In this document: positions 1 through 20,849 of the stretch, piece after piece | How positions within the stretch are numbered: position 1 is the first letter of the stretch | Layout of the letters: the number at the start of each line of letters is the position of its first letter | Origin: a virus | Taxonomy: Duplodnaviria; Heunggongvirae; Uroviricota; Caudoviricetes | Length of the DNA: 20,849 nt | IMG/VR virus record: IMGVR_UViG_2778261244_000002 | Location: 1 to 20,849 of that record | Direction: 5' to 3' (one strand) | The notes under the pieces: model-generated | The model's database searches: none | Told to the model about the DNA's origin: nothing | The model's input: the letters and a program-made list of their open reading frames with translations, nothing else | Translations under genes and position numbers: made by a program

Positions 1-1053
1 TTACGGGGTAATGCCAACCGCTGCCGCCACTTTGTCGCCACTTGGCAGCGTTGCCAGAGGATTGAAACGGAGCGCCGTTTCCAGATGATCCGGTGCCAGA
101 TGTGCGTAACGCATAGTCATTTTTATATCGTGGTGTCCGAGAATTTTTTGTAAGGCCAGAATGTTTCCACCCGACATCATGAAGTGCGCCGCAAACGTAT
201 GGCGCAGAACGTGTGTGAGTTGACCGCGAGGGAGCACGATAGACGTTTTTTCCATCACGGATAAAAATTGAAAATAGCAGTCTGTGAAGAAATTGAACCC
301 ATCAAGCGCCATGATCTCTTCGTAAAGCTCTTTACTGATAGGGATGCTTCTGTTTTTCTTCCCCTTCGTTCTTACAAAGGTAATTCGGTATTTGGTCACC
401 TGTGAACGAGTAAGATTTACGGCTTCTCGCCAGCGTGCGCCTGTGCTTAAGCATATCTTAACTACCAGTGCCAGAATTGGGTCCTGACGTTTGCAATCAG
501 CCAGTAATTCAACAATCTGCTCATGGGTAAGCCATGCCATCTCTTTTTCTGCGATGGTGAATTTTCGCATGTTCTCCAGTGGGTTCGGATACGACCATTC
601 GCCCAGGCGGGATAGTTCGCTAAAAACACTACTTAGATAGCTTTGCTCCAGGTTGATGGTGACCGGGCTTGCTCCTTTCTTCCATTTCTCGCTGAAGTAG
701 ATCTCACCTGTCAGGCGTTTATCTCGATAGTGGGCAAACATTTTAGAGGTTAGATCAGTTGCAAGGGGATTGCCCAGAGCGTCAACCATCAGCAGCAATT
801 TGTCATAGACATGCTGCCCAGCTGTCAGTGATTTACCATGTAGTTTGAACCATAGCTCAACCACGTCTTTCAGGGTTCGACGATCCACTGATTCGCCCAG
901 CCAGGGCTTTGATTCGGTTTCTTCCATCGTGTGACGCTCAAAAGCCAGAGCTTCGCCTTTGGTGGCGAATTGTTTACGCACACGACGCCCACTTCGTCCG
1001 GCGGGGTAACATTCGCAAAGCCATTTCCCTGTGGTGAGTTTTCGTACTGCCAT
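1..1053 (-). CDS. int: Phage integrase, tyrosine recombinase (P2 Int-like)
   Basis: Translation carries the C-terminal tyrosine-recombinase motifs (HVLRHTFAAHFMMSGGNILALQKILGHHDIKMTMRYAHL) and overall resembles P2 Int. Start chosen at the internal ATG 1051-1053 (MAVRKLTTGKW...), preceded by a GGAGGG RBS; the track ORF reaching 1209 is judged an upstream over-extension. Stop at 1-3. Confidence 0.9.
   Translation of the reverse strand: MAVRKLTTGKWLCECYPAGRSGRRVRKQFATKGEALAFERHTMEETESKPWLGESVDRRTLKDVVELWFKLHGKSLTAGQHVYDKLLLMVDALGNPLATDLTSKMFAHYRDKRLTGEIYFSEKWKKGASPVTINLEQSYLSSVFSELSRLGEWSYPNPLENMRKFTIAEKEMAWLTHEQIVELLADCKRQDPILALVVKICLSTGARWREAVNLTRSQVTKYRITFVRTKGKKNRSIPISKELYEEIMALDGFNFFTDCYFQFLSVMEKTSIVLPRGQLTHVLRHTFAAHFMMSGGNILALQKILGHHDIKMTMRYAHLAPDHLETALRFNPLATLPSGDKVAAAVGITP
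20..41 (+). repeat. Candidate att core (attL copy) inside the 3' end of int
   Basis: Partner of the 17995-18016 repeat; lies within the last codons of int. Confidence 0.5.
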
Positions 1054-1084
1054 AAAAAATGCCCTCCAGTAGAGAGCATTTTTA

Positions 1085-1100
1085 CTGTATATATAACCAG
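1085..1100. promoter_or_regulatory. Candidate LexA box upstream of int
   Basis: CTGTATATATAACCAG (CTGT-N8-CCAG, AT-rich spacer) 32-47 nt upstream of the int ATG; one mismatch to the CTGT-N8-ACAG consensus. Confidence 0.35.
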
Positions 1101-1241
1101 TGTCAATGTATGAAATCCTACGACCATACATCTCACTGAAGCCATAATGAAGTTGGCTATTCTTTTTGCTATGTGAGCATGTAACTTTTGCGGTTAACCT
1201 GCGGCTCATTTTTATTTTAGACGCAGATATAAAAGCAAAAG

Positions 1242-1433
1242 TTATCGTGAGTTTTTAGTACAGATTTTTTTGGATTTACTAATAGTTCCATCATTGCAAA
1301 CGAATTTGCCATCTGAGGTACAGTGAGAAACACCTCCCTTTTTCCCTGAGCAGGGATAATTTCTAGCATAGGTAGTTAGTGGGTTTAATAACAAAGAACA
1401 TGACAAAACCACAAAAAATACCTTACCAAGCAT
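1242..1433 (-). CDS. Small secreted cysteine-rich, lysine-rich protein (63 aa), moron between cI and int
   Basis: Strong RBS (GGGAGGAAACTATG on the minus strand). N-terminal hydrophobic signal-peptide-like segment ([23 protein letters not shown]) followed by a 40-aa Lys-rich region with 4 Cys. Same orientation as cI and int with a 15-nt gap to the cI stop. Region looks AT-rich by eye. Confidence 0.6.
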
Positions 1434-1448
1434 AGTTTCCTCCCGGTA

Positions 1449-2105
1449 CTATTTAACATACTTGACTGTTAAACTTATAATTTTACCAATTATTTCAATG
1501 TCTTCTATCTTGCATTCGAAGGCTCTGTTTCCACCCTCGACGAAGATTCTTCCACCGGGTAAACGAGTAATGTCACGGATCGTTATTTCGCCATCAATAC
1601 TTATTACCCATTTACCATCACGTATATCATCAAATTCTTTATCACAAATAAATTCAGAATTGTTATCTGTGATGACAAAAGGTTTTTTAAACGTAGAGGG
1701 TAGAAATCCCTTATCAAAAATATAAAAACCGTCTTTCTGCAATGCTCCATCAGACAATAAATATTTTTCTACTTCTATAGTATTTGTATTTGCTGATGCT
1801 TGCTTTGAACCATGCCCTGTTGTTAGCCAATTAAGCGAGGTGCCCGTTTCAAGGGCGCACTGGATTACCCAATCTGCTGGAAAAATATCACGCATATAGC
1901 GCGTTGCCATGGTGCTCTTAGAAACACCTAAATGATCACAGAGAGCCTGACGGGTACCGAACCCATATGCTTCAACTAAACGTTCTATGGCTTTCTTACC
2001 GCCGCTATTGAAATCCACAAGTCCTCCAAAGAAATCCAAAATTCGTTGACAGATTCCAAAAGCGATCTTAAAGTTGAGCCAGAAGTGTTCTTTTGGAGCC
2101 TTCAC
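1449..2105 (-). CDS. cI: 186-type CI immunity repressor (HTH N-terminal domain)
   Basis: N-terminal segment (ERLVEAYGFGTRQALCDHLGVSKSTMATRYMRD...CALETGTSLNWLTTGHG) resembles 186 CI. Divergent from the apl/cII operon and upstream of int. The first in-frame start is GTG at 2103-2105; the true start is uncertain (internal GTG or TTG possible). Confidence 0.8.
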   Translation of the reverse strand: MKAPKEHFWLNFKIAFGICQRILDFFGGLVDFNSGGKKAIERLVEAYGFGTRQALCDHLGVSKSTMATRYMRDIFPADWVIQCALETGTSLNWLTTGHGSKQASANTNTIEVEKYLLSDGALQKDGFYIFDKGFLPSTFKKPFVITDNNSEFICDKEFDDIRDGKWVISIDGEITIRDITRLPGGRIFVEGGNRAFECKIEDIEIIGKIISLTVKYVK

Positions 2106-2163
2106 TACTAATCACGACAAACAACGGCTCGCCACAAGCCATATCTAGAAGGAATGTTGCCTT

Positions 2164-2367
2164 ATGACACCTAACATTTCAATTACTCTGAATACACCAC
2201 ATGTCACAATCGAACGTTATAGCGAACTGACTGGCCTTTCTATTGATACGATTAACGACATGTTGGCTGATGGCCGACTACCTCGTCATCGTCTTCGTAA
2301 AGACAAAAAACGTGAAAAGGTAATGATTAACCTGGCTGCTCTGACTGTTGATGCTTTGTCTGCTTAA
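2164..2367 (+). CDS. apl: Apl/Cox-like excisionase and transcriptional regulator (67 aa)
   Basis: Small HTH-like protein ([22 protein letters not shown]), first gene of the rightward early operon and divergent from cI, as for 186 apl and P2 cox. Confidence 0.7.
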
Positions 2368-2431
2368 TAGATGTCTATTTTCGCAATAAGACGCTGAGTT
2401 CGATTTTGCGATAAGTTCGGAGTTGAAAACC

Positions 2432-2941
2432 ATGTTTGATTACCAAGTTTCCAAACATCCACATTTTGATGAAGCCTGTCGTGCATTCGCACTGCGCCAC
2501 AATCTGGTGCAACTGGCAGAACGTGCTGGCATGAATGTGCAGATTCTGCGGAACAAGCTGAACCCATCTCAACCTCATTTATTAACCGCACCAGAAATCT
2601 GGCTGCTTACCGATCTGACAGAAGATTCAACGCTGGTAGATGGTTTTCTGGCACAGATTCACTGCCTGCCATGTGTACCGATTAATGAGGTTGCAAAAGA
2701 GAAACTGCCGCATTACGTCATGAGCGCAACTGCAGAGATTGGACGTGTTGCAGCAGGTGCGGTATCTGGTGATGTAAAAACTAGTGCCGGTCGTCGTGAT
2801 GCTATCAGCAGCATTAACTCTGTAACACGACTGATGGCGCTGGCTGCTGTTTCATTGCAGGCCCGTTTACAGGCTAATCCTGCGATGGCGAGTGCAGTTG
2901 ATACCGTGACTGGCCTCGGTGCTTCATTCGGTTTGCTGTGA
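2432..2941 (+). CDS. cII: 186 CII-like lysogeny-establishment transcriptional activator
   Basis: Translation from [24 protein letters not shown]... is recalled as near-identical to 186 CII and gives the same 169-aa length; the ATG at 2432 is preferred over the track start at 2423. Confidence 0.85.
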
Positions 2942-2948
2942 GGTGCTT

Positions 2949-3149
2949 ATGCTGACGAAAGAACCATCATTTGCATCGCTGCTGGTAAAACAAAGCCCGG
3001 CAATGCACTACGGTCACGGCTGGATCATGGGTGAGGATGGTAAACGCTGGCATCCGTGCCGTTCACAAGATGAATTGCTGGCAGAACTATCTACGAAAAA
3101 ACGGGGGAACAAATGGCTATTGAAGGCGCTGCGGCTACTGTTCCATTAA
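2949..3149 (+). CDS. Hypothetical early protein (position of 186 fil/dhr region)
   Basis: ATG at 2949 preceded by a GAGGTG RBS; identity not recognised, only positional analogy. Confidence 0.5.
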   Translation: MLTKEPSFASLLVKQSPAMHYGHGWIMGEDGKRWHPCRSQDELLAELSTKKRGNKWLLKALRLLFH

Positions 3150-3454
3150 GCCCCGGTGAACGCCTGAATGGACTTAATCACATAGCGGAATTAAGGGCGA
3201 AAGTTTTTGGCCTGAATATTGAGTCAGAGCTTGAGCGGTTTATTAAAGATATGCGTGATCCACGGGATATCAATAACGAACAAAATAAACGAGCACTGGC
3301 AGCCATATTCTTTATGGCAAAAATTCCGGCTGAACGTCATAGCATCAGCATCAATGAGCTGACCACTGACGAAAAGCGGGAGTTGATTAAAGCAATGAAT
3401 CATTTTCGTGCAGTGGTGAGCTTATTTCCCAGACGGCTAACCATGCCGAATTAA
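3113..3454 (+). CDS. Hypothetical early phage protein (113 aa)
   Basis: ORF with a GGGGGA RBS upstream of ATG 3113; overlaps the preceding ORF by 37 nt; no recognisable domain. Confidence 0.5.
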   Translation: MAIEGAAATVPLSPGERLNGLNHIAELRAKVFGLNIESELERFIKDMRDPRDINNEQNKRALAAIFFMAKIPAERHSISINELTTDEKRELIKAMNHFRAVVSLFPRRLTMPN

Positions 3455-3521
3455 CCAACTAATGAAATTAATGGCGTAAACCCGCCGGGCATCCCTTTAT
3501 CTAAATTCAGGAGAATTGATT

Positions 3522-3755
3522 ATGCGTAATATTGAAATCCTCACGACTAAAACCGGACCGGATGATGCAGGGCTTAATATTTTACTGACAGAGGCTCGTC
3601 TGGAAGAACGCCGGGCAAGGGCTGAAGCAATGGCAGCTCGCCTTGATAGCCTGGCGTGTCATATCTCATCCCGTCAGCTAAACCACGTGGAAGCGGCAGA
3701 ACTGCTGCGTGTGACTGCTGAAGCAATCCAGAACGAAGCGCAGGAGATCCACTAA
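3522..3755 (+). CDS. Small phage protein, possibly DUF2732-like (P2 orf80-83 region)
   Basis: ATG at 3522 with a CAGGAG RBS 9 nt upstream; the track start at 3516 is TTG. Alanine/arginine-rich, helical-looking. Family assignment is from memory only. Confidence 0.55.
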   Translation: MRNIEILTTKTGPDDAGLNILLTEARLEERRARAEAMAARLDSLACHISSRQLNHVEAAELLRVTAEAIQNEAQEIH

Positions 3756-3982
3756 TGGCTGATGCAATGGATCTCGTACAGCAGCGCGTTGAAGAAGAAC
3801 GCCAGCGCCATATCCGTGCTGCCCGTGCCAAAACACCGGGCGTGTCTCGCGTGCTTTGCATTGAGTGTGAAGCGCCAATTCCGCCAGCACGCCGCCGTGC
3901 CATTCCGGGAGTGCAGCTTTGCATTACCTGCCAGGAAATCGCAGAGCTGAAAGGCAAACATTACAACGGAGGTGCTGTATGA
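3755..3982 (+). CDS. TraR/DksA-family C4 zinc-finger protein
   Basis: CIECEAPIP...CITCQ gives a CxxC-N17-CxxC spacing typical of TraR/DksA zinc fingers; start overlaps the previous stop (TAATG). Confidence 0.7.
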
Positions 3983-4281
3983 CAAGGGCAGTGCGTATCC
4001 ATCAATTAAAAATTGCACCTAAGTATTTCAACGCTGTGGTTGCAGGTCAAAAGACGGCTGAACTTCGTAAAGACGATCGTGGCTATAAAGTTGGTGATGT
4101 TCTTTCTCTTTGCGAATGGAAGCATGGCGTATTTACGGGTAGGGAATGGGCCGCTGTTATCTCTCATGTGCTTCCGGTTAATGACGTCATGGCAGTTTCA
4201 GAACAATGGGTGATGCTATCAATTCGCCCATTAACCCCATTAGAAGCTTTAGGATATGTTATTGCAGGAGGTGCTGTATGA
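3979..4281 (+). CDS. ASCH/DUF3850-like small protein
   Basis: ATG at 3979 overlaps the upstream stop (ATGA); translation [42 protein letters not shown] resembles PUA-like ASCH/DUF3850 proteins common in P2-like early operons. Confidence 0.55.
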
Positions 4282-5135
4282 GCACCATCCTGAAATGGGC
4301 GGGTAATAAAACTGCCATTATGTCCGAACTGAAAAAACATCTTCCTGCTGGCCCGCGACTGGTTGAACCTTTCGCGGGTTCCTGTGCTGTGATGATGGAG
4401 ACGGATTACCCCAGCTATCTTGTTGCGGATATTAATCCTGATTTAATCAACCTCTATAAAAAGGTTGCTGCTGATTGCGAGGCGTTTATATCTCGTGCCA
4501 GAGCTTTATTTGAGGAAGCAAACAGGGAGGTGGCTTATTACAACATAAGGCAGGAGTTTAATTACTCCACTGAAATTACTGATTTCATGAAAGCGGTATA
4601 TTTCCTGTATCTCAATCGTCATGGTTACCGTGGGTTATGTCGTTATAACAAGAGCGGGCATTTCAACATTCCATACGGTAATTATAAAAATCCGTATTTC
4701 CCTGAAAAAGAAATTCGCGCATTTGCAGAGAAAGCCCAGCGAGCAACGTTTATCTGCGCCAGCTTTGATGAAACGCTGGCGATGCTGCAGGTGGGGGATG
4801 TGGTGTATTGCGATCCGCCTTATGACGGTACGTTTTCCGGCTATCACACTGACGGCTTCACTGAAGATGACCAGTATCACCTGGCATCTGTTCTTGAATA
4901 TCGATCATCAGAAGGTCATCCAGTCATTGTTTCTAACAGTGACACATCCCTGATCCGTTCGCTGTATCGAAATTTCACTCACCACTACATCAAGGCAAAA
5001 CGCAGCATCGGCGTGTCGGCTGGCGAGAGTAAATCTGCAACAGAAATCATTGCTGTTTCCGGGGCGCGCTGCTGGGTGGGATTTGATCCTTCGTGTGGCG
5101 TAGATAGTTCTGCTGTGTACGAGGTGCGTGTATGA
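4278..5135 (+). CDS. dam: DNA adenine (N6) methyltransferase, Dam family
   Basis: N-terminal ILKWAGNK...EPFAGSCAV (AdoMet-binding motif) and catalytic DPPY ([12 protein letters not shown]); ATG at 4278 overlaps the upstream stop and its own stop overlaps the A start (ATGA). Confidence 0.85.
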
Positions 5136-7546
5136 GTCATGACGATATGAGCAACTCTAGCGGCTTTAACGAGGCCGCTGCAGCATTTTCATGGAACGGC
5201 CCGAAAAAGGCCATTAACCCTTATCTGGACCCGGCGGAAGTTGCTCCGGAGTCTGCACTTTTAAACCTGATCACTCTGTACGCTGCCGATAATGAGCAGG
5301 AACAGCTGCGCCGCGATGCACTGAGTGAGCAGGTCTGGGAGCGTTATTTCTTTAATGAATCTCGTGATCCTGTCCAGCGCGAAATGGAGCAGGATAAGCT
5401 CATTAGCCGGGCAAAGCTAGCGCATGAACAGCAGCGTTTTAACCCGGACATGGTCATTCTGGCGGACGTCAGCGCCCAGCCCACCCATATTAGCAAGCCG
5501 CTGATGCAACGTATCGAATACTTCAGCAGCCTGGGCAGGCCAAAGGCTTATTCCCGCTATTTGCGTGAGACGATTAAGCCATGTCTGGAGCGACTGGATT
5601 GTGTACGTGACAGTCAGCTGTCTGCTTCTTTCCGTTTTATGGCAAGCCATCAAGGGCTGGAGGGCCTGCTGATTCTGCCTGAAATGAGTCAGGATCAGGT
5701 GAAACGCCTGTCCACCCTGGTAGCTGCGCATATGAGCATGTGCCTTGATGCAGCTTGTGGCGATTTGTATGCCACCGATGACGTTAAGCCAGAAGAAATC
5801 CGCAAGACATGGGAAAAGGTGGCGGCGGAAACCCTGCGTCTGGATGTCATCCCACCTGCGTTTGAGCAACTCCGTCGGAAAAGAAACCGCCGTAAACCCG
5901 TGCCCTATGAACTCATTCCGGGTTCGCTGGCGCGTATGTTGTGCGCCGACTGGTGGTATCGGAAATTATGGAAGATGCGTTGCGAATGGCGGGAAGAGCA
6001 GTTGCGTGCTGTCTGCCTGGTCAGCAAAAAAGCATCTCCCTATGTCAGCTATGAAGCCGTGATGCATAAACGTGAGCAGCGCCGTAAGTCGCTGGAGTTT
6101 TTCCGTTCTCATGAACTGGTGAACGAAGACGGCGACACGCTGGACATGGAGGATGTGGTAAACGCCAGCAGCAGCAACCCTGCGCATCGCCGCAATGAGA
6201 TGATGGCCTGTGTTAAAGGTCTGGAGCTTATCGCGGAAATGCGCGGTGACTGCGCCGTTTTCTACACTATCACCTGTCCGTCACGTTTCCATTCCACGCT
6301 CAACAACGGCAGACCCAACCCGACCTGGACAAATGCGACGGTAAGACAAAGCAGCGATTATATGGTCGGCATGTTTGCTGCATTTCGTAAGGCAATGCAC
6401 AAAACCGGGTTGCGCTGGTATGGCGTGCGGGTGGCTGAGCCGCACCATGACGGTACTGTGCACTGGCATCTCATGTGCTTCATGCGTAAAAAAGACCGCC
6501 GCGCCATCACTGCATTACTGCGTAAGTTTGCCATCCGTGTAGACCGCGAGGAGCTGGGCAACAACACGGGGCCACGCTTTAAGTCTGAGCTGATTAACCC
6601 GCGCAAAGGAACACCGACAAGCTACATCGCGAAATACATCAGTAAGAACATTGACGGGCGTGGTCTGGCTGGCGAGATCAGCAAGGAAACGGGTAAATCC
6701 CTGCGTGATAACGCCGAATACGTTAATGCCTGGGCGTCTCTGCATCGTGTTCAGCAGTTCCGCTTCTTTGGTATTCCGGGACGTCAGGCTTACCGTGAAC
6801 TTCGCTTGCTGGCTGGTCAGGCGGCAAGGCAACAGGGTGACAAAAAAGCAGGTGCGCCGATACTGGATGACCCGCGCCTTGATGCCATCCTGGCTGCTGC
6901 TGATGCTGGTTGTTTTGCCACCTACATCATGAAGCAGGGCGGCGTACTGGTTCCCCGTAAATATCACCTTATCAGAACCGCTTATGAAATCAACGAAGAG
7001 CCGACCGCCTATGGCGATCACGGCATTCGTATTTATGGCATCTGGTCACCCATTGCAGAGGGCAAGATCTGCACTCATGCAGTGAAGTGGAAAATGGTTC
7101 GTAAGGCCGTTGACGTTCAGGAGGCGGTAGCCGACCAGGGCGCTTGCGCCCCTTGGACTCGTGGCAATAACTGTCCCCTTGCTGAAAATTTGAACCAACA
7201 AGGGAAAGACAAATCAGCTGATGGGGACTCCAGAACGGATATTACCCGTATGAATGACAAGGAGTTGCATGATTACCTGCACAGTATGAGCAAAAAAGAG
7301 CGCCGGGAACTGGCTGCAAGGTTACGCCAGGTGAAACCGAAACGGCGTAAAGACTACAAACAGCGAATTACAGACCATCAGCGACAGCAGCTCGTCTATG
7401 AACTGAAGTCCAGGGGATTTGATGGCAGCGAGAAAGAAGTCGATTTGCTCCTTCGCGGCGGCAGTATTCCGTCAGGAGCAGGCCTGCGTATCTTCTATCG
7501 GAACCAGCGTCTGAAGGAAGATGATAAGTGGCGGAACCTATATTAA
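5132..7546 (+). CDS. A: Rolling-circle replication initiation endonuclease (P2 gpA-like)
   Basis: 804-aa protein with an HUH-type motif ([13 protein letters not shown]) and a tyrosine-containing YIAKYISK segment; lies between the early genes and the accessory region as in P2/186. Confidence 0.9.
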
Positions 7547-7613
7547 TTACGCGGGTTAACAATTCGTGCTCTTAATAATACCAGGCATATCAGGCCGATG
7601 AACGTAAAAAAAC

Positions 7614-7660
7614 GTTTTACATCAGTAAGATTATTATATACTGTAAATATAAACAGTGGT
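7614..7660 (+). promoter_or_regulatory. SOS promoter with LexA box (CTGT-N8-ACAG at 7641-7656)
   Basis: TTTACA (-35-like) then TATACT overlapping CTGTAAATATAAACAG, a perfect CTGT-N8-ACAG LexA box about 45 nt upstream of the 7699 ATG. Confidence 0.7.
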
Positions 7661-7698
7661 TATGTGTACAGTATTGTTTTGGTGTCATAGGAGGAAAG

Positions 7699-7887
7699 AT
7701 GCAGGACTATTTTTTGGAGTCTTTGAAGCTCCAGCGCATTGATTTTTTTCTTAAGCTTGTAGCGGCTAGTGAGTGTAGTGATGAAGAGAAGGGGCTGGCT
7801 CTGCAGTGGGTTTCTGAATTGACTGATGAACTCATGGCAAAAATCAGAAGCCACGAATACAACCGCTCAATGGATGTCATCAGCTGA
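7699..7887 (+). CDS. Tum-like (antirepressor N-terminal part?) small protein, LexA-regulated
   Basis: Strong AGGAGG RBS; immediately downstream of the LexA box and 10 nt upstream of the DinI-like gene. Functional call is positional analogy to the 186 tum operon. Confidence 0.55.
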   Translation: MQDYFLESLKLQRIDFFLKLVAASECSDEEKGLALQWVSELTDELMAKIRSHEYNRSMDVIS

Positions 7888-7897
7888 GGTGACTTTT

Positions 7898-8131
7898 ATG
7901 CGCATTGAAATAATGATCGATAAAGAGCAGAAGATTAGCCAGTCTACCCTGGACGCCCTTGAATCCGAGCTTTACCGCAATCTGCGCCCCCTGTATCCCA
8001 AAACGGTAATTCGCATTCGCAAAGGTAGCTCTAACGGTGTGGAACTAACCGGACTGCAACTGGATGAAGAAAGAAAACAAGTGATGAAAATTATGCAGAA
8101 GGTGTGGGAGGACGACAGCTGGCTGCATTAA
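7898..8131 (+). CDS. dinI: DinI-family protein
   Basis: MRIEIMIDKEQKISQSTLDALESELYRNL...MKIMQKVWEDDSW aligns by eye with E. coli DinI (MRIEVTIAK...ALAGELSRR...ILQETWESADDW); GAGGTG RBS. Confidence 0.8.
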   Translation: MRIEIMIDKEQKISQSTLDALESELYRNLRPLYPKTVIRIRKGSSNGVELTGLQLDEERKQVMKIMQKVWEDDSWLH

Positions 8132-8137
8132 GATGTT

Positions 8138-8175
8138 GCCCCCAGGAGGATTCATTCTGATGGGGGCTAGTTTGG
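8138..8175 (+). terminator. Putative hairpin terminator after the dinI-like gene
   Basis: Inverted repeat GCCCCCA...TGGGGGC followed by TAGTTTG; weak T-tract. Confidence 0.35.
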
Positions 8176-8321
8176 GCAATGAGTGAAATAAGGCGTAAGG
8201 TGGGCGGTTATTTTGATAAGTGATCGTCCGCTTTGTGTCAGAAGCAGAAGTGGGAGTGTCTGAGACTCTCTAAAAGTTGATGATTCACTTACAAAACCAT
8301 TTTCCTGATGGATGCTTACAC

Positions 8322-8657
8322 TTACGAATGATCATTCTGTTTAGTCTTCATGAGAAAATCCCGAATCTTTGCCAAGTTTGAATTTTCGGGGATTGAATCC
8401 ATGTACGGATCACGCTCAAACACTAATTGCTCAGATTCAACGAAAGCCTGCCACTCTACTGGGTCTAGCTCAAATCCCATTGCTGTCATATCACTTTCAT
8501 CTTCCCCCTCGATCCAGTGGACTAAATAAAACAATTCATCATCAGGAGAATCATCCTCACCATCAACAATATCAACATCGGTTACAGTGATACGTAGGGT
8601 GGGATCGATTTTTGAGACATAAATTCCTAACTGTGGTATAGGGGGAATATTGTTCAT
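8322..8657 (-). CDS. Highly acidic hypothetical protein (111 aa)
   Basis: AAAGGAG RBS before the ATG at 8657; strongly acidic composition (GEDDSPDDE, EGEDESD); no recognised domain; oriented toward the dinI-like gene. Confidence 0.6.
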   Translation of the reverse strand: MNNIPPIPQLGIYVSKIDPTLRITVTDVDIVDGEDDSPDDELFYLVHWIEGEDESDMTAMGFELDPVEWQAFVESEQLVFERDPYMDSIPENSNLAKIRDFLMKTKQNDHS

Positions 8658-9036
8658 GGAAACTCCTTTTATTGGTGTTTGCTATTTGAATAAAAATACG
8701 CCAAACAGAGTGTTAACTGTGAATATGGAAAGAATCGTTGTAAGTACCCCGCTTAGGTGTCCCATTCTATTTTAGAGGTTCTCGTGCATATGGATTATGT
8801 TATCTGAAAGTTAACTTCCGCTTCCCGTTCACAGCGAACATTCATCTTTGTAAACCCGTATGATCCGTTTTTCAAGTGGCCATTCAGATACGGATTTTTA
8901 CTTCTTTGACAGTGCATGACTATGCTGCATGAAATCGCATGATCGATTGAGGATCGTCTTTGCTCAGATCTGCCAGAACTGGCGGGCTTTTGCTCATGTC
9001 ATGCATGTGCATGAAAACCACTGCATAAAGCGGGCA

Positions 9037-9060
9037 GGCGTGGCGGGGATACGAGCGCGC
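9037..9060 (+). other. cos-like GC-rich motif (tentative)
   Basis: GGCGTGGCGGGGATACGAGCGCGC resembles the start of the P2/186 cohesive end as remembered (GGCG[A/T]GGCGGGGAAAGCA...), within an otherwise AT-rich intergenic region; the match is partial. Confidence 0.25.
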
Positions 9061-9136
9061 GGATGAGTAATCTATACCATCATCTTGATAAAAGTATTAA
9101 AAATGGTAAATTTAGCAAGCTACATATTAAAGGAAA

Positions 9137-10534
9137 ATGAAGATGTATGAAGTAATTGATATATCAGCGCAGGAAATTAAGGCGTTGTTAAACACTGCTG
9201 AAGATCATTTCAATGATTTTAAAAGTAAGCAAATAGCGCCTAATAAATTACAAGAAACTTTTGTAGCATTTGCAAATGCTGATGGCGGTAATATTTATAT
9301 TGGCATAGAGGATGCAGCTTCGGGGAGAGAGCGTATATCTGGTTTCAATGAGCCAGAGGAAGCGAATGCTATTATTTCGACCTTATTGGAAAATACTAAT
9401 CCAGCTGTTGAGAATGTTGAGGTGGAATATTTAAGAACACCTTCCAATGGATTGATTTTACATGTGGATATACCAAAAAGCCCCAAAGTTCATTACACGG
9501 CCTCTGGCGATTGCTTTATAAGAGCTAACGCGCAAAAATTAAAAATAAAAGGTGAGCGAATTACTCAGCTTTCCTATTCTAAAGGCGCAGAACCTTATGA
9601 AAAAAAAGCAGTGGATATAGTTGAAGTAGAAGATATTCTTGAAAGTGAATATTATTCTGATTATTTACGTAGAATAGGAACGACTCAGTCACCGAGAGTT
9701 TTTTTAAAAAAACAACGACTGTTAACTAAGAAAGATGGTGAATTTGTCCCGAATGTAGGCTGTGTTTTACTATTTGATGAAGAGCCTCAAGGATGTTTAG
9801 ATACTCGATGTGCTGTAAAAGTATATCGGCTTAGAACAACTGAAGCAGAGTACAAACGTGAACAATTACAGGAAGATCCTGTAACGATTGAGGGGCCACT
9901 TGAAGTGGTTATTTTAAATACAATAGCAAAAGTAAAAGAATATGTTGATGGAGCATCATTCAAAGACGGCGAAAATCTAGTAAAACTTAGCTATCCTGCA
10001 GAAGCATTGAAGGAAATATTAGTTAATGCTGTTATTCATAGAGATTACAGCCAAAAGGATGATGTGCACGTAAAAGTTTATGACAACCGGATTGAAGTTC
10101 AAAGTCCAGGCAGATTGCCTGGATACATGACTATTAATAATTTATATGAAGAGCGGTTTTCTCGTAATCCAAATTTAGTGCGTTTGTTGCATAAACTTCC
10201 CAATCCAGTGAACCATGATATTGGTGAGGGGCTTGATACTGCAAAAAATGAATTGCGTAAGGCCGGGTTGGTAGCCCCGGTATTTGAAGAAAGGGGCAAT
10301 AATTTTGTTGTAATAGTTAAGCATCAAACAATAGCCTCAATTGAGGATGTGATTATTAATTATTTTAAAGAAAATCCAACGGGACAGCTCACAAATAAGT
10401 TGGTTAGACAATTAAGTGGCGAAGATGACCTTCAAAAGGTTAAAAAGGCATTGCAAAAGTTAAGGGAGGAGGGCGTAATAAAACCATTAGATCCTAACGC
10501 GAATCCTTTCAAATTTAAATATATTAAAGCTTAA
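9137..10534 (+). CDS. Schlafen-like AlbA_2 domain + HATPase_c_4-like domain + C-terminal wHTH protein (COG2865-type); candidate anti-phage cargo
   Basis: N-terminal EDHFNDFKS...ETFVAFANADGGNIYIGIED matches the AlbA_2/Schlafen-like signature; central LKEILVNAVIHRDYSQKDDVHVKVYDNRIEVQSPGRLPG matches HATPase_c_4; C-terminus looks like a winged HTH. AT-rich relative to flanks; followed by a hairpin terminator. The start may be the second ATG at 9143, which has better RBS spacing. Confidence 0.75.
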   Translation: MKMYEVIDISAQEIKALLNTAEDHFNDFKSKQIAPNKLQETFVAFANADGGNIYIGIEDAASGRERISGFNEPEEANAIISTLLENTNPAVENVEVEYLRTPSNGLILHVDIPKSPKVHYTASGDCFIRANAQKLKIKGERITQLSYSKGAEPYEKKAVDIVEVEDILESEYYSDYLRRIGTTQSPRVFLKKQRLLTKKDGEFVPNVGCVLLFDEEPQGCLDTRCAVKVYRLRTTEAEYKREQLQEDPVTIEGPLEVVILNTIAKVKEYVDGASFKDGENLVKLSYPAEALKEILVNAVIHRDYSQKDDVHVKVYDNRIEVQSPGRLPGYMTINNLYEERFSRNPNLVRLLHKLPNPVNHDIGEGLDTAKNELRKAGLVAPVFEERGNNFVVIVKHQTIASIEDVIINYFKENPTGQLTNKLVRQLSGEDDLQKVKKALQKLREEGVIKPLDPNANPFKFKYIKA

Positions 10535-10537
10535 GTT

Positions 10538-10566
10538 AAAGGTGGAGGTTGTCTCCACCTTTTTTC
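10538..10566 (+). terminator. Rho-independent terminator
   Basis: AAAGGTGGAG-GTTGT-CTCCACC followed by TTTTTTC, immediately after the 465-aa gene stop. Confidence 0.75.
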
Positions 10567-10585
10567 ATAGGTAATGATTTTTAAA

Positions 10586-11614
10586 TTATAGTTTATAGTG
10601 TTCGAAAGTTATTGCTTCTTCATTGATCCAATAGTTGAGATCTTGTAACTTCTTCTGAAGTGGCATCAGTTCATTCCGAACAAATACCCGGCTGGCCTTC
10701 TCCACATCCCCAAACCCTCCAACATTATTAGGCATAATCCCCATCATTTGCGGCGGCACGCGGTGCGCAGCCATCATGTCGTCGCGGCTGACATTTTTGA
10801 TATTCAGAAATTCATCCTTCGCCGCGACTTCTGATAACGGGATGATTTGAAGCCCGTCCTTTTTGCCGTTAGGCGAGTACATAAACAGATTGCGGAAGTT
10901 GCCTGGACCTTTGGCGCTTTTCATTGCGTTGCGGAGGTTGTTCACATCCTCCTGGTTCTGCGCGGCATCGGTCATGTACATGATGAAGCCTGCATGGCTG
11001 CCGTTGATGTAATACTTACGGCGGAACAGCGTGGCGGACTCGTTGAGCAGGGCTGACGGAATGGCAGAAAGATAGCCGGGCAGGCCGTAGATCTCCTGGT
11101 TAATGTCCGGTTCCATCAGATGAAAAATGCTGCCTTTCGTGAACTGATACGGCTGGGTTGTCATACCGTATTGCACAAACCAGTAGGTATCCAGGTCTAA
11201 CCCGCGTCGGGTGTATTTTGCCAGAGCAGGCTCAAGGGCGATAACTTCACCGAAGCGGTTCGTGCGTTTCTCCAGGTAGGCGTTACCAAATACCAGATAG
11301 TCCTGCACAAAACGTGAAAAAGCCTGCTGGCTGAGCAGCGGATGGGGGATGTAGGTACTGGTCAGAATGTTGCATTTCACCGCAATTGGTGAACTGTGAT
11401 GCACGGCGGCGCGGAAGGTGCGTGCCAGTCCGTCAAAGCTTACTGGCGGCTCATACCAGCGATCTGTCTGTACGCATTCCACATAGTCCAGTAGTTCGCG
11501 GCGGTCCAGAACAGGAACGGGATCACCGAAGCTGAATGCTTCGGCTGTAGTTTGACTTTTATGCTGGATCTGGTTCGTCGACGCAGCGCGGTTCTTCTTA
11601 CTCTTTCCCATCAA
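10586..11614 (-). CDS. Q: Portal (capsid) protein, P2 gpQ-like
   Basis: 342-aa protein of gpQ-like length, translationally coupled to the upstream P remnant (its start overlaps the P stop), in the P-Q leftward arrangement of P2. Confidence 0.85.
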   Translation of the reverse strand: MMGKSKKNRAASTNQIQHKSQTTAEAFSFGDPVPVLDRRELLDYVECVQTDRWYEPPVSFDGLARTFRAAVHHSSPIAVKCNILTSTYIPHPLLSQQAFSRFVQDYLVFGNAYLEKRTNRFGEVIALEPALAKYTRRGLDLDTYWFVQYGMTTQPYQFTKGSIFHLMEPDINQEIYGLPGYLSAIPSALLNESATLFRRKYYINGSHAGFIMYMTDAAQNQEDVNNLRNAMKSAKGPGNFRNLFMYSPNGKKDGLQIIPLSEVAAKDEFLNIKNVSRDDMMAAHRVPPQMMGIMPNNVGGFGDVEKASRVFVRNELMPLQKKLQDLNYWINEEAITFEHYKL

Positions 11615-12285
11615 AAAATCTCCACAATATTACTGGTATTGGCGGACTCGCCCTGCAGTGGTTCGTTAAACAGTGCGTGCATTGTTGCCCAGGCCAGATC
11701 GGCGTGGCTGGCTTCTTCGCTGCGGCTGGCTTCATAGGTCGGGCGGTTGCCGCTGGCGGTGGTGGCGCGACGGATTGCCATGAATGACTGCGCAATGTCG
11801 GTGTGCCCGGCGTCAAACTCCAGACGGCGGTGGCTGATAATGTCGTAGGCCTTGAGCACCAGGGCGTTTTTAACGTTGGGGTTGTAGACAAACTCCCGGA
11901 CGGCAGGAAAGAATGCTTTCACGTTCTCGTAAACCCCGTGACCAACGCCGGTTGAGTCGATACCGATATAAGTCACGTTGTACTGTTCGGTCAGTTTTTT
12001 GATGGCGTCAGCCTGAGCGCGGAAGTCCATCCCGCGCCACTGGTGACGCTCAAGAATGCGGAATTTACCGCCCGGTACGGCTGGCGGTGCCACCACCACG
12101 CATCCGGCACTGTCGCCGTTCTGAGTACCTTTTGCGGGGTCATAACCGATCCATACTTCGCGCCAGCCAAACGGGCGCAGGGCCAGTGCATGGAAGTCGG
12201 TCCAGATTTCCCAGCTGTCCACCATGCACGCCTGCAGTTCGCTGAGCGGGAACACGGACGCGAGATCGTCCACGAACTCGCACAT
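11611..12285 (-). pseudogene. P: Terminase large subunit (gpP-like), C-terminal nuclease-domain fragment only
   Basis: Only about 224-263 aa of an expected ~590-aa terminase remain (open frame reaches at most 12402); the sequence contains the RNaseH-like nuclease region (GYDPAKG...GIDSTGVGHGV) and lacks the N-terminal ATPase. Confidence 0.7.
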
Positions 12286-12545
12286 CAGCAGGTTCTGGTA
12301 TCCAGCGTGACGATACCGGGGAAGTGCAGGCCGTGGAGCTTGTCGTGCGTGGACGTCACAAAGAAGTGGATTCCGGCGAGTGGAAGACGGGCGAAAGCAA
12401 CACTACCAAAGTGACCAGTACCAACAGCTACGCGAAGCTGACCATCAATGGTGAGGTGCTCTATGAAGTGGACCTTATCAACATGGTGGAAATTGTGGAC
12501 GGTGTGGACCTGATGGAAGCGCACCGCAACGCCCTCGGCCTCTGA
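12246..12545 (+). pseudogene. Probable tail-tube (FII-like) C-terminal fragment
   Basis: Open frame without a credible start, ending 55 nt upstream of gene E; called on position (FII precedes E in P2) and tail-protein-like sequence (KLTINGEVLYEVDLINMVEIVDGVDL). Confidence 0.3.
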
Positions 12546-12599
12546 TGTATCTGAACGGCGCGGGATACCGCGCCAGAACCCAATTGACAGGACAGCAAA

Positions 12600-12902
12600 A
12601 TGAGCGATAAGCAGACTGAAAAGACTATTCAACTGGATACCCCCATCAAGCGCGGTAAAACAGAAATCACCGAAATTGTGCTGCGTAAACCGCAGTCCGG
12701 TGCGCTGCGCGGTACACGCCTGCAGGCCATTATGGATATGGATGTAAACGCGATGATGACCGTGATCCCCCGCATCTCCAGTCCGGCACTGACCGCACAG
12801 GAAATTGCAGAGATGGACCCGGCAGATCTCACTGCCATGTCGGTTGAGGTTGTCACTTTTTTGTTGAAGAAGTCGGTGCTTGCCGGTTTACCGACAGCCT
12901 GA
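12600..12902 (+). CDS. E: Tail assembly chaperone gpE
   Basis: 100-aa ORF directly upstream of the tape measure gene with the slippery heptamer TTTTTTG at 12857-12863 near its end. Confidence 0.8.
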   Translation: MSDKQTEKTIQLDTPIKRGKTEITEIVLRKPQSGALRGTRLQAIMDMDVNAMMTVIPRISSPALTAQEIAEMDPADLTAMSVEVVTFLLKKSVLAGLPTA

Positions 12903-13036
12903 CGGTTGACGATCTGGTGGCAGATATCGCCACCATTTTTCACTGGCCGCCATCCGTTACTGACGTTATGCCGCTGACCGAAGTGCTGGAATGGCGGTAT
13001 AAAGCGATTCAGAGAAGCGGGGCCAACGATGAGTGA
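12600..13036 (+). CDS. E': gpE+E' -1 frameshift fusion product
   Basis: After a -1 slip at T_TTT_TTG (12857-12863) the -1 frame stays open to a TGA at 13034-13036, adding about 58 aa (...VEEVGACRFTDSLTVDDLVADIATIFHWPPSVTDVMPLTEVLEWRYKAIQRSGANDE) and overlapping the T start. Confidence 0.65.
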
Positions 13037-16000
13037 TAATAACCTGCGCCTTCAGGTCATTCTTAATGCGGTTGACAAGCTCACCCGCCCATTTCGATCC
13101 GCGCAGGCCAGTTCAAGAGAACTGGCTGCTGCTGTCAAAAAATCCCGCGATGCAATAAAGCAGCTTGATCAGGCCGGGAGCAGTCTGGACAGCTTCCGAA
13201 AGCTGCAGGCAGAAAATCAGAAATTAGGCGACAGGCTGAACTATGCCCGCCAGCGTGCAAATTTGCTCAGTCAGGAACTGGGAGCGATGGGGCCGCCTTC
13301 GCAACGTCAGGTTGTTGCTCTGGGCCGTCAACGGCTGGCTGTTCAGCGCCTGGAAGAACGCCAGAAAAAGCTGCAGCAGCAGACGGCGCTTGTGCGTGCT
13401 GAACTGTACCGGGCGGGAATTTCTGCGAAAGATGATGCGGGAGCAACTGCCCGTTTAGCCCGTGAAACATCACGTTATAACCAGGAATTGTCGAAACAGG
13501 AGGCGCGGCTGAAGCGACTGGGTGAAGCTCAGCGCAGGATGAATGCGGCGCGTGCCAGTTATGCCCGTTCGCTGGAGGTGCGCGATCGTATTGCAGGAGC
13601 CGGAGCCACTACCACGGCTGCAGGGCTGGCAATGGGGACGCCAGTGATGGCGGCAGTAAAAAGCTATACCAGCATGGAAGATGCCATGAAAGGTGTGGCA
13701 AAGCAGGTCAATGGTCTGCGTGACGATAATGGAAACCGTACTGCACGTTTTTATGAAATGCAGGATGCCATCAAGGCTGCCAGCGAACAGTTGCCGATGG
13801 AAAACGGTGCGGTGGACTTCGCTGCACTGGTTGAAGGTGGTGCGCGCATGAACGTCGCAGACCCTGACGACAGCTGGGAAGACCAGAAACGTGACCTGCT
13901 GGCCTTCGCCAGTACGGCAGCAAAGGCGGCAACAGCCTTTGAGCTGCCAGCGGATGAACTGTCAGAAAGTCTGGGGAAAATCGCCCAGCTCTACAAAATA
14001 CCTACCCGCAATATTGAACAGCTCGGCGATGCGCTGAACTATCTGGATGATAACGCCATGTCGAAAGGGGCGGACATCATTGATGTGATGCAACGTCTGG
14101 GCGGTGTGGCTGACCGTCTGGATTATCGTAAAGCGGCGGCACTGGGTTCCACCTTTCTGACACTGGGCGCTGCGCCGGAGGTTGCAGCCAGTGCAGCAAA
14201 CGCGATGGTGCGTGAATTGTCCATTGCCACCATGCAAAGCAAGAGTTTCTTTGCAGGGATGAATCTGCTGAAGCTCAATCCTGAAGTGATTGAAAAGCAG
14301 ATGACGAAGGATGCGATGGGAACTATCCAGCGTGTGCTGGAGAAGGTGAACGCACTGCCGCAGGACAAGCGTCTGTCTGCCATGACCATGTTGTTTGGTA
14401 AAGAGTTTGGCGATGACGCGGCGAAACTGGCAAACAACCTGCCGGAACTACAGCGCCAGCTAAAACTGACAGCGGGCAATGATGCGCTCGGTTCCATGCA
14501 GAAAGAATCCGACATCAACAAGGACTCACTTTCTGCTCAGTGGTTGCTGGTTAAAACCGGAGCGCAGAATACCTTCAGCAGCCTGGGCGAAACGCTGCGC
14601 CAGCCGCTGATGGATATTCTGTACACGGTGAAAAGCGTTACGGGAGCGTTGCGTCGCTGGGTGGAAGCTAACCCGGAACTCACGGGCACACTGATGAAAG
14701 TAGCCGCTATTGTGGCTGCGGTTACCGTAGGCCTCGGCACCTTGGCTGTGGCGCTGGCTGCAGTGCTGGGGGCGCTGGCAGTCATCCGTCTGGGATTCTC
14801 TGTGCTGGGCATCAAAACGTTACCTTCCGTTACGGCAGCAGTAACACGAACTAGCAGCGCGTTGTCCTGGCTGGCTGGCGCTCCACTGGCAGTGCTGCGA
14901 CGCGGGCTTGCTTCATCGGGTAACGCAGCGGGTTTACTTACTGCGCCGTTGTCGTCTTTGCGCCGTACGGCATCACTGACGGGAAATGTCCTGAAAACTG
15001 TAGCAGGTGCGCCGGTTGCACTATTGCGGTCTGGATTATCCGCTTTACGTGCTGTTGCTGTGATGTTTATGAATCCTCTGGCGGTACTGCGCGGTGGACT
15101 GGCTGCCGCAGGCGCGGTGCTTCGTGTGCTTGCATCTGGTCCGCTGGCGATGCTGCGCGTTGCCCTGTATGCCATATCTGGTCTGTTAGGTGCTCTGCTC
15201 AGTCCGATAGGTCTTGTGGTTACTGCACTGGCGGGCGTGGCGCTGGTTGTCTGGAAATACTGGCAACCCATCACCGCATTTCTCGGTGGCGTGGTGGAAG
15301 GATTCAAAGCGGCGGCAGGTCCCATCAGTGCTGCATTCGAACCACTTAAGCCTGTGTTTCAGTGGATTGGCGACAAAGTACAGGCGCTGTGGGGCTGGTT
15401 TACTGATCTGCTGACGCCCGTTAAGTCGACCTCTGCCGAACTGCAGAGTGCAGCGGCAATGGGGCGGCGATTCGGGGAGGCACTGGCGGAAGGGCTGAAT
15501 ATGGTCATGCATCCGCTGGACTCCCTGAAATCCGGCGTTTCCTGGTTGCTGGAGAAGCTCGGTATTGTCAGTAAAGAGGCCGCAAAGGCAAAACTGCCGG
15601 AAAGCGTGACGCGTCAGCAACCTGCGACGGTGAATGCAGACGGTAAAGTGATGATGCCATCGGGTGGTTTTCCATCATGGGGATATGGCTTTGCGGGGAT
15701 GTATGACAGCGGCGGGTATATCCCGCGCGGGCAGTTTGGCATCGTCGGTGAAAACGGGCCGGAAATTGTTAACGGCCCGGCAAATGTGACCAGCCGGAGA
15801 AATACAGCTGCACTGGCTGCCGTTGTTGCCGGAATGATGGGCGTTGCTGCCGCGCCAGCAGAGCTTCCACCGTTGCACCCTTTGGCACTTCCCGCGAAAG
15901 GTGGAGAAGCAATTGTGAGTCGCGCAGCCACTGTGCCACTCGTTCAACGGATTGAGGCACCGACGCAGATCATCATTCAGACGCAGCCAGGACAAAGTGC

Positions 16001-16106
16001 GCAGGATATTGCGCGGGAGGTGGCACGCCAGCTTGATGAACGTGAACGCAGGCTGAAGGCAAAAGCCAGGAGTAACTACAGCGATCAGGGGGGATACGAC
16101 GCATGA
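13029..16106 (+). CDS. T: Tail tape measure protein, gpT-like
   Basis: 1025-aa protein with an N-terminal coiled-coil-like region, central hydrophobic segments, repeated (A/L)LR(R/S/G)GL-type stretches and a Gly-rich C-terminal part; position after E/E'. Confidence 0.85.
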   Translation: MSDNNLRLQVILNAVDKLTRPFRSAQASSRELAAAVKKSRDAIKQLDQAGSSLDSFRKLQAENQKLGDRLNYARQRANLLSQELGAMGPPSQRQVVALGRQRLAVQRLEERQKKLQQQTALVRAELYRAGISAKDDAGATARLARETSRYNQELSKQEARLKRLGEAQRRMNAARASYARSLEVRDRIAGAGATTTAAGLAMGTPVMAAVKSYTSMEDAMKGVAKQVNGLRDDNGNRTARFYEMQDAIKAASEQLPMENGAVDFAALVEGGARMNVADPDDSWEDQKRDLLAFASTAAKAATAFELPADELSESLGKIAQLYKIPTRNIEQLGDALNYLDDNAMSKGADIIDVMQRLGGVADRLDYRKAAALGSTFLTLGAAPEVAASAANAMVRELSIATMQSKSFFAGMNLLKLNPEVIEKQMTKDAMGTIQRVLEKVNALPQDKRLSAMTMLFGKEFGDDAAKLANNLPELQRQLKLTAGNDALGSMQKESDINKDSLSAQWLLVKTGAQNTFSSLGETLRQPLMDILYTVKSVTGALRRWVEANPELTGTLMKVAAIVAAVTVGLGTLAVALAAVLGALAVIRLGFSVLGIKTLPSVTAAVTRTSSALSWLAGAPLAVLRRGLASSGNAAGLLTAPLSSLRRTASLTGNVLKTVAGAPVALLRSGLSALRAVAVMFMNPLAVLRGGLAAAGAVLRVLASGPLAMLRVALYAISGLLGALLSPIGLVVTALAGVALVVWKYWQPITAFLGGVVEGFKAAAGPISAAFEPLKPVFQWIGDKVQALWGWFTDLLTPVKSTSAELQSAAAMGRRFGEALAEGLNMVMHPLDSLKSGVSWLLEKLGIVSKEAAKAKLPESVTRQQPATVNADGKVMMPSGGFPSWGYGFAGMYDSGGYIPRGQFGIVGENGPEIVNGPANVTSRRNTAALAAVVAGMMGVAAAPAELPPLHPLALPAKGGEAIVSRAATVPLVQRIEAPTQIIIQTQPGQSAQDIAREVARQLDERERRLKAKARSNYSDQGGYDA

Positions 16107-16588
16107 TGATGGTGCTGGGATTGTACGTGTTTATGCTGCGCACCGTTCCGTATCAGGAACTGCAGTATCAACGCAGCTGGCGACATGCGGCAAACAGTCG
16201 GGTAAACCGACGTCCGTCCACGCAGTTTCTGGGACCGGAAAACGACATGCTGACGCTTTCCGGTGTTCTTATGCCGGAGATAACAGGCGGCAGGCTGTCG
16301 TTGCTGGCACTGGAGCAGATGGCAGAACAGGGGAAAGCATGGCCCCTGATTGAAGGCAGCGGCACGATTTACGGCATGTATGTGATTGAGGGACTGAATC
16401 AGACTAAAACGGAGTTTTTCCGCGACGGTATGCCGCGCCGCATTGAGTTCACCCTGTCGCTCAAACGAGTGGATGAATCCCTGTCCGATATGTTCGGTGA
16501 TCTCAGTGCGCAACTGAATAATCTGCAGGACACGGCAACGTCTGCCTTAAGCGATATCAGTAAAACGGTGGGAGGGCTGCTGTCGTGA
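16103..16588 (+). CDS. U: Tail protein gpU-like
   Basis: 161-aa ORF translationally coupled to T (ATG overlaps the T stop) with a CAGGGGGGA RBS; size and position match P2 gpU. Confidence 0.8.
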   Translation: MMMVLGLYVFMLRTVPYQELQYQRSWRHAANSRVNRRPSTQFLGPENDMLTLSGVLMPEITGGRLSLLALEQMAEQGKAWPLIEGSGTIYGMYVIEGLNQTKTEFFRDGMPRRIEFTLSLKRVDESLSDMFGDLSAQLNNLQDTATSALSDISKTVGGLLS

Positions 16589-17685
16589 ATTTCAGCTCTG
16601 AACTGCTTAACAAAGGCAACAAAACTCCCGCATTCAGCATCAGTATTGAGGGCAGGGATATCACCACTGTGCTGGATAACCGCCTGATGAGTCTGACGCT
16701 GACGGATAACCGGGGCTTTGAAGCGGACCAGCTTGATCTGGAACTGGATGACGCTGACGGAAAAATCGTGCTGCCGCGCCGTGGTGCGGTCATTACGCTG
16801 GCGCTGGGCTGGAAGGGGCAGCCGCTTTTCCCGAAAGGGGCATTCACAGTGGACGAGATTGAACACACTGGCGCACCGGACCGCCTGACTATCCGGGCGC
16901 GAAGTGCTGATTTTCGGGAAACGCTGAATACCCGCCGTGAAAAATCGTGGCATAAGACCACCGTCGGGGAAGTGGTGAAGGAAATAGCCGCGCGGCACAA
17001 GCTGAAGATGGCACTGGGTAAAGACCTGTCGGATAAGCCCGTGGAGCATATAGACCAGACTAATGAGAGTGACGGCAGTTTTCTGATGCGGCTGGCGCGA
17101 CAGTACGGTGCCATCGCGTCGGTGAAAAATGGCAATCTGTTATTCATCCGGCAGGGGCAGGGCAAAAGCGCCACTGGTAAACCTCTGCCAGTGATCACTA
17201 TCACACGCAAGGACGGCGACAGTCACCGATTTACCCTGGCAGATCGCGGAGCCTACACGGGCGTAATTGCCAGCTGGTTGCATACCCGCGAACCTGCGAA
17301 GAAAGAAAGCACCACGGTGAAGCGTAAGCGCAGAACTAAGAAGCAGAAGAAAGAGCCAGAAGCGAAGCAGGGCGATTACCTGGTGGGTACGGATGAAAAC
17401 GTGCTGGTACTTAATCGCACTTATGCCAACCGGAGCAACGCCGAACGAGCGGCGAAAATGCAGTGGGAACGCCTGCAACGCGGCGTTGCGTCATTCTCGC
17501 TACAACTGGCAGAAGGGCGGGCAGATCTCTACACGGAAATGCCAGTGAAAGTCAGTGGCTTTAAACAGCCGATAGATGATGCGGAATGGACCATTACGAC
17601 TCTGACGCATGCCGTCAGCCCGGATAACGGTTTTACGACCAGTCTGGAGCTTGAAGTGAGGATTGATGATTTCGAAATGGAATGA
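16585..17685 (+). CDS. D: Tail protein gpD-like
   Basis: GTG start overlapping the U stop, GGGAGGG RBS; 366 aa; T-U-D-ogr order matches P2. Confidence 0.8.
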   Translation: MNFSSELLNKGNKTPAFSISIEGRDITTVLDNRLMSLTLTDNRGFEADQLDLELDDADGKIVLPRRGAVITLALGWKGQPLFPKGAFTVDEIEHTGAPDRLTIRARSADFRETLNTRREKSWHKTTVGEVVKEIAARHKLKMALGKDLSDKPVEHIDQTNESDGSFLMRLARQYGAIASVKNGNLLFIRQGQGKSATGKPLPVITITRKDGDSHRFTLADRGAYTGVIASWLHTREPAKKESTTVKRKRRTKKQKKEPEAKQGDYLVGTDENVLVLNRTYANRSNAERAAKMQWERLQRGVASFSLQLAEGRADLYTEMPVKVSGFKQPIDDAEWTITTLTHAVSPDNGFTTSLELEVRIDDFEME

Positions 17686-17775
17686 TTCTTCGCAATGGAG
17701 AACTTTTAAGTTTGCAAAATGGAATAATGCGGTATCATTATTGTGAATTTAGCAAAAATGGGGAGAACTCGAAAA

Positions 17776-17994
17776 ATGATGATTTGCCCACTGTGTGGAA
17801 GTGCCGCCCATACTCGCAGCAGTTTTCAGGTATCTTCATTGACCAAAGAGCGTTACAACCAGTGCCAGAACATTAACTGCAGCCATACTTTTGTTACCCA
17901 TGAAACTTTTGTTCGTTCGATTGCAACGCCAAAAGAGTCAAATCCGGTTCAGCCGCATCCAATGAAATCAGGACAGGTGGCGCTCTCTCTTTGA
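17776..17994 (+). CDS. ogr: Ogr/Delta-type zinc-finger late-gene transcriptional activator
   Basis: MMICPLCGSAAHTRSS...ERYNQCQNINCSHTF matches the Ogr C2-C2 zinc-finger pattern (CPLC...CQNxNC); the ATG at 17776 is preferred over the track start. Confidence 0.85.
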   Translation: MMICPLCGSAAHTRSSFQVSSLTKERYNQCQNINCSHTFVTHETFVRSIATPKESNPVQPHPMKSGQVALSL

Positions 17995-18016
17995 CGCTGC
18001 CGCCATTTTGTCGCCA
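17995..18016 (+). repeat. Candidate att core (attR copy) of a 22-nt direct repeat
   Basis: CGCTGCCGCCATTTTGTCGCCA directly after the ogr stop matches 20-41 (CGCTGCCGCCACTTTGTCGCCA) in 21 of 22 positions, same orientation. Confidence 0.5.
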
Positions 18017-18074
18017 TCGTAAAAAAACAGTGTTTCTAACATCATGATTTTAAACAGCTTAAATTTCAGGCAAC

Positions 18075-18117
18075 AAAAAACCCATCAACCTTGAACCGAA
18101 ATGGCGGGGTTGATGGG
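18075..18117 (-). terminator. Rho-independent terminator (minus strand), downstream of ybjL
   Basis: Perfect 10-bp inverted repeat CCCATCAACC / GGTTGATGGG with a 16-17-nt loop, followed on the minus strand by TTTTTT. Confidence 0.6.
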
Positions 18118-18229
18118 CTCCACAAAATGGGGACATCAAAGAAAAGCAGTGGCACTAATTAAGACTGATGCCCTGCGGAAAAGTTCTGCGGTTGTGCAAA
18201 AAAATTTCATTTTCAGGGCAACTTCAGTT

Positions 18230-19915
18230 TTATCCTAATCCTGGCCATACCATGACGATGATTGTCCCTGCCAGCGTCAGCAGGACGTTGGCGATTGCAT
18301 AGGTGCCCGCATAGCCCAGCGCCGGGATGTTACTGCGAGCTGTATCACTGATGATCTCCATTGCCGGCGCGCAGGTACGTGCGCCCATCATTGCGCCGAA
18401 CAACAGCGCGCGGTTCATTCGCAATACATAAGCACCGAACAAGAAACAGATAACCACGGGCACCAGACTGACAATCAATCCGGCAATCAACATCTGACCG
18501 CCAATCGCGCCCAGGCCGTTATTAATACCGCTACCGGCGCTCAGACCAACGCCTGCCATAAACACCATCAAGCCGAACTCTTTCACCATGCTTAATGCAC
18601 CCTGCGGAATGTAACCGAAGGTCGGGTGGTTAGCACGCATAAAGCCCAGCATAATTCCGGCGAATAACAACCCGGCAGCGTTCCCCATGCCGAAACTGAA
18701 TGTGCTGAACTGGAAGGTGATCATCCCGATCATCAGCCCAATAACAAAGAAGGCGCAGAATGCCAGCAGGTCAGTGACCTGGCTGTGAATCGAGATAAAG
18801 CCGATGCGATCGGCGATGGTTTTTACGCGGCGGGCATCGCCGCTGACTTGTAAAACGTCACCTTTGTTAAGCACGACGTTGTCATCTATCGGCATCTCAA
18901 TCTGGCTACGAATGACGCGGTTAAGGAAGCAACCGTGATCGGTCAACTTCAGTTGTGCGAGACGTTTACCTACAGCGTTATGGTTTTTAACGACCACTTC
19001 TTCAGTGACGATACGCATGTCGAGAAGGTCACGATCGAAAACTTCTTTACCGTTACGGAAGCTGGGATCGAGTCGGGCATGGGCGTCGGGATAGCCTACC
19101 AACGCTATTTCATCGCCCATTTGTAGCACGGCATCACCGTCTGGATTTGCCAGAATCCCGTTACGTCGAATACGTTCAATGTAGCAGCCGGTTTGTCGAT
19201 AAATACCCAGTTCACGCAGATTTTTGCCGTCGGTCCAGGCCACCAGTTCCGGGCCGACGCGATAGGCGCGGATCACCGGTAAATAAACCTTACGGTTGGC
19301 ATCAGTGTCCAGGCCACGTTCGCGGGCGATTTGCTGGGCGCTGGTCTGTAAGTCCTGATGCTGCAATTTCGGCAAGTAACGCGCACCAACAATCAAACTC
19401 ACCAGACCGATTAAATAGGTTAAGGCATACCCGAGGCTCAGATTATCCAGTGCCAGTGAGAGCTGCCTGCTTTCCATGCCGGAATGACGCAGTGTATCGC
19501 CAGCACCGACCAGAACCGGTGTCGACGTCATAGAGCCTGCTAACATACCGGCCGTCAGGCCAATATCCCAGCCAAACAGCTTACCTAACCCTAAGGCGAT
19601 CACCAGCGCACTGCCAACCATCACCAGTGCTAACATTAGGTAATTTTTCCCATCGCGAAAAAAAATGGAAAAAAAGTTCGGTCCGGCTTCGACCCCGACG
19701 CAGAAAATAAACAGCATAAAGCCAAGATTAAGCGCATCGGTGTTAATGCTGAAATGTTGTTGGCCTAATAACAGCGATACGACTAAAACGCCAATGGAAT
19801 TACCCAGTTGGATCGAACCAAGTCGTAACTTTCCGAGACATAGCCCAAGCGCGAGGACCACAAATAATAACAGAATGTAATTCCCATTTAACAATTCGGC
19901 GACGTTTATATTCAC
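18230..19915 (-). CDS. ybjL: Putative AAE-family transporter YbjL (TrkA-C domains)
   Basis: 561-aa membrane protein recognised as E. coli YbjL from its N-terminus ([24 protein letters not shown]...) and length. Confidence 0.85.
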
Positions 19916-20184
19916 GGAGGCTAACTTCTTGTTTACTAGTAAGCTGTTGAAAGAAATGGTAATTTACGATAATGTTTTTTACCAGAATTCAGGGCGCAGA
20001 TTCATTCAGCGCACCTAAACGATAGTAAAGTAACAATATATTTTACTAGTGTAATCACATTAGGTATCAACGGCTATATGAATTGCGTTGGCCTATATTA
20101 GCATGGAATGCGAAGCGGCTTTATCTTACTGAACGCCACACTGGCGAAAAATGTGTTCGATAGACGCAGTGTCAGGAGGAACGA

Positions 20185-20562
20185 GTGAAACATAAACAAC
20201 GTTGGGCGGGGGCAATCTGCTGTTTTGTCCTCTTCATTGTGGTGTGCCTTTTTCTGGCGACGCACATGAAAGGCGCTTTTCGGGCTGCCGGGCATCCTGA
20301 AATCGGCTTGCTATTTTTCATTCTTCCTGGAGCAGTCGCCAGCTTCTTTTCACAGCGTAGAGAAGTCCTGAAACCTCTGTTTGGCGCAATGCTGGCGGCA
20401 CCCTGTTCGATGCTCATTATGCGGCTGTTTTTTTCACCGACGCGCTCATTCTGGCAAGAGCTGGCATGGTTACTAAGCGCGGTGTTCTGGTGTGCGCTGG
20501 GGGCACTGTGTTTCTTATTTATCAGTAGTTTGTTTAAACCACAGCACAGAAAAAATCAGTAA
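20185..20562 (+). CDS. ybjM: Inner membrane protein YbjM
   Basis: 125-aa hydrophobic protein, GTG start with an AGGAGG RBS, in the ybjL-ybjM-grxA arrangement of E. coli. Confidence 0.8.
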   Translation: MKHKQRWAGAICCFVLFIVVCLFLATHMKGAFRAAGHPEIGLLFFILPGAVASFFSQRREVLKPLFGAMLAAPCSMLIMRLFFSPTRSFWQELAWLLSAVFWCALGALCFLFISSLFKPQHRKNQ

Positions 20563-20582
20563 AGCCCTCAACGCGAGGGCTT
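20563..20582. terminator. Hairpin between convergent ybjM and grxA
   Basis: Inverted repeat AGCCCTC-AACGC-GAGGGCT between the two stop codons. Confidence 0.5.
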
Positions 20583-20591
20583 GTCAGACGA

Positions 20592-20849
20592 TCAGGCGTC
20601 CAGATTTTCTTTCACCCATGCAGCAAAATCGGTATAGCCGCCGATATGTTGCTGATCGACAAAAATCTGCGGCACGGTTTCTACGGGTTTACCTGCCTTT
20701 TGTTGTAGATCTTCTTTAGTGATCCCTTCCGCACGAATATCTACATACTGATACTGAAAATCATCGCGTTCATTGCTCAATTTCTCAGCCAGATCTTTTG
20801 CACGCACACAGTAAGGGCAACCCGAACGACCAAAAATAACGGTTTGCAT
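20592..20849 (-). CDS. grxA: Glutaredoxin 1
   Basis: 85-aa protein with the CPYC active site (MQTVIFGRSGCPYCVRAKDLAEKL...); its start codon is the last three bases of the window. Confidence 0.9.
   Translation of the reverse strand: MQTVIFGRSGCPYCVRAKDLAEKLSNERDDFQYQYVDIRAEGITKEDLQQKAGKPVETVPQIFVDQQHIGGYTDFAAWVKENLDA

What the first reader, a model, noticed from the sequence alone, without database searches (positions are those of the whole stretch)
1085..1100. Second LexA-like box immediately upstream of int
CTGTATATATAACCAG keeps the critical CTG and CAG triplets with correct spacing and an AT-rich core, 32-47 nt upstream of the int start. SOS control of integrase, or of a promoter within the cI-moron-int operon, would be unusual for P2-like phages.
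Basis: seen in the sequence. Interest (0 to 1): 0.35.

Follow-up and report, generated by a model that had tools for sequence, protein, structure and literature searches.

The report
SOS (LexA) operator controlling prophage integrase
The short palindrome just upstream of the integrase gene of this 186/P2-like prophage is very probably a real binding site for the DNA-damage repressor LexA, placed inside the integrase gene's own promoter, so integrase would be made when the cell's DNA is damaged; I found no paper describing this for this phage family, and nobody has tested the binding.

Summary
CTGTATATATAACCAG is at 1085-1100, 32-47 nt before the int ATG (1053, minus strand). The 20-mer TACTGTATATATAACCAGTG matches the E. 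coli LexA consensus at 17 of 20 positions. It scores better than 27 of 29 reference SOS boxes, and no shuffle of the window reached it (0 of 200).

On the int strand the box fills the 17-nt spacer of a promoter aimed at int: TTGACA, box, AAAAAT. A box sits at the same place (27-34 nt before ATG) in 121 related loci with 39 different 20-mers. These include integrases only 53-57% identical, from at least 15 enterobacterial genera. CTG and CAGT are invariant while the flanks are randomised.

The box belongs to a fixed module: an inverted repeat like the phage 186 CII site, -35, LexA box, -10, a leader hairpin that buries the ribosome-binding site, then int. The module occurs where int is separated from cI by cargo genes or follows ogr. 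It is absent where int abuts cI (186, PSP3).

The window also has a 186-like SOS operon with LexA boxes at 7639-7673.

Most likely int is repressed by LexA and switched on by DNA damage, together with prophage induction. LexA binding, the transcription start and CII action are untested. I found no published description.

The parts
1083..1102 (.). LexA operator (SOS box), 20-mer TACTGTATATATAACCAGTG.
   Evidence: 17 of 20 matches to the consensus. HI 3.0, best in the window, reached by 0 of 200 shuffles. Conserved at a fixed position in 121 loci with 39 distinct 20-mers, all HI <= 10.1; CTG and CAGT carry 2.0 bits.
1101..1106 (-). Predicted -35 hexamer TTGACA of the int promoter (P_int).
   Evidence: Promoter scan: TTGACA-17-AAAAAT on the minus strand, 10 of 12 matches. 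A -35 with at least 4 of 6 matches is present in 62 of 62 distinct related sequences (TTGACC, TTGACA, TTTACA).
1078..1083 (-). Predicted -10 hexamer AAAAAT (alternative TAAAAA at 1079-1084) of P_int. TACAGT (1084-1089) inside the box is another candidate -10.
   Evidence: Positions just 3' of the box carry 1.1-1.6 bits across relatives. The start site has not been mapped. In 186 p95 the annotated -10 is the LexA half-site TACTGT, so a -10 inside the box is also possible.
1106..1131 (.). Inverted repeat ATGTATG-N12-CATACAT abutting the -35. Candidate binding site for the phage CII activator.
   Evidence: The annotated 186 CII site at pE is ATGTTTG-N13-CAAACAT. The pattern ATGTWTG-N12/13-CAWACAT occurs only twice in the window, here and at 2432-2458, with 0 expected. 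It is present with at most 2 mismatches in 58 of 61 distinct related upstream segments against 0.4% of shuffles.
1055..1083 (-). Leader hairpin AAAAAUGCUCUCU-acu-GGAGGGCAUUUUU immediately before the ATG. The 3' arm contains the Shine-Dalgarno sequence GGAGG (1063-1067). The U-run gives it an intrinsic-terminator shape.
   Evidence: -17.5 kcal/mol, z -5.3 on the int-sense strand, against -10.2 on the antisense strand. A hairpin of dG <= -5 is present in 44 of 46 distinct related leaders (median z -5.1), with at least 8 unrelated stem sequences, and the SD is always in the 3' arm.
1..1053 (-). int, tyrosine integrase of the P2/186 family (350 aa). This is the gene controlled.
   Evidence: Pfam Int_N and Phage_integrase. 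97-100% identical in Klebsiella and E. coli P2-like phages.
1242..1433 (-). 63-aa cargo gene (annotated as YdcA family in RefSeq), inserted between cI and int.
   Evidence: phrog_6000. In relatives it is replaced by other cargo (KAP NTPase, ASCH and others) while the int module is unchanged.
1449..2105 (-). cI immunity repressor of the 186 type. The true start is probably the GTG at 2018, giving 189 aa.
   Evidence: Pfam Phage_CI_repr and Phage_CI_C. 33% identical to 186 CI.
2432..2458 (.). CII site of the establishment promoter (pE equivalent), ATGTTTG-N13-CAAACAT, at the start of cII. Context for the repeat at P_int.
   Evidence: Same position and sequence type as the annotated 186 CII site. 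cII (2432-2941) is 69% identical to 186 CII.
7616..7673 (+). p95-like SOS promoter (TTTACA-17-TACTGT) with a LexA box at 7639-7658 (HI 4.2) and a weaker overlapping one at 7654-7673 (HI 11.9). It drives ORFs 7699-7887 and 7826/7899-8131 (DinI-like).
   Evidence: DinI Pfam hit. 41% identity to the C-terminal half of 186 Tum. The layout matches PSP3 tumA/tumB.

Best explanation
The palindrome is a functional LexA operator inside a dedicated integrase promoter.

Anatomy, reading the int (minus) strand: CII-type inverted repeat (1131-1106), -35 TTGACA (1106-1101), LexA box (1102-1083) filling the spacer, -10 AAAAAT (1083-1078), a hairpin that buries the ribosome-binding site and ends in a U-run (1083-1055), then the ATG (1053).

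In an undamaged lysogen a LexA dimer on the box would block RNA polymerase. The hairpin would stop or silence read-through from the cI-cargo transcript. Little or no Int would therefore be made.

DNA damage activates RecA and LexA cleaves itself. That would open two phage promoters together. The p95-like SOS operon (7616-8131) would, as in phage 186, inactivate CI and so turn on apl, the excisionase. P_int would supply Int. Int plus Apl then excise the prophage.

The upstream inverted repeat probably lets CII stimulate the same promoter during establishment of lysogeny, as lambda CII does at pI.

Shown: the sequence anatomy, its scores and its conservation. Inferred: LexA binding, repression, the start site, CII action and the insulating role of the hairpin.
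For: Box quality:
- 17 of 20 matches to the consensus, HI 3.0, reached by 0 of 200 shuffles.
- The matrix recovers the annotated or expected LexA sites of 186 and PSP3.

Position:
- The box is exactly the 17-nt spacer of TTGACA/AAAAAT aimed at int.
- The same promoter geometry is found in 62 of 62 distinct relatives.

Phylogenetic footprint:
- A box lies 27-34 nt before the int ATG in 40 of 70 genome loci and 80 of 80 IMG/VR loci.
- These carry 39 distinct 20-mers, all with HI <= 10.1.
- CTG and CAGT carry 2.0 bits, while positions -40 to -31 carry about 0.1 bit.
- Box-bearing integrases form two deep clades only about 55% identical to each other.

The module moves with int:
- It is unchanged with different upstream cargo.
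- It is also kept in a different genome layout, D-ogr-module-int.
- It is absent where int abuts cI or a cargo ORF.

The phage already uses LexA: there is a 186-like SOS operon with strong boxes at 7639-7673.

CII link:
- The repeat equals the annotated 186 CII site.
- The phage encodes a CII 69% identical to 186 CII.
Against: - No binding or expression data exist, so everything functional is inferred.
- The reference matrix was recalled from memory.
- One half-site is CTGG rather than CTGT.
- The -10 is weak and the start site is unknown. A start upstream of the hairpin would change the hairpin's role.
- A LexA-shut int promoter leaves open how Int is supplied for integration in undamaged cells. 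CII would have to act with LexA still bound 3-4 bp away, or read-through would have to suffice.
- The CII-like repeat has a 12-bp spacer here, against 13 at pE. From memory of Shearwin & Egan 2000, a 1-bp change weakens 186 CII binding.
- The prophage copy in this window is deleted for most structural genes, so in this copy the control may serve only excision or be vestigial.
Confidence: 0.8

Rival explanations
1. The palindrome is the operator of another, phage-encoded or host, DNA-binding protein (for example CI, Apl, Int or IHF) and only resembles a LexA box.
For: The right half (ATACAGT) is more strictly conserved than the left. This hints at a constraint beyond a symmetric LexA dimer. The module also contains a second protein-binding repeat.
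Against: The site matches the LexA consensus at 17 of 20 positions, and all 39 variants stay within the range of proven SOS boxes. The same motif sits at the phage's 186-like SOS promoter. The cI-apl intergenic region, where CI operators should lie, has no CTG-N10-CAG. The annotated 186 CI and Apl sites are unrelated in sequence. The asymmetry is explained if the right half doubles as, or adjoins, a -10 element.
Confidence: 0.06
2. The site binds LexA, but the regulated transcript is not int. It would be a plus-strand transcript running back into the cargo and cI region as an antisense RNA, or the site has a purely architectural role.
For: The box is palindromic, so orientation is not fixed by the box itself. 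A plus-strand terminator-like hairpin lies at 1188-1204.
Against: No plus-strand promoter was found at the box. The sequence to the right of 1131 is cargo-specific and is replaced in relatives, while the box, -35, -10, hairpin and int stay together. The distance to the int ATG is fixed at 27-34 nt. The leader hairpin is more stable on the int-sense strand because of G-U pairs.
Confidence: 0.05
3. It is a chance AT-rich palindrome in a promoter spacer with no regulatory role.
For: Promoter spacers and -10 regions are AT-rich. CTG-N10-CAG alone occurs 12 times in the window.
Against: None of 200 shuffles reached its score. CTG and CAGT are invariant across 39 sequence variants and integrases about 55% identical, while neighbouring positions are randomised. 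The box is missing, together with the rest of the module, from relatives in which int abuts cI.
Confidence: 0.03

Closest known systems
LexA-repressed p95 promoter of the tum (antirepressor) operon of coliphage 186, and tumA/tumB of PSP3
   Same: Same phage family, same host repressor and same logic of using LexA cleavage as the induction signal. The box overlaps core promoter elements: in 186 the annotated -10 is the half-site TACTGT. The window has its own copy of this operon at 7616-8131.
   Different: There LexA controls an antirepressor, not the recombinase. 186 and PSP3 have no box at int. In 186 int overlaps cI and is transcribed with it from pL/pE.
LexA control of integron integrase genes (intI). 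Guerin et al. 2009 Science, as cited in PMC3323433; Cambray et al. 2011, PMC3108266.
   Same: A tyrosine recombinase gene of a mobile element carries a LexA box overlapping its promoter. The box is conserved across many lineages, so recombination is licensed by DNA damage (abstract of PMC3108266, seen).
   Different: A different recombinase subfamily and a different element (gene-cassette platform versus prophage). There is no partner excisionase, no CII-type site and no leader hairpin.
Lambda pI, the CII-activated int promoter
   Same: A dedicated int promoter separate from the repressor operon, apparently carrying a site for the phage's establishment activator (lambda CII activates int; PMC7708051 introduction).
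   Different: Lambda CII and 186 CII are unrelated proteins. Lambda pI has no LexA box, and lambda supplies Int for excision from pL. CII action at the present promoter is only inferred from the repeat.
Canonical P2/186 int expression (int co-transcribed with C or cI from Pc or pL/pE)
   Same: Same integrase family, the same neighbouring genes (cI, apl, cII) and the same recombination directionality factor (Apl/Cox, phrog_575).
   Different: Here int lies 395 nt from cI behind a cargo gene and a terminator-like hairpin, and it has its own promoter elements. In a second group of relatives it is not next to cI at all but follows ogr.

Membership tests
Gammaproteobacterial LexA operator (SOS box) | Palindrome with CTG and CAG separated by 10 nt and an AT-rich core (consensus TACTGTATATATATACAGTA) | tested here: met
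   TACTGTATATATAACCAGTG matches at 17 of 20 positions. One half is CTGG instead of CTGT, as in several proven sites (own knowledge).
Gammaproteobacterial LexA operator (SOS box) | Matrix score (heterology index) within the range of experimentally proven sites | tested here: met
   HI 3.0 against a reference range of 2.2-11.8. Ranked better than 27 of 29 reference sites. The matrix was recalled from memory but recovers the 186 p95 and PSP3 tumA sites.
Gammaproteobacterial LexA operator (SOS box) | Overlaps the core promoter of the regulated gene | tested here: met
   The box fills the spacer of a predicted TTGACA-17-AAAAAT promoter directed at int. The promoter is predicted, not mapped.
Gammaproteobacterial LexA operator (SOS box) | Conserved upstream of orthologous genes while the flanks diverge | tested here: met
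   121 loci and 39 variants at a fixed distance. CTG and CAGT carry 2.0 bits against about 0.1 bit in the flanks.
Gammaproteobacterial LexA operator (SOS box) | Binds LexA, and the gene is induced by DNA damage in a recA/lexA-dependent way | not testable with these tools
   No binding or expression data could be obtained, and none were found in the papers searched.
186-type CII-activated promoter (pE type) | Two inverted 7-bp half-sites ATGTTTG / CAAACAT | tested here: met
   The window has ATGTATG / CATACAT, one change per half. Many relatives have the exact 186 half-sites. 186 reference site.
186-type CII-activated promoter (pE type) | Half-sites 20 bp centre to centre (13-bp spacer) | tested here: not met
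   The window has a 12-bp spacer, 19 bp centre to centre. Among relatives 34 have N12 and 23 have N13.
186-type CII-activated promoter (pE type) | Half-sites flank a poor -35, with the repeat centred about 36-38 bp upstream of the start | tested here: inconclusive
   In 186 the repeat centre is about 36-38 bp upstream of the start implied by the TACAAT -10. Here it would be about -41 if TACAGT is the -10, or about -48 if AAAAAT is. The -35 is a consensus TTGACA. The start site is unknown.
186-type CII-activated promoter (pE type) | The phage encodes a 186-type CII | tested here: met
   The window's CII is 69% identical to 186 CII over 169 aa. This could not be checked for the ogr-int group of relatives.
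Intrinsic (Rho-independent) terminator | GC-rich stem-loop followed by a U-run | tested here: met
   The window has a 13-bp stem (8 core pairs) followed by UUUUUU, -17.5 kcal/mol. Many relatives have the same shape, but the Rahnella, Serratia and Yersinia versions lack the U-run. The feature common to all is burial of the SD, not termination.
Canonical 186/P2 lysogenic operon (repressor and int co-transcribed) | int immediately follows or overlaps the repressor gene, with no intervening promoter or terminator | tested here: not met
   There is a 395-nt gap holding a cargo gene, promoter elements and a hairpin. Compare 186, where cI and int overlap.

The most novel reading that the evidence does not exclude
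The box is one input of a self-contained, three-layer integrase expression cassette.

(1) A CII site activates the promoter during establishment of lysogeny.
(2) A LexA operator keeps it shut in the lysogen and opens it on DNA damage.
(3) The promoter is embedded in a terminator and SD-trapping hairpin. The predicted start falls inside the 5' arm in 60 of 60 relatives. Only transcripts arriving from upstream (cI-cargo or late genes) would then form the hairpin and be silenced, while P_int transcripts escape.

This uncoupling of int from the immunity operon would be what allows the cI-int junction to act as a cargo and defence-gene insertion hotspot. It would also allow the int-attP module to be relocated, as in the ogr-int layout.
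Probability: 0.35. Interest if true: 0.65.

Novelty: new member of a known kind. Interest (0 to 1): 0.5.

Why it matters
In the textbook 186/P2 switch, Int is made passively with the repressor, and direction is set only by Apl/Cox. A LexA-gated int promoter would mean that a large, widespread branch of this family couples the recombinase itself to the SOS signal, as integrons do. The branch is in about 13% of complete E. coli genomes (713 of 5,426), including BL21, and in many other Enterobacterales.

This bears on how stably these prophages and their cargo or defence genes are kept, and on how antibiotics that induce SOS mobilise them. It also explains how the cI-int junction can accept varied cargo without disturbing Int levels. 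The idea is directly testable in a standard laboratory strain.

Tried and rejected
- Plus-strand targets: no plus-strand promoter was found at the box. The only plus-strand reading frame nearby, a 13-codon ORF at 1107-1148, is simply the inverted repeat. Rejected.
- The 402-aa ORF 1-1209 that reads through the box is an artefact of an open frame. Homologues and RefSeq start int at 1053.
- attP or Int arm sites: in 186 attP lies beyond the 3' end of int. Here that is off the left edge of the window, so the box is not attP.
- CI operator: there is no similar palindrome in the cI-apl intergenic region.
- Rfam: no family matches 900-2500, only sub-threshold chance hits.
- tRNA genes near int in 11 related loci: none.
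- The 62-aa ORF behind the second SOS site shows no BLAST similarity to 186 Tum or PSP3 TumA. Calling it an antirepressor therefore rests on position only.
- Co-variation between the half-site variants at pE and at P_int within the same phage: no consistent pattern.
- Literature: seven full-text searches and four papers read found no description of LexA control of int in P2/186-like phages. The library lacks most subscription journals, so this is not proof of absence.
- A coding bug pooled cI and cII hits. The conclusion drawn from it (compact cII-apl-cI-int layout in box-less loci, a gap of at least 398 nt in box-bearing loci) was re-checked by reading the sequences.

Full report
**1. What is in the window**

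The left 8 kb is the early region of a 186-type member of the P2 family (Peduoviridae).
- int lies on the minus strand at 1053-1 (350 aa; Pfam Int_N and Phage_integrase).
- A 63-aa cargo gene that RefSeq calls YdcA family lies at 1433-1242.
- A 186-type cI lies at 2105/2018-1449 (Pfam Phage_CI_repr and Phage_CI_C; 33% identical to 186 CI).
- On the plus strand come a Cox/Apl-like gene at 2164-2367 (phrog_575) and cII at 2432-2941 (69% identical to 186 CII).
- Further right are the replication gene A and then a 186-like SOS operon. Its promoter is TTTACA-17-TACTGT, with a strong LexA box at 7639-7658 and a weaker overlapping one at 7654-7673.
- That promoter is followed by a 62-aa ORF and a DinI-like ORF (41% identical to the C-terminal half of 186 Tum). 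PSP3 tumA/tumB has the same layout.

The phage therefore already uses LexA for induction.

**2. The observation**

CTGTATATATAACCAG is at 1085-1100, 32-47 nt upstream of the int ATG.
- The 20-mer TACTGTATATATAACCAGTG matches the E. coli consensus at 17 of 20 positions.
- Against a symmetrised count matrix of 29 E. coli SOS boxes (recalled from memory) its heterology index is 3.0. That beats 27 of the 29 reference sites.
- The only comparable site in the window is the one at 7639 (HI 4.2). Unrelated sequence starts at HI 15.
- None of 200 shuffles of the window reached either score.
- As an independent check, the matrix ranks the GenBank-annotated LexA site of 186 p95 (HI 1.9) and the site upstream of PSP3 tumA (HI 0.8) first in those genomes. 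It finds nothing near their int genes.

**3. Anatomy around the box, on the int strand**

...GAG ATGTATG gtcgtaggattt CATACAT TGACA CTGGTTATATATACAG T AAAAAT GCTCTCtactgGAGGGCATTTTTT ATG.

The promoter scan reports TTGACA (1106-1101), 17 nt, AAAAAT (1083-1078) on the minus strand. The LexA box is that spacer. Bound LexA would therefore exclude RNA polymerase.

Two further elements flank it.

(a) The inverted repeat ATGTATG-N12-CATACAT (1131-1106) lies upstream.
- The 186 GenBank record annotates the CII site at pE as ATGTTTG-N13-CAAACAT. The window has exactly that at the start of cII (2432-2458).
- The pattern ATGTWTG-N12/13-CAWACAT occurs only at these two places in 20.8 kb, with none expected.
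- It occurs only at the annotated CII site in the right 9.6 kb of 186.

(b) Between the -10 and the ATG is a hairpin whose 3' arm holds the Shine-Dalgarno sequence GGAGG, followed by six U.
- It folds at -17.5 kcal/mol with z -5.3 on the sense strand.
- On the antisense strand it reaches only -10.2, because two positions are G-U pairs.

**4. Comparative evidence**

The DNA from int up to about 1111-1131 is 96-97% identical in Klebsiella phages KP12 and 4LV2017 and in E. coli phage vB_EcoM-813R9. It is present in 713 of 5,426 complete E. coli genomes, including BL21.

Homology breaks just upstream of the inverted repeat. Beyond that point each phage carries different cargo between cI and int: the YdcA-like gene, a KAP P-loop NTPase, an SMC-like ATPase, an ASCH gene and others.

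A scan of one genome per species returned 77 loci with related integrases.
- Of the 70 with an intact int start, 40 have a box of HI <= 10.1 whose 20-mer ends 27-34 nt before the ATG.
- All 80 IMG/VR loci have it too.
- The hosts span Escherichia, Klebsiella, Raoultella, Citrobacter, Enterobacter, Kluyvera, Serratia, Yersinia, Pectobacterium, Rahnella, Ewingella, Pantoea, Brenneria, Mixta, Winslowiella and Acerihabitans. Their integrases are down to 53-57% identical to the one in the window.
- Across 67 distinct upstream sequences there are 39 different 20-mers. CTG and CAGT carry the full 2.0 bits, the core varies (0.8-1.5 bits), and positions further upstream carry about 0.1 bit.

This is the signature of selection on a LexA site, not of recent common descent.

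On a neighbour-joining tree of the integrases, box-bearing loci form two deep clades plus one isolated branch.

**5. The module is all-or-none**

- The CII-like repeat, with at most 2 mismatches and ending 3-4 nt before the 20-mer, is in 58 of 61 distinct box-bearing upstream segments. It appears in 0.4% of shuffles. Its spacer is 12 bp in 34 segments and 13 bp in 23.
- A -35 with at least 4 of 6 matches, plus a -10 at 16-18 nt, is present in 62 of 62.
- A leader hairpin with dG <= -5 is present in 44 of 46 distinct leaders (median z -5.1). At least eight unrelated stem sequences occur, for example GCTCTC/GAGGGC, GCCCTCA/TGAGGGC, CTCTCCTAAA/TTTAGGAGAG, CACATTCTC/GAGAATGTG, CCCCCTT/AAGGGGG and CCTCCATT/AATGGAGG. 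The SD is always in the 3' arm. These are compensatory changes.
- Box-less relatives have int directly abutting or overlapping the end of cI or of a cargo ORF, with none of these elements. They include 186, PSP3 and the Fels-2-like loci.
- In one box-bearing clade (Rahnella, Pantoea and others) the module lies not next to cI but after the late genes D and ogr, on the same strand, downstream of a separate canonical terminator.

The module is therefore a portable int expression cassette. It is found wherever int cannot be translated as part of the repressor transcript.

**6. Mechanism proposed**

In the lysogen, LexA occupies the spacer and P_int is shut. Transcripts entering from upstream form the hairpin and are terminated or left untranslated.

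DNA damage leads to LexA self-cleavage. This derepresses P_int and, in parallel, the p95-like operon. The p95-like operon, by analogy with 186 Tum (PMC7708051), inactivates CI and turns on apl. Int plus Apl then excise the prophage. The CII-type repeat suggests extra activation during establishment, as at lambda pI.

Shown here: the sequences, their scores, geometry and conservation. Inferred: LexA binding and repression (my confidence about 0.8), CII action (about 0.55) and the hairpin as a read-through filter (about 0.5).

For the filter idea, the predicted +1 (7 nt after the -10) falls inside the 5' arm in 60 of 60 relatives. But if TACAGT inside the box is the -10, the transcript would begin at the base of the hairpin, which would then be a leader structure that limits translation. 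The -10 annotated for 186 p95 is the half-site TACTGT, so this alternative is credible. Only start-site mapping can decide.

**7. Open problem**

If LexA shuts P_int in healthy cells, Int for integration after infection must come from elsewhere. It could come from CII acting in spite of LexA bound 3-4 bp away, or from leaky read-through of the pE transcript. The 12-bp spacer is also one bp shorter than at pE. From memory of Shearwin & Egan (J Biol Chem 2000), such a change weakens 186 CII binding. I could not check whether the ogr-int group encodes a 186-type CII.

**8. Comparison with what is known**

The closest systems are:
- the 186 p95-tum promoter, with the same family and the same repressor but a different target gene;
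- integron intI promoters, where LexA-repressed tyrosine recombinases are conserved across lineages (PMC3108266);
- lambda pI, a separate CII-activated int promoter.

The canonical 186/P2 arrangement, with int co-transcribed with the repressor, is not met here. Full-text searches and the P2-family regulatory review (PMC3448106, which has no occurrence of 'SOS') gave no description of LexA control of int in this family. The library is incomplete, so I rate the box as a new member of a known kind (a new SOS-regulon target). The composite cassette is the more novel reading.

**9. Verdict**

Interest is moderate (0.5). A specialist in 186/P2 biology would find direct SOS control of int unexpected. 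The element is common, present even in BL21, and simple to test.

Noticed in passing
window 1106-1131, compared with 2432-2458: A conserved inverted repeat, ATGTATG-N12-CATACAT, abuts the -35 of the int promoter. It has the half-sites of the annotated 186 CII site, which the window carries at the start of cII with a 13-bp spacer. It suggests a CII-activated int promoter, which to my knowledge has not been described for 186-type phages.
   Followed up: yes
window 1055-1083 (minus strand): A leader hairpin with the Shine-Dalgarno sequence in its 3' arm and a U-run directly before the int ATG. It is conserved through compensatory changes in 44 of 46 distinct related leaders. The predicted start site of the int promoter falls inside its 5' arm.
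   Followed up: yes
window 7616-8131: A 186-like SOS operon with two overlapping LexA boxes (7639-7658, 7654-7673). Tum is split as in PSP3 tumA/tumB: a 62-aa ORF (7699-7887, phrog_698, no detectable similarity to 186 Tum or PSP3 TumA) overlaps a DinI-like ORF (7826/7899-8131).
   Followed up: partly
window 10586-13029: The prophage looks defective. A portal gene (10586-11614, minus) and a 224-aa C-terminal fragment of the large terminase (11611-12285, minus) lie only about 750 nt from the tail tape-measure gene (13029-16106). Capsid, lysis and most tail genes are missing.
   Followed up: partly
window 1242-1433; L001 3637-5313; L002 1851-2900; L003 3094-4621; L005 3093-5297: The cI-int junction is a cargo hotspot. 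Otherwise near-identical prophages carry a YdcA-like gene, an SMC-like ATPase, a KAP P-loop NTPase, an ASCH-domain gene or other unknown genes there. All are on the cI strand, and the breakpoint is just upstream of the int promoter module.
   Followed up: partly
window 8322-10534 and 18230-19915: Further probable cargo. A 465-aa protein has Schlafen AlbA_2 and HATPase_c_4 domains (9137-10534). A 111-aa ORF of unknown function lies at 8322-8657 (minus). A 561-aa ORF (phrog_4489, unknown function) lies after ogr (17743-17994). The first resembles abortive-infection or defence-type genes.
   Followed up: no
L039 2576-2602 (also L030, L032, L033, L035): In the Rahnella-type prophages, where int follows ogr, a second repeat of the same kind (ATGTATG-N13-CATACAA) sits between a divergent FosA/glyoxalase-like cargo gene and ogr. 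The same regulator may therefore also act at the late-activator gene.
   Followed up: no
L039 5658-5900: A duplicated 3' fragment of int (80-aa ORF, its central ~56 residues identical to a stretch near the C-terminus of int) lies 1.6 kb downstream of the intact int, beyond a 367-aa cargo gene. This may be a trace of the attachment site overlapping int or of an earlier integration.
   Followed up: no
window 1-3, and L083-L162: The window begins exactly at the int stop codon. Most related IMG/VR contigs end 3 nt after it. The prophage boundary calls therefore cut off attL and the host flank. In complete E. coli genomes the neighbouring host gene is rcdA.
   Followed up: partly
window 1188-1212 (plus strand): A terminator-like hairpin works only on the plus strand (it needs G-U pairs) and lies in the 3' flank of the YdcA-like cargo gene. 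It belongs to the cargo cassette, not to the int module. Its purpose is unknown.
   Followed up: no

Follow-up and report, generated by a model that had tools for sequence, protein, structure and literature searches.

Why should a temperate phage of the 186 type carry, between its repressor gene cI and its integrase gene int, a 63-codon open reading frame (ORF) that phages P2 and 186 lack? The question arose from an initial annotation of a 20,849-nucleotide stretch of a Caudoviricetes genome (IMG/VR record IMGVR_UViG_2778261244_000002, positions 1 to 20,849; the whole stretch is called the window below), in which this ORF was proposed, from the letters alone, to be a lysogenic-conversion gene, or moron, encoding a secreted Cys-rich mini-protein. 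We find that the ORF is a genuine gene of the catalogued YdcA family. As a whole, the explanation that we prefer, namely a prophage moron whose product is an exported YdcA mini-protein with a role at the level of the envelope, is held with little better than even confidence, and its parts are of unequal strength.

A YdcA-family gene directly behind cI

The gene occupies positions 1242–1433 on the minus strand (63 codons plus stop). Its ATG, at 1433, is preceded at a distance of 5 nt by a ribosome-binding site (RBS) that can be read directly from the sequence (GGGAGG, 1439–1444, minus strand), and is separated by exactly 15 nt from the stop codon (TAG, 1449–1451) of a 186-type cI repressor gene (1449–2018, minus strand; Pfam Phage_CI_repr and Phage_CI_C). 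A further 188 nt separate the YdcA stop from the start of the tyrosine integrase gene int (1–1053, minus strand; Pfam Int_N and Phage_integrase), which lies downstream in the same orientation and whose ATG, at 1053, has GGAGG before it. The placement just past cI and upstream of int, as well as the strong RBS, had thus been described correctly. On the opposite strand, the neighbours are an Apl/Cox-like gene and CII (Pfam). The window cI product is 33% identical to 186 CI, and the site of the prophage in E. coli is adjacent to rcdA. The region had also been called AT-rich, which it is (GC 0.34–0.36 over 1101–1500, versus 0.44–0.52 across most of int, bases 1–1000), and the low GC extends over cI as well (0.29–0.39).

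Homology search, one of the checks proposed at the outset, placed the protein in a conserved family. Its match to the NCBIfam model NF007463 (PRK10040.1-2; residues 5–63, model positions 1–58 of 58) reaches 115.8 bits (E 5.3e-34), above the curated whole-protein cutoff of 93 bits, and it also matches PHROG 6000 (E 1.9e-34); an identical RefSeq protein, WP_000900883.1, is named ‘YdcA family protein’ in E. coli prophages beside rcdA. The PRK10040 models for the YdcA family in NCBIfam are NF007462, NF007463 and NF007464. The 57-position model NF007462, presumed to represent YdcA of K-12, gives only 68.5 bits for the window protein, below the cutoff of 118. The protein shares with the family the length class, the signal peptide and the four-Cys motif; it differs in being prophage-borne, encoded behind cI and classified under NF007463. 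Precomputed annotation assigns PF27300.1 to nearly all homologues and to P0001, the cluster representative, which is 98% identical; a local Pfam scan of the 63-aa protein returned no YdcA/PF27300 match and one sub-threshold chance match, and the model may post-date the local copy. A weak match to the NCBIfam lpg1681 model was also recorded (E 0.11). The initial annotation missed this family membership, together with the copies in core chromosomes, plasmids and phage tail modules that are described below.

The four-Cys motif, PCSGxKGG[VI]xHC...F[VI]CxDGxxSxSKKxC, is present directly behind the signal peptide, and its invariant or near-invariant columns are P27, C28, S29, G30, K31, K32, G33, G34, C38, F44, C46, D48, G49, S52, S54, K55 and C58. 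Compared with the 93%-identical E. coli B allele, the gene shows 11 synonymous differences and a single non-synonymous one (dN/dS 0.02); the comparison with an allele of 69% identity is saturated at synonymous sites and gives a dN of 0.046 for the mature domain and of 0.79 for the signal peptide. The ORF is a genuine coding gene under strong purifying selection, a spurious ORF being excluded by the dN/dS value. An overlapping 50-aa ORF at 1217–1369 was discounted, because the substitutions follow the YdcA reading frame.

The gene is widespread. Of 5426 complete E. coli genomes, 631 contain a 337-bp cassette (1112–1448), derivatives of E. coli B being among them, and the family falls into 1595 clusters when grouped at 90% identity and is covered by 450 representatives at 50%. 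A YdcA relative is present on 491 viral contigs; the 80 loci listed for these all correspond to the same E. coli prophage and so bring in no diversity. One UniRef cluster bears the name ‘Conjugal transfer protein’, which we treated as an unreliable automatic annotation; no tra/trb or mating-pair gene was seen among the annotated neighbours in a 10-kb stretch of one Acinetobacter plasmid.

Predicted export and the mature domain

The N-terminus had been described as signal-peptide-like and the mature part as Lys-rich with four cysteines, and both descriptions hold. Residues 1–23 (MLGK ... NPLTTYA; 1365–1433, minus strand) form a predicted Sec signal peptide with a predicted signal peptidase I (SPase I) cut after T-Y-A. 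The prediction is rule-based (K/R in the n-region, a hydrophobic h-region and small residues at −3/−1), and the window protein agrees with these Sec/SPase I rules through K4, a Kyte–Doolittle 10-residue mean of up to 2.7 and T-Y-A before R24. All three features occur together in 219 of the 239 full-length family members, with Ala as the −1 residue in 192 and the conserved Pro-Cys following the site by 2–3 residues. In an alignment of 27 diverse homologues, the presequence (approx. 23 residues) is variable, although it always keeps its basic n-region, its hydrophobic core and a site of the A-x-A type, whereas the approximately 33 residues past it are near-invariant, basic and contain the four Cys; the median start of the domain is residue 25 (249 proteins).

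The predicted mature peptide (residues 24–63; 1245–1364, minus strand), which by the family alignment contains the near-invariant domain, is 40 aa long, with 7 Lys and 2 Arg against 2 Asp (net charge +7, pI 9.7, approx. 4.3 kDa). It holds C28, C38, C46 and C58; the fifth Cys of the protein, C12, belongs to the presequence. A net positive charge is found in 97% of 235 unique domains of the family. An AlphaFold2 model has a mean pLDDT of 77.8, with 88–91 over residues 31–50, the core of the domain. From these features we infer a product that is soluble, resides in the periplasm and measures about 4.3 kDa, predicted to start at R24 and to have its four Cys available for two disulfides.

A different fate, in which the protein would be an outer-membrane lipoprotein lipidated at C12 with VVLSC (residues 8–12) as its lipobox, could be imagined, since V-L-S-C is loosely lipobox-like and the UniRef entry of one Yersinia homologue is named ‘Lipoprotein’. 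It is rejected as highly improbable because C12 is not conserved in the family; moreover, a strict lipobox ([LVI][ASTVI][GAS]C) occurs in just 3 of 239 presequences, merely six h-region residues precede C12, and a canonical A-x-A-type site comes later, at residues 21–23.

The cI–int slot in related phages

The initial annotation suggested that P2 and 186 have no gene at this place, and this proved to be accurate. The cI and int genes of phage 186 meet at nt 22433, which leaves the slot empty, and the cI–int gap of P2 is 115 nt long with no annotated gene. Among relatives, the content of the slot differs. Prophages of the window type carry YdcA alone, whereas other 186-like prophages of E. coli carry YdcA together with a 443-aa KAP P-loop NTPase (PADLOC PDC-S20, E 1e-171), phage vB_EcoM-813R9 carries a 558-aa ATPase (PD-Lambda-1, E 3e-120) and no YdcA, and Klebsiella phage 4LV2017 carries a 350-aa hypothetical protein; in one E. 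coli prophage, the YdcA copy is disrupted by IS5. The slot cargo is located at 5198–6529 of locus L086, 1642–2973 of L100 and 3576–5252 of L104. Because the content of the slot varies in this way among relatives, and the gene is absent from 186 and P2, the moron placement is upheld, and the ORF is well supported as an accessory gene of a 186-like E. coli prophage. Since its cargo matches PDC-S20 or PD-Lambda-1, the cI–int slot of related E. coli 186-like prophages behaves, furthermore, as a hotspot for defence genes. The window YdcA protein itself matched none of the families of PADLOC-DB 2.0. A defence hotspot between cI and int has been reported in K139-like Vibrio phages by Rousset et al. 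(PMC9122126), and in a 2026 census the stretch from integrase to primase accounted for 8% of the defence systems of P2 (PMC13586616).

The association of YdcA with cI extends beyond E. coli. In Haemophilus phage HP2 (NC_003315), an unannotated 60-aa YdcA gene was detected at 2920–3102, and another in phage S2; the HP2 copy is a gene missed by the reference annotation. The stop codon of cI and its ATG overlap (TAATG); orf1 comes next, after 9 nt, and is followed by int. A cI-adjacent YdcA therefore recurs in two distant lineages of Peduoviridae. Between the two types of E. coli prophage, cI (66% identity) and YdcA (69%) have diverged in parallel, which suggests that their linkage is long-standing and does not result from a recent insertion.

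Likeness to Glo and to other envelope morons

The closest positional precedent is Glo of Vibrio cholerae phage K139, annotated in NC_003313 as ‘periplasmic protein; involved in phage exclusion’ and encoded between cI and int (this annotation and Nesper et al. 1999, J Bacteriol 181:2902, as cited in PMC3952083). Like the predicted window product, Glo is a small soluble periplasmic protein with a signal peptide, cleavable in its case, and its gene, in a phage of the P2 family (Peduoviridae), belongs to the lysogenic operon, where it stands between cI and int. Unlike YdcA, however, Glo is 137 aa long and not Cys-rich, and no sign of homology was obtained by hhalign (probability 1%, with just 5 signal-peptide columns aligned).

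Several other phages encode small proteins, exported or membrane-borne, by which the envelope is altered or other phages are kept from entering, such as Sp and Imm of T4, Sim of P1, gp15 of HK97, Cor of phi80 and Bor and Lom of lambda. These are unrelated to YdcA in sequence and are mostly membrane-anchored proteins or lipoproteins, whereas YdcA is a predicted soluble 4-kDa disulfide domain. An overview of superinfection exclusion (Sie) is given in PMC3952083.

Other genomic contexts, nuclease fusions and Dis2

Outside the cI–int slot, the family occupies a variety of contexts. In the Mcat phages of Moraxella and in the Vieuvirus phages of Acinetobacter, YdcA lies in the tail module, which is another classic moron position, upstream of a large gene annotated as ‘tail protein’ or hypothetical and presumed, by its size, to encode the tape measure. 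In Moraxella, YdcA is followed within 9–15 nt by the gene for a partner of about 220 aa with an N-terminal membrane anchor; the pair is shared by a chromosomal locus (L094, 5001–5884) and phage Mcat15 (L097, 3438–4264), at 38% identity (E 1e-36), and may represent a two-gene cassette. No homology was found between HP2 orf1 and this partner. Core-chromosome copies surrounded by no phage genes occur in Moraxellaceae, and plasmid copies in Acinetobacter, Rhizobium and Citrobacter. In the Citrobacter plasmid NZ_CP053574 (L106, 4926–5327), the YdcA-domain gene belongs to a type VI secretion system (T6SS) cluster, where it comes after tssE and is flanked by a gene for a GIY-YIG nuclease and one for a VasL-domain protein.

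The domain is also found in longer proteins. Among the 52 family representatives of at least 110 aa, nucleases are the only enzymatic fusion partners, and they belong to three unrelated folds (Endonuclease_NS, in four to five cases, SNase and PLDc_2); in these fusions the YdcA domain always stands directly behind the signal peptide. One more fusion joins it to T6SS VasL (nuclease or VasL fusions: P0212, P0242, P0266, P0105, P0122, P0176 and P0260), and tandem proteins with two or three YdcA domains exist as well (P0149–P0153).

Only one solved structure is related in sequence to YdcA, that of Dis2 (Lpg0823), from the Legionella Dot/Icm machine, a type IV secretion system (T4SS). Dis2 is the top PDB match of the full-length profile (E 4.7e-5) and still ranks first with a profile of the mature part only (E 1.4e-3); it is also the top Foldseek match of the AlphaFold2 model, though with an E-value of 0.6, the probability given by hhalign for the pair is 77%, and a Dis2 orthologue is annotated with PF27300. 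A phmmer search of PDB with tandem-domain members gave no match for P0152 and an E-value of 0.037 for P0150. The YdcA domain is thus probably homologous to one lobe of Dis2. Dis2 carries five disulfide bonds and was observed as part of a complex in the periplasm (PMC8486379). It resembles YdcA in having a signal peptide, and is disulfide-bonded, periplasmic and near the outer membrane; it differs in being a two-lobed, stoichiometric T4SS component with five disulfides, whereas the window protein would correspond to one lobe with four mature Cys. No T4SS gene was noted among the window ORFs examined, which are P2/186-type phage genes. Taken together, the link to Dis2, the nuclease fusions and the conserved positive charge suggest that the YdcA domain is a small, basic module that serves for docking in the periplasm, on a target that is anionic or close to the outer membrane; this could be DNA, LPS, phospholipid or a trans-envelope machine.

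Proposed role and competing explanations

Our preferred explanation would operate as follows. Transcribed with cI from the lysogenic promoters, YdcA would be made continuously in lysogens; its 23-residue presequence would route it through Sec and be cut off after T-Y-A, and the basic mature peptide of about 4.3 kDa would form two disulfides in the periplasm. It would then dock on an anionic or outer-membrane-proximal structure of the envelope, a step proposed because the probable homologue Dis2 is located in the Dot/Icm outer-membrane cap and the domain is attached to periplasmic nucleases. An incoming phage would finally be blocked at or after adsorption, in a manner analogous to that of the unrelated Glo of K139. 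Envelope-level protection of the lysogen, similar to superinfection exclusion, is accordingly our first-ranked consequence, put forward tentatively and with well below even confidence: it is placed first because the other cargo of the slot consists of defence genes, because K139 Glo provides a positional precedent and because YdcA recurs as a moron in several temperate phages. Against it, neighbouring defence genes amount to guilt by association only, YdcA is not in PADLOC, and the copies in core chromosomes without phage genes argue for a general envelope function over a dedicated anti-phage one.

These chromosomal copies, which are found in Moraxellaceae, fit better with a host-fitness factor in the sense of lysogenic conversion, acting under envelope or acid stress, the prophage simply supplying an extra constitutive copy of a housekeeping periplasmic protein, which would raise tolerance to acids or organic acids or stabilize the envelope, without any role between phages. 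The mature domain is, indeed, almost identical in phage and chromosomal copies, and the sole experimental data on a member of the family, E. coli ydcA, concern stress: its deletion in E. coli W causes sensitivity to 300 mM 3-hydroxypropionate, and it is reported to be acid-induced under YdcI (PMC7642389). However, this phenotype comes from another subfamily, as the below-cutoff score of the window protein on NF007462, presumed to be the K-12 type, would indicate, and the slot is otherwise filled by defence genes; we regard the stress-factor explanation as doubtful.

The nuclease fusions open another route, in which YdcA would be a periplasmic mini-protein binding DNA or other polyanions (LPS, phospholipid head groups), the free domain sequestering or blocking DNA in the periplasm during transformation, conjugation or phage ejection, or else competing with nucleases that carry this domain too. 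That Endonuclease_NS, SNase and PLDc_2 are its sole enzymatic partners among the long members is consistent with this proposal, as are the GIY-YIG nuclease gene adjoining YdcA in the T6SS cluster, the positive charge of nearly all domains and the presence of phage copies in Haemophilus, Moraxella and Acinetobacter. These three genera are naturally competent. The same fusions could nevertheless equally mean that the nuclease is anchored to the envelope, phage DNA is normally shielded during ejection, and natural competence is not ordinarily seen in E. coli; a polyanion-binding role is considered unlikely.

Finally, a small cationic peptide (+7) that is predicted to be disulfide-bonded recalls many antimicrobial peptides, and in Pseudomonas protegens a YdcA-family gene has been listed, with no mechanism given, as one of the loci linked to antimicrobial activity (PMC13541209). 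A bacteriocin secreted against competitors would nonetheless be very surprising here: the Sec signal delivers the product to the periplasm only, the neighbours are cI and int with no adjacent exporter, immunity or lysis gene, and chromosomal single-copy members lack immunity partners.

Beyond the exclusion role that we rank first, a broader and distinctly doubtful possibility is that the YdcA/Dis2 domain is a hitherto unrecognized periplasmic docking module, binding DNA or an anionic component of the envelope, reused by T4SS, by T6SS loci and by secreted nucleases, and captured by phages as a new Sie family. If so, the free-standing domain would have been captured repeatedly by temperate phages of several genera and wired to the repressor transcript, a soluble periplasmic factor for superinfection exclusion or for blocking DNA entry would be present in approximately 12% of complete E. 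coli genomes, and a first functional handle would be gained on both E. coli ydcA and Legionella Dis2.

Precedents and significance

The gene, the YdcA family and the logic of its position, that is, a moron for a periplasmic protein in the cI–int slot, are all precedented. In the literature searched, we did not find described the probable Dis2 link, the nuclease fusions, the HP2 gene, the defence-gene company of the slot or the predicted LexA-box promoter of int (see below), and searches on the family identifiers returned no functional description. The gene is nevertheless very common in E. coli and extremely conserved. It is also experimentally approachable: it stands behind cI in a slot filled elsewhere by validated or candidate defence genes, it is a probable relative of an orphan structural component of Dot/Icm, and its domain is repeatedly fused to periplasmic nucleases. 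Should it prove to be an exclusion or envelope factor, a soluble periplasmic class would be added to prophage-encoded protection and the annotation of about 1,600 protein clusters would be assisted; should it have no phenotype, it would be an ordinary uncharacterized moron.

Transcription of the cI–int region and LexA boxes

The initial annotation saw a single lysogeny operon running from cI through the ORF to int. The anatomy of its first half stands: the ORF lies directly behind cI, and a consensus scan revealed neither a promoter nor a terminator on the minus strand between the two. The second half is only partly right, because int appears to have a LexA-box promoter of its own. Indeed, a promoter-like sequence facing int (TTGACA-17-AAAAAT, 1078–1106, minus strand; consensus scan) contains, between its hexamers, a LexA-type box CTG-N10-CAG, CTGgttatatataCAG (1085–1100), about 25 nt upstream of the int RBS. 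E. coli B shows this arrangement upstream of int as well, as do the relatives with KAP or PD-Lambda-1 cargo and Klebsiella phage 4LV2017 (loci L102, L100, L086, L104 and, for Klebsiella, L005), and in two of these CTG-N10-CAG is retained while its flanks have diverged; phage 186, whose cI and int abut or overlap, lacks the arrangement. As this predicted promoter is conserved upstream of int, the integrase gene may form a separate SOS-inducible unit in the phage group of the window, with the cargo slot placed between the cI transcript and the int promoter.

Directly past the YdcA stop, folding indicated an imperfect long stem-loop in the 3′ UTR (1182–1240, minus strand); the fold of the segment 1107–1250 reaches −36.2 kcal/mol (z −3.5). 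A canonical intrinsic terminator was rejected for this structure, because it has no U-tract and comparison with the E. coli B allele shows no compensatory substitutions that would preserve its pairs. An Rfam search of 900–2400 gave nothing close to significance.

A second strong LexA box (CTGTAAATATAAACAG / TACTGTAAATATAAACAGTG) was observed elsewhere in the window, at 7641–7656, just before a GGAGG RBS and small ORFs at 7699–7887 and 7826–8131; this part of the window probably corresponds to the tum-like SOS antirepressor region known from phages of the 186 type.

Follow-up and report, generated by a model that had tools for sequence, protein, structure and literature searches.

A Dam-family adenine methyltransferase gene overlapping replication gene A in the early operon of a 186/Fels-2-like prophage remnant

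Introduction

The Dam protein of Escherichia coli (EcoDam) and DpnM are GATC enzymes. For a Dam encoded by a phage, the standard rationale is that full methylation counters GATC-sensitive restriction and host surveillance, and permits growth in Dam-poor hosts. T4 Dam and the Dam domain of P1/P7 Dmt are phage orphan GATC adenine methyltransferases that share their fold with the protein described here, to which they are ~23% (T4) and ~35% (P7) identical. They differ from our gene in coming from the genomes of virulent phages or plasmid prophages and in lacking a coupled gene for a rolling-circle initiator.

Closer relatives are found among the 186-related prophages, where the dam gene is already known: it was first reported in 1990 and is routinely annotated. 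As it stands in the reference list of PMC7826664, the title of a 1990 paper on the retron Ec67 element speaks of ‘Dam methylase functions’, and the Ec67- and 186-related entries of that list include Hsu, Inouye & Inouye 1990, PNAS 87:9454, and Dodd & Egan 1996, Virology 219:115. The Ec67 element is described as an element of the same kind, a 186-related prophage whose early region includes a Dam gene. The Dam proteins of Felsduovirus, Xuanwuvirus and Gegavirus (the phages compared were Salmonella RE-2010, Escherichia Cartapus, and Klebsiella ST11-VIM1phi8.4 and ST15-OXA48phi14.1) share 72-96% protein identity with ours and are annotated as DNA adenine methylase. Their genes lie directly 5' of gene A with an overlapping stop and start, as in the DNA studied here.

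According to PMC4659465, the M.EcoMIV enzyme of the E. coli ST131 strain EC958 is a ‘Dam homolog’ from a prophage and is silent. We considered equating our gene with M.EcoMIV (EC958_1101) and dropped the equation, as the ~100 kb scanned had been chosen by a guessed gene order and without a locus-tag match. The sole methylase in that scan was a 254-aa protein located in a Mu-like prophage; as it belongs to a different family, the RT-PCR result of PMC4659465 is not transferable to the gene reported here.

Results

The dam gene lies in the early region of a prophage that has lost most of its late genes

The window, that is, the whole stretch of 20,849 nucleotides that we analyzed, holds a 186/Fels-2-like Peduoviridae prophage. 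Its gene order, as determined with Pfam, is the canonical one, and its DNA is 95-96% identical to that of Peduoviridae phages. The prophage label given in a preliminary description of this DNA was right, with the addition that the prophage is a deletion remnant whose late region is largely gone. The landmarks are the following:

1-1209, minus strand: integrase (Pfam)
1449-2105, minus strand: CI repressor, gene intact (Pfam)
2046-2074, plus strand: pR-like sigma-70 promoter, TTGACA-17-TAAAGT (consensus scan only)
3979-4281, plus strand: DUF3850/ASCH (PUA-like) gene (PF12961 at 2e-23; start as in RefSeq)
4278-5135, plus strand: dam, a 285-aa orphan Dam-family N6-adenine DNA methyltransferase (translation, PF02086, TIGR00571, PDB matches, AF2 model)
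5132-7546, plus strand: replication gene A, an HUH nicking endonuclease of 804 aa (PF05840 Phage_GPA, E 2e-126; RefSeq ‘replication endonuclease’)
9137-10534, plus strand: cargo gene of 465 aa with Schlafen AlbA_2 and HATPase_c_4 domains (domain search)
18072-18150, minus strand: RybB sRNA gene (Rfam RF00110, 105 bits)

On the plus strand, the order is Apl/Cox, CII, a Fil-like short ORF (annotated Fil in relatives), DUF5347, DUF2732, a DksA/TraR zinc-finger gene, DUF3850, dam, A and DinI. The cargo gene, the portal, a terminase fragment, the tail genes E, T, U and D, ogr, and the host genes rybB and ybjL come after DinI. rybB adjoins the ogr end of the prophage, before ybjL (18230-19915), and it probably marks the attachment site or its close vicinity. 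A deletion within 10586-13029 has left a junction at ~12299-12301, where the 3' third of terminase gene P runs into the interior of the tail tube gene. What is left of gene P is its C-terminal 224 codons (11611-12285, minus strand), and the prophage in the window has no genes for the capsid/head, lysis, baseplate, tail fibre or sheath. Given the fusion of terminase P to the tail tube gene, no virions can be made.

No restriction endonuclease gene was found beside dam: its neighbors are DUF3850 and gpA, and all genes within 2164-8131 belong to phage early-region families. With no nuclease partner adjoining, dam is an orphan and not part of a type II restriction-modification system of the DpnII/MboI type.

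Across 2204-9061, the window matches a prophage of E. coli FHI_NMBU_11 at 99.8% identity, and the dam DNA of the two is 100% identical. The two prophages differ in the cargo of their P2-type hotspot, which lies between A/DinI and the portal: FHI_NMBU_11 carries a retron Ec67-family reverse transcriptase there, and the window carries the AlbA_2/HATPase_c_4 cargo gene. The latter gives weak PADLOC matches to pAgo/Aga-associated models and is a possible defence gene. At 12321-15090 of FHI_NMBU_11 the early region meets tail fibre genes beside a recombinase-family (invertase-like) gene, which suggests a large inversion or internal rearrangement in that prophage. Upstream of the cargo gene in the window, non-coding DNA contains GATC at 8862 and at 8941, 8952 and 8967 (the last three inside 30 bp), next to a terminator-like hairpin at 8969-8986; the cluster could be a Dam-sensitive regulatory site or be due to chance. 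We also considered GATC avoidance or clustering as a footprint of methylation. The prophage has 60 sites, with an unremarkable observed/expected ratio of 0.76 that is in the range of other 4-bp palindromes. The DNA itself gives no sign of methylation-linked selection.

dam encodes a full-length member of the Dam family

The dam reading frame runs from the ATG at 4278 to the TGA at 5133-5135, with 285 codons and no internal stop. The longest in-frame ORF in a mechanical list begins at ATG 4206 (309 aa), a start that is ruled out by the N-termini of the homologues and by the position of the Shine-Dalgarno sequence, a GGAGG 6 nt 5' of the ATG at 4278. The start at 4278 is used by RefSeq and by all phage homologues, and the N-terminus of the family is strongly conserved (M1, T3 and L5-T12 invariant, I4 nearly so). 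Comparison with the RE-2010 homologue (95% nucleotide identity) gives a dN/dS of 0.115, and that with a Klebsiella phage homologue (72% identical) gives 0.161; the dam family is under purifying selection. An Rfam scan returned no non-coding RNA match beneath the ORF. Antisense ORFs across the locus are short (51-81 aa), and a consensus scan gave a lone antisense promoter-like match (4708-4681), within chance expectation.

Regarding family membership, PF02086 covers the protein end to end (profile positions 1-253 of 253, E 9e-77, 258.6 bits against a cut-off of 22), and the TIGR00571 ‘dam’ model scores 325.1 bits (cut-off 114.85). The equivalog model for chromosomal Dam, NF008152, gives 289 bits, under its cut-off of 441; we therefore regard the protein as a phage Dam-family paralogue and not as host dam. 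The top PADLOC model is ‘orphan methyltransferase’ (5e-112). In a PDB search the best match was E. coli Dam (4e-74), along with DpnM and T4 Dam. EcoDam (PDB 2G1P, 4RTJ and others) has the same fold, the same alpha order of motifs, the DPPY and the AdoMet motif, and is 46% identical over 268 aligned positions. Within the protein we located four elements:

4365-4391, plus strand: motif I, AdoMet binding, E30-P-F-A-G-S-C-A-V38 (alignments)
4614-4688, plus strand: target-recognition beta-hairpin, residues 113-137, with Y117, R118, L120, R122, P132, N135 and Y136 (mapping onto EcoDam)
4812-4823, plus strand: motif IV, catalytic DPPY, residues D179-Y182 (sequence, translation, alignment)
5058-5132, plus strand: family-specific C-terminal tail, residues 261-285 (alignments, AF2)

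Motif I aligns with EPFVGAGSV of EcoDam and DLFCGGL of T4Dam and is invariant in 44 family members; its last Gly is replaced in our protein by a Cys that is itself invariant across the family. The recognition hairpin comes next and motif IV last, which is the alpha order. DPPY is conserved in 111-112 of 113 relatives. An AF2 model built from 44 family members (pLDDT 71, pTM 0.73) superposes on EcoDam (E 1e-25, TM 0.73-0.85), then on DpnM and then on T4Dam. Confidence in this model is low only at the N-terminus, in the recognition hairpin and two loops, and over the C-terminal tail. In crystal structures of Dam, the N-terminus and the hairpin are not known to be ordered unless DNA is bound. The preliminary description had proposed a full-length methyltransferase of the D12 class with a DPPY motif, and this identity was borne out by every test that we applied (profiles, PDB, PADLOC, alignments and the AF2 fold), the catalytic and AdoMet motifs both being intact on alignment.

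The gene is common, and it is also carried by viable phages, namely RE-2010, Cartapus and many Klebsiella phages. Public contigs that encode the exact protein, under the name ‘DNA adenine methylase’, number at least 1000, the gene is present in 1239 of 5426 complete E. coli genomes (~23%), and more than 6600 homologues are found at E <= 1e-20, those at the top of the list spanning Enterobacterales. Public databases also contain Dam::gpD and Dam::gpA fusion proteins, which probably come from deletion remnants of other prophages or from frameshifts, and which probably explain the gpA proteins found inside the 90% cluster that holds the dam protein.

Overlapping junctions place dam in an early operon that is probably under CI control

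The preliminary description also placed dam in the early operon with ATGA overlaps on both flanks, and the sequence agrees: the overlaps lie at 4278-4281 and 5132-5135, the gpA downstream belongs to PF05840, and the neighbors are those of a phage early region. The two junctions read as follows:

4267-4281, plus strand: DUF3850/dam junction GGAGGTGCTGTATGA, with a GGAGG Shine-Dalgarno, a 6-nt spacer and the dam ATG over the DUF3850 TGA (sequence)
5121-5135, plus strand: dam/A junction, with a GAGG Shine-Dalgarno (5121-5124) and ATGA (5132-5135) (sequence)

The DUF3850 ORF stops with the TGA at 4279-4281, giving a 4-nt stop/start overlap with dam. The ATG of gene A at 5132 likewise overlaps the dam stop by 4 nt, with the GAGG 7 nt before it. 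Altogether, four stop/start overlaps follow one another across 3755-5135. Phage RE-2010 has the identical 15-mer at its junction between the zinc-finger gene and dam; both RE-2010 (ATGA) and Klebsiella phage ST15-OXA48phi14.1 (GTGA) retain the dam/A overlap, and the dam overlaps are also kept in ev015 and MLG42. Such 4-nt overlaps with an internal Shine-Dalgarno persist in relatives whose protein identity is as low as 72%. Conserved overlaps, with a Shine-Dalgarno inside the upstream gene, fit translational coupling, and dam is probably coupled in this way to gene A.

The DUF3850 gene just upstream appears to be an accessory element of this chain. The RefSeq start at 3979 was adopted for it, and a TTG start at 3919 was set aside. 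An exact 15-bp direct repeat, with copies at 3968-3982 and 4267-4281, flanks the 299-bp gene, and the repeat is the coupling junction itself (Shine-Dalgarno plus ATGA). The 15-mer is single-copy in RE-2010; phages of that type have no DUF3850 cassette, and their dam overlaps the DksA/TraR-like zinc-finger gene directly. From this arrangement, the DUF3850 gene looks like a cassette won or lost via the 15-bp repeat with the chain of coupled genes left unbroken. The cassette is present in 76 of the 5426 complete E. coli genomes, as against the 1239 with dam. The order DUF3850-dam-A recurs in three diverged lineages, namely the window, Quadragintavirus ev015 and Yersinia phage vB_YpM_MLG42. In the record of the last phage (PP599993.1), an intact dam ORF of 285 aa occupies 2788-3645, in an unannotated gap between DUF3850 and gene A.

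We also considered Dam and DUF3850 as a writer/reader pair. DUF3850 occurs without dam in the P2-like phages PHB48 and YpM_50, it turns up in unrelated phages by the hundred (T7-like, T1-like and Enterococcus phages among them), and only ~6% of dam-bearing E. coli prophages carry it. On these sequence comparisons, the two genes do not form an obligate pair, and a functional pairing is not supported.

Concerning transcription, the pR-like site at 2046-2074 adjoins the divergent CI repressor gene, and a consensus scan found no other promoter-like site on the plus strand between it and dam. Because of this lack of an intervening promoter-like site, and by analogy with phage 186, we expect dam to be expressed only on derepression; dam is probably transcribed together with gene A, once CI repression is lifted, which would set it apart from the constitutive E. 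coli Dam. The arrangement bears on a different role, in which dam would be expressed in the lysogen as a lysogenic-conversion factor and the altered GATC methylation of the host would affect mismatch repair, oriC/SeqA timing or Dam-dependent phase variation. In line with this possibility, dam is intact although the prophage has lost all head and lysis genes and most tail genes, other deletion remnants retain it as Dam::gpD fusions, and close to a quarter of complete E. coli genomes carry it. However, the pR-like promoter lies ~2.2 kb 5' of dam, the genes of the operon overlap tightly, dam has no promoter-like site of its own, and the CI repressor gene is intact. Gene A and other early genes are kept as well, so that the place where the deletion fell, and not selection for dam, accounts for the retention, and it is general knowledge that the host already methylates nearly all of its own GATC sites. 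We consider a lysogenic-conversion role unlikely. The suggestion, made in the preliminary description, that the enzyme modulates Dam-dependent processes of the host is likewise weakened, as dam appears to lack a separate promoter and to sit in the pR operon repressed by CI.

The recognition hairpin predicts GATC specificity

The preliminary description called for a prediction of specificity from the target-recognition region, and we carried it out by mapping the hairpin onto EcoDam. Residues Y117, R118, L120, R122, P132, N135 and Y136 of our protein correspond to Y119, N120, L122, R124, P134, R137 and Y138 of EcoDam. In EcoDam, R124 reads the guanine of the fourth base pair, L122 and P134 contact the third, K9 and Y138 read the first, Y119 intercalates and N120 hydrogen-bonds a base (PMC4417163). 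Six of these seven GATC-reading residues are identical in our protein (K6, Y117, L120, R122, P132 and Y136), and the six are invariant or nearly so among 113 family members. Two hairpin positions differ from EcoDam: N120 is replaced by R118, an Arg shared by all 113 family members, and R137 by N135, the family having N (93) or H (20) at this position. Alignment places a Ser of T4Dam at the N120 position, and the T4Dam record annotates m6A at GATC. Since a GATC enzyme has Ser there, this position is not diagnostic of specificity. Given the conserved contact residues, the intact catalytic and AdoMet motifs and the low dN/dS, we strongly predict an active GATC-specific adenine methyltransferase. 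Preference for flanking sequence, methylation of near-cognate sites or processivity could differ from those of the host enzyme, because of R118, the N or H at the R137 position and the extra C-terminal tail.

T2/T4 Dam-h variants hypermethylate, acting on GATC plus near-cognate sites. One could argue, along these lines, that R118 and N135 give our enzyme a specificity other or broader than GATC, be it for near-cognate sites or for another tetranucleotide. The fixation of the Arg and the N/H at the R137 position would be compatible with such a change, as would the NF008152 score under the cut-off for host Dam. EcoDam, moreover, reads the first G:C pair least accurately, and the contact involved is not conserved across the Dam family (PMC4417163). 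Against this, our protein retains the counterpart of R124, the residue on which discrimination of the fourth base pair chiefly depends, along with those of L122 and P134 for the third pair, of K9 and Y138 for the first and of the intercalating Y119; T4Dam retains GATC methylation with a Ser at the N120 position, and the nearest solved structures are all of GATC enzymes. A different or broader specificity is thus quite improbable. Of the three functions suggested in the preliminary description, methylation of a different site is the least likely, given the conservation of the GATC-contact residues. Another of the three, protection from restriction that is sensitive to GATC methylation, would be the standard rationale for such a gene.

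A clade-specific tail extends to the start of gene A

Unlike EcoDam and T4Dam, the protein ends in an extra tail. The tail is specific to the P2-like phage Dam clade; its motif W266-x-G-x-D270-x3-G274-x-D276 is at least 90% conserved in 113 relatives, and AF2 gives the tail a pLDDT below 50 and predicts it to be disordered. Either the tail or R118 could tune the behavior of the enzyme, and neither counts against a Dam function. A bolder reading is that the P2-like phage Dam clade is functionally distinct from host Dam. According to it, the invariant Arg that replaces the orphan-thymine-contacting Asn120, and the disordered tail, encoded up to the start of gene A, would tether Dam to gpA or the rolling-circle replisome, or else relax its site or flank preference. 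Nascent phage DNA would thereby be methylated as it is replicated, and the recurrent upstream DUF3850 (PUA-like) gene would be a partner that senses nucleic-acid modification. We regard a clade with such distinct functions as very unlikely.

Discussion

The reading that we favor, with a probability of roughly 0.85, is that of an active orphan phage-type GATC Dam, encoded in the early lytic (pR) operon, made on derepression and maintaining the methylation of phage DNA. It is carried by the anatomy of the gene, its family, its place in the operon, the purifying selection on it and the conservation of the residues for catalysis and GATC contact. From these we infer enzymatic activity, GATC specificity, the timing of expression, coupling and the biological role. 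The enzyme would transfer a methyl group from AdoMet to the N6 of adenine in GATC, and its gene would be cotranscribed with that of the replication initiator A in the pR operon. It would be made only once CI repression lifts, while phage DNA is being replicated. Fast-replicating phage DNA would in this way stay fully GATC-methylated where host Dam is limiting or absent, and packaged genomes would be protected against MboI/DpnII-type restriction and be read as ‘self’ by Dam-dependent systems of the host.

For the copy in the window, the protective role is moot, because this prophage is a deletion remnant unable to make virions; dam is here a conserved passenger without obvious present use. That the gene should be a functionless relic of a dead prophage, whose intact frame merely reflects a recent deletion, would suit the fused terminase and tail tube genes and the identity of its DNA to that of copies in intact-looking prophages, which implies a young remnant, but this is a statement on present usefulness and not on the encoded product, and it is highly improbable given the identical protein on so many contigs, the purifying selection on the family and an intact CI gene, early operon and gene A from which dam can probably still be expressed on derepression.

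As a discovery the gene is of little value, since standard pipelines name it correctly and about one in four complete E. coli genomes carries it. The DUF3850 cassette comes with a coupling junction of its own and illustrates well how an accessory gene can enter a phage operon without breaking the coupling. According to our prediction, lysogens of dam-bearing phages of this family, whose hosts are already Dam-positive, carry a second GATC methylase that is normally silent, and prophage induction could, through this second enzyme, confound work with dam knockouts or methylation-sensitive cloning.

What the first reader, a model, noticed from the sequence alone, without database searches (positions are those of the whole stretch)
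7614..8131. LexA-box-controlled tum-like ORF plus separate DinI-like gene
A perfect CTGT-N8-ACAG box overlaps a plausible -10 just upstream of a 62-aa ORF with a strong RBS, followed 10 nt later by a DinI-family gene. In 186 the SOS-controlled antirepressor Tum is a single protein of about 146 aa whose C-terminal part, as I recall, is DinI-like. Here the module is two ORFs, either a natural two-gene version or a split tum, and it would couple prophage induction to SOS.
Basis: partly seen in the sequence, partly recalled or inferred. Interest (0 to 1): 0.45.

Follow-up and report, generated by a model that had tools for sequence, protein, structure and literature searches.

The report
SOS-controlled split tum antirepressor operon
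This is the two-gene version, already described for Salmonella phage Fels-2 and phage PsP3, of the DNA-damage switch of coliphage 186: a LexA-repressed promoter drives a small antirepressor and a separate DinI-like protein, here in a deleted prophage that can no longer make virions.

Summary
The LexA box (20-mer 7639-7658, core 7641-7656) scores 23.6 bits, above every one of 200 shuffles of the window. A 62-codon ORF (7699-7887) has a strong ribosome-binding site. A 77-codon DinI-family gene (7898-8131) follows after 10 nt.

The region is 97% identical to Fels-2 STM2728/STM2726.1. Pairwise BLASTP finds no similarity between the ORF and 186 Tum. Profile comparison (hhalign 96%, E 3.5e-9) and an intermediate sequence show it is a homologue of the Tum N-terminal half.

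It is a real gene (dN/dS 0.07) and a natural two-gene arrangement, not a broken tum. All 32 related loci carry the short ORF with a LexA box upstream, 20 carry dinI 8-12 nt downstream, and none is fused.

The literature already states that Fels-2 and PsP3 have a split tum, so this is already known.

- A second, overlapping LexA box, giving a colicin-type double operator.
- A 186-type CI without a self-cleavage domain.
- No covariation between the antirepressor and CI.
- A second strong LexA box inside an int promoter.
- A ~10.5 kb deletion of the structural and lysis genes.

The parts
7616..7621 (+). probable -35 hexamer TTTACA of the SOS promoter (equivalent of 186 p95)
   Evidence: Read from the sequence. 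The TTTACA-15 nt-TATACT / 17 nt-TACTGT geometry recurs in related loci. 186 p95 is annotated as TTCACA-18-TACTGT. The strict consensus scan did not detect it.
7639..7658 (.). LexA box 1, TACTGTAAATATAAACAGTG; overlaps the -10 (TATACT 7637-7642 / TACTGT 7639-7644)
   Evidence: 23.6 bits, above the maximum of 200 shuffles. A box at the equivalent place occurs in 32 of 32 related loci and in Fels-2, 186 and PsP3.
7654..7673 (.). LexA box 2, CAGTGGTTATGTGTACAGTA; overlaps box 1 with a 15-nt offset (colicin-type double operator)
   Evidence: 12.5 bits, the third best site in the window. A box at +15 scores 11-20 bits in about two thirds of related loci. The segment 7634-7680 is 87-90% identical to the double SOS box upstream of colicin R and pesticin genes.
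7689..7694 (+). Shine-Dalgarno AGGAGG of the tumA-like gene
   Evidence: Read from the sequence. The (A/C)AGGAGG(G/A)AA motif before the start codon is conserved in most of the related loci.
7699..7887 (+). tumA-like gene, 62 aa: homologue of the N-terminal (antirepressor) half of 186 Tum and of PsP3 TumA; 97% identical to Fels-2 STM2728
   Evidence: hhalign 96%, E 3.5e-9, residues 3-43. BLASTP chain through P0267. PHROG profile cross-hits. dN/dS 0.07 against 1.2 and 2.1 in the off-frame controls. AlphaFold2 predicts a two-helix hairpin, pLDDT 86.9.
7886..7892 (+). Shine-Dalgarno GAGGTGA of the dinI-like gene, overlapping the tumA stop codon
   Evidence: Read from the sequence. A purine-rich SD-like stretch (GGGG/AGG) and an 8-12 nt gap are found in the 20 related loci that have dinI.
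7898..8131 (+). dinI-like gene (tumB equivalent), 77 aa
   Evidence: Pfam DinI E 6.6e-23. 100% identical to Fels-2 STM2726.1, 78% to PsP3 TumB and 41% to the C-terminal half of 186 Tum. Matches solved DinI 1GHH at E 2.7e-6. Below the NCBIfam DinI equivalog cut-off, 42.7 against 111 bits.
8138..8167 (+). hairpin GCCCCCA...TGGGGGC after the dinI stop; possible weak terminator; similarity to Fels-2 and its relatives ends here
   Evidence: Folding is not better than shuffles, z = -1.15. Similarity to relatives stops at about 8133. Weak evidence only.
1449..2018 (-). 186-type CI repressor, the presumed target of the antirepressor (the open frame extends to 2105; the start at 2018 follows the RefSeq annotation of a homologue)
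   Evidence: Pfam Phage_CI_repr 3.2e-31 plus Phage_CI_C 4.7e-29, with no Peptidase_S24 hit. 33% identical to 186 CI and 38% to Fels-2 CI. Homologue annotated as 'phage repressor protein CI'.
5132..7546 (+). replication endonuclease gene A, immediately upstream, as in 186, PsP3 and Fels-2

Best explanation
The region is the SOS operon of a Fels-2-type P2/186-like prophage, in its two-gene form. In undamaged cells LexA would occupy a double operator: box 1 lies over the -10 and box 2 lies just downstream. This would keep the promoter off. After DNA damage, RecA-stimulated LexA self-cleavage would free the promoter, and one transcript would yield two small proteins. The first is a 62-aa two-helix protein homologous to the N-terminal half of 186 Tum. 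It would bind the prophage's 186-type CI repressor, which has no self-cleavage domain, and stop it binding its operators, so the lytic promoter is derepressed. The second is a stand-alone DinI-like protein equivalent to the C-terminal half of Tum. It would modulate the SOS signal, probably through RecA filaments as host DinI does. Shown here: the sequence features, the homologies, purifying selection on the ORF, conservation of the operator, and the type of CI. Taken from the literature on orthologues: DNA-damage induction of the Fels-2 operon, antirepressor activity of 186 Tum and of the PsP3 upstream gene. Inferred, not shown: LexA binding to this DNA, binding of this protein to this CI, and the role of the DinI-like protein. 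Because capsid, lysis and most tail genes are deleted, the outcome here can only be derepression, replication and perhaps excision, not phage release.
For: Identity with a described module: 7541-8130 is 97% identical to Fels-2, and the two ORFs are 97% and 100% identical to STM2728 and STM2726.1. The PsP3 record annotates tumA ('similar to 5' end 186 tum; UV induction of prophage') and tumB ('similar to dinI and 3' end of 186 tum'). [quoted passage not shown]

Homology: hhalign of the ORF62 family against the Tum-N/TumA family gives 96%, E 3.5e-9. ORF62 matches P0267 at 2e-19, and P0267 matches 186 Tum residues 5-43 at 7e-11. PHROG profiles cross-hit.

Real gene: dN/dS is 0.07.

Operator: 23.6 bits, and a box is present in 32 of 32 loci. 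The double box closely resembles those of colicin promoters, where two overlapping boxes bind two LexA dimers (PMC2994835).

Induction: the STM2726-2728 operon responds to the mutagen MX, and STM2727 is induced 5.5- to 14.8-fold among LexA-regulon genes (PMC2225428).

Target: the CI is of the 186 type and has no S24 domain.

Synteny: the module lies directly after gene A, as in 186 and PsP3.
Against: There is no direct pairwise similarity to 186 Tum or PsP3 TumA: BLASTP finds nothing and MAFFT gives 20-22% identity. No experiment on the Fels-2-type protein itself was found; the PsP3 result is a personal communication cited in PMC3121763. The resident CI is only 38% identical to Fels-2 CI although the antirepressor is 97% identical. 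Across 27 loci the antirepressor does not covary with either CI domain (Mantel rho 0.01 and -0.06). So either it recognises an invariant surface or the pairing is loose. Box 2 is weak in this window (12.5 bits).
Confidence: 0.85

Rival explanations
1. The two ORFs are a decayed tum: a once-fused 186-type gene broken by a nonsense or frameshift mutation, so that the 62-aa ORF is a remnant.
For: 186 encodes a single 146-aa Tum. This prophage is decaying elsewhere, with a 10.5 kb deletion. In PsP3 the two halves are in frame and separated by one stop codon.
Against: The short ORF is conserved as a 56-78 codon gene in all 32 loci from many genera, with dN/dS 0.07. The dinI-like gene has its own Shine-Dalgarno sequence and start codon 8-12 nt downstream and here lies in a different reading frame. 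12 of 32 loci have the short gene and no dinI at all. Even among close relatives of the 186 Tum N-half, most listed proteins are stand-alone, 63-79 aa.
Confidence: 0.03
2. The operon is SOS-controlled, but the 62-aa protein does not act on the resident CI. It could be mismatched after an immunity swap, or it could act on another target such as RecA or LexA, or on the repressor of a different prophage in trans.
For: The resident CI is only 38% identical to Fels-2 CI while the 62-aa protein is 97% identical. There is no covariation with the CI N-terminal or C-terminal domain across 27 loci, and one locus (L026) pairs it with a 186-like CI. Trans-acting antirepressors between prophages are documented in Salmonella (PMC3121763).
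Against: In 27 of the 33 loci examined (the window and 26 of the 32 related loci) the gene sits with a 186-family CI in a P2-like early region. Its homologue 186 Tum binds CI and blocks DNA binding (PMC3121763, citing Shearwin 1998). The CI N-terminal domain stays 62-83% identical across most loci, so a shared binding surface is possible. The CI has no self-cleavage domain, so another induction route would be needed.
Confidence: 0.1
3. The LexA-like box is a chance match in AT-rich intergenic DNA, and the operon is constitutive or controlled otherwise.
For: The bare pattern CTGT-N8-ACAG is expected 0.28 times in the window, and 24 of 100 shuffles have at least one match. The consensus promoter scan found no promoter here.
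Against: The 20-mer score exceeds all 200 shuffles. A box of 15.5-28.6 bits lies upstream of the gene in 32 of 32 loci although the flanking sequence differs. 186 p95 has the same layout and is annotated as SOS-dependent. The Fels-2 operon is induced by a mutagen.
Confidence: 0.02

Closest known systems
Fels-2 STM2728 / STM2726.1 (STM2727 in LT2 numbering), the split tum of Salmonella prophage Fels-2
   Same: Essentially the same DNA: 97% identity over 7541-8130. The proteins are 97% and 100% identical. The LexA boxes and the position after gene A are the same.
   Different: The resident CI is of another immunity type, 38% identical. Different cargo genes follow dinI. This prophage has a LexA box at int that Fels-2 lacks, and it is deleted.
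PsP3 tumA / tumB
   Same: A two-gene layout directly after gene A, under a LexA box. The upstream gene is a small Tum-N homologue and the downstream gene a DinI homologue (78% identical to the one here).
   Different: PsP3 TumA is only 22% identical to the ORF here and is detectable only through profiles. The PsP3 genes are in frame and separated by one stop codon, whereas here there is a 10-nt gap and a frame change. PsP3 has a single LexA box.
Coliphage 186 Tum (p95 SOS operon)
   Same: A LexA-repressed promoter with the box over the -10, located after gene A. The N-terminal half is homologous to the ORF here and the C-terminal half is DinI-like. The target is a CI of the same family. 186 also makes a separate DinI-like product from an internal GTG start.
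   Different: 186 has one fused 146-aa protein, a single LexA box, and orf97 downstream in the same operon. The orf97 homologue of Fels-2 (STM2726) is absent here.
Gifsy-1/Gifsy-2 dinI-gfoA / dinI-gftA operons
   Same: A LexA-controlled operon combining a DinI homologue with a small antirepressor that binds the phage repressor (PMC3121763).
   Different: The gene order is reversed, with dinI first. The phages are lambdoid and have a different repressor family. Homology between those antirepressors and this ORF was not tested.
Colicin / pesticin double SOS box
   Same: Two overlapping LexA boxes 15 nt apart. The segment 7634-7680 is 87-90% identical to the operators upstream of colicin R (pColR) and pesticin (pPCP1). 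The double box is reported to bind two LexA dimers and to prevent untimely expression (PMC2994835).
   Different: It drives a prophage antirepressor rather than a bacteriocin. In the colicin promoters the boxes appear to lie downstream of the -10 (my reading of the alignment), whereas here box 1 overlaps it. Common descent and convergence cannot be distinguished.

Membership tests
186 Tum-type LexA-controlled antirepressor (TumA, N-terminal half of Tum) | Sequence homology to the N-terminal, non-DinI half of 186 Tum | tested here: met
   Pairwise BLASTP is negative. hhalign gives 96%, E 3.5e-9 over residues 3-43. An intermediate, P0267, links the two at 2e-19 and 7e-11. PHROG profiles cross-hit.
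186 Tum-type LexA-controlled antirepressor (TumA, N-terminal half of Tum) | Promoter overlapped by a LexA operator | tested here: met
   23.6-bit box over the -10, above all shuffles, with a box present in 32 of 32 loci. Physical LexA binding was not testable.
186 Tum-type LexA-controlled antirepressor (TumA, N-terminal half of Tum) | Position at the right end of the early region, directly after replication gene A of a P2/186-like phage | tested here: met
   Gene A is at 5132-7546, the module at 7699-8131, then cargo genes and portal gene Q.
186 Tum-type LexA-controlled antirepressor (TumA, N-terminal half of Tum) | Cognate repressor is a 186-type CI that lacks a RecA-stimulated self-cleavage domain | tested here: met
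   Phage_CI_repr plus Phage_CI_C, with no S24 peptidase hit. 33% identical to 186 CI.
186 Tum-type LexA-controlled antirepressor (TumA, N-terminal half of Tum) | Binds CI and prevents operator binding; required for UV induction | not testable with these tools
   Known for 186 Tum, and reported by personal communication for the PsP3 upstream gene (PMC3121763). The absence of covariation with CI leaves the specificity open.
186 Tum-type LexA-controlled antirepressor (TumA, N-terminal half of Tum) | Single fused polypeptide of about 146 aa, as in 186 itself | tested here: not met
   Two ORFs with a stop codon, a 10-nt gap and a frame change. None of the 32 loci is fused. It is therefore a member of the split (PsP3/Fels-2) form, not the 186 form.
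DinI family | Match to Pfam PF06183 above the gathering score | tested here: met
   81.3 bits against a cut-off of 24.2, E 6.6e-23, covering profile positions 1-63 of 63. Matches solved DinI 1GHH at E 2.7e-6.
DinI family | Orthologue of host DinI (NCBIfam equivalog NF007893) | tested here: not met
   42.7 bits against a cut-off of 111. It is a phage DinI-like paralogue, not the chromosomal dinI.
DinI family | Binds RecA filaments and modulates their coprotease activity | not testable with these tools
   Inferred from family membership only. The conserved C-terminal VWEDDSW motif is shared with PsP3 TumB, and closely (VWEDESW) with the 186 Tum C-terminus.
Colicin-type double SOS operator | Two 20-bp LexA boxes overlapping with a 15-nt offset | tested here: met
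   Boxes at 7639-7658 and 7654-7673. The same geometry is found in about two thirds of related loci and in the colicin R and pesticin promoters.
Colicin-type double SOS operator | Occupancy by two LexA dimers, giving tight repression | not testable with these tools
   Reported for colicin operators (PMC2994835). Box 2 is weak in this window (12.5 bits).

The most novel reading that the evidence does not exclude
The Fels-2-type 62-aa antirepressor may be a generalist that inactivates many immunity classes of 186-type CI. It stays 80-98% identical while the CI C-terminal domain drops to 23-41% identity, and it does not covary with either domain. A generalist could give SOS-triggered cross-induction among P2-like prophages. 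In this lineage SOS control may also extend to excision, through a second LexA-gated promoter that would start transcription inside the terminator hairpin preceding int.
Probability: 0.3. Interest if true: 0.45.

Novelty: already known. Interest (0 to 1): 0.15.

Why it matters
The result mainly settles an annotation. The 62-aa gene is called 'hypothetical protein' by RefSeq, has no Pfam or NCBIfam family, and sits in a PHROG of unknown function. Yet it can be named a Tum-type (TumA) SOS antirepressor, and it is common in enterobacterial P2-like prophages. Knowing this helps predict which P2-like prophages are inducible by DNA damage or by antibiotics that trigger SOS. The side observations could be tested cheaply and would refine the picture of how non-lambdoid prophages read the SOS signal. 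They are the double operator, the lack of covariation with CI, and the LexA-gated int promoter.

Tried and rejected
- Pairwise BLASTP of the ORF against 186 Tum and PsP3 TumA gave nothing. This would have wrongly refuted the homology, so profile methods were needed.
- Pfam, NCBIfam and PADLOC have no family for the ORF, and a profile search of the PDB found nothing.
- A Foldseek search of the AlphaFold2 model against viral structures gave no match at E <= 0.001. A two-helix hairpin is too generic.
- The hairpin 7876-7893, flagged as terminator-like between the two genes, is confined to the window and its closest relative (L007) among the 32 loci, so it was rejected as a conserved attenuator.
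- The hairpin after dinI does not fold better than shuffles.
- The covariation test between the antirepressor and CI domains was negative.
- The search for related loci with the 30-sequence alignment failed for lack of a conserved stretch. A 9-sequence alignment worked.
- Bunny et al. 2002 (PMC151935), the primary source for the Fels-2 split tum, is not held in the library. It is cited only through PMC3121763.
- A literature search for 'TumA/TumB' returned only unrelated papers. A search for LexA-controlled prophage integrase promoters returned nothing.
- Rfam found no known RNA in the region.

Full report
**Context.** The window is the early half and remnants of the late region of a P2/186-like (Peduoviridae, Fels-2-type) prophage. 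Its parts are:
- integrase, 1-1053 (-);
- a small YdcA-family secreted protein;
- a 186-type CI, 1449-2018 (-);
- an Apl/Cox-like ORF read by eye at about 2165-2368 (+, not scanned against any family library) and CII, 2423-2941 (+);
- DUF5347, a Dam methylase, and replication endonuclease A, 5132-7546;
- the region in question;
- two cargo genes;
- portal gene Q, a truncated terminase gene P, then the tail genes E, T, U and D and ogr;
- the host genes rybB and ybjL.

Comparison with an intact relative at the same chromosomal site (E. coli SHP24) shows that window position ~12300 joins the middle of P to the tail-tube gene. About 10.5 kb of capsid, lysis, baseplate, fibre and sheath genes are missing.

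**Observation.** CTGTAAATATAAACAG lies at 7641-7656. As a bare 8-base pattern it is not remarkable: 0.28 matches are expected, and 24 of 100 shuffles have at least one. The full 20-mer TACTGTAAATATAAACAGTG (7639-7658) is different. That score is above the median of those operators and above the best score in any of 200 shuffles of the window.

The box overlaps TATACT/TACTGT. The 186 record annotates TACTGT as the -10 of the SOS-dependent promoter p95, with a LexA site beginning at the same base. The ORF (7699-7887, 62 aa) has AGGAGG 4 nt before its ATG. The DinI-like gene starts at 7898, 10 nt after the TGA, with GAGGTGA as its ribosome-binding site, and ends at 8131. It matches Pfam DinI at E 6.6e-23.

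**What it is.** The segment 7541-8130 is 96-98% identical to many Peduoviridae. These include Fels-2, where the two ORFs are STM2728 ('hypothetical protein') and STM2726.1 ('DinI family protein ... similar to TumB [PsP3]'). The proteins are 97% and 100% identical to the Fels-2 ones.

The PsP3 record annotates a 60-aa tumA ('similar to 5' end 186 tum; UV induction of prophage') followed by tumB ('similar to dinI and 3' end of 186 tum'). 186 has one 146-aa tum whose residues 87-145 match Pfam DinI. Lemire et al. [quoted passage not shown] 2002 and a personal communication. The arrangement is therefore already in the literature.

**Homology of the 62-aa ORF.** Taken literally it nearly succeeds:
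- BLASTP finds nothing against 186 Tum or PsP3 TumA.
- A MAFFT alignment shows 20-22% identity.
- Pfam and NCBIfam have no family for the ORF.

Deeper methods show that the relationship is real:
- PHROG profiles cross-hit. The ORF matches phrog_698 (6e-38), phrog_8554 (1e-8) and phrog_1993 (0.002). 186 Tum matches phrog_1993 (1e-22), phrog_8554 (1e-11) and phrog_698 (2.4e-5).
- An exhaustive HMMER search gave relatives down to 36% identity. One of them, P0267, matches the ORF at 2e-19 and 186 Tum residues 5-43 at 7e-11.
- A profile-profile comparison of a 30-sequence ORF family with an 18-sequence Tum-N/TumA family gives 96% probability, E 3.5e-9, aligning residues 3-43 of both.

The shared core is a helix, a turn holding a conserved Cys, and a second helix beginning with (D/E)(K/R)xhAL. 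AlphaFold2 predicts a two-helix hairpin (helices 2-23 and 28-61, pLDDT 86.9). This fold is too generic for a fold search to be informative.

**A natural two-gene form, not a broken gene.** I fetched 32 loci from different species of Enterobacterales that encode relatives of the ORF at 65-98% identity. All 32 have a short ORF of 56-78 codons. Twenty have a dinI-like gene 8-12 nt downstream, and 12 have none anywhere in the 20 kb fetched. None is fused.

Pairwise dN/dS over the ORF has a median of 0.07, against 1.2 and 2.1 when the same DNA is read in the other two frames. Even among close relatives (68-97% identical) of the 186 Tum N-half, most of the 120 listed proteins are stand-alone, 63-79 aa. 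Several are named 'Tum protein' by NCBI. The 186 record itself lists a separate DinI-like product from an internal GTG start that 'modulates SOS induction'. So the fused and split forms yield much the same parts.

**Operator.** All 32 loci have a LexA box of 15.5-28.6 bits upstream of the gene, 40-97 nt before the start codon, although the flanking sequence varies. It overlaps the first box with a 15-nt offset. On its own it is marginal. However, a box at exactly +15 scores 11-20 bits in about two thirds of the loci (typically CAGTGGATATATATACAGTT, 19 bits) and 15.4 bits in Fels-2. The more distant Pantoea, Erwinia and Tatumella loci, 186 and PsP3 have a single box.

This geometry is that of colicin promoters. 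A blastn search with 7630-7685 hit 834 plasmid records. The segment 7634-7680 is 87-90% identical to the sequence just upstream of the colicin R gene of pColR and the pesticin gene of pPCP1. [quoted passage not shown] I infer the same logic here: tight repression, so that the prophage commits only under a strong or lasting SOS signal. I cannot tell whether the similarity reflects descent or convergence. The overlap itself constrains the sequence.

**In vivo support from the orthologue.** In Salmonella TA100 (Fels-2+) the operon STM2726-STM2727-STM2728 responded to the mutagen MX. STM2727 was listed among LexA-regulon genes, with 5.5- to 14.8-fold induction (PMC2225428).

**Target.** The CI at 1449-2018 has the two 186-CI Pfam domains and no S24 self-cleavage domain. 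An antirepressor route is therefore the expected mode of induction. The CI is only 33% identical to 186 CI and 38% to Fels-2 CI, with most of the similarity in the N-terminal DNA-binding domain. Yet the antirepressor is 97% identical to that of Fels-2.

Across the 27 loci where a CI was found, antirepressor identity does not covary with the identity of either CI domain (Mantel rho 0.01 and -0.06). CI N-terminal domains remain 62-83% identical to the window's and C-terminal domains 23-41%. One locus pairs the Fels-2-type antirepressor with a 186-like CI. The antirepressor may contact an invariant surface, most simply in the N-terminal domain, and so be a generalist. Alternatively the modules may be shuffled without strict matching. 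This is the main open point in the mechanism, and it is the basis of the second rival explanation.

**Verdict.** Its only practical novelty is that databases still leave the 62-aa gene unnamed. Because the prophage is deleted, SOS here cannot lead to phage production or phage-encoded lysis.

**Side findings.** The strongest LexA-like site in the window is not the one reported. It is TACTGTATATATAACCAGTG at 1083-1102 (24.5 bits). On the minus strand it fills the 17-nt spacer of a TTGACA-N17-AAAAAT promoter (10 of 12 consensus positions) about 30 nt upstream of the int start codon.

Between this promoter and the ATG lies a strong hairpin with a U-run (dG -14.5 kcal/mol, z -5.2). The hairpin contains the int Shine-Dalgarno sequence. 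The predicted transcription start falls at the end of its 5' arm, so transcripts from this promoter would lack the hairpin. The same layout recurs in five related loci. Two of them have a different stem sequence but the same structure. It is absent from Fels-2 and 186. This suggests SOS-dependent int expression, but it is inference only.

Noticed in passing
window 1055-1106 (- strand), upstream of int (1-1053): The best LexA-like site in the window (1083-1102, 24.5 bits) fills the spacer of a TTGACA-17-AAAAAT promoter about 30 nt before the int ATG. A strong terminator-like hairpin (1083-1055, dG -14.5 kcal/mol, z -5.2) that contains the int Shine-Dalgarno sequence lies between them, and the predicted transcription start falls inside it. 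Read-through from cI would then stop or hide the SD, while the SOS promoter would bypass the hairpin. The layout is conserved in L007, L013, L038, L039 and L042 (L013 and L038 have a different stem sequence) and is absent from Fels-2 and 186.
   Followed up: partly
window 7634-7680: The double LexA operator of the tumA-like gene is 87-90% identical to the double SOS box upstream of colicin R (pColR) and pesticin (Yersinia pestis pPCP1). 834 plasmid records match. Descent and convergence were not resolved.
   Followed up: partly
window ~12299-12301: Deletion junction. The middle of terminase gene P is joined to the tail-tube gene, so about 10.5 kb (capsid, lysis, baseplate, tail fibre and sheath genes) is missing relative to the intact relative in E. 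coli SHP24. The prophage is defective. The ORFs listed at 12285-12943 (-) lie opposite the remaining tail-tube and tail-assembly coding sequence, so they are probably not genes (not tested).
   Followed up: yes
window 1449-2018 (-) and loci L007-L038: The CI repressor is of a different immunity type from Fels-2 CI (38% identity) although the antirepressor is 97% identical. Across 27 loci the antirepressor does not covary with either CI domain. L026 pairs it with a 186-like CI.
   Followed up: partly
window 8322-8657 (-) and 9137-10534 (+): Variable cargo lies between dinI and portal gene Q, at a position where related prophages carry other genes (P-loop NTPase, PIN, DUF6236, Hypoth_Ymh). Here it is a 111-aa ORF with no family and a 465-aa Schlafen AlbA_2 plus HATPase_c_4 protein. 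The latter partly matches PADLOC pAgo-associated models. It is possibly a defence gene.
   Followed up: partly
window 1242-1433 (-): A small ORF with a signal peptide (63 aa; YdcA family, NCBIfam PRK10040, E 5e-34) is inserted between cI and int. Fels-2 and 186 have no gene there.
   Followed up: partly
window 18072-18150 (-): The RybB sRNA gene (Rfam 105 bits) lies just outside the ogr end of the prophage, with its 3' end facing the prophage. This suggests rybB is the integration site. The other attachment site lies outside the window.
   Followed up: no
proteins P0001, P0003 and others: Many database entries for this gene are 84-106 aa because gene callers extended the start upstream through the promoter and LexA boxes. 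In the window the frame is closed and the ORF can be no longer than 62 aa.
   Followed up: partly

What the first reader, a model, noticed from the sequence alone, without database searches (positions are those of the whole stretch)
8322..8657. Strongly acidic 111-aa protein in the accessory region
The protein is rich in Asp/Glu runs, has a good RBS and no recognisable domain. Small, very acidic phage proteins are often DNA mimics or anti-restriction/anti-defence factors (Ocr, ArdA-like logic). It could instead be a partner or immunity factor for the neighbouring Schlafen-like gene, although they are separated by about 480 bp and on opposite strands.
Basis: inference. Interest (0 to 1): 0.55.

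Follow-up and report, generated by a model that had tools for sequence, protein, structure and literature searches.

The report
Orphaned acidic prophage gene (DUF8087)
The 111-residue acidic protein is a real, conserved gene of unknown function (family DUF8087) that normally sits between the repressor and integrase genes of P2-like prophages; here it is a stranded fragment of that operon, dropped beside the phage's DNA-packaging site, and it has no link to the neighbouring Schlafen-like gene.

Summary
ORF 8322-8657(-) encodes 111 aa, pI 4.05, net charge -19, with AAGGAG 5 nt before the ATG. It is identical to E. coli WP_001059831.1 (Pfam DUF8087/PF26332; PHROG 17127), function unknown, and is also present in BL21(DE3).

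- **No link to the Schlafen-like gene.** The phage cos site (9037-9055) lies between the two genes. Among 5,426 complete E. coli genomes, 131 carry this module and 8 carry the Schlafen-like gene; none carries both.
- **No resemblance to Ocr or ArdA.** The AlphaFold model is a small SH3-like beta-barrel with helices and has no significant structural match.

The new finding is the gene's origin. Its native home is the lysogeny operon of P2-like prophages: repressor, Flk_N tail-anchored protein, DUF8087, integrase. Distant relatives sit between AlpA-GpA and the integrase in small integrative elements. The window copy is an orphan cassette that keeps the last 27 codons of the Flk_N gene and the first 16 integrase codons. 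The cassette has spread to islands in at least seven genera and stays under purifying selection (dN/dS 0.1-0.25).

Most likely it is a free-standing acidic decoy that binds a basic DNA-binding protein. The target is unknown.

The parts
8322..8657 (-). DUF8087 coding sequence: 111 aa, pI 4.05, identical to WP_001059831.1.
   Evidence: ORF list and composition. 100% identical to the annotated CDS in L002/L003. PF26332 tag on all homologues. PHROG 17127 E = 2e-70. dN/dS 0.1-0.25. AlphaFold model pLDDT 78.8: five strands, helix 66-76, a short strand, C-terminal helix 94-108.
8663..8668 (-). Shine-Dalgarno AAGGAG, 5 nt before the ATG.
   Evidence: Read from the sequence. Conserved as AAAGGA(A/G) in operon-type and cassette-type loci.
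8682..8765 (-). Remnant of the 3' end of a Flk_N-family gene: 27 codons plus stop, MGHLSGVLTTILSIFTVNTLFGVFLFK*, the hydrophobic C-terminal tail anchor.
   Evidence: Aligns with the last codons, stop and spacer of intact Flk_N genes in L026/L023 (...AAGVLLGAVLFK* followed by the same 24-nt spacer and RBS). In-frame stops and unrelated sequence lie upstream.
8766..8840 (-). Rest of the conserved cassette leader. The shared upstream boundary of the cassette lies at about 8831-8840.
   Evidence: The window, Serratia, Symbiopectobacterium, Lonsdalea, Proteus, Morganella and Citrobacter copies all start to align at the same point, about 185 nt before the ATG. No RNA structure signal (z = -0.62), no Rfam hit, no consensus sigma-70 promoter on this strand.
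8285..8335 (-). Remnant of the 5' end of an integrase gene: MIIRKCKHPSGKWFCK*. Its ATG overlaps the last codons of DUF8087.
   Evidence: Translation. Matches the N-termini of intact integrases that overlap DUF8087 in L019, L023 and L026 (V/MxVRKLPSGKWL...) and the longer stubs in L011-L014 and L017.
8911..9061 (.). Conserved cos region of the prophage. The 19-nt cohesive-end core is at 9037-9055 (GGCGTGGCGGGGATACGAG). It separates the DUF8087 cassette from the Schlafen-like gene.
   Evidence: The first 13 nt equal the annotated cos of phage 186 (NC_001317 positions 1-19), and the preceding sequence aligns with the 186 right end. The 150 bp recur in about 1,300 E. coli genomes and in Fels-2, SopEPhi and Klebsiella P2-like phages. 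Homology to other DUF8087-bearing prophages stops at 9061.
9137..10534 (+). Schlafen-like gene (SLFN_AlbA_2 + HATPase_c_4, 465 aa). This is independent cargo on the portal side of cos and is not part of the DUF8087 unit.
   Evidence: Pfam, PHROG and PADLOC hits. Present in 8 of 5,426 genomes, never with DUF8087.
7898..8131 (+). DinI-like gene, convergent with DUF8087. It marks the conserved gpA-side edge of the hotspot.
   Evidence: PF06183 E = 1e-22. RefSeq annotation of identical loci.

Best explanation
**Shown.** The gene is a bona fide member of the uncharacterised family DUF8087.
- Its native position is the lysogeny operon of P2-like prophages integrated next to pgsA/uvrC. The order there is C repressor (HTH_3), a tail-anchored Flk_N-family protein, DUF8087, then the integrase, whose start codon overlaps the end of DUF8087.
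- More distant members sit in the equivalent place in small integrative elements. There they are divergent from an AlpA(HTH_17)-GpA replication operon and next to the integrase.
- The window copy is an orphan cassette cut out of such an operon. It still carries the last 27 codons of the Flk_N gene and the first 16 codons of the integrase gene.
- The cassette was implanted on the gpA side of cos in the P2 gpA-Q hotspot of a degraded 186-like prophage.
- The same cassette has spread to unrelated genomic islands in at least seven genera and stays under purifying selection without its old neighbours.

**Inferred.** The product is a soluble, non-enzymatic small beta-barrel whose strong negative charge is a conserved property. 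It carries a conserved D56/E63/E68/W69 patch. I therefore propose it works alone as a stoichiometric binder or decoy for a basic, probably nucleic-acid-binding, protein.

The conserved synteny with the integration/regulation switch of GpA-type elements points to the likeliest targets: a switch or recombination protein of such elements (Cox/Apl/AlpA-type winged-helix protein, integrase or GpA), acting in trans. A host nucleoid protein or a defence protein is the fallback. It is not functionally tied to the Schlafen-like gene.
For: **Real gene.** Homologues; dN/dS 0.1-0.25, including among orphan copies; RBS.

**Native operon.** L018-L021 Klebsiella, L023-L024 Enterobacter, L026-L028 E. coli and L015 Buttiauxella. 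Gaps between genes are 9-24 nt, and the DUF8087/int overlap is 4-14 nt.

**Distant members.** They lie between AlpA-GpA and the integrase in L006, L010, L036, L037 and L039. A Pantoea orphan lies at the same pgsA site.

**Cassette remnants.**

**Spread.** Serratia, Symbiopectobacterium, Lonsdalea and Proteus; E. coli island; Morganella and Citrobacter. 131 E. coli genomes carry the P2-hotspot form, including C41/BL21(DE3).

**Conserved acidity.**. The acidic loop 31-41 is variable or deletable while D56, E63 and W69 are near-invariant.

**Fold.** SH3-like barrel.

**Precedent.** An acidic (pI 4.1) SH3-like protein, CarS, sequesters the recognition helix of a MerR-type winged-helix repressor (PMC2926617).
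Against: - No experiment or literature exists for the family.
- No consensus promoter was found for the window copy, so expression here is unproven.
- The cassette flanks diverge at about the same rate as synonymous sites. Its wide spread could therefore partly reflect hitch-hiking.
- The synteny argument rests on about 15 loci, not a census.
- The island neighbours (helicase-nucleases, ArdB/KlcA) would fit an anti-defence or defence role equally well.
Confidence: 0.45

Rival explanations
1. Ocr/ArdA-style anti-restriction or anti-defence DNA mimic. The acidic protein imitates DNA and blocks restriction or other host defences for the phage or island that carries it.
For: Family-wide strong acidity. 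Small, non-enzymatic and carried on mobile elements. Orphan copies sit in islands beside large helicase-nuclease genes and an ArdB/KlcA 'Antirestrict' gene and in the P2 hotspot. SH3-like DNA mimicry has a precedent in CarS.
Against: No hit to Ocr, ArdA or ArdB models, or to any PADLOC or NCBIfam model. The predicted fold is unlike Ocr or ArdA, with no significant PDB or BFVD match. The native location is the repressor-integrase operon, expressed for lysogeny rather than at entry. It is absent from 50,697 phage genome records. A 2026 survey of 1,511 P2-like prophages found recognisable anti-defence genes in only 28 (PMC13586616), whereas this module is in roughly 10% of E. coli P2-like hotspots. 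It is therefore not a recognised anti-defence family.
Confidence: 0.17
2. Cognate regulator, inhibitor or antitoxin-like partner of the upstream Flk_N-family tail-anchored membrane protein. The two would form a repressor-operon exclusion module comparable to rexAB in the lambda cI operon. Orphan copies would survive as stand-alone 'antidotes' after the membrane partner was lost.
For: Flk_N and DUF8087 are adjacent (24-nt gap) in every intact P2-like operon seen. In the cassette the membrane gene is destroyed while the small acidic gene is kept under selection, a pattern typical of orphan immunity or antitoxin genes.
Against: The distant members in AlpA-GpA elements have no Flk_N neighbour. Phage 520873 has a Flk_N gene followed by a different small gene. 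Flk_N has no PADLOC hit and no known toxic activity.
Confidence: 0.15
3. Partner or immunity factor of the neighbouring 465-aa Schlafen-like gene.
For: Only proximity and divergent orientation in this window.
Against: cos lies between them, so they sit at opposite ends of the packaged genome. None of 5,426 complete E. coli genomes has both, against 131 with the module and 8 with the Schlafen-like gene. The Schlafen-like gene occurs with other small genes, and DUF8087 occurs with retrons or an OLD-like nuclease.
Confidence: 0.02
4. Functionless hitch-hiking remnant. The ORF survives only because the fragment is young and is carried along with hotspot and island DNA.
For: It is flanked by two pseudogene stubs. 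No promoter was detected. The E. coli hotspot copies are over 99% identical, so they are uninformative about selection.
Against: Across cassette copies from different genera the ORF is intact, with dN/dS 0.1-0.25 at dS up to 0.4, while the flanking stubs have accumulated stops. The RBS and spacer are conserved.
Confidence: 0.06

Closest known systems
Pfam DUF8087 (PF26332) / PHROG 17127; RefSeq WP_001059831.1
   Same: The window protein is identical to WP_001059831.1 and matches PHROG 17127 end to end. All homologues carry PF26332.
   Different: Nothing differs: it is a member. The family has no assigned function and no literature. Rousset et al. 2022 list it only as 'hypothetical' in P2 hotspot loci.
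CarS antirepressor of Myxococcus xanthus (PDB 2KSS)
   Same: About the same size and pI (CarS1 pI 4.1). It has a five-stranded SH3-like beta fold and acts by sequestering the DNA-recognition helix of a MerR-type winged-helix protein (PMC2926617). DUF8087 is encoded next to winged-helix switch proteins (AlpA/HTH_17, Cox-like) in its native contexts.
Ocr (T7 gp0.3) and ArdA anti-restriction DNA mimics
   Same: Small, very acidic and carried on mobile elements.
   Different: No homology. The predicted fold is a beta-barrel, not the Ocr or ArdA architecture. The gene is encoded in a lysogeny operon rather than in a first-entering or leading region.
P2 old/tin and other cargo of the P2 gpA-Q hotspot (Rousset et al. 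2022)
   Same: It occupies the same cos-proximal slot on the gpA side and is transcribed toward gpA. It is exchanged modularly between prophages.
   Different: It matches no defence model. It is a fragment of another phage's lysogeny operon rather than a self-contained system with its own recognisable promoter. No anti-phage test has been reported.
Accessory genes inside phage repressor operons (for example lambda rexA/rexB in the cI operon)
   Same: In the native P2-like operon, Flk_N and DUF8087 sit between the repressor and the integrase, and so are presumably made in lysogens. The lambda comparison rests on general knowledge.
   Different: No homology to RexA or RexB, and no phenotype is known.

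Membership tests
DUF8087 (PF26332) | Significant match to the family model. | tested here: met
   The local Pfam copy lacks the model (no hit). However, all 61 homologues, including the 98%-identical P0001, carry the precomputed PF26332 tag. RefSeq names the 100%-identical WP_001059831.1 'DUF8087 domain-containing protein'.
PHROG 17127 | Full-length HMM match. | tested here: met
   E = 2e-70, residues 1-111 against profile positions 1-111.
Ocr / ArdA / ArdB-KlcA anti-restriction proteins | Sequence homology to the family models. | tested here: not met
   No Pfam, NCBIfam or PADLOC family at E <= 1.
Ocr / ArdA / ArdB-KlcA anti-restriction proteins | Characteristic fold. | tested here: not met
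Ocr / ArdA / ArdB-KlcA anti-restriction proteins | Relief of restriction in vivo, or binding to restriction-modification enzymes. | not testable with these tools
   Needs an experiment.
CarS-like SH3-fold DNA-mimic antirepressors | Acidic SH3-like beta fold. | tested here: met
CarS-like SH3-fold DNA-mimic antirepressors | Homology to CarS. | tested here: not met
   A profile search of PDB sequences found nothing relevant. 2KSS is not among the listed structural matches.
CarS-like SH3-fold DNA-mimic antirepressors | Binds the DNA-recognition helix of a winged-helix regulator. | not testable with these tools
   Only synteny with AlpA/HTH_17 and Cox-like genes is available.
Two-gene system with the Schlafen-like gene | Conserved genomic linkage. 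| tested here: not met
   None of 5,426 genomes has both; 131 have the DUF8087 module and 8 have the Schlafen-like gene. cos lies between them.
P2 gpA-Q hotspot defence cargo | Located in the hotspot and exchanged modularly. | tested here: met
P2 gpA-Q hotspot defence cargo | Match to a known defence protein, or an anti-phage phenotype. | tested here: not met
   No PADLOC hit. The phenotype cannot be tested here.
P2-like lysogeny-operon accessory gene (C - Flk_N - DUF8087 - int) | Flanked by an intact Flk_N gene and an intact integrase in one operon. | tested here: not met
   The family's intact loci meet it. The window copy keeps only 27 codons of Flk_N and 16 of int.

The most novel reading that the evidence does not exclude
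DUF8087 would be a new class of SH3-like acidic 'protein immunity' factor for GpA-replicon mobile elements. It would hold the element quiescent, or direct integration, by sequestering the basic winged-helix switch/excision protein (Cox/Apl/AlpA) or the GpA initiator rather than by binding DNA. This would explain why minimal AlpA-GpA-integrase elements carry it in the place of a repressor. Orphan copies such as the one in this window and in BL21(DE3) would then give trans-acting cross-interference against incoming P2-like phages or P4-type satellites.
Probability: 0.12. Interest if true: 0.75.

Novelty: new variant of a known kind. Interest (0 to 1): 0.4.

Why it matters
The protein is conserved, selected and completely uncharacterised. 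It is present in about 4% of complete E. coli genomes, including the B-lineage strains BL21(DE3), C41 and NEBExpress.

Three things follow from placing it in the repressor-integrase operon of P2-like phages and beside AlpA-GpA switches of small defence-carrying elements:
- It turns a vague 'acidic protein' into a concrete short list of testable targets.
- It shows that the P2 hotspot collects fragments of other phages' lysogeny modules, not only self-contained defence systems.
- It shows that cos itself is a recombination boundary splitting the hotspot into two independently exchanged halves.

If the protein proves to be a decoy for a phage switch protein or a defence protein, it would add a new fold family to the small set of known protein mimics.

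Tried and rejected
**Sequence and structure searches that found nothing useful**
- Pfam, NCBIfam and PADLOC on the protein: nothing.
- tblastn against 50,697 phage records: no match.
- PDB sequence profile search: only chance hits to lamin.
- The AFDB50 library was not available.
- Literature searches for DUF8087, PF26332, PHROG 17127 and WP_001059831: none.

**Tests of the 479-bp spacer and cassette leader**
- Rfam on 7500-10700: no hit.
- RNA fold of the 188-nt leader: z = -0.62.
- Repeat search for cassette-bounding repeats: only chance-level matches.
- Promoter scan: no sigma-70 consensus on the gene's strand.

**Other dead ends**
The A1 scan of species-representative genomes returned only 5 loci.
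- Small ORFs upstream of DUF8087 in the AlpA-GpA elements have no domain and look spurious.

**Ideas considered and dropped**
- That the conserved 185-nt leader is a regulatory RNA. It is the decayed 3' end of the Flk_N gene.
- That the gene pairs with the Schlafen-like gene. Refuted by co-occurrence.
- That the acidic run at 31-41 is the functional core. It is variable and deleted in several members.

Full report
**1. The observation**

The minus-strand ORF 8322-8657 encodes 111 residues. It has 26 Asp+Glu and 7 Lys+Arg, a net charge of -19 and pI 4.05, which makes it the most acidic ORF of 90 aa or more in the window. AAGGAG lies 5 nt upstream of the ATG. The local Pfam, NCBIfam and PADLOC libraries give no hit. 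PHROG 17127 (unknown function) matches end to end at E = 2e-70.

A search of 5.8 billion proteins found 61 homologues in Enterobacterales, all tagged PF26332. The window protein is 100% identical to RefSeq WP_001059831.1, named 'DUF8087 domain-containing protein' in newer annotations.

**2. The setting**

The window is a degraded 186/P2-like prophage lying next to the host genes ybjL and ybjM. Its gene order is:
- integrase (1-1209, -) and CI repressor (1449-2105, -);
- early genes, Dam methylase and gpA (5132-7546);
- a 62-aa ORF and a DinI-like gene;
- the acidic gene;
- the Schlafen-like gene (SLFN_AlbA_2 + HATPase_c_4);
- portal Q (10586-11614, -);
- a truncated terminase, then the tape-measure protein, gpU and gpD.

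The gpA-Q interval is the published P2 defence hotspot next to cos (PMC9122126; PMC13586616).

**3. cos lies between the two genes**

Positions 9037-9055 read GGCGTGGCGGGGATACGAG. The first 13 nt equal the annotated cohesive end of phage 186, and the preceding 80 nt align with the 186 right end. The 150 bp at 8911-9061 recur at 85-92% identity in about 1,300 E. coli genomes and in Fels-2, SopEPhi and Klebsiella P2-like phages.

Homology between this window and other E. coli prophages carrying the acidic gene stops at 9061, just past cos. In the packaged linear genome the acidic gene is therefore the last gene at the right end. The Schlafen-like gene is at the left end, next to the portal gene. 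The hotspot consists of two halves that are exchanged independently.

**4. Test of linkage to the Schlafen-like gene**

The counts come from 5,426 complete E. coli genomes.

| Feature | Genomes |
|---|---|
| DUF8087 module plus cos at 99% identity or more | 131 |
| Schlafen-like gene | 8 |
| Both together | 0 |

- The Schlafen-like gene occurs with a different 141-aa gene or a DUF4145 gene.
- The DUF8087 module occurs beside retron Ec67, an OLD-like ATP-dependent nuclease and retron Ec86 in C41/BL21(DE3).
- Rousset et al. list WP_001059831 as 'hypothetical' with several different cargoes.

**5. Family and fold**

A profile search of 1.84 billion cluster representatives found 34 proteins. The distant ones are 68-127 aa and align only to residues 1-80.

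- P8, G11 and W69 are invariant.
- Y13, V25, V28, V46, D56, E63 and L78 are nearly invariant.
- The Asp/Glu run at 31-41 varies in length and is deleted in several members.

Net charge is -7 to -22 in almost all members, although mean column identity is only 29%. Acidity is thus a selected property, but the poly-acidic loop is not the conserved core.

**6. Native genomic context**

In P2-like prophages integrated next to pgsA/uvrC, the gene sits in a compact, co-oriented operon. The operon is divergent from the early (Cox-like ... Dam ... GpA) operon, and its order is:
- an HTH_3 repressor (127-203 aa);
- after a 9-nt gap, a Flk_N-family protein (PF27202, 210-215 aa, with a hydrophobic C-terminal tail; PHROG 5825);
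- after a 24-nt gap, DUF8087;
- the integrase, overlapping DUF8087 by 4-14 nt.

This arrangement was seen in Klebsiella aerogenes and relatives, Enterobacter kobei, E. coli and Buttiauxella. A Pantoea orphan lies at the same pgsA site.

The distant members tell the same story. Examples are in Nitrosospira and in metagenome contigs (L006, L010, L036, L037; L039 shows only DUF8087 beside the integrase). There DUF8087 is the gene divergent from an AlpA(HTH_17)-GpA operon and adjacent to the integrase, in small integrative elements. Two of these elements carry visible defence cargo: Gabija plus a BglII restriction-modification system in L010, and a TIR-STAND protein in L006. This subfamily carries a basic N-terminal tail, MGQAKLRGSKEERIAQSKARKQ.

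The recurrent association is therefore with the integration/regulation module of GpA-replicon elements, not with any particular cargo.

**7. The window copy is an orphan cassette**

The roughly 185 nt upstream of the ATG are conserved in the window and in copies from Serratia, Symbiopectobacterium, Lonsdalea, Proteus, Morganella and Citrobacter. All share the same upstream boundary. The last 81 nt of this leader encode MGHLSGVLTTILSIFTVNTLFGVFLFK*. They align with the C-terminal tail, stop codon, spacer and RBS of intact Flk_N genes; sequence further upstream carries in-frame stops.

Overlapping the 3' end of DUF8087 is MIIRKCKHPSGKWFCK*, the first codons of the integrase. Longer stubs with stops occur in the other cassette copies.

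So a fragment '(Flk_N 3' end) - DUF8087 - (int 5' end)' was excised from a lysogeny operon. It now lies, inverted, beside cos in a 186-like prophage, and also in unrelated islands:
- next to a 1,589-aa DEAD-box helicase in E. coli;
- next to a 1,169-aa helicase-PLD protein and near an ArdB/KlcA gene in Morganella;
- next to PHROG 26730 in Citrobacter and Proteus.

In complete E. coli genomes, 214 of 5,426 carry DUF8087 DNA and none carries the intact operon. No phage isolate genome in the 50,697-record collection has it.

**8. Selection**

Among cassette copies, dN/dS is 0.07-0.25 wherever dS exceeds 0.1. This is the same range as among operon-type copies. The leader meanwhile diverges at roughly the synonymous rate and the flanking stubs have accumulated stops. 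The ORF is therefore kept by selection without Flk_N or the integrase in cis, which means it functions autonomously or in trans.

**9. Expression caveat**

No sigma-70 consensus promoter was found on the minus strand between 8658 and 9136. The leader has no RNA-structure signal (z = -0.62), and Rfam finds nothing. Natively the gene would be transcribed from the repressor promoter; this is inferred from operon structure. How the orphan copy is transcribed is unknown.

**10. Mechanism**

Shown: a soluble, small, non-enzymatic barrel with a conserved negative charge and a conserved D56/E63/E68/W69 patch. It is native to the lysogeny side of GpA-type elements and is functional as an orphan.

Inferred: it is a stoichiometric decoy for a basic, probably DNA-binding, protein. 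The best precedent is CarS, an acidic (pI 4.1) SH3-like protein. CarS docks the recognition helix of a MerR-type winged-helix repressor into an acid-lined pocket (PMC2926617). AlpA/HTH_17 and Cox-like proteins are small, basic (pI about 9.4-9.7) winged-helix proteins encoded right beside DUF8087. That makes them, the integrase or GpA the first candidates. This is analogy, not homology.

Rivals, with my confidence in each:
- an anti-restriction or anti-defence mimic, favoured by the island neighbours but disfavoured by the native operon and the lack of any family or fold match: 0.17;
- an inhibitor or antidote for Flk_N: 0.15;
- a silent remnant: 0.06;
- a Schlafen partner: 0.02.

**11. Verdict**

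The finding is a genuine, selected member of an uncharacterised family. Its two specific proposals are unsupported (Ocr/ArdA-like) or refuted (Schlafen partner).

The value added here is fourfold: the gene's origin, the cassette anatomy, the position of cos, and a short list of testable targets. I score interest as moderate (0.4). In novelty terms it is a new variant of a known kind, the small acidic inhibitor proteins of mobile elements.

Noticed in passing
window 8911-9061 (core 9037-9055): The prophage cos site sits inside the gpA-Q hotspot. Homology with other prophages breaks exactly at 9061, so the hotspot is two independently swapped halves (gpA side and portal side). This fits the idea that cohesive ends seed recombination.
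   Followed up: yes
window 9137-10534 (+): The 465-aa SLFN_AlbA_2 + HATPase_c_4 gene is rare (8 of 5,426 complete E. coli genomes). It gives weak PADLOC hits to pAgo-associated modules and matches PHROG 12156 'DNA helicase'. It is a candidate single-gene defence cargo. The only sigma-70-like promoter in the spacer (9085-9112, +) points at it.
   Followed up: partly
window 10586-17685: The prophage is heavily deleted. After the portal gene only the C-terminal 224 aa of the terminase remain (11611-12285, -). Capsid genes and most tail genes are missing. The sequence then jumps to the tape-measure protein (13029-16106), gpU and gpD, followed by the host genes ybjL and ybjM.
   Followed up: partly
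window 8682-8765 (-): A 27-codon hydrophobic mini-ORF with its own ATG (MGHLSGVLTTILSIFTVNTLFGVFLFK) is left over from the Flk_N tail anchor. It is kept in most cassette copies but with non-conservative changes, and the ATG is lost in Morganella. It is probably a remnant rather than a small membrane peptide.
   Followed up: partly
L006 5470-10439; L010 448-10573; L036; L037: Small integrative elements in Nitrosospira and metagenomes are built as integrase / DUF8087 / AlpA(HTH_17)-GpA. L010 also carries Gabija plus a BglII restriction-modification system, and L006 a TIR-STAND protein. They have no recognisable repressor. Their DUF8087 proteins carry a basic N-terminal tail (MGQAKLRGSKEERIAQSKARKQ).
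   Followed up: partly
L014 10538-10921; L017 6417-6800; L032 6535-6918: A 127-aa protein of unknown function (PHROG 26730) repeatedly follows the orphan DUF8087 cassette in island contexts (Proteus, E. coli, Citrobacter). It is absent from the window.
   Followed up: no
L026 5344-5976 and homologues (L015, L018, L023): The Flk_N-family protein between the repressor and DUF8087 in P2-like prophages is tail-anchored and uncharacterised (PHROG 5825). Residues 34-106 show weak similarity to an anti-repressor Ant PHROG. In phage 520873 it is frameshifted and followed by a different small gene.
   Followed up: partly
window 7699-8131 (+): The DinI-like ORF can be read from 7826 (101 aa) or from the RefSeq start at 7898 (77 aa). 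This recalls the nested starts of Tum in phage 186. A conserved 62-aa ORF (7699-7887, WP_001154431-like) precedes and overlaps it.
   Followed up: no

What the first reader, a model, noticed from the sequence alone, without database searches (positions are those of the whole stretch)
9137..10534. AT-rich Schlafen-like (AlbA_2) + HATPase_c_4 + wHTH gene at the cos/Q accessory site
A 465-aa protein with a Schlafen-like AlbA_2 N-terminal domain, an HATPase_c_4-like middle domain and a C-terminal winged HTH sits between replication gene A and portal gene Q. It is visibly more AT-rich than the flanking phage genes and has its own terminator. In P2 this interval holds old and tin, and it is a recognised cargo site for anti-phage systems in P2-like prophages. 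Eukaryotic Schlafen-core proteins are tRNA/RNA nucleases, so a single-gene abortive-infection or RNA-targeting defence role is plausible; I know of no characterised defence function for this architecture.
Basis: partly seen in the sequence, partly recalled or inferred. Interest (0 to 1): 0.8.

Follow-up and report, generated by a model that had tools for sequence, protein, structure and literature searches.

The report
Prophage Schlafen–ATPase defence-type gene cassette
A P2/186-like prophage remnant in E. coli carries, in its known cargo slot next to the DNA-packaging site, a self-contained gene for a bacterial Schlafen nuclease fused to an ATPase and a DNA-binding domain; this protein class is common and already catalogued, was recently linked to phage defence, and has never been shown to work in this stand-alone form.

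Summary
ORF 9137-10534 is real, though the likely start is ATG 9143 (463 aa). It has SLFN_AlbA_2 (E 3e-18) and HATPase_c_4 (E 3.5e-17) domains. A C-terminal winged helix is seen only in the structure model. GC is 36% against 53-54% in the flanks, and the gene has its own conserved promoter and terminator. It lies between gpA and gpQ, more precisely between cos (9037-9055) and Q, on the opposite side of cos from P2 old/tin. Sister prophages with identical flanks carry retron Ec67 or a TIR protein in this slot; phage P2 and Yersinia phage MLG42 have nothing there.

The architecture is not unknown. It is the stand-alone "Schlatpase"-HTH (pSlfn HisKinase-HTH) class, the commonest prokaryotic Schlafen form, and this exact protein (WP_001471283) is listed in Rousset 2022's P2 hotspot table. 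The nuclease motif E22-x4-D27-x-K29 and the ATPase motif E293/N297 are intact, and dN/dS is about 0.05.

Best reading: a prophage-borne, ATP-gated tRNA nuclease that aborts infection. This is inferred, not shown. The HisKinase-type fusions tested by others were not among the two systems that protected.

Verdict: new member of a known kind, moderate interest.

The parts
8911..9061 (+). Conserved P2-family cos block. It forms the left border of the variable slot.
   Evidence: 87-91% identical to Fels-2, SopEPhi and Klebsiella/Yersinia/Escherichia P2-like phages. Identity with sister prophages stops at exactly 9061.
9037..9055 (+). 19-nt cohesive-end sequence GGCGTGGCGGGGATACGAG (cos cleavage site).
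   Evidence: Aligns with the annotated cosL/cosR of P2, GGCGAGGCGGGGAAAGCAC.
9062..10651 (+). Variable cargo cassette between cos and the conserved body of portal gene Q. It includes the last ~22 codons of Q.
   Evidence: blastn against E. coli 2014C-3061 (retron Ec67 in this slot), phage 500465-1 (TIR protein) and Yersinia phage MLG42 (empty, 245 bp). Homology is lost at 9061 and regained at 10652-10665.
9085..9112 (+). Sigma-70 promoter-like site: -35 TTGATA, 16-nt spacer ending in TG, -10 TAAATT.
   Evidence: Found by the consensus scan. The -35 TTG and the TG-n-TAAATT are invariant in Enterobacter, Citrobacter, Dickeya and Rahnella copies although the flanks differ.
9143..10534 (+). Coding sequence of the 463-aa Schlafen-GHKL ATPase-winged helix protein. 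The maximal ORF starts at 9137 (465 aa). Residue numbers in this report use the 465-aa numbering.
   Evidence: Identical to WP_001471283 apart from about 0.1% nucleotide differences.
9200..9547 (+). Schlafen (SLFN_AlbA_2) nuclease domain, residues 22-137. The catalytic motif E22-x4-D27-x-K29 is at 9200-9223.
   Evidence: Pfam E 3.1e-18. The motif is invariant in 28 orthologues. Across 56 relatives at 24-51% identity it is E 53/56, D or E 53/56, K 50/56. It matches the Ex4(E/D)xK motif of PMC13056530. Foldseek matches SLFN14, SLFN5, SLFN13, SLFN12 and the SAMD9 tRNase domain.
9548..9991 (+). Linker/middle region, residues 138-285. It has no Pfam family and is among the least conserved parts (with the winged helix).
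   Evidence: No Pfam hit at E<=10. PADLOC Aga_SIR2-PNTD1-PNTD2 model matches residues 190-327, E 4e-14. dN/dS 0.056-0.069.
9992..10321 (+). GHKL/Bergerat-type ATPase domain, residues 286-395 (HATPase_c_4 at 309-393). N-box E293...N297 at 10013-10027. D361-x-G363-x-G365 at 10217-10231.
   Evidence: Pfam E 3.5e-17. E293, N297, H301, R302, Y304, P324, R343 and N344 are invariant in 56/56 relatives. Foldseek matches BCK/PDK kinases and histidine-kinase CA domains. dN/dS about 0.01.
10322..10531 (+). C-terminal winged helix-turn-helix, residues 396-465.
   Evidence: AF2 secondary structure and Foldseek matches to MarR, QsrR, ScpB and Pol III RPC39 winged helices. No significant sequence-family hit.
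10538..10565 (+). Intrinsic terminator: stem core GGTGGAG/CTCCACC, loop GTTGT, then TTTTTT. It lies 20 bp from the stop codon of the converging Q gene.
   Evidence: -15.9 kcal/mol, z -4.16. A hairpin is kept through compensatory changes in Rahnella and is replaced by another hairpin in Dickeya.

Best explanation
The feature is a self-contained, monocistronic cargo cassette with its own promoter, ORF and terminator. It sits in the cos-proximal cargo slot of a P2/186-like prophage. It encodes a stand-alone 'Schlatpase'-wHTH protein: an N-terminal single-lobe Schlafen RNase, a GHKL ATPase and a C-terminal winged helix.

Proposed mechanism, which is inferred and not shown. The protein is made in the lysogen from its own sigma-70 promoter. 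[quoted passage not shown] The winged helix, together with the middle region, acts as sensor or gate, probably for a nucleic-acid cue produced during infection. Once activated, the nuclease cuts tRNAs, stops translation and aborts the infection of a superinfecting phage, which benefits the lysogen population.

Shown here: the anatomy, the intact catalytic motifs, the cassette boundaries, allelic replacement by known defence genes, strong purifying selection and horizontal spread. Inferred: the ATP-driven assembly (by analogy with RzAgo), tRNA as the substrate (by analogy with RorSlfn5, Cash and RzAgo), the sensor role of the wHTH, and the defence phenotype itself.
For: Domains and motifs. Fold: full-length match to 3lmm, N-terminus to human SLFN5/12/13/14 and the SAMD9 tRNase domain, middle to BCK/PDK and histidine-kinase ATP-binding domains, C-terminus to winged helices. 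The PADLOC pAgo model PDLC02394 matches residues 36-397 at its N-terminal positions 55-437 of 1121, which is the Schlatpase part of SLFN-pAgo (E 1e-19).

Slot: the cassette lies between cos and Q. A sister prophage that is 99.7% identical up to 9061 carries retron Ec67 there, another carries a TIR protein, and P2 and MLG42 have no gene there. The gpA-gpQ interval is a published defence hotspot and lists this protein.

The gene occurs in intact prophages in E. coli B771 and CPww7 and in Enterobacter ludwigii. It is retained intact in two differently deleted remnants. dN/dS is 0.04-0.06. It is present in only 8 of 5426 complete E. coli genomes and is AT-rich relative to its flanks in every proteobacterial host examined. 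The promoter and terminator travel with the gene.

Close Schlatpase relatives are fused to HsdR-like restriction helicases.

Literature: pSlfns are anti-phage tRNases with the Ex4(E/D)xK motif. GHKL ATP binding drives tetramerisation and tRNA cleavage in RzAgo, and both nuclease and ATPase mutants lose defence. Slfn-ATPase-DNA-binding proteins cluster with BREX, RM and CRISPR systems.
Against: No phenotype is known for any stand-alone Schlatpase-HTH. Of the seven Enterobacterales pSlfn systems tested in PMC13056530, which included HisKinase fusions, only a DUF262 fusion and an Ig-like fusion protected. The tested species included Enterobacter ludwigii, E. hormaechei and Citrobacter freundii, and Enterobacter and Citrobacter species carry 91-92% orthologues of this protein. 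A near-identical protein may therefore already have scored negative. I could not check this because Supplementary Table 3 is not held.

Outside Enterobacterales, orthologues are lone genes beside ordinary metabolic genes with no consistent partner. Only 2-3 of 75 neighbouring ORFs match defence models.

The whole protein, including the putative sensor, is very conserved: 70% identity across phyla and dN/dS about 0.05. This is unlike the fast-evolving sensor of pSlfn5.

The AF2 model is only moderate (pLDDT 71, and below 50 for residues 115-152). The wHTH has no sequence-level support. PADLOC and NCBIfam have no dedicated model for the protein.
Confidence: 0.5

Rival explanations
1. It is a DNA-binding regulator or ATP-dependent switch with no immune role, for example in prophage maintenance, gene silencing or a housekeeping-like function. 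The Schlafen/AlbA domain would serve as a nucleic-acid-binding module rather than a nuclease.
For: Database names are 'transcriptional regulator', 'putative DNA binding domain-containing protein' and 'RNA-binding domain-containing protein'. A C-terminal winged helix is present. Orthologues sit among ordinary chromosomal genes without defence neighbours. Conservation is very strong across all domains. Perez Taboada et al. note that 30% of pSlfns are not defence-associated.
Against: The nuclease motif E-x4-D-x-K is invariant in orthologues and 89-95% conserved (50-53 of 56) in distant relatives, which is not expected of a pure binding module. The distribution is patchy, AT-rich and horizontally transferred. 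The gene occupies a slot that alternates with retron Ec67 and TIR cargo. No palindromic operator was seen in its promoter region. The database names are automatic and derive from the domains.
Confidence: 0.15
2. It is a defence or conflict gene with a different target or logic. The Schlafen nuclease might cut other RNA (rRNA, mRNA) or ssDNA. The protein might act against plasmids or P4-like satellites rather than lytic phages. It might need a partner encoded elsewhere, such as an RM or BREX system.
For: Schlafen-ATPase-DNA-binding proteins are reported next to BREX, RM and type I CRISPR systems. Close relatives are fused to HsdR-like helicases. The SLFN5 N-domain entry is described as cleaving ssRNA and binding DNA. 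The lack of phenotype of HisKinase fusions expressed alone in E. coli K-12 would fit a missing partner or an untested target.
Against: In the prophage slot the gene is alone, with its own promoter and terminator. Its neighbour on the other side of cos varies independently. All three characterised prokaryotic Schlafen effectors cut tRNA.
Confidence: 0.2
3. It is a phage-benefit gene rather than a host-defence gene. It might remodel the host tRNA or RNA pool during lytic growth, counteract a host defence, or act in or near DNA packaging because it abuts cos.
For: The family is a PHROG (phrog_12156, E 1e-146) and occurs in Gordonia and Mycobacterium phages and in gut phage contigs. The gene starts 88 nt after the cohesive end.
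Against: The gene is dispensable and rare among P2-like phages, and it is replaced by unrelated cargo in sister phages. It persists intact in remnants that can no longer make particles. It also exists without any phage context. It has a sigma-70 promoter independent of the late operons.
Confidence: 0.07
4. In this particular genome it is a functionless passenger: a leftover of a decaying prophage, silenced (for example as AT-rich DNA) and on its way to loss.
For: The surrounding prophage is defective. The terminase is truncated and the head, lysis and baseplate genes are deleted.
Against: The ORF is intact and 99.7-99.9% identical to copies in intact prophages. All catalytic residues, the promoter and the terminator are intact. 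Two independent deletions spared it.
Confidence: 0.05

Closest known systems
Prokaryotic Schlafen, HisKinase-HTH class (pSlfn; Perez Taboada et al., Nat Microbiol 2026, PMC13056530), also called stand-alone 'Schlatpase'-HTH proteins (bioRxiv 10.64898/2026.05.29.728809)
   Same: Same domain order: PF04326, then PF13749, then a short C-terminal HTH. Same Ex4(E/D)xK motif and single-gene organisation. This is the class the protein belongs to. The two sources describe HisKinase and HisKinase-HTH fusions as 34% and 19% of 5,930 pSlfns, and Schlatpase as 58.6% of 103,533 SLFN proteins, with more than 90% of C-terminal tails being HTH.
   Different: Nothing architectural differs. The class has no demonstrated function. 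The location in the cos-Q slot of P2-like prophages is not discussed in those papers.
RzAgo / SLFN-pAgo (Schlatpase fused to a long-B Argonaute)
   Same: The SLFN+GHKL supradomain is homologous (PADLOC pAgo model, E 1e-19, over residues 36-397). It has the N-box Glu/Asn pair, E293/N297 here against E314/N318 in RzAgo. The expected logic is ATP-driven oligomerisation that builds the active Schlafen nuclease and leads to tRNA cleavage.
   Different: There is no PAZ/MID/PIWI core and therefore no guide-RNA sensor. A 70-residue winged helix stands where the Argonaute would be. The trigger is unknown.
RorSlfn5 (Slfn fused to an Ig-like sensor) and CbCash (Slfn-Csx15)
   Same: Same Schlafen effector domain and catalytic motif. 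These are single-polypeptide sensor-effector proteins that cut tRNA on activation.
   Different: The sensors differ: Ig-like binding of a T5 tail chaperone, and Csx15 binding of cA4. They have no GHKL ATPase. The pSlfn5 sensor evolves fast, whereas here every domain is under strong purifying selection.
Human SLFN11/13/14 and SAMD9
   Same: The nuclease fold corresponds to the Schlafen C-lobe, with acidic catalytic residues. The nuclease is coupled to an NTPase module and a nucleic-acid-binding module.
   Different: The mammalian proteins have a two-lobed nuclease in one chain and an SF1 helicase-type ATPase. Here there is one lobe and an unrelated GHKL ATPase. Sequence identity is about 12-14%.
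P2 old/tin and other gpA-gpQ hotspot cargo (Rousset 2022; Vassallo 2022)
   Same: Same prophage family and the same cos-proximal hotspot. All are accessory, AT-rich, have their own transcription signals and are swapped between sister phages.
   Different: The proteins are unrelated. old and tin lie on the A side of cos, at the right end of the virion DNA. This cassette lies on the Q side, at the left end, in the 167-bp cosL-Q interval of P2.
DIP2311 of Corynebacterium diphtheriae (PDB 3lmm, structural genomics, uncharacterised)
   Same: It is the only solved full-length relative (Foldseek E 3e-17; phmmer E 1e-6 over the GHKL region).
   Different: Identity is 16-17%, the protein is longer (583 aa), and no function is assigned.

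Membership tests
Prokaryotic Schlafen nuclease (pSlfn, PF04326) | Significant match to the SLFN_AlbA_2 profile | tested here: met
   E 3.1e-18, 66.9 bits against a cutoff of 25.3, residues 22-137 covering profile positions 1-117 of 118.
Prokaryotic Schlafen nuclease (pSlfn, PF04326) | Catalytic motif E-x4-(E/D)-x-K | tested here: met
   E22-DHFN-D27-F-K29. Invariant in 28 orthologues. In 56 distant relatives: E 53, D/E 53, K 50. The motif is as defined in PMC13056530.
Prokaryotic Schlafen nuclease (pSlfn, PF04326) | Schlafen C-lobe-like fold | tested here: met
   Foldseek matches SLFN14 (9jr9, E 2.4e-4), SLFN5-N (7cux), SLFN13-N (5yd0), the SAMD9 tRNase domain (9o0d) and SLFN12 (7eg0), all with probability 0.99-1.00. 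The model is of moderate quality, and part of the domain (residues 115-152) has pLDDT below 50.
Prokaryotic Schlafen nuclease (pSlfn, PF04326) | Trigger-dependent tRNA cleavage and phage protection | not testable with these tools
   Needs wet-lab assays. The published test of HisKinase-type fusions reported no protection.
Schlatpase supradomain (SLFN + GHKL ATPase PF13749), stand-alone HTH form | PF04326 followed by PF13749 in one polypeptide | tested here: met
   Both domains score above their curated cutoffs and are in that order. The PADLOC pAgo model aligns over residues 36-397.
Schlatpase supradomain (SLFN + GHKL ATPase PF13749), stand-alone HTH form | Intact Bergerat-fold ATP-binding motifs (N-box Glu/Asn, glycine-rich boxes) | tested here: met
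   E293 and N297 are invariant in 56/56 relatives. D361xG363xG365 and S323-P324-G325 are conserved. The fold matches BCK/PDK and histidine-kinase CA domains. Equivalence to RzAgo E314/N318 rests on motif and spacing, not on an alignment to RzAgo.
Schlatpase supradomain (SLFN + GHKL ATPase PF13749), stand-alone HTH form | Short C-terminal HTH | tested here: met
   Structure only: a winged helix at residues 402-464 with MarR/ScpB/RPC39 Foldseek matches. No Pfam family reaches its threshold.
Schlatpase supradomain (SLFN + GHKL ATPase PF13749), stand-alone HTH form | ATP-driven oligomerisation that activates the nuclease | not testable with these tools
   Shown only for RzAgo. Only monomer prediction was available here.
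P2-like gpA-gpQ (cos-proximal) defence hotspot cargo | Located between replication gene A and portal gene Q of a P2-like prophage, next to cos | tested here: met
   GPA at 5132-7546, cos at 9037-9055, portal at 10586-11614. Hotspot definition as in PMC9122126.
P2-like gpA-gpQ (cos-proximal) defence hotspot cargo | Allelic variability: different cargo between conserved flanks in sister phages | tested here: met
   Retron Ec67 in E. coli 2014C-3061, with flanks 99.7% identical up to 9061. A TIR protein in phage 500465-1. Empty in MLG42 and P2.
P2-like gpA-gpQ (cos-proximal) defence hotspot cargo | Already catalogued | tested here: met
   WP_001471283 is listed as 'hypothetical + HATPase_c_4/AlbA_2 + hypothetical + DinI' in a supplementary table of P2 gpA-gpQ loci (file 6, probably Table S5A) of Rousset 2022. 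It is not among the systems they cloned.
RecG-like DNA helicase (legacy annotation; PHROG 12156 'DNA helicase') | SF2 helicase motifs (DEAD/ResIII plus Helicase_C domains) | tested here: not met
   No helicase family appears in Pfam or NCBIfam at E<=0.01. The name comes from the Pfam description of PF13749. The PHROG match is to the whole Schlatpase family, not to a helicase.
SLFN-pAgo (prokaryotic Argonaute) | PAZ/MID/PIWI Argonaute core | tested here: not met
   The PADLOC pAgo hit covers only model positions 55-437 of 1121. The protein ends at residue 465 and has no Argonaute domains.

The most novel reading that the evidence does not exclude
This cassette could give the first functional handle on the commonest and still uncharacterised class of prokaryotic Schlafens. 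On this reading the stand-alone Schlatpase-wHTH is a complete one-protein immune system. Its winged helix and middle region would sense a conserved, hard-to-mutate infection cue, such as a nucleic-acid structure or an ATP/nucleotide state, rather than a variable phage protein. That would explain dN/dS of about 0.05 in all domains and 70% identity between Enterobacterales and Bacteroidota copies. It would also explain why narrow coliphage panels missed the phenotype.
Probability: 0.3. Interest if true: 0.55.

Novelty: new member of a known kind. Interest (0 to 1): 0.35.

Why it matters
According to the two 2026 surveys, Slfn-GHKL(-HTH) proteins make up more than half of all prokaryotic Schlafens, yet none has a demonstrated function. 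This copy is a good experimental entry point for four reasons:
- It comes from E. coli.
- It is a 1.5-kb cassette with its own conserved promoter and terminator.
- It exists in apparently intact, possibly inducible prophages (strains B771 and CPww7).
- It sits in a slot whose alternative occupants are validated defence systems.

A positive result would extend the tRNA-cleaving Schlafen immunity shared with humans to its largest bacterial branch and would define what the GHKL-wHTH module senses. A well-controlled negative result would be informative too. It would indicate that a large share of 'pSlfn' proteins are not stand-alone defences.

Tried and rejected
- RecG-like helicase annotation (JGI, PHROG, some phage records): rejected because there are no helicase domains.
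- pAgo membership suggested by the top PADLOC hit: rejected because only the N-terminal Schlatpase part of that model matches.
- Functional link to the upstream 111-aa ORF (8322-8657): rejected. It lies on the other side of cos, is replaced by an unrelated 141-aa ORF in strains with the identical Slfn gene, and pairs with retron Ec67 elsewhere.
- A conserved partner gene or defence-island context for orthologues outside prophages: not found. Ten loci were examined and the neighbours are mostly metabolic or secreted proteins. The two large ORFs I suspected of being type I restriction enzymes turned out to be aconitase and a tricorn-like protease.
- ncRNA, tRNA or repeat elements in the cassette: none. 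Only chance-level short repeats were found.
- An operator-like palindrome in the promoter region: none seen.
- Identifying whether the HisKinase pSlfns tested by Perez Taboada et al. are orthologues of this protein: not possible, because the supplementary tables are not held.
- Sequence-level assignment of the C-terminal domain and of the middle region: no significant Pfam family.
- The simple terminator scan missed the real hairpin. Folding confirmed it.
Full report
**1. Observation**

The window holds an ORF at 9137-10534 on the + strand, 465 aa. Pfam places SLFN_AlbA_2 at residues 22-137 (E 3.1e-18) and HATPase_c_4 at 309-393 (E 3.5e-17). Both scores are far above the curated cutoffs. The gene has 36.1% GC, against 53.3% for gpA on its left and 54.0% for Q/P on its right.

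A hairpin at 10538-10562 followed by a T-run folds at -15.9 kcal/mol, with z = -4.2 and none of 200 shuffles folding as well. The flanking genes are Phage_GPA (5132-7546) and Phage_portal (10586-11614, minus strand).

The C-terminal winged helix has no sequence-family support. It does appear in the AlphaFold2 model, and Foldseek matches it to MarR, ScpB and RPC39-type winged helices.

There is one small correction. The functional start is almost certainly ATG 9143 (463 aa). The AAGGA at 9130-9134 is 8 nt upstream of it, PGAP uses it, and only this ATG is conserved in orthologues.

**2. Where exactly it sits**

The 19-nt P2 cohesive end GGCGAGGCGGGGAAAGCAC aligns with window 9037-9055, GGCGTGGCGGGGATACGAG. 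The surrounding block 8911-9061 is 87-91% identical to many P2-like phages.

The gene therefore lies between cos and Q. In P2 this interval is only 167 bp and holds just the Q terminator. P2's old and tin lie on the other side of cos.

Comparison with sister elements fixes the cassette borders:
- E. coli 2014C-3061 is 99.7% identical from 7501 to 9061. It then diverges and rejoins at 10665, inside the 3' end of Q. In between it carries a retron Ec67 reverse transcriptase/endonuclease.
- Phage 500465-1 has a TIR-domain protein in the slot.
- Yersinia phage MLG42 has only 245 bp there.
- 131 complete E. coli genomes share the segment 8134-9061, and the matches stop at about 9061.

The cassette is thus 9062 to about 10651. 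It is one allele of a swappable cargo slot.

The small ORF on the A side of cos (8322-8657, minus strand) varies independently of the Schlafen gene. It is not a partner.

**3. A self-contained unit**

A sigma-70-like promoter lies at 9085-9112: TTGATA, 16 nt, TG-extended TAAATT. Its core bases are invariant in copies from Enterobacter, Citrobacter, Dickeya and Rahnella, although the surrounding DNA differs.

Each copy is followed by a hairpin. In Rahnella the hairpin is kept through compensatory changes.

No second gene, ncRNA or repeat belongs to the cassette.

**4. What the protein is**

The Schlafen motif Ex4(E/D)xK, defined as catalytic in PMC13056530, is present as E22-x4-D27-x-K29. It is invariant in 28 orthologues. 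In 56 relatives at 24-51% identity the counts are E 53, D/E 53 and K 50.

The GHKL N-box residues E293 and N297 are invariant in all 56 relatives. So are H301, R302, Y304, P324, R343 and N344.

The AF2 model is moderate: pLDDT 71, with residues 115-152 poorly modelled. Foldseek nevertheless gives these matches:
- over the full length, the uncharacterised structural-genomics protein 3lmm (E 3e-17);
- for the N-terminus, human SLFN14, SLFN5, SLFN13, SLFN12 and the SAMD9 tRNase domain;
- for the middle, BCK/PDK kinases and histidine-kinase ATP-binding domains;
- for the C-terminus, winged helices.

PADLOC has no dedicated model. Its best hit is the N-terminal part of a pAgo model. NCBIfam has nothing. 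The 'RecG-like helicase' label found in some records has no basis, because there are no helicase domains.

**5. Distribution and evolution**

The family is very large: 8,521 representatives of 50%-identity clusters at E<=1e-3.

The exact gene is in 8 of 5,426 complete E. coli genomes. In strains B771 and CPww7 it sits in apparently intact 186-like prophages. In strain 2017.11.01CC and in this window it sits in remnants with different deletions. Here the terminase is cut at about 12300 and the head, lysis and baseplate genes are gone.

Orthologues at 91-92% identity occupy the same slot in Enterobacter ludwigii and Citrobacter prophages. The Rahnella copies lie next to portal-gene fragments.

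Copies at 70-83% identity in Dickeya, Thiobacillus and Photobacterium are lone genes among ordinary chromosomal genes. In every proteobacterial host examined the gene is much more AT-rich than its flanks, for example 45.6% against 62-65% in Thiobacillus.

Copies at 69-71% identity in Chryseobacterium have nearly native composition, 30-33% against 33-37%. This hints at a low-GC origin.

dN/dS against the Enterobacter and Citrobacter copies is 0.04-0.05 overall and about 0.01 in the GHKL domain. No domain shows the fast evolution typical of protein-sensing defence domains.

Several of the closest multi-domain relatives (36-39% identity over the whole protein) fuse the module to an HsdR-like restriction helicase, with ResIII, Helicase_C and EcoEI_R_C domains. 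Outside prophages there is no recurrent neighbour. Only a few of 75 neighbouring ORFs match restriction-type models.

**6. What is already known**

The gpA-gpQ interval is a published hotspot of anti-phage systems (PMC9122126; PMC9519451; PMC13586616). A supplementary table of P2 gpA-gpQ loci (file 6, probably Table S5A) in Rousset 2022 lists this very protein, WP_001471283, as 'HATPase_c_4/AlbA_2'. It was not among the systems they cloned.

Perez Taboada et al. (PMC13056530) showed that prokaryotic Schlafens are anti-phage tRNases. They classified HisKinase fusions (34%) and HisKinase-HTH fusions (19.2%) as the commonest architectures. Of the seven Enterobacterales systems they tested, which included HisKinase fusions, only a DUF262 fusion and an Ig-like fusion protected.

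A 2026 preprint named the Slfn+GHKL pair 'Schlatpase' and counted it in 60,692 of 103,533 SLFN proteins, most of them small proteins with a C-terminal HTH. [quoted passage not shown] This pairs the single-lobe Schlafen domains into an active tRNase, and both nuclease and ATPase mutants lose defence.

The Cash paper notes that Schlafen-ATPase-DNA-binding proteins cluster with BREX, RM and type I CRISPR systems.

**7. Interpretation**

The best reading is a prophage-borne, single-protein abortive-infection system. The ATP-gated GHKL module would assemble the nuclease. The winged helix and middle region would sense or gate. tRNA cleavage would stop translation.

The anatomy, the motif integrity, the slot genetics, the selection and the mobility are shown here. 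The activity, the substrate, the trigger and the phenotype are inferred by homology.

The main counter-evidence has three parts. The HisKinase-type fusions tested so far gave no phenotype, and these possibly included close orthologues. Orthologues outside prophages have ordinary neighbours. The putative sensor is unusually conserved.

The rivals are a non-immune DNA-binding ATPase or regulator, a defence with another target or a missing partner, a phage-benefit function, and a silent passenger.

**8. Verdict**

The finding is real and correctly described, but it is not a new architecture. It is a new, well-delimited member of a known and recently named class, in a known hotspot, and it is already present in a published catalogue. 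Its value is as a convenient E. coli test case for the largest uncharacterised branch of bacterial Schlafens.

Noticed in passing
window 11611-13100 (junction near 12299-12301): The prophage is defective. The large terminase gene keeps only its C-terminal RNaseH-like domain (224-aa ORF). Homology to intact prophages stops at about 12301 and the sequence continues into the 3' end of the tail-tube gene and the E tail chaperone (12600-12902). The head, lysis, baseplate, fibre and sheath genes are therefore deleted. Strain 2017.11.01CC has a different, larger deletion (window 11886 to 16929), while B771 and CPww7 have the full prophage. No complete E. coli genome shows this exact junction.
   Followed up: partly
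window 18072-18150 (-): The RybB sRNA gene (Rfam RF00110, 105 bits) lies directly beside the right end of the prophage, after an ogr-like ORF at 17682-17876 and before ybjL at 18230-19915. The element is inserted between the rcdA/ybjJ side and rybB-ybjL, which suggests that rybB or its 3' flank is the attachment site.
   Followed up: no
window 8322-8657 (-): A 111-aa, very acidic ORF of unknown function (phrog_17127, E 2e-70; named 'DUF8087' in one RefSeq record). It is the cargo on the A side of cos. Its segment is present in 131 complete E. coli genomes. It is combined with different cos-Q cargo, for example retron Ec67, and is replaced by an unrelated 141-aa ORF with a hydrophobic, signal-peptide-like N-terminus (WP_000834899) in the strains that carry the identical Schlafen gene.
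   Followed up: partly
L026 (E. coli 2014C-3061) 4170-5926; L011 (phage 500465-1) 3724-5026: The same cos-Q slot holds a retron Ec67-family RT/endonuclease plus a small ORF in one sister prophage, and a TIR-domain protein plus a small ORF in another. The hotspot thus consists of two independently exchanging sub-slots, one on each side of cos.
   Followed up: partly
L015, L016, L019 (Chryseobacterium), match at 7001-8383: Orthologues with 59-71% amino-acid identity occur in Bacteroidota (Chryseobacterium, Flavobacteriaceae, Sphingobacteriales MAGs). In Chryseobacterium the gene's GC (30-33%) is close to that of its flanks (33-37%). This is unusually high cross-phylum conservation and points to a possible low-GC donor lineage.
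   Followed up: partly
proteins P0137, P0132, P0141, P0136, P0163: Several of the closest multi-domain relatives fuse the whole Schlafen-GHKL-wHTH unit to an SF2 helicase with ResIII, Helicase_C and EcoEI_R_C domains (type I restriction R-subunit-like). This is a bacterial nuclease+ATPase+helicase arrangement reminiscent of long mammalian Schlafens.
   Followed up: no
window 4206-5135 (+): A Dam-type orphan N6-adenine methyltransferase (MethyltransfD12, E 1e-76; PADLOC oMTase) lies in the early operon just upstream of gpA. The segment differs between sister prophages: no blastn match to strain 2017.11.01CC over window 3983-4266, and some relatives carry an extra ORF here.
   Followed up: no
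window 7699-8131 (+): A 62-aa ORF (phrog_698, unknown function) is followed by a DinI-like gene (PF06183, E 1e-22). The 101-aa ORF is probably over-extended at its 5' end, because RefSeq annotates 77 aa in relatives.
   Followed up: no

What the first reader, a model, noticed from the sequence alone, without database searches (positions are those of the whole stretch)
12246..12402. Large internal deletion joining truncated terminase P to a tail-tube remnant
The minus-strand P frame retains only the C-terminal nuclease region and ends within 12285-12402, where a plus-strand frame without a start runs into E. All genes expected between P and E in a P2-type map are missing (capsid, lysis, baseplate, tail fibre, sheath), so the prophage cannot form particles yet keeps int, cI, replication, Q, T, U, D and ogr. 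No IS element is visible at the junction.
Basis: partly seen in the sequence, partly recalled or inferred. Interest (0 to 1): 0.5.

Follow-up and report, generated by a model that had tools for sequence, protein, structure and literature searches.

The report
Deletion scar in defective P2-like prophage
An E. coli P2/186-type prophage has lost about 14.5 kb of head, lysis, baseplate, fibre and sheath genes in a clean deletion that joins half a terminase gene to half a tail-tube gene; this is ordinary prophage decay, though related prophages reuse the same breakpoints surprisingly often.

Summary
The window holds a P2/186-like (Peduoviridae) prophage between rcdA and ybjL of E. coli. At 12299-12301 the 3' 691 nt of terminase gene P (minus strand) is joined directly to the last 244-247 nt of tail-tube gene FII (plus strand) through a 3-nt microhomology, TAT. 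No IS or filler DNA lies between them.

Against intact relatives, 14.5-14.8 kb is missing: 23 whole genes covering capsid, small terminase, lysis, baseplate, fibre, invertase and sheath. All three intergenic regions that carry late-promoter motifs in the intact relative are gone too.

Retained and uninterrupted are int, CI, CII, Dam, gpA, cos, a defence-hotspot gene, Q, E/E', T, U, D and ogr. The element cannot make particles or lyse the cell.

The retained tail genes show no sign of domestication. They have no promoter here, and T is truncated or frameshifted in sister remnants.

No complete E. coli genome among 5,426 has this junction. One Logan assembly is 100% identical across it.

This is a known kind of object and scores low.

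One side observation is unexplained. Deletion endpoints in these prophages recur at nucleotide precision, including both endpoints used here and a strong hotspot in E' (intact here at about 12975).

The parts
1..1209 (-). Integrase ORF. The annotated homologues are 343-350 aa, so the true start is probably internal. attL lies outside the window.
   Evidence: Pfam Int_N and Phage_integrase. Homologous 'phage integrase' genes sit next to rcdA in sister loci.
1449..2105 (-). 186-type CI repressor.
   Evidence: Pfam Phage_CI_repr and Phage_CI_C.
2423..2941 (+). CII (CP76) regulator. It begins the early rightward operon, which continues with Fil, DUF5347, DUF2732, TraR-like and ASCH/DUF3850 genes.
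   Evidence: Pfam Phage_CP76. Gene calls in L003.
4278..5135 (+). Dam-type DNA adenine methylase.
   Evidence: Pfam MethyltransfD12. Called as a 285-aa gene in L003.
5132..7546 (+). Replication endonuclease gpA, full length (804 aa).
   Evidence: Pfam Phage_GPA. Same length as in Cartapus.
8912..9061 (.). cos region, retained.
   Evidence: 88% identity to the joined ends of the Cartapus genome, where a putative cos site is annotated.
9137..10534 (+). Low-GC accessory gene (Schlafen/AlbA_2 plus HATPase_c_4) in the gpA-gpQ defence hotspot.
   Evidence: Pfam. PADLOC gives partial matches to pAgo-associated models. GC is 0.36-0.38. The hotspot is described in PMC9122126.
10586..11611 (-). Portal gene Q, intact (341 aa).
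   Evidence: Pfam Phage_portal. Gene call in L003. 94% DNA identity to Cartapus.
11611..12301 (-). Remnant of large terminase gene P: the C-terminal 229 codons plus stop (RNaseH-like nuclease domain). The N-terminal ~358 codons (ATPase) and the promoter are deleted. The first in-frame start is the ATG at 12285.
   Evidence: Pfam Terminase_6C only. Homology to the full-length 588-aa P ends at 12301.
12299..12301 (.). Deletion junction: TAT, present at both parental sites (3-nt microhomology).
   Evidence: Three-way alignments with Cartapus and SHP24. Query coverage 1-152 and 150-301.
12302..12545 (+). Remnant of tail-tube gene FII: the C-terminal 81 codons, with no start codon in context and no promoter.
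   Evidence: Pfam Phage_tube 86-165 of 165. Homology begins at Cartapus 17113.
12600..13036 (+). Tail chaperone genes E (12600-12902) and the E' extension (12917-13036), with the slippery TTTTTTG at 12857.
   Evidence: Pfam Phage_TAC_7. Slippery site and E' translation. Cartapus annotation.
12965..12997 (.). Sequence GTTATGCCGCT^GACCGAAGTGCTGGAATGGCGG, intact here. In other strains it is a recurrent, nucleotide-precise deletion endpoint.
13029..16106 (+). Tape-measure gene T, full length (1025 aa).
   Evidence: Pfam PhageMin_Tail. Same length as in Cartapus.
16103..17685 (+). Tail genes U (16103-16588) and D (16585-17685), full length.
   Evidence: Pfam Phage_P2_GpU and Phage_GPD.
17776..17994 (+). 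ogr late-gene activator (72 aa).
   Evidence: Pfam Ogr_Delta. Gene call in L003.
18072..18085 (.). Candidate att core (AACAAAAAACCCAT) marking the right prophage boundary before ybjL.
   Evidence: The same 14-mer lies between rcdA and int in strain H6.

Best explanation
The window carries a defective P2/186-like prophage integrated between rcdA and ybjL of E. coli.

An illegitimate recombination event joined a site inside terminase gene P to a site inside tube gene FII, through the trinucleotide TAT present at both. The event could have been end-joining after breakage or a replication template switch.

The event removed 14.5-14.8 kb:
- the ATPase half of P;
- O, N, M, L and X;
- holin, lysozyme and spanins;
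- R, S, V, W, J and I;
- the fibre genes and their invertase;
- sheath gene FI and the first 90 codons of FII;
- the P-O, V-upstream and FI-upstream intergenic regions, where P2 places its four Ogr-dependent late promoters.

Consequences:
- Shown from gene content: no capsid, no DNA packaging, no functional tail and no lysis are possible.
- Inferred: Q and E-E'-T-U-D are left as promoterless passengers.
- Inferred: immunity (CI), integration, replication, cos and the accessory gene in the gpA-gpQ defence hotspot remain potentially functional.
- Inferred: losing the lysis and late genes removes the lethal cost of induction while keeping immunity and the defence gene. This would explain why such remnants persist.

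The flanks carry no indels and are 98.7-99.9% identical to intact relatives. The deletion therefore looks recent relative to phage divergence.
For: - **Breakpoint mapping.** Alignment to two references puts the breakpoints at 12301 and 12299 with TAT shared. The same coordinates came from 5,426 complete E. coli genomes.
- **Truncated domains.** Pfam finds only Terminase_6C in the P remnant and only the C-terminal half of Phage_tube in the FII remnant.
- **Deleted gene list.** Taken from the Cartapus annotation and from a near-complete prophage at the same locus with the same accessory gene, strain 20AR0354. The left flank is 99.35% and the right flank 98.7% identical to it, both with 0 gaps.
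- **Late promoters.** TGT-N12-ACA motifs sit at Cartapus 3716, 9817 and 15568, all inside the deleted interval. None remains in an intergenic part of the window's late region.
- **Retained genes.** All have full-length Pfam matches and the same lengths as in intact phages.
- **cos.** Retained at 8912-9061.
- **Junction is real.** Reproduced in an independent assembly.
- **Literature.** Defective P2-like prophages with conserved defence genes are described in PMC13586616. Preferential loss of lytic-function genes from prophages is described in PMC7744054.
Against: - A 3-nt overlap has roughly a 6% chance of arising at a random join, so microhomology-driven joining is likely but not proven.
- Whether one event or several nested events produced the junction cannot be told from the end state.
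- Both endpoints are reused in other strains. F1005 uses the same P site with a different partner. WCHEC050613 has an IS1 abutting the same FII site. A more specific breakage process or an IS1-containing intermediate is therefore not excluded.
- Expression, excision and replication of the remnant were not tested.
Confidence: 0.88

Rival explanations
1. The junction was made by joining two site-specific breaks or stalls at recurrently fragile positions in P2-like DNA (P ...CTGGTA(T)^ and FII ...CTCTAT^CC), not by a random illegitimate event. The outcome is the same defective prophage, but the endpoints were determined by a nicking, cleaving or stalling activity.
For: - The window's P endpoint recurs, within the microhomology, in strain F1005. 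That prophage sits at a different chromosomal site (ssrA), and the endpoint is joined there to T rather than FII.
- The window's FII endpoint recurs within 0-1 nt in WCHEC050613.
- A site in E' serves as endpoint in at least 10 different junctions.
- Breakpoints in that 120-nt window occur in 22 of 991 records, against 6 of 2,062 in two control windows. Fisher p = 6e-7.
- Other sites are reused too: Cartapus 2799, 19645 and about 19990.
Against: - No shared motif was found among the reused sites.
- No unusual DNA hairpin was found at the E' site: z = -0.36.
- The sites do not resemble the phage invertase crossover sites.
- The E' site has no counterpart in gene A.
- For the window's two endpoints only one additional user each was seen. 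The joint chance of that is roughly 0.006, by my own estimate.
- No enzyme was identified.
Confidence: 0.3
2. The deletion passed through an IS1-containing intermediate. IS1 was inserted at, or transposed intramolecularly to, the FII site. It then made an adjacent deletion reaching P and was later lost.
For: In WCHEC050613, at the same rcdA/ybjL locus, an IS1B abuts FII at the same nucleotide (+/-1) as the window's right breakpoint. It has no target duplication, which indicates an IS1-mediated deletion.
Against: - The window has no IS1 sequence or footprint. The parental sequences overlap by 3 nt.
- After an adjacent deletion no flanking duplication remains to support clean IS1 excision (established IS1 biology, from my own knowledge).
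- The left partners differ: DUF5347 in WCHEC050613, P in the window.
Confidence: 0.05
3. The retained tail genes (E, T, U, D), with ogr, are a domesticated module kept by selection for a host function.
For: - E, T, U, D and ogr are full length and free of indels here.
- U, D and ogr are present in most of the remnants examined. D is truncated in ECCWS199 and EC581.
Against: - Sheath, tube, baseplate, spike and fibre genes are absent, so no contractile device can form.
- The promoter region upstream of FI is deleted.
- In sister remnants T is truncated or frameshifted, E is lost, and D is sometimes truncated.
- Any deletion internal to the prophage keeps the ends, so retention of U-D-ogr is expected without selection.
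Confidence: 0.04
4. Assembly artefact: a chimeric join between two contig ends inside a normal prophage.
For: Strains often carry several P2-like prophages, which break short-read assemblies. L004 and L005 are contigs that end 2 nt upstream of the remnant's ATG, about 14 nt before the junction position.
Against: - An independent Logan assembly gives the identical junction within a 60-kb contig, and a further place was reported.
- A 3-nt overlap cannot cause assembler collapse.
- More than ten analogous remnants exist in finished genomes.
Confidence: 0.02

Closest known systems
Escherichia phage Cartapus (Peduoviridae, Elveevirus; NC_070909) and other intact 186/P2-like prophages of E. coli and Klebsiella
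   Same: - Same gene order and 91-97% DNA identity across CII-gpA, Q-P and FII-ogr.
- Same CI/CII/Fil early region as phage 186, and the same E/E' frameshift arrangement.
   Different: - The window lacks Cartapus 2594-17112 (late genes and late promoters).
- It has a different integrase and attachment site: rcdA/ybjL, against ssrA-type for Cartapus-like elements such as the one in F1005.
- It carries different accessory genes.
Defective P2-like prophages retaining defence genes (PMC13586616); gpA-gpQ defence hotspot of P2-like phages (PMC9122126)
   Same: An incomplete P2-like element with pseudogenised core genes. An apparently intact accessory gene sits in the cos-proximal hotspot between gpA and gpQ.
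   Different: Those papers survey gene content. The passages I searched in them do not mention junction sequences or endpoint reuse. That is a term search of the main text, not a full reading. The accessory gene here (Schlafen/AlbA_2 plus HATPase_c_4) has not been shown to be a defence gene.
Sister deletion remnants, most at the rcdA/ybjL locus (H6, S43, AST205, F829, VE-V11-M, EC3, GF31, D2, ECCWS199, EC581, WCHEC050613; WS4437A-1 at an unchecked locus)
   Same: - Same locus for the eleven strains listed first.
- Same retained arms (int to Q, and U-D-ogr).
- Direct junctions with 1-11 nt microhomology, removing the lysis and morphogenesis genes.
   Different: - Every junction differs from the window's.
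- Each carries a different accessory cargo.
- Many also damage T, E or D.
- One has IS1 at the junction.
Cryptic P2 remnant of E. coli K-12 (ogrK with a gpD fragment); recalled from memory, not tested here
   Same: A P2-family remnant that keeps the ogr-proximal right end.
   Different: The K-12 remnant is far more reduced. The window's element still has about 18 kb, including immunity, replication, cos and Q.

Membership tests
P2/186-like (Peduoviridae) prophage | Characteristic proteins: gpA replication endonuclease, 186-type CI and CII, portal Q, terminase P, FII, E/E', T, U, D, Ogr. | tested here: met
   Pfam matches above the curated cut-offs for all of them.
P2/186-like (Peduoviridae) prophage | Prophage gene order int-CI / early operon-A-(hotspot)-cos-Q-P ... 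FII-E-T-U-D-ogr-att, and nucleotide similarity to classified members. | tested here: met
   Colinear with Cartapus at 91-97% identity, apart from the deletion and the accessory genes. Bounded by rcdA/ybjL, with a shared 14-nt att core candidate.
Defective (cryptic) prophage by internal deletion | Two genes truncated at a common point, each with full-length homologues elsewhere, and essential genes between them absent. | tested here: met
   P and FII are truncated at 12299-12301. Full-length copies are seen in 1,203 and 853 records. 23 genes are missing.
Microhomology-mediated illegitimate recombination | Direct junction with a few bases common to both parental sites and no inserted DNA. | tested here: met
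   TAT is shared. This fits the mechanism but does not prove it.
IS-mediated adjacent deletion | An IS element at the junction. | tested here: not met
   The parental homologies overlap, so there is no room for an IS. By contrast, WCHEC050613 has IS1 at the junction.
Site-specific recombination by the phage DNA invertase (Cin/Gin type) at quasi-sites | Junction sites resembling the 26-bp crossover sites (TTCTC..AAACC NN GGTTT..GAGAA). | tested here: not met
   The real sites lie at Cartapus 13348 and 14879. The junction sites show no resemblance to them.
Tailocin / domesticated contractile tail | Complete sheath, tube, baseplate, spike, fibre and lysis genes without head genes. | tested here: not met
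   Sheath, baseplate, spike, fibre and lysis genes are absent and the tube gene is truncated.
P4-like satellite | P4 markers (alpha primase-helicase, sid, psu, delta, epsilon) with cos. | tested here: not met
   The ORFs that were scanned match P2/186 families, not P4 markers. Only cos is shared.

The most novel reading that the evidence does not exclude
Deletion endpoints in E. coli P2-like prophages are not random. A site-specific break, nick or replication stall acts at a small set of positions. The strongest is GCCGCT^GACCGAAG in E', intact in this window at about 12975. The two sites joined in this window are probably also among them. This activity repeatedly drives inactivation of these prophages. 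If so, the window's scar is one product of an undescribed, sequence-directed route of prophage decay, and the responsible activity could be identified. Candidates are gyrase cleavage, a phage or host nickase, or a defence nuclease.
Probability: 0.3. Interest if true: 0.6.

Novelty: new member of a known kind. Interest (0 to 1): 0.25.

Why it matters
On its own the finding matters little. It documents, at nucleotide resolution, how one P2-like prophage became defective while keeping immunity, replication, cos and a hotspot accessory gene. That fits the published picture of prophage decay and of defence genes stabilised in defective elements.

It is useful for annotation. The 224-codon "terminase" ORF and the 66-73-codon "tube" ORF are pseudogene fragments, and Q, E, T, U and D are promoterless leftovers.

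The wider value is the comparative by-product. At one chromosomal locus, many strains carry independently deleted versions of the same prophage family, and their breakpoints coincide far more often than chance predicts. If that reflects a specific DNA-breaking or stalling activity, it would be a concrete and testable mechanism for recurrent prophage inactivation.

Tried and rejected
**The window's junction**
- An exact-junction scan of the GTDB species representatives found nothing.
- No complete E. coli genome has the junction. The one record covering at least 80% of the query, WS4437A-1, has a different junction (3114|17128).
- A sigma-70 promoter scan around the junction was not enriched and showed nothing upstream of E.

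**Explanations tried for the E' hotspot and other reused endpoints**
- A DNA hairpin at the E' hotspot: not significant.
- Invertase quasi-sites: no resemblance.
- A shared sequence motif among the reused endpoints: none beyond common GC-rich tetramers.
- Similarity of the E' site to a site in gene A, as a possible gpA pseudo-origin: none found. The true P2 nick sequence could not be retrieved from the paper library.
- A cryptic transposon end used in trans: rejected, because 8 of 9 partner sites carry the same TG. That indicates annealing rather than target-independent strand transfer.
- Shared ancestry of the hotspot junctions: rejected. The adjacent T region falls into three allele classes only 51-83% identical to one another, and the U-D-ogr arms are no closer than background.
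- Considered from memory and not testable here: Chi, EcoKI or EcoBI sites, type I CRISPR targeting, a pseudo-cos site, and the gyrase cleavage consensus.

**Searches that gave nothing useful**
- The negated-flank scan of IMG/VR for the P endpoint was too short and returned only normal P genes or chance hits.
- The corresponding scan for the FII endpoint gave nothing relevant.
- A Thiomargarita hit to the E' pattern was a chance match.

Full report
**What the window is**

ORF listing, Pfam scans and BLAST show a P2/186-like prophage lying next to the E. coli gene ybjL.

On the minus strand are int (1-1209) and a 186-type CI (1449-2105).

On the plus strand are:
- CII, Fil, DUF5347, DUF2732, a TraR-like gene and an ASCH/DUF3850 gene;
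- Dam (4278-5135) and gpA (5132-7546);
- DinI;
- a low-GC Schlafen/AlbA_2-HATPase_c_4 gene (9137-10534).

Then come, on the minus strand, portal Q (10586-11611) and a terminase fragment. On the plus strand follow a tube fragment, E/E', T (13029-16106), U, D and ogr (17776-17994). ybjL is at 18230-19915.

In finished genomes the same element sits between rcdA and ybjL. A 14-nt candidate att core, AACAAAAAACCCAT, is at 18072-18085 and recurs at the rcdA side in strain H6.

The closest classified phage is Escherichia phage Cartapus (Peduoviridae, Elveevirus), at 91-97% identity in the shared parts.

**Checking the observation**

Megablast of 10500-13100 against phages and against 5,426 complete E. 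coli genomes gave two separate homologies. One ends at window 12301. The other starts near 12299.

A 301-nt query centred on the junction was covered 1-152 by terminase genes and 150-301 by tube genes.

Three-way alignments with Cartapus and strain SHP24 show the sequence GGTTCTGGTAT|CCAGCGTGACG.
- The left parent reads ...CTGGTAT TCGTCC (Cartapus 2593).
- The right parent reads ...GGCTCTAT CCAGCG (Cartapus 17113).
- TAT is common to both.

The join is therefore direct, with 3 nt of microhomology and no IS or filler.

The P remnant (691 nt, 229 codons plus stop) matches only Terminase_6C. The FII remnant (244-247 nt) matches Phage_tube positions 86-165 of 165.

The first in-frame start in the P remnant is an internal ATG at 12285, which gives the 224-codon ORF in the mechanical list.

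The FII frame ends at its own stop at 12545, and E starts at 12600.

**What is missing and what is left**

In Cartapus coordinates the deletion is 14,522 bp (2594-17112 plus one copy of TAT).

Relative to 20AR0354 the deletion is 14,835 bp. That strain has a near-complete prophage at the same locus with the same accessory gene. Its flanks are 99.35% and 98.7% identical to the window, without a single gap.

Lost are:
- the ATPase part of P;
- O, N, M, L and X;
- holin, endolysin and spanin;
- R, S, a hypothetical gene, V, W, J, I, H and G;
- the invertible fibre segment and its invertase;
- FI and the first 90 codons of FII.

P2 late transcription depends on Ogr acting at four promoters: upstream of P, O, V and FI. 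This is established P2 biology, from my own knowledge.
- The TGT-N12-ACA motifs of Cartapus in exactly those intergenic regions (3716, 9817, 15568, plus 3658 at the P start) all fall in the deleted interval.
- The window keeps none in an intergenic late position.
- A simple sigma-70 scan shows nothing upstream of E.

Q, the P fragment and E-E'-T-U-D are therefore promoterless by inference.

The cos region is retained at 8912-9061. All retained genes have the lengths seen in intact phages.

**How it most likely arose and what it does**

The simplest reading is one illegitimate recombination event at TAT. It made a particle-deficient, lysis-deficient prophage that still has immunity, integrase, replication functions, cos and the accessory gene in the gpA-gpQ hotspot.

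That hotspot is a known reservoir of anti-phage systems in P2-like phages (PMC9122126). Defective P2-like elements with conserved defence genes have been reported (PMC13586616). Preferential loss of lytic-function genes is the general pattern of prophage decay (PMC7744054).

Steps shown:
- the junction;
- the gene content;
- the loss of promoter motifs;
- the integrity of the remaining ORFs.

Steps inferred:
- the mechanism of joining;
- the silence of the tail genes;
- residual excision and replication;
- a selective benefit from losing the lysis genes.

**Is it shared or unique?**

No complete E. coli genome has this junction, and neither do the GTDB representatives.

The exact 224-aa remnant protein led to a Logan contig (SRR5187823, 60 kb) that is 100% identical to the window over 19,239 bp, junction included. 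One further similar place was reported but not shown.

The allele is therefore real but rare or lineage-specific.

**Domestication?**

The rcdA/ybjL locus holds many other remnants, each with its own deletion. The list below also includes WS4437A-1 (chromosomal locus not checked) and F1005 (ssrA locus). Junctions are given as left|right in Cartapus coordinates.

| Strain | Junction(s) |
|---|---|
| H6 | 4238\|17789 |
| S43 | 2526\|17788 |
| AST205 | 2247\|17789 |
| F829 | three deletions |
| VE-V11-M | 2799\|19645 |
| EC3 | 3889\|20210 |
| GF31 | 3725\|18912 |
| D2 | 3272\|19157 |
| SHP24 | 8219\|12963 |
| WS4437A-1 | 3114\|17128 |
| ECCWS199 | 2802\|17237 and 17789\|21743 |
| EC581 | 17268\|17789 and 17842\|21688 |
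| F1005 | 2592\|19996, at the ssrA locus |
| WCHEC050613 | IS1-mediated |

- T is frameshifted or truncated in seven of these strains.
- E is usually lost, and D is truncated in two.
- No tail-gene module is conserved, so the domestication idea is not supported.

These loci were found with queries shaped like the window. Their similar architecture is partly a selection effect and says nothing about frequency.

**An unexpected pattern: reused endpoints**

Four of the first ten remnants shared the same right endpoint inside E'...GCCGCT^GACCGAAGTGCTGG, with four different left partners. I followed this up in four steps.

1. A 120-nt query across the site matched 991 records, 22 of them only partially. 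Both sampled partial matches (TST3, EC581) break at the same spot.
2. Scans with a pattern that excludes the normal left flank found more junctions. These were a food-metagenome contig (partner 4593) and IMG/VR contigs with partners in FI (16012) and even in gpA (30548).
3. ECCWS199 uses the same site from the other side, keeping the left flank.
4. That gives nine different left partners plus one reciprocal use.

The junctions look independent. The adjacent T region belongs to three allele classes that are 51-83% identical to one another, and the U-D-ogr arms are no closer than background.

Control windows of 120 nt, centred on the window's own two breakpoints, showed 5 of 1,208 and 1 of 854 partial matches. 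Fisher p against the E' window is 6e-7.

The partial matches inspected in the controls sit at the window's own breakpoints.
- F1005 is at a different chromosomal site and carries different cargo. It ends P at the same CTGGTA and joins it to T at about 19996. H6 and the metagenome contig also use that T site.
- WCHEC050613 has an IS1B abutting FII at the same nucleotide, +/-1.
- Cartapus 2799 (VE-V11-M, ECCWS199) and 19645 (VE-V11-M, H6) are also reused.

I could not explain this.
- Hairpin propensity is ordinary.
- The sites do not resemble the invertase crossover sites.
- The sites share no motif.
- The E' site has no counterpart in gene A.
- Eight of nine partners of the E' site carry TG at the break. 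This points to annealing of a defined DNA end, or of a stalled 3' end, rather than transposition.
- T^GACC fits the core of the gyrase cleavage preference as I recall it. That is a lead, not a test.

**Verdict**

It is an ordinary prophage-inactivating deletion, a new instance of a known kind, with low intrinsic interest.

The part worth a specialist's attention is the side observation. Breakpoints in this prophage family, including both used here, recur at nucleotide precision. That deserves a proper census and break-mapping experiments.

Noticed in passing
window 12965-12997 (intact here); junctions in L007, L008, L011, L012, L017, L019, L020, L021, L024, L025: The sequence GTTATGCCGCT^GACCGAAGTGCTGGAATGGCGG inside E', about 55 nt upstream of T, is a nucleotide-precise deletion endpoint in at least 10 different junctions. 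Nine have different left partners in P, O, FI, FII and gpA, and one uses the site from the other side. Breakpoints fall in this 120-nt window in 22 of 991 E. coli records, against 6 of 2,062 in two control windows.
   Followed up: partly
window 12299-12301; L022 (F1005) about 9054-9060; L023 (WCHEC050613) about 8997-9001: Both endpoints of the window's own deletion are reused elsewhere. F1005 (ssrA locus) ends P at the same CTGGTA but joins it to T. WCHEC050613 has an IS1B, without target duplication, abutting FII at the same nucleotide (+/-1).
   Followed up: partly
L009, L019 (Cartapus 2799/2802); L009, L007 (19645/19646); L007, L017, L022 (19989-19996): Further reused endpoints occur in P (...ACGGATA^) and at two sites in T (CCGTTA^CGGCAGC and CTGTTA^GGTGCTC). 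Each is used by two or three strains with different partners, mostly with TA microhomology.
   Followed up: partly
window 9137-10534 (+): A low-GC (0.36-0.38) 465-codon ORF with Schlafen/AlbA_2 and HATPase_c_4 domains sits in the gpA-gpQ defence hotspot next to cos. PADLOC gives only partial matches to pAgo-associated models. The same gene is split by a frameshift in strain CUVM3. Sister remnants carry KAP NTPase, TIR, TIGR02391, retron St85, AAA-ATPase/ComF, PIN or DUF4062 genes at this position.
   Followed up: partly
window 13128-13571 (inside T): A segment of about 440 nt in the tape-measure gene occurs in three allele classes that are only 51-83% identical to one another. The rest of T is 94-100% identical among the same phages. 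This is a sharp mosaic block of equal length.
   Followed up: no
window 3979-4281 (+): A 100-codon ASCH/DUF3850 gene lies between the TraR-like gene and Dam. It is absent from Cartapus and SHP24, and homology to both breaks at 3982-4267. It looks like a small inserted accessory gene.
   Followed up: no
window 8322-8657 (-): A 111-codon ORF (DUF8087 according to the Logan gene table) lies between DinI and cos, on the opposite strand to its neighbours. It has no Pfam or PADLOC hit in my scans.
   Followed up: no
L004 and L005 versus window 11611-12287: Two contigs from other samples encode the identical 224-aa C-terminal terminase segment with DNA only 93-94% identical. All differences in that stretch are therefore synonymous, which indicates strong purifying selection on the nuclease domain in functional phages. 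Both contigs end 2 nt upstream of the ATG.
   Followed up: no
L006 (CUVM3) 33400-41800: In CUVM3 the P2-like prophage at rcdA is interrupted in its fibre region and continues into P22-like head genes (portal, scaffold, capsid, terminase). Its T-U-D-ogr arm lies about 56 kb away. This suggests a large rearrangement or inversion between two prophages.
   Followed up: no
window 1-1209 (-): The integrase ORF is open for 402 codons, whereas annotated homologues are 343-350 aa. The first 50 nt of the window (the C-terminal end of int) do not align with SHP24. The window starts exactly at the int stop codon, so attL is not included.
   Followed up: no

What the first reader, a model, noticed from the sequence alone, without database searches (positions are those of the whole stretch)
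17995..18016. 22-nt imperfect direct repeat marking likely attL/attR, with the core inside the int 3' end
CGCTGCCGCCA(C/T)TTTGTCGCCA occurs at 20-41 (within the last codons of int) and at 17995-18016 (right after the ogr stop), in the same orientation. This fits att cores flanking the prophage, with host DNA (terminator, ybjL) beginning just after the right copy. It implies the int C-terminus is completed by host-derived sequence and that the integration site lies next to ybjL rather than at a P2 locI-type site.
Basis: seen in the sequence. Interest (0 to 1): 0.4.

Follow-up and report, generated by a model that had tools for sequence, protein, structure and literature searches.

The report
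Integrase arm-binding sites, not att cores
The 22-base repeat is real, but it is the pair of integrase "arm" binding sites that flank the true 15-base attachment core of a 186/P2-family prophage inserted between rcdA and ybjL, a layout already described for this phage group and therefore ordinary.

Summary

It is not the crossover core. I compared an empty K-12-type site, three genomes identical to window 1-1500, and free phage genomes. The true core is CAACAAAAAACCCAT:
- attR core: window 18071-18085.
- attL core: 75-89 nt to the left of window position 1, so outside the window.

The core lies in the rcdA/ybjL intergenic terminator. The empty site lacks the 22-mer. The int stop codon and all of int are phage DNA.

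Each 22-mer is two tandem 11-bp units (TGCCGCCAYTT, TGTCGCCAYYK). They match the published 186-type Int arm-site consensus (tgccGCCActt; YAYCGCCAYTY). In five independent attP sequences the units sit at identical offsets from the core (-74/-63 and +109/+120), although the spacers diverge to about 50% identity. IHF-like sites also keep fixed positions.

In E. coli HS prophage PhiECO1, published at this same site, the P' block is non-coding. Coding constraint therefore does not explain its conservation.

Verdict: known attP architecture. Low interest.

The parts
19..43 (+). P'-arm Int arm-type site pair. The two tandem 11-bp units are TGCCGCCACTT (22-32) and TGTCGCCACTT (33-43). The pair lies inside the last codons of int, encoding ...GDKVAAA... 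on the minus strand.
   Evidence: It starts 92 nt to the right of the attL core. The offsets (+109/+120) are the same in 5 independent attP sequences. The block is conserved as non-coding DNA in E. coli HS PhiECO1. It matches the published 186-type consensus.
1..1053 (-). int, a tyrosine integrase of 350 aa, 56% identical to phage 186 Int. The N-terminus carries the 186-type arm-binding discriminators W11, E14 and Y16. The C-terminal tail SGDKVAAAVGITP* reads through the P' arm sites.
   Evidence: The discriminator residues are from PMC3448106.
17776..17994 (+). ogr/B-type late-gene activator (Ogr_Delta zinc finger). It is the last prophage gene, and its stop codon abuts the P-arm sites.
17995..18019 (+). 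P-arm Int arm-type site pair. The units are TGCCGCCATTT (17998-18008) and TGTCGCCATCG (18009-18019).
   Evidence: It ends 54 nt to the left of the core. The offsets (-74/-63) are conserved in 5 attP sequences whose left flank and spacer have diverged. In strain 2c3, homology to the window resumes exactly at 17995.
18037..18049 (-). IHF-like site AATCATGATGTTA in the P-arm spacer (12/13 to WATCAANNNNTTR). This is a consensus match only.
   Evidence: A site sits at the same offset (-35, minus strand) in all 5 attP sequences, with a perfect match in two of them.
18071..18085 (+). True attR crossover core CAACAAAAAACCCAT, the right end of the prophage. The matching attL core lies 75-89 nt to the left of window position 1, outside the window.
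   Evidence: Junction alignments of attB, attL and attR. It occurs once in the window. It is present once in the empty sites. It is present in intact attP in KP12, two IMG/VR contigs and ESSI2_ev129.
18071..18121 (-). Intrinsic terminator of ybjL. The hairpin is about 18077-18121 and the U-tract runs to 18071. The att core is the U-tract plus the descending stem, so attR keeps this terminator intact.
   Evidence: -23.3 kcal/mol, z = -3.1. The sequence is identical in the empty K-12-type site.
18230..19915 (-). ybjL (aspartate:alanine antiporter), the first host gene to the right of the prophage.

Best explanation
The two 22-nt copies are the P-arm and P'-arm "arm-type" binding sites of the prophage's heterobivalent tyrosine integrase. 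Each is a tandem pair of 11-bp units of the phage-186 type. In the circular phage they flank the real 15-bp crossover core (CAACAAAAAACCCAT), 54 nt to its left and 92 nt to its right, in the same orientation.

Inferred mechanism, by analogy with 186, P2 and lambda: the small N-terminal domain of Int binds these units. IHF bends the spacers, which carry conserved IHF-like sites at -35, +34 and +53. The core-binding and catalytic domains then act on the core and on attB, which lies in the ybjL terminator between rcdA and ybjL.

After integration the P' pair ends up in attL, here inside the last codons of int. The P pair ends up in attR, just after ogr. A reader who sees only the prophage therefore finds a direct repeat near both ends.

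Shown here: the positions of the core and junctions, the unit structure, the consensus match, the conserved geometry, and conservation independent of coding. Inferred: physical binding by Int and IHF.
For: 1. Junction mapping. attB equals attL up to the end of the core, and attB equals attR from the core onward. Only (C/T)AACAAAAAACCCAT is shared.
2. The reconstructed attP (ogr, 22-mer, core, 22-mer, int) is contiguous in free phage KP12 at 97% identity. It is also contiguous in two IMG/VR contigs and in ESSI2_ev129.
3. The units TGCCGCCACTT and TGTCGCCACTT match the published 186-type arm consensus tgccGCCActt (PMC3448106). They also match the phage 186 GenBank annotation YAYCGCCAYTY, 'predicted Int arm-type recognition sequences' (sequence).
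4. There are four units against 0.25 expected by chance, all at the two arms.
5. Offsets from the core are identical (-74/-63, +109/+120) in five attP sequences. Against the most divergent one (ESSI2_ev129), the flanks and spacers fall to 26/54 and 15/40 identity. The 22-mers stay at 17-22/22 across all four comparisons.
6. In E. coli HS PhiECO1 the P' block is conserved but non-coding.
7. Int is 56% identical to 186 Int. Its N-terminal arm-binding segment is conserved and has W11, E14 and Y16.
8. The P2-type arm motif TGTGGACA is absent from the window.
Against: No binding data exist for this phage. Even the phage 186 sites are annotated as 'predicted'. The left flank of this particular window's genome could not be read, because its source is not in the complete-genome set. 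The attL position is therefore taken from three genomes that are 100% identical over window 1-1500 and from free phage relatives. The fourth unit (TGTCGCCATCG) departs from the consensus at its 3' end. IHF sites are weak consensus matches only.
Confidence: 0.9

Rival explanations
1. One reading: the 22-mers are the attL/attR crossover cores, so host DNA starts at 18017 and the int 3' end is host-derived.
For: The repeat is a direct repeat near both ends of the prophage and is highly non-random.
Against: The empty site has no copy of the 22-mer, even with 3 mismatches. Homology of empty-site genomes to the window starts at about 18060-18072, not at 18017. Positions 18017-18070 and the 92 nt to the left of the left copy are contiguous phage DNA in free phage genomes. 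rcdA is intact 104 nt away from the int stop codon.
Confidence: 0.01
2. The similarity is a passive by-product with no site function. It would be either a duplicated scrap of the int 3' end or conservation due to Int protein coding.
For: The left copy is inside the int ORF in the window, in KP12 and in ESSI2_ev129. The encoded tail GDK(V/M)AAAV is similar in ev129.
Against: The right copy is always non-coding. In E. coli HS the left block is non-coding too, yet identical. The tail lies beyond the conserved end of the catalytic domain, since 186 Int stops 7 residues after the aligned NPL. Both copies keep exact offsets from the core while the neighbouring DNA diverges.
Confidence: 0.04
3. The repeats bind a different protein, such as the Apl/Cox excisionase, the CI repressor or a host factor, rather than Int.
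For: In phage 186, Apl binds a cluster of sites between the core and the P' arm units, so several proteins bind in this region.
Against: The unit sequence matches the Int arm consensus of 186, not the neighbouring Apl region. The units occur on both arms. In 186 the Apl sites at attP are on one side only. The motif co-varies with the Int N-terminal type (P2 type versus 186 type) according to PMC3448106.
Confidence: 0.05

Closest known systems
Phage 186 attP: Int arm-type recognition sequences (GenBank NC_001317 feature 20889-21147, consensus YAYCGCCAYTY)
   Same: The same 11-bp unit built around CGCCA. The units are in tandem at an 11-bp period and in the same orientation on both sides of the core. 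IHF sites lie between the arms and the core. Int is 56% identical with a conserved N-terminus. The gene order ogr/B - attP - int - cI is the same.
   Different: 186 has 3 + 2 (or 3) units, including an inverted one; here there are 2 + 2. The 186 core is 36 nt inside tRNA-Ile (ileY); here it is 15 nt in an intergenic terminator. 186 has orf69 between attP and int; here int runs through the P' units.
Prophages PhiECO1 (E. coli HS), PhiECO2, PhiECO3 (CFT073) and PhiSEN1, from Nilsson, Cardoso-Palacios & Haggard-Ljungquist 2011 (PMC3448106)
   Same: The integration site is the same. PhiECO1 starts 17 nt after the rcdA stop codon, with the same core and a P' arm block that is identical over the 22-mer and differs at only a few bases elsewhere. 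The regulatory region is 186-type (CI, CII). That paper reports 186-type arm repeats for this group.
   Different: PhiECO1 carries an extra 270-nt ORF between the P' arm and int, so its arm sites are non-coding. The window's prophage is an 18-kb deletion remnant. Fig. S4 of the paper could not be read, so I could not confirm that it lists the same units.
Phage P2 attP arm sites (direct repeats, consensus TGTGGACA)
   Same: The architecture is the same: two direct repeats on each arm flanking a short core, with int next to attP and ogr on the other side (PMC3448106).
   Different: The motif is different. TGTGGACA is absent from the window. The Int N-terminal discriminators are Y/D/R in P2 and W/E/Y here. 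P2 uses other attB sites, such as locI.
Lambda attP arm-type sites P1, P2, P'1-P'3 (own knowledge)
   Same: Works the same way in principle: a heterobivalent Int bridges arm and core sites, with IHF-induced bends, and attB lacks arm sites.
   Different: The site sequence, number and spacing are unrelated, and so are the excisionase and the core.

Membership tests
att crossover core (attL/attR common core) | The repeat lies exactly at the host/prophage junctions, with host DNA immediately outside it. | tested here: not met
   Phage DNA continues 54 nt beyond the right copy and 92 nt beyond the left copy. The junctions are at CAACAAAAAACCCAT.
att crossover core (attL/attR common core) | A single copy is present at the unoccupied site (attB). 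| tested here: not met
   No match with up to 3 mismatches in the empty K-12-type locus. The 15-mer core is present there once, with T in place of C at its first base.
Arm-type Int binding sites of 186-type P2-family attP | The sites lie in the attP arms on both sides of the core, outside the sequence shared with attB. | tested here: met
   Offsets -74/-63 and +109/+120 from the core in intact attP sequences of free phages.
Arm-type Int binding sites of 186-type P2-family attP | At least two direct repeats per arm matching the consensus tgccGCCActt / YAYCGCCAYTY. | tested here: met
   TGCCGCCACTT, TGTCGCCACTT, TGCCGCCATTT and TGTCGCCATCG. Four hits against 0.25 expected.
Arm-type Int binding sites of 186-type P2-family attP | The cognate integrase has the 186-type N-terminal arm-binding domain (W, E, Y discriminators). 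| tested here: met
   MAVRKLTTGKWLCECY... has W11, E14 and Y16, aligned to the same residues of 186 Int; overall identity 56% (criterion).
Arm-type Int binding sites of 186-type P2-family attP | Conservation is independent of the surrounding sequence and of coding status. | tested here: met
   The 22-mers keep 17-22/22 identity where the flanks fall to 11-15/40 and the P spacer to 26-29/54. The P' block is non-coding in E. coli HS.
Arm-type Int binding sites of 186-type P2-family attP | The Int N-terminal domain physically binds the sites, and they are required for recombination. | not testable with these tools
   This needs footprinting or EMSA and attP mutagenesis. The 186 sites themselves are labelled 'predicted'.

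The most novel reading that the evidence does not exclude
In this lineage the int ORF runs through the P' arm sites. Int bound there in attL or attP could act as a roadblock on its own transcript or affect its 3' end, giving a 3'-end form of integrase autoregulation. The last 13 codons of int would then be constrained by a DNA-binding site rather than by protein function. Nothing here tests this. It is merely not excluded.
Probability: 0.07. Interest if true: 0.3.

Novelty: already known. Interest (0 to 1): 0.1.

Why it matters
The result matters mainly for annotation. A direct repeat near both ends of a prophage is not necessarily the att core. Taking it as the core here would misplace the prophage boundary by about 55-70 nt on the right and about 110 nt on the left. 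It would also invent a host-completed integrase.

The correct map is: core in the ybjL terminator, arm pairs at fixed offsets, IHF-like sites between them. It gives exact boundaries for a prophage family that occupies this site in at least about 20% of complete E. coli genomes (1115 of 5419). It also gives a ready-made minimal attP of about 220 bp if anyone wants this integrase as a tool.

Tried and rejected
- Finding the window's own genome to read its left flank. The best complete E. coli genome covers only 86% of the window at 95.7% identity.
- Exact-protein look-up of the 465-aa cargo gene. It returned related full-length prophages with a different immunity region, not the source.
- Reading Fig. 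S4 and the supplement of PMC3448106 to compare the listed PhiECO1 arm repeats. It is not held.
Folding showed the hairpin instead.
- A resemblance of the 22-mer to the rcdA 3' end (L001 1417-1436). I rejected it as chance: 17 of 300 shuffles score as well.
- An extra consensus hit at 12989-12999 (minus strand), inside the tail chaperone region. It is a single hit, compatible with the 0.55 expected by chance.
- The literature search on 'ybjL' with 'P2-like' found no paper naming ybjL. The site is published under the prophage name PhiECO1 instead.

Full report
**Observation**

The 22-mer CGCTGCCGCCAYTTTGTCGCCA occurs twice in the window, at 19-40 and 17995-18016, both on the + strand and 21/22 identical. 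Shuffled sequence gave no match, even allowing three mismatches (family D20).

The left copy lies in the last codons of int (1-1053, minus strand, stop at 1-3). The right copy begins on the base after the ogr stop codon (ogr = 17776-17994).

**Where the prophage really ends**

I searched window 17700-18700 against 5,426 complete E. coli genomes. 1115 genomes carry ogr next to ybjL. In most genomes without the prophage, homology starts only at window ~18060-18072, not at 18017.

In a K-12-type empty site, rcdA ends and 15 nt later comes TAACAAAAAACCCAT. That sequence runs into a hairpin and then ybjL (a second empty site).

Three genomes are 100% identical to window 1-1500. In them rcdA is intact, and 104 nt separate its stop codon from the int stop codon.

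Base-by-base comparison gives a clean answer:
- attB and attL are identical up to the end of CAACAAAAAACCCAT, apart from the C/T first base of the core, and unrelated after it.
- attB and attR are unrelated before it and identical from it onward.

The crossover core is therefore this 14-15-mer:
- attR core: window 18071-18085, the only copy in the window.
- attL core: 75-89 nt to the left of window position 1, so outside the window.

The empty site holds no copy of the 22-mer.

**Confirmation from free phage genomes**

I joined the attR phage side to the attL phage side to reconstruct attP. This attP is contiguous, at 97.2% identity over its whole length, in Klebsiella phage KP12.

A pattern requiring two arm copies 150-180 nt apart found two further intact attP sequences in IMG/VR. 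Escherichia phage ESSI2_ev129 has a more divergent one.

It follows that window 18017-18070 and the 92 nt to the left of the left copy are phage DNA. The int stop codon and the whole int ORF are phage-encoded. Nothing in int comes from the host.

**What the repeats are**

Each 22-mer is two tandem 11-bp units:
- TGCCGCCACTT (22-32) and TGTCGCCACTT (33-43).
- TGCCGCCATTT (17998-18008) and TGTCGCCATCG (18009-18019).

That is four hits against 0.25 expected by chance, all at the two arms.

Nilsson et al. [quoted passage not shown] They describe two types: P2-type (tgTGGaCa) and 186-type (tgccGCCActt). The 186-type consensus is literally the unit found here.

The GenBank record of phage 186 annotates 'predicted Int arm-type recognition sequences; consensus YAYCGCCAYTY; 3 sites to left of attP and 2 sites to right'. 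The 186 sequence shows the same tandem 11-bp arrangement.

The window's Int fits this type:
- It is 56% identical to 186 Int, with a well conserved N-terminal segment.
- It has W11, E14 and Y16, the residues the 2011 paper proposes as 186-type discriminators, against Y, D and R in P2.
- The regulatory region is 186-type: CI with both CI domains, and CII/CP76.
- The P2-type motif TGTGGACA is absent from the window.

**Conserved geometry**

I aligned five independent attP sequences: window+L005, KP12, two IMG/VR contigs and ESSI2_ev129. The arm units lie at exactly -74/-63 and +109/+120 relative to the first A of AACAAAAAACCCAT.

Against the two divergent attP sequences (L012, ESSI2_ev129), conservation is as follows:

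| Region | Identity to the window attP |
|---|---|
| Left flank | 11-15/40 |
| P-arm 22-mer | 17-21/22 |
| P spacer | 26-29/54 |
| Core | 15/15 |
| P' spacer | 57-74/92 |
| P'-arm 22-mer | 21-22/22 |

IHF-like sites (WATCAANNNNTTR, at most 1 mismatch) sit at the same three offsets in all five sequences: -35 on the minus strand, +34 and +53. The -35 site, which falls at window 18037-18049, is a perfect match in two of them. These are consensus matches, not proof of binding.

In strain 2c3 an extra gene sits after ogr. Homology to the window resumes exactly at 17995, the first base of the P-arm 22-mer.

**Conservation is not explained by coding**

In E. coli HS the published prophage PhiECO1 starts 17 nt after the rcdA stop codon, so it uses the same site. 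There the block ATTACGGGGTAATGCCAACCGCTGCCGCCACTTTGTCGCCACTT is conserved, but a 270-nt ORF follows it. The HS int ends elsewhere with a different tail (...ATLPTSIASF*), so the arm block is non-coding.

In the window, KP12 and ESSI2_ev129 the int ORF instead runs through the arm units, giving the tail ...ATLPSGDKVAAAVGITP*. This tail lies beyond the conserved end of the catalytic domain, since 186 Int stops 7 residues after the aligned NPL. But that DNA is phage arm DNA, not host DNA.

**The core and terminators**

On the minus strand, the attR core is the U-tract plus the descending stem of the ybjL intrinsic terminator (-23.3 kcal/mol, z = -3.1). attR therefore preserves that terminator.

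On the phage side, the same core is the U-tract and stem of a terminator-like hairpin that follows int: AACCCGTTTACATAAATGGGTT TTTTGTTG. This hairpin ends up in attL.

The exact strand-exchange points within the 15-mer are not resolved. The first position is C in the phage and in this attL, but T in K-12 attB and in the HS attL.

**Mechanism**

Shown here: the junctions, the core, the unit structure, the consensus match, the fixed offsets, and conservation independent of coding.

Inferred from the 186, P2 and lambda paradigms: the Int N-terminal domain binds the four units, IHF bends the spacers, and Int bridges the arms to the core and attB for integration. The attL and attR arms, together with the Apl-like excisionase, direct excision. 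No binding experiment exists for this phage, and even the 186 sites are annotated as predicted.

**Limits**

The window's own genome is not in the complete-genome collection (best cover 86%). The attL position therefore rests on three genomes identical over window 1-1500, on E. coli HS and on free phages. Fig. S4 of the 2011 paper was not readable.

**Novelty and verdict**

This is the standard attP architecture of 186-type P2-family phages, at an integration site already catalogued as PhiECO1, PhiECO2, PhiECO3 and PhiSEN1. It is already known. Its value is in correcting the prophage boundary and the interpretation.

Interest is 0.1. Confidence in the arm-site reading is 0.9.

Noticed in passing
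window 12299-12301: The prophage is a defective ~18-kb remnant. DNA to the left matches a related prophage up to mid-terminase (only the Terminase_6C part, 11611-12285, survives). DNA to the right resumes in the 3' part of the tail-tube gene. Capsid, lysis, baseplate, tail-fibre and sheath genes are deleted.
   Followed up: partly
window 9137-10534 (+) and 8322-8657 (-): There is a cargo gene between the replication region and the portal gene: a 465-aa protein with SLFN_AlbA_2 and HATPase_c_4 domains. Beside it is a 111-aa ORF that is DUF8087 in relatives. The position matches the P2-family cargo hotspot, so it may be an anti-phage defence candidate. The same protein occurs in full-length prophages L014 and L015.
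   Followed up: partly
L001 1417-1436 (rcdA 3' end, about 75-95 nt to the left of attB): rcdA contains TGACGCTGCATTTTGTCACC, which resembles the arm 22-mer with a 2-3-nt gap. 17 of 300 shuffles of the locus score as well, so it is probably chance.
   Followed up: yes
L002 2447-2809; L013 377-994: Relatives carry different extra genes between ogr and the P-arm sites: a 120-aa hypothetical protein in strain 2c3 and a serine acetyltransferase in ESSI2_ev129. This suggests a cargo slot bounded exactly by the arm-site pair.
   Followed up: no
L012, +79 from the core (minus strand); equivalent to about 10-20 nt to the left of window position 1: One IMG/VR attP has an inverted arm-like unit AATCGCCACTC between the core and the P' pair. 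The window lineage has a degenerate GGTGGTTAT there. It may be a third, inverted P' site like the one in phage 186.
   Followed up: no
first core base: window 18071; L005 2912; L001 1512; L010 ~1311: The first core position is C in attR, in attP and in the attL of the genomes identical to the window. It is T in K-12 attB and in the E. coli HS attL. This is either a host polymorphism or a hint about where strand exchange occurs.
   Followed up: no
window 12989-12999 (-): A lone match to the arm consensus (TACCGCCATTC) lies inside the tail chaperone/gpE' region. It is compatible with the chance expectation of 0.55 per window.
   Followed up: yes
window 4206-5135 (+): The early operon, upstream of the gene A replication protein, encodes a D12-class N6-adenine DNA methyltransferase.
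   Followed up: no
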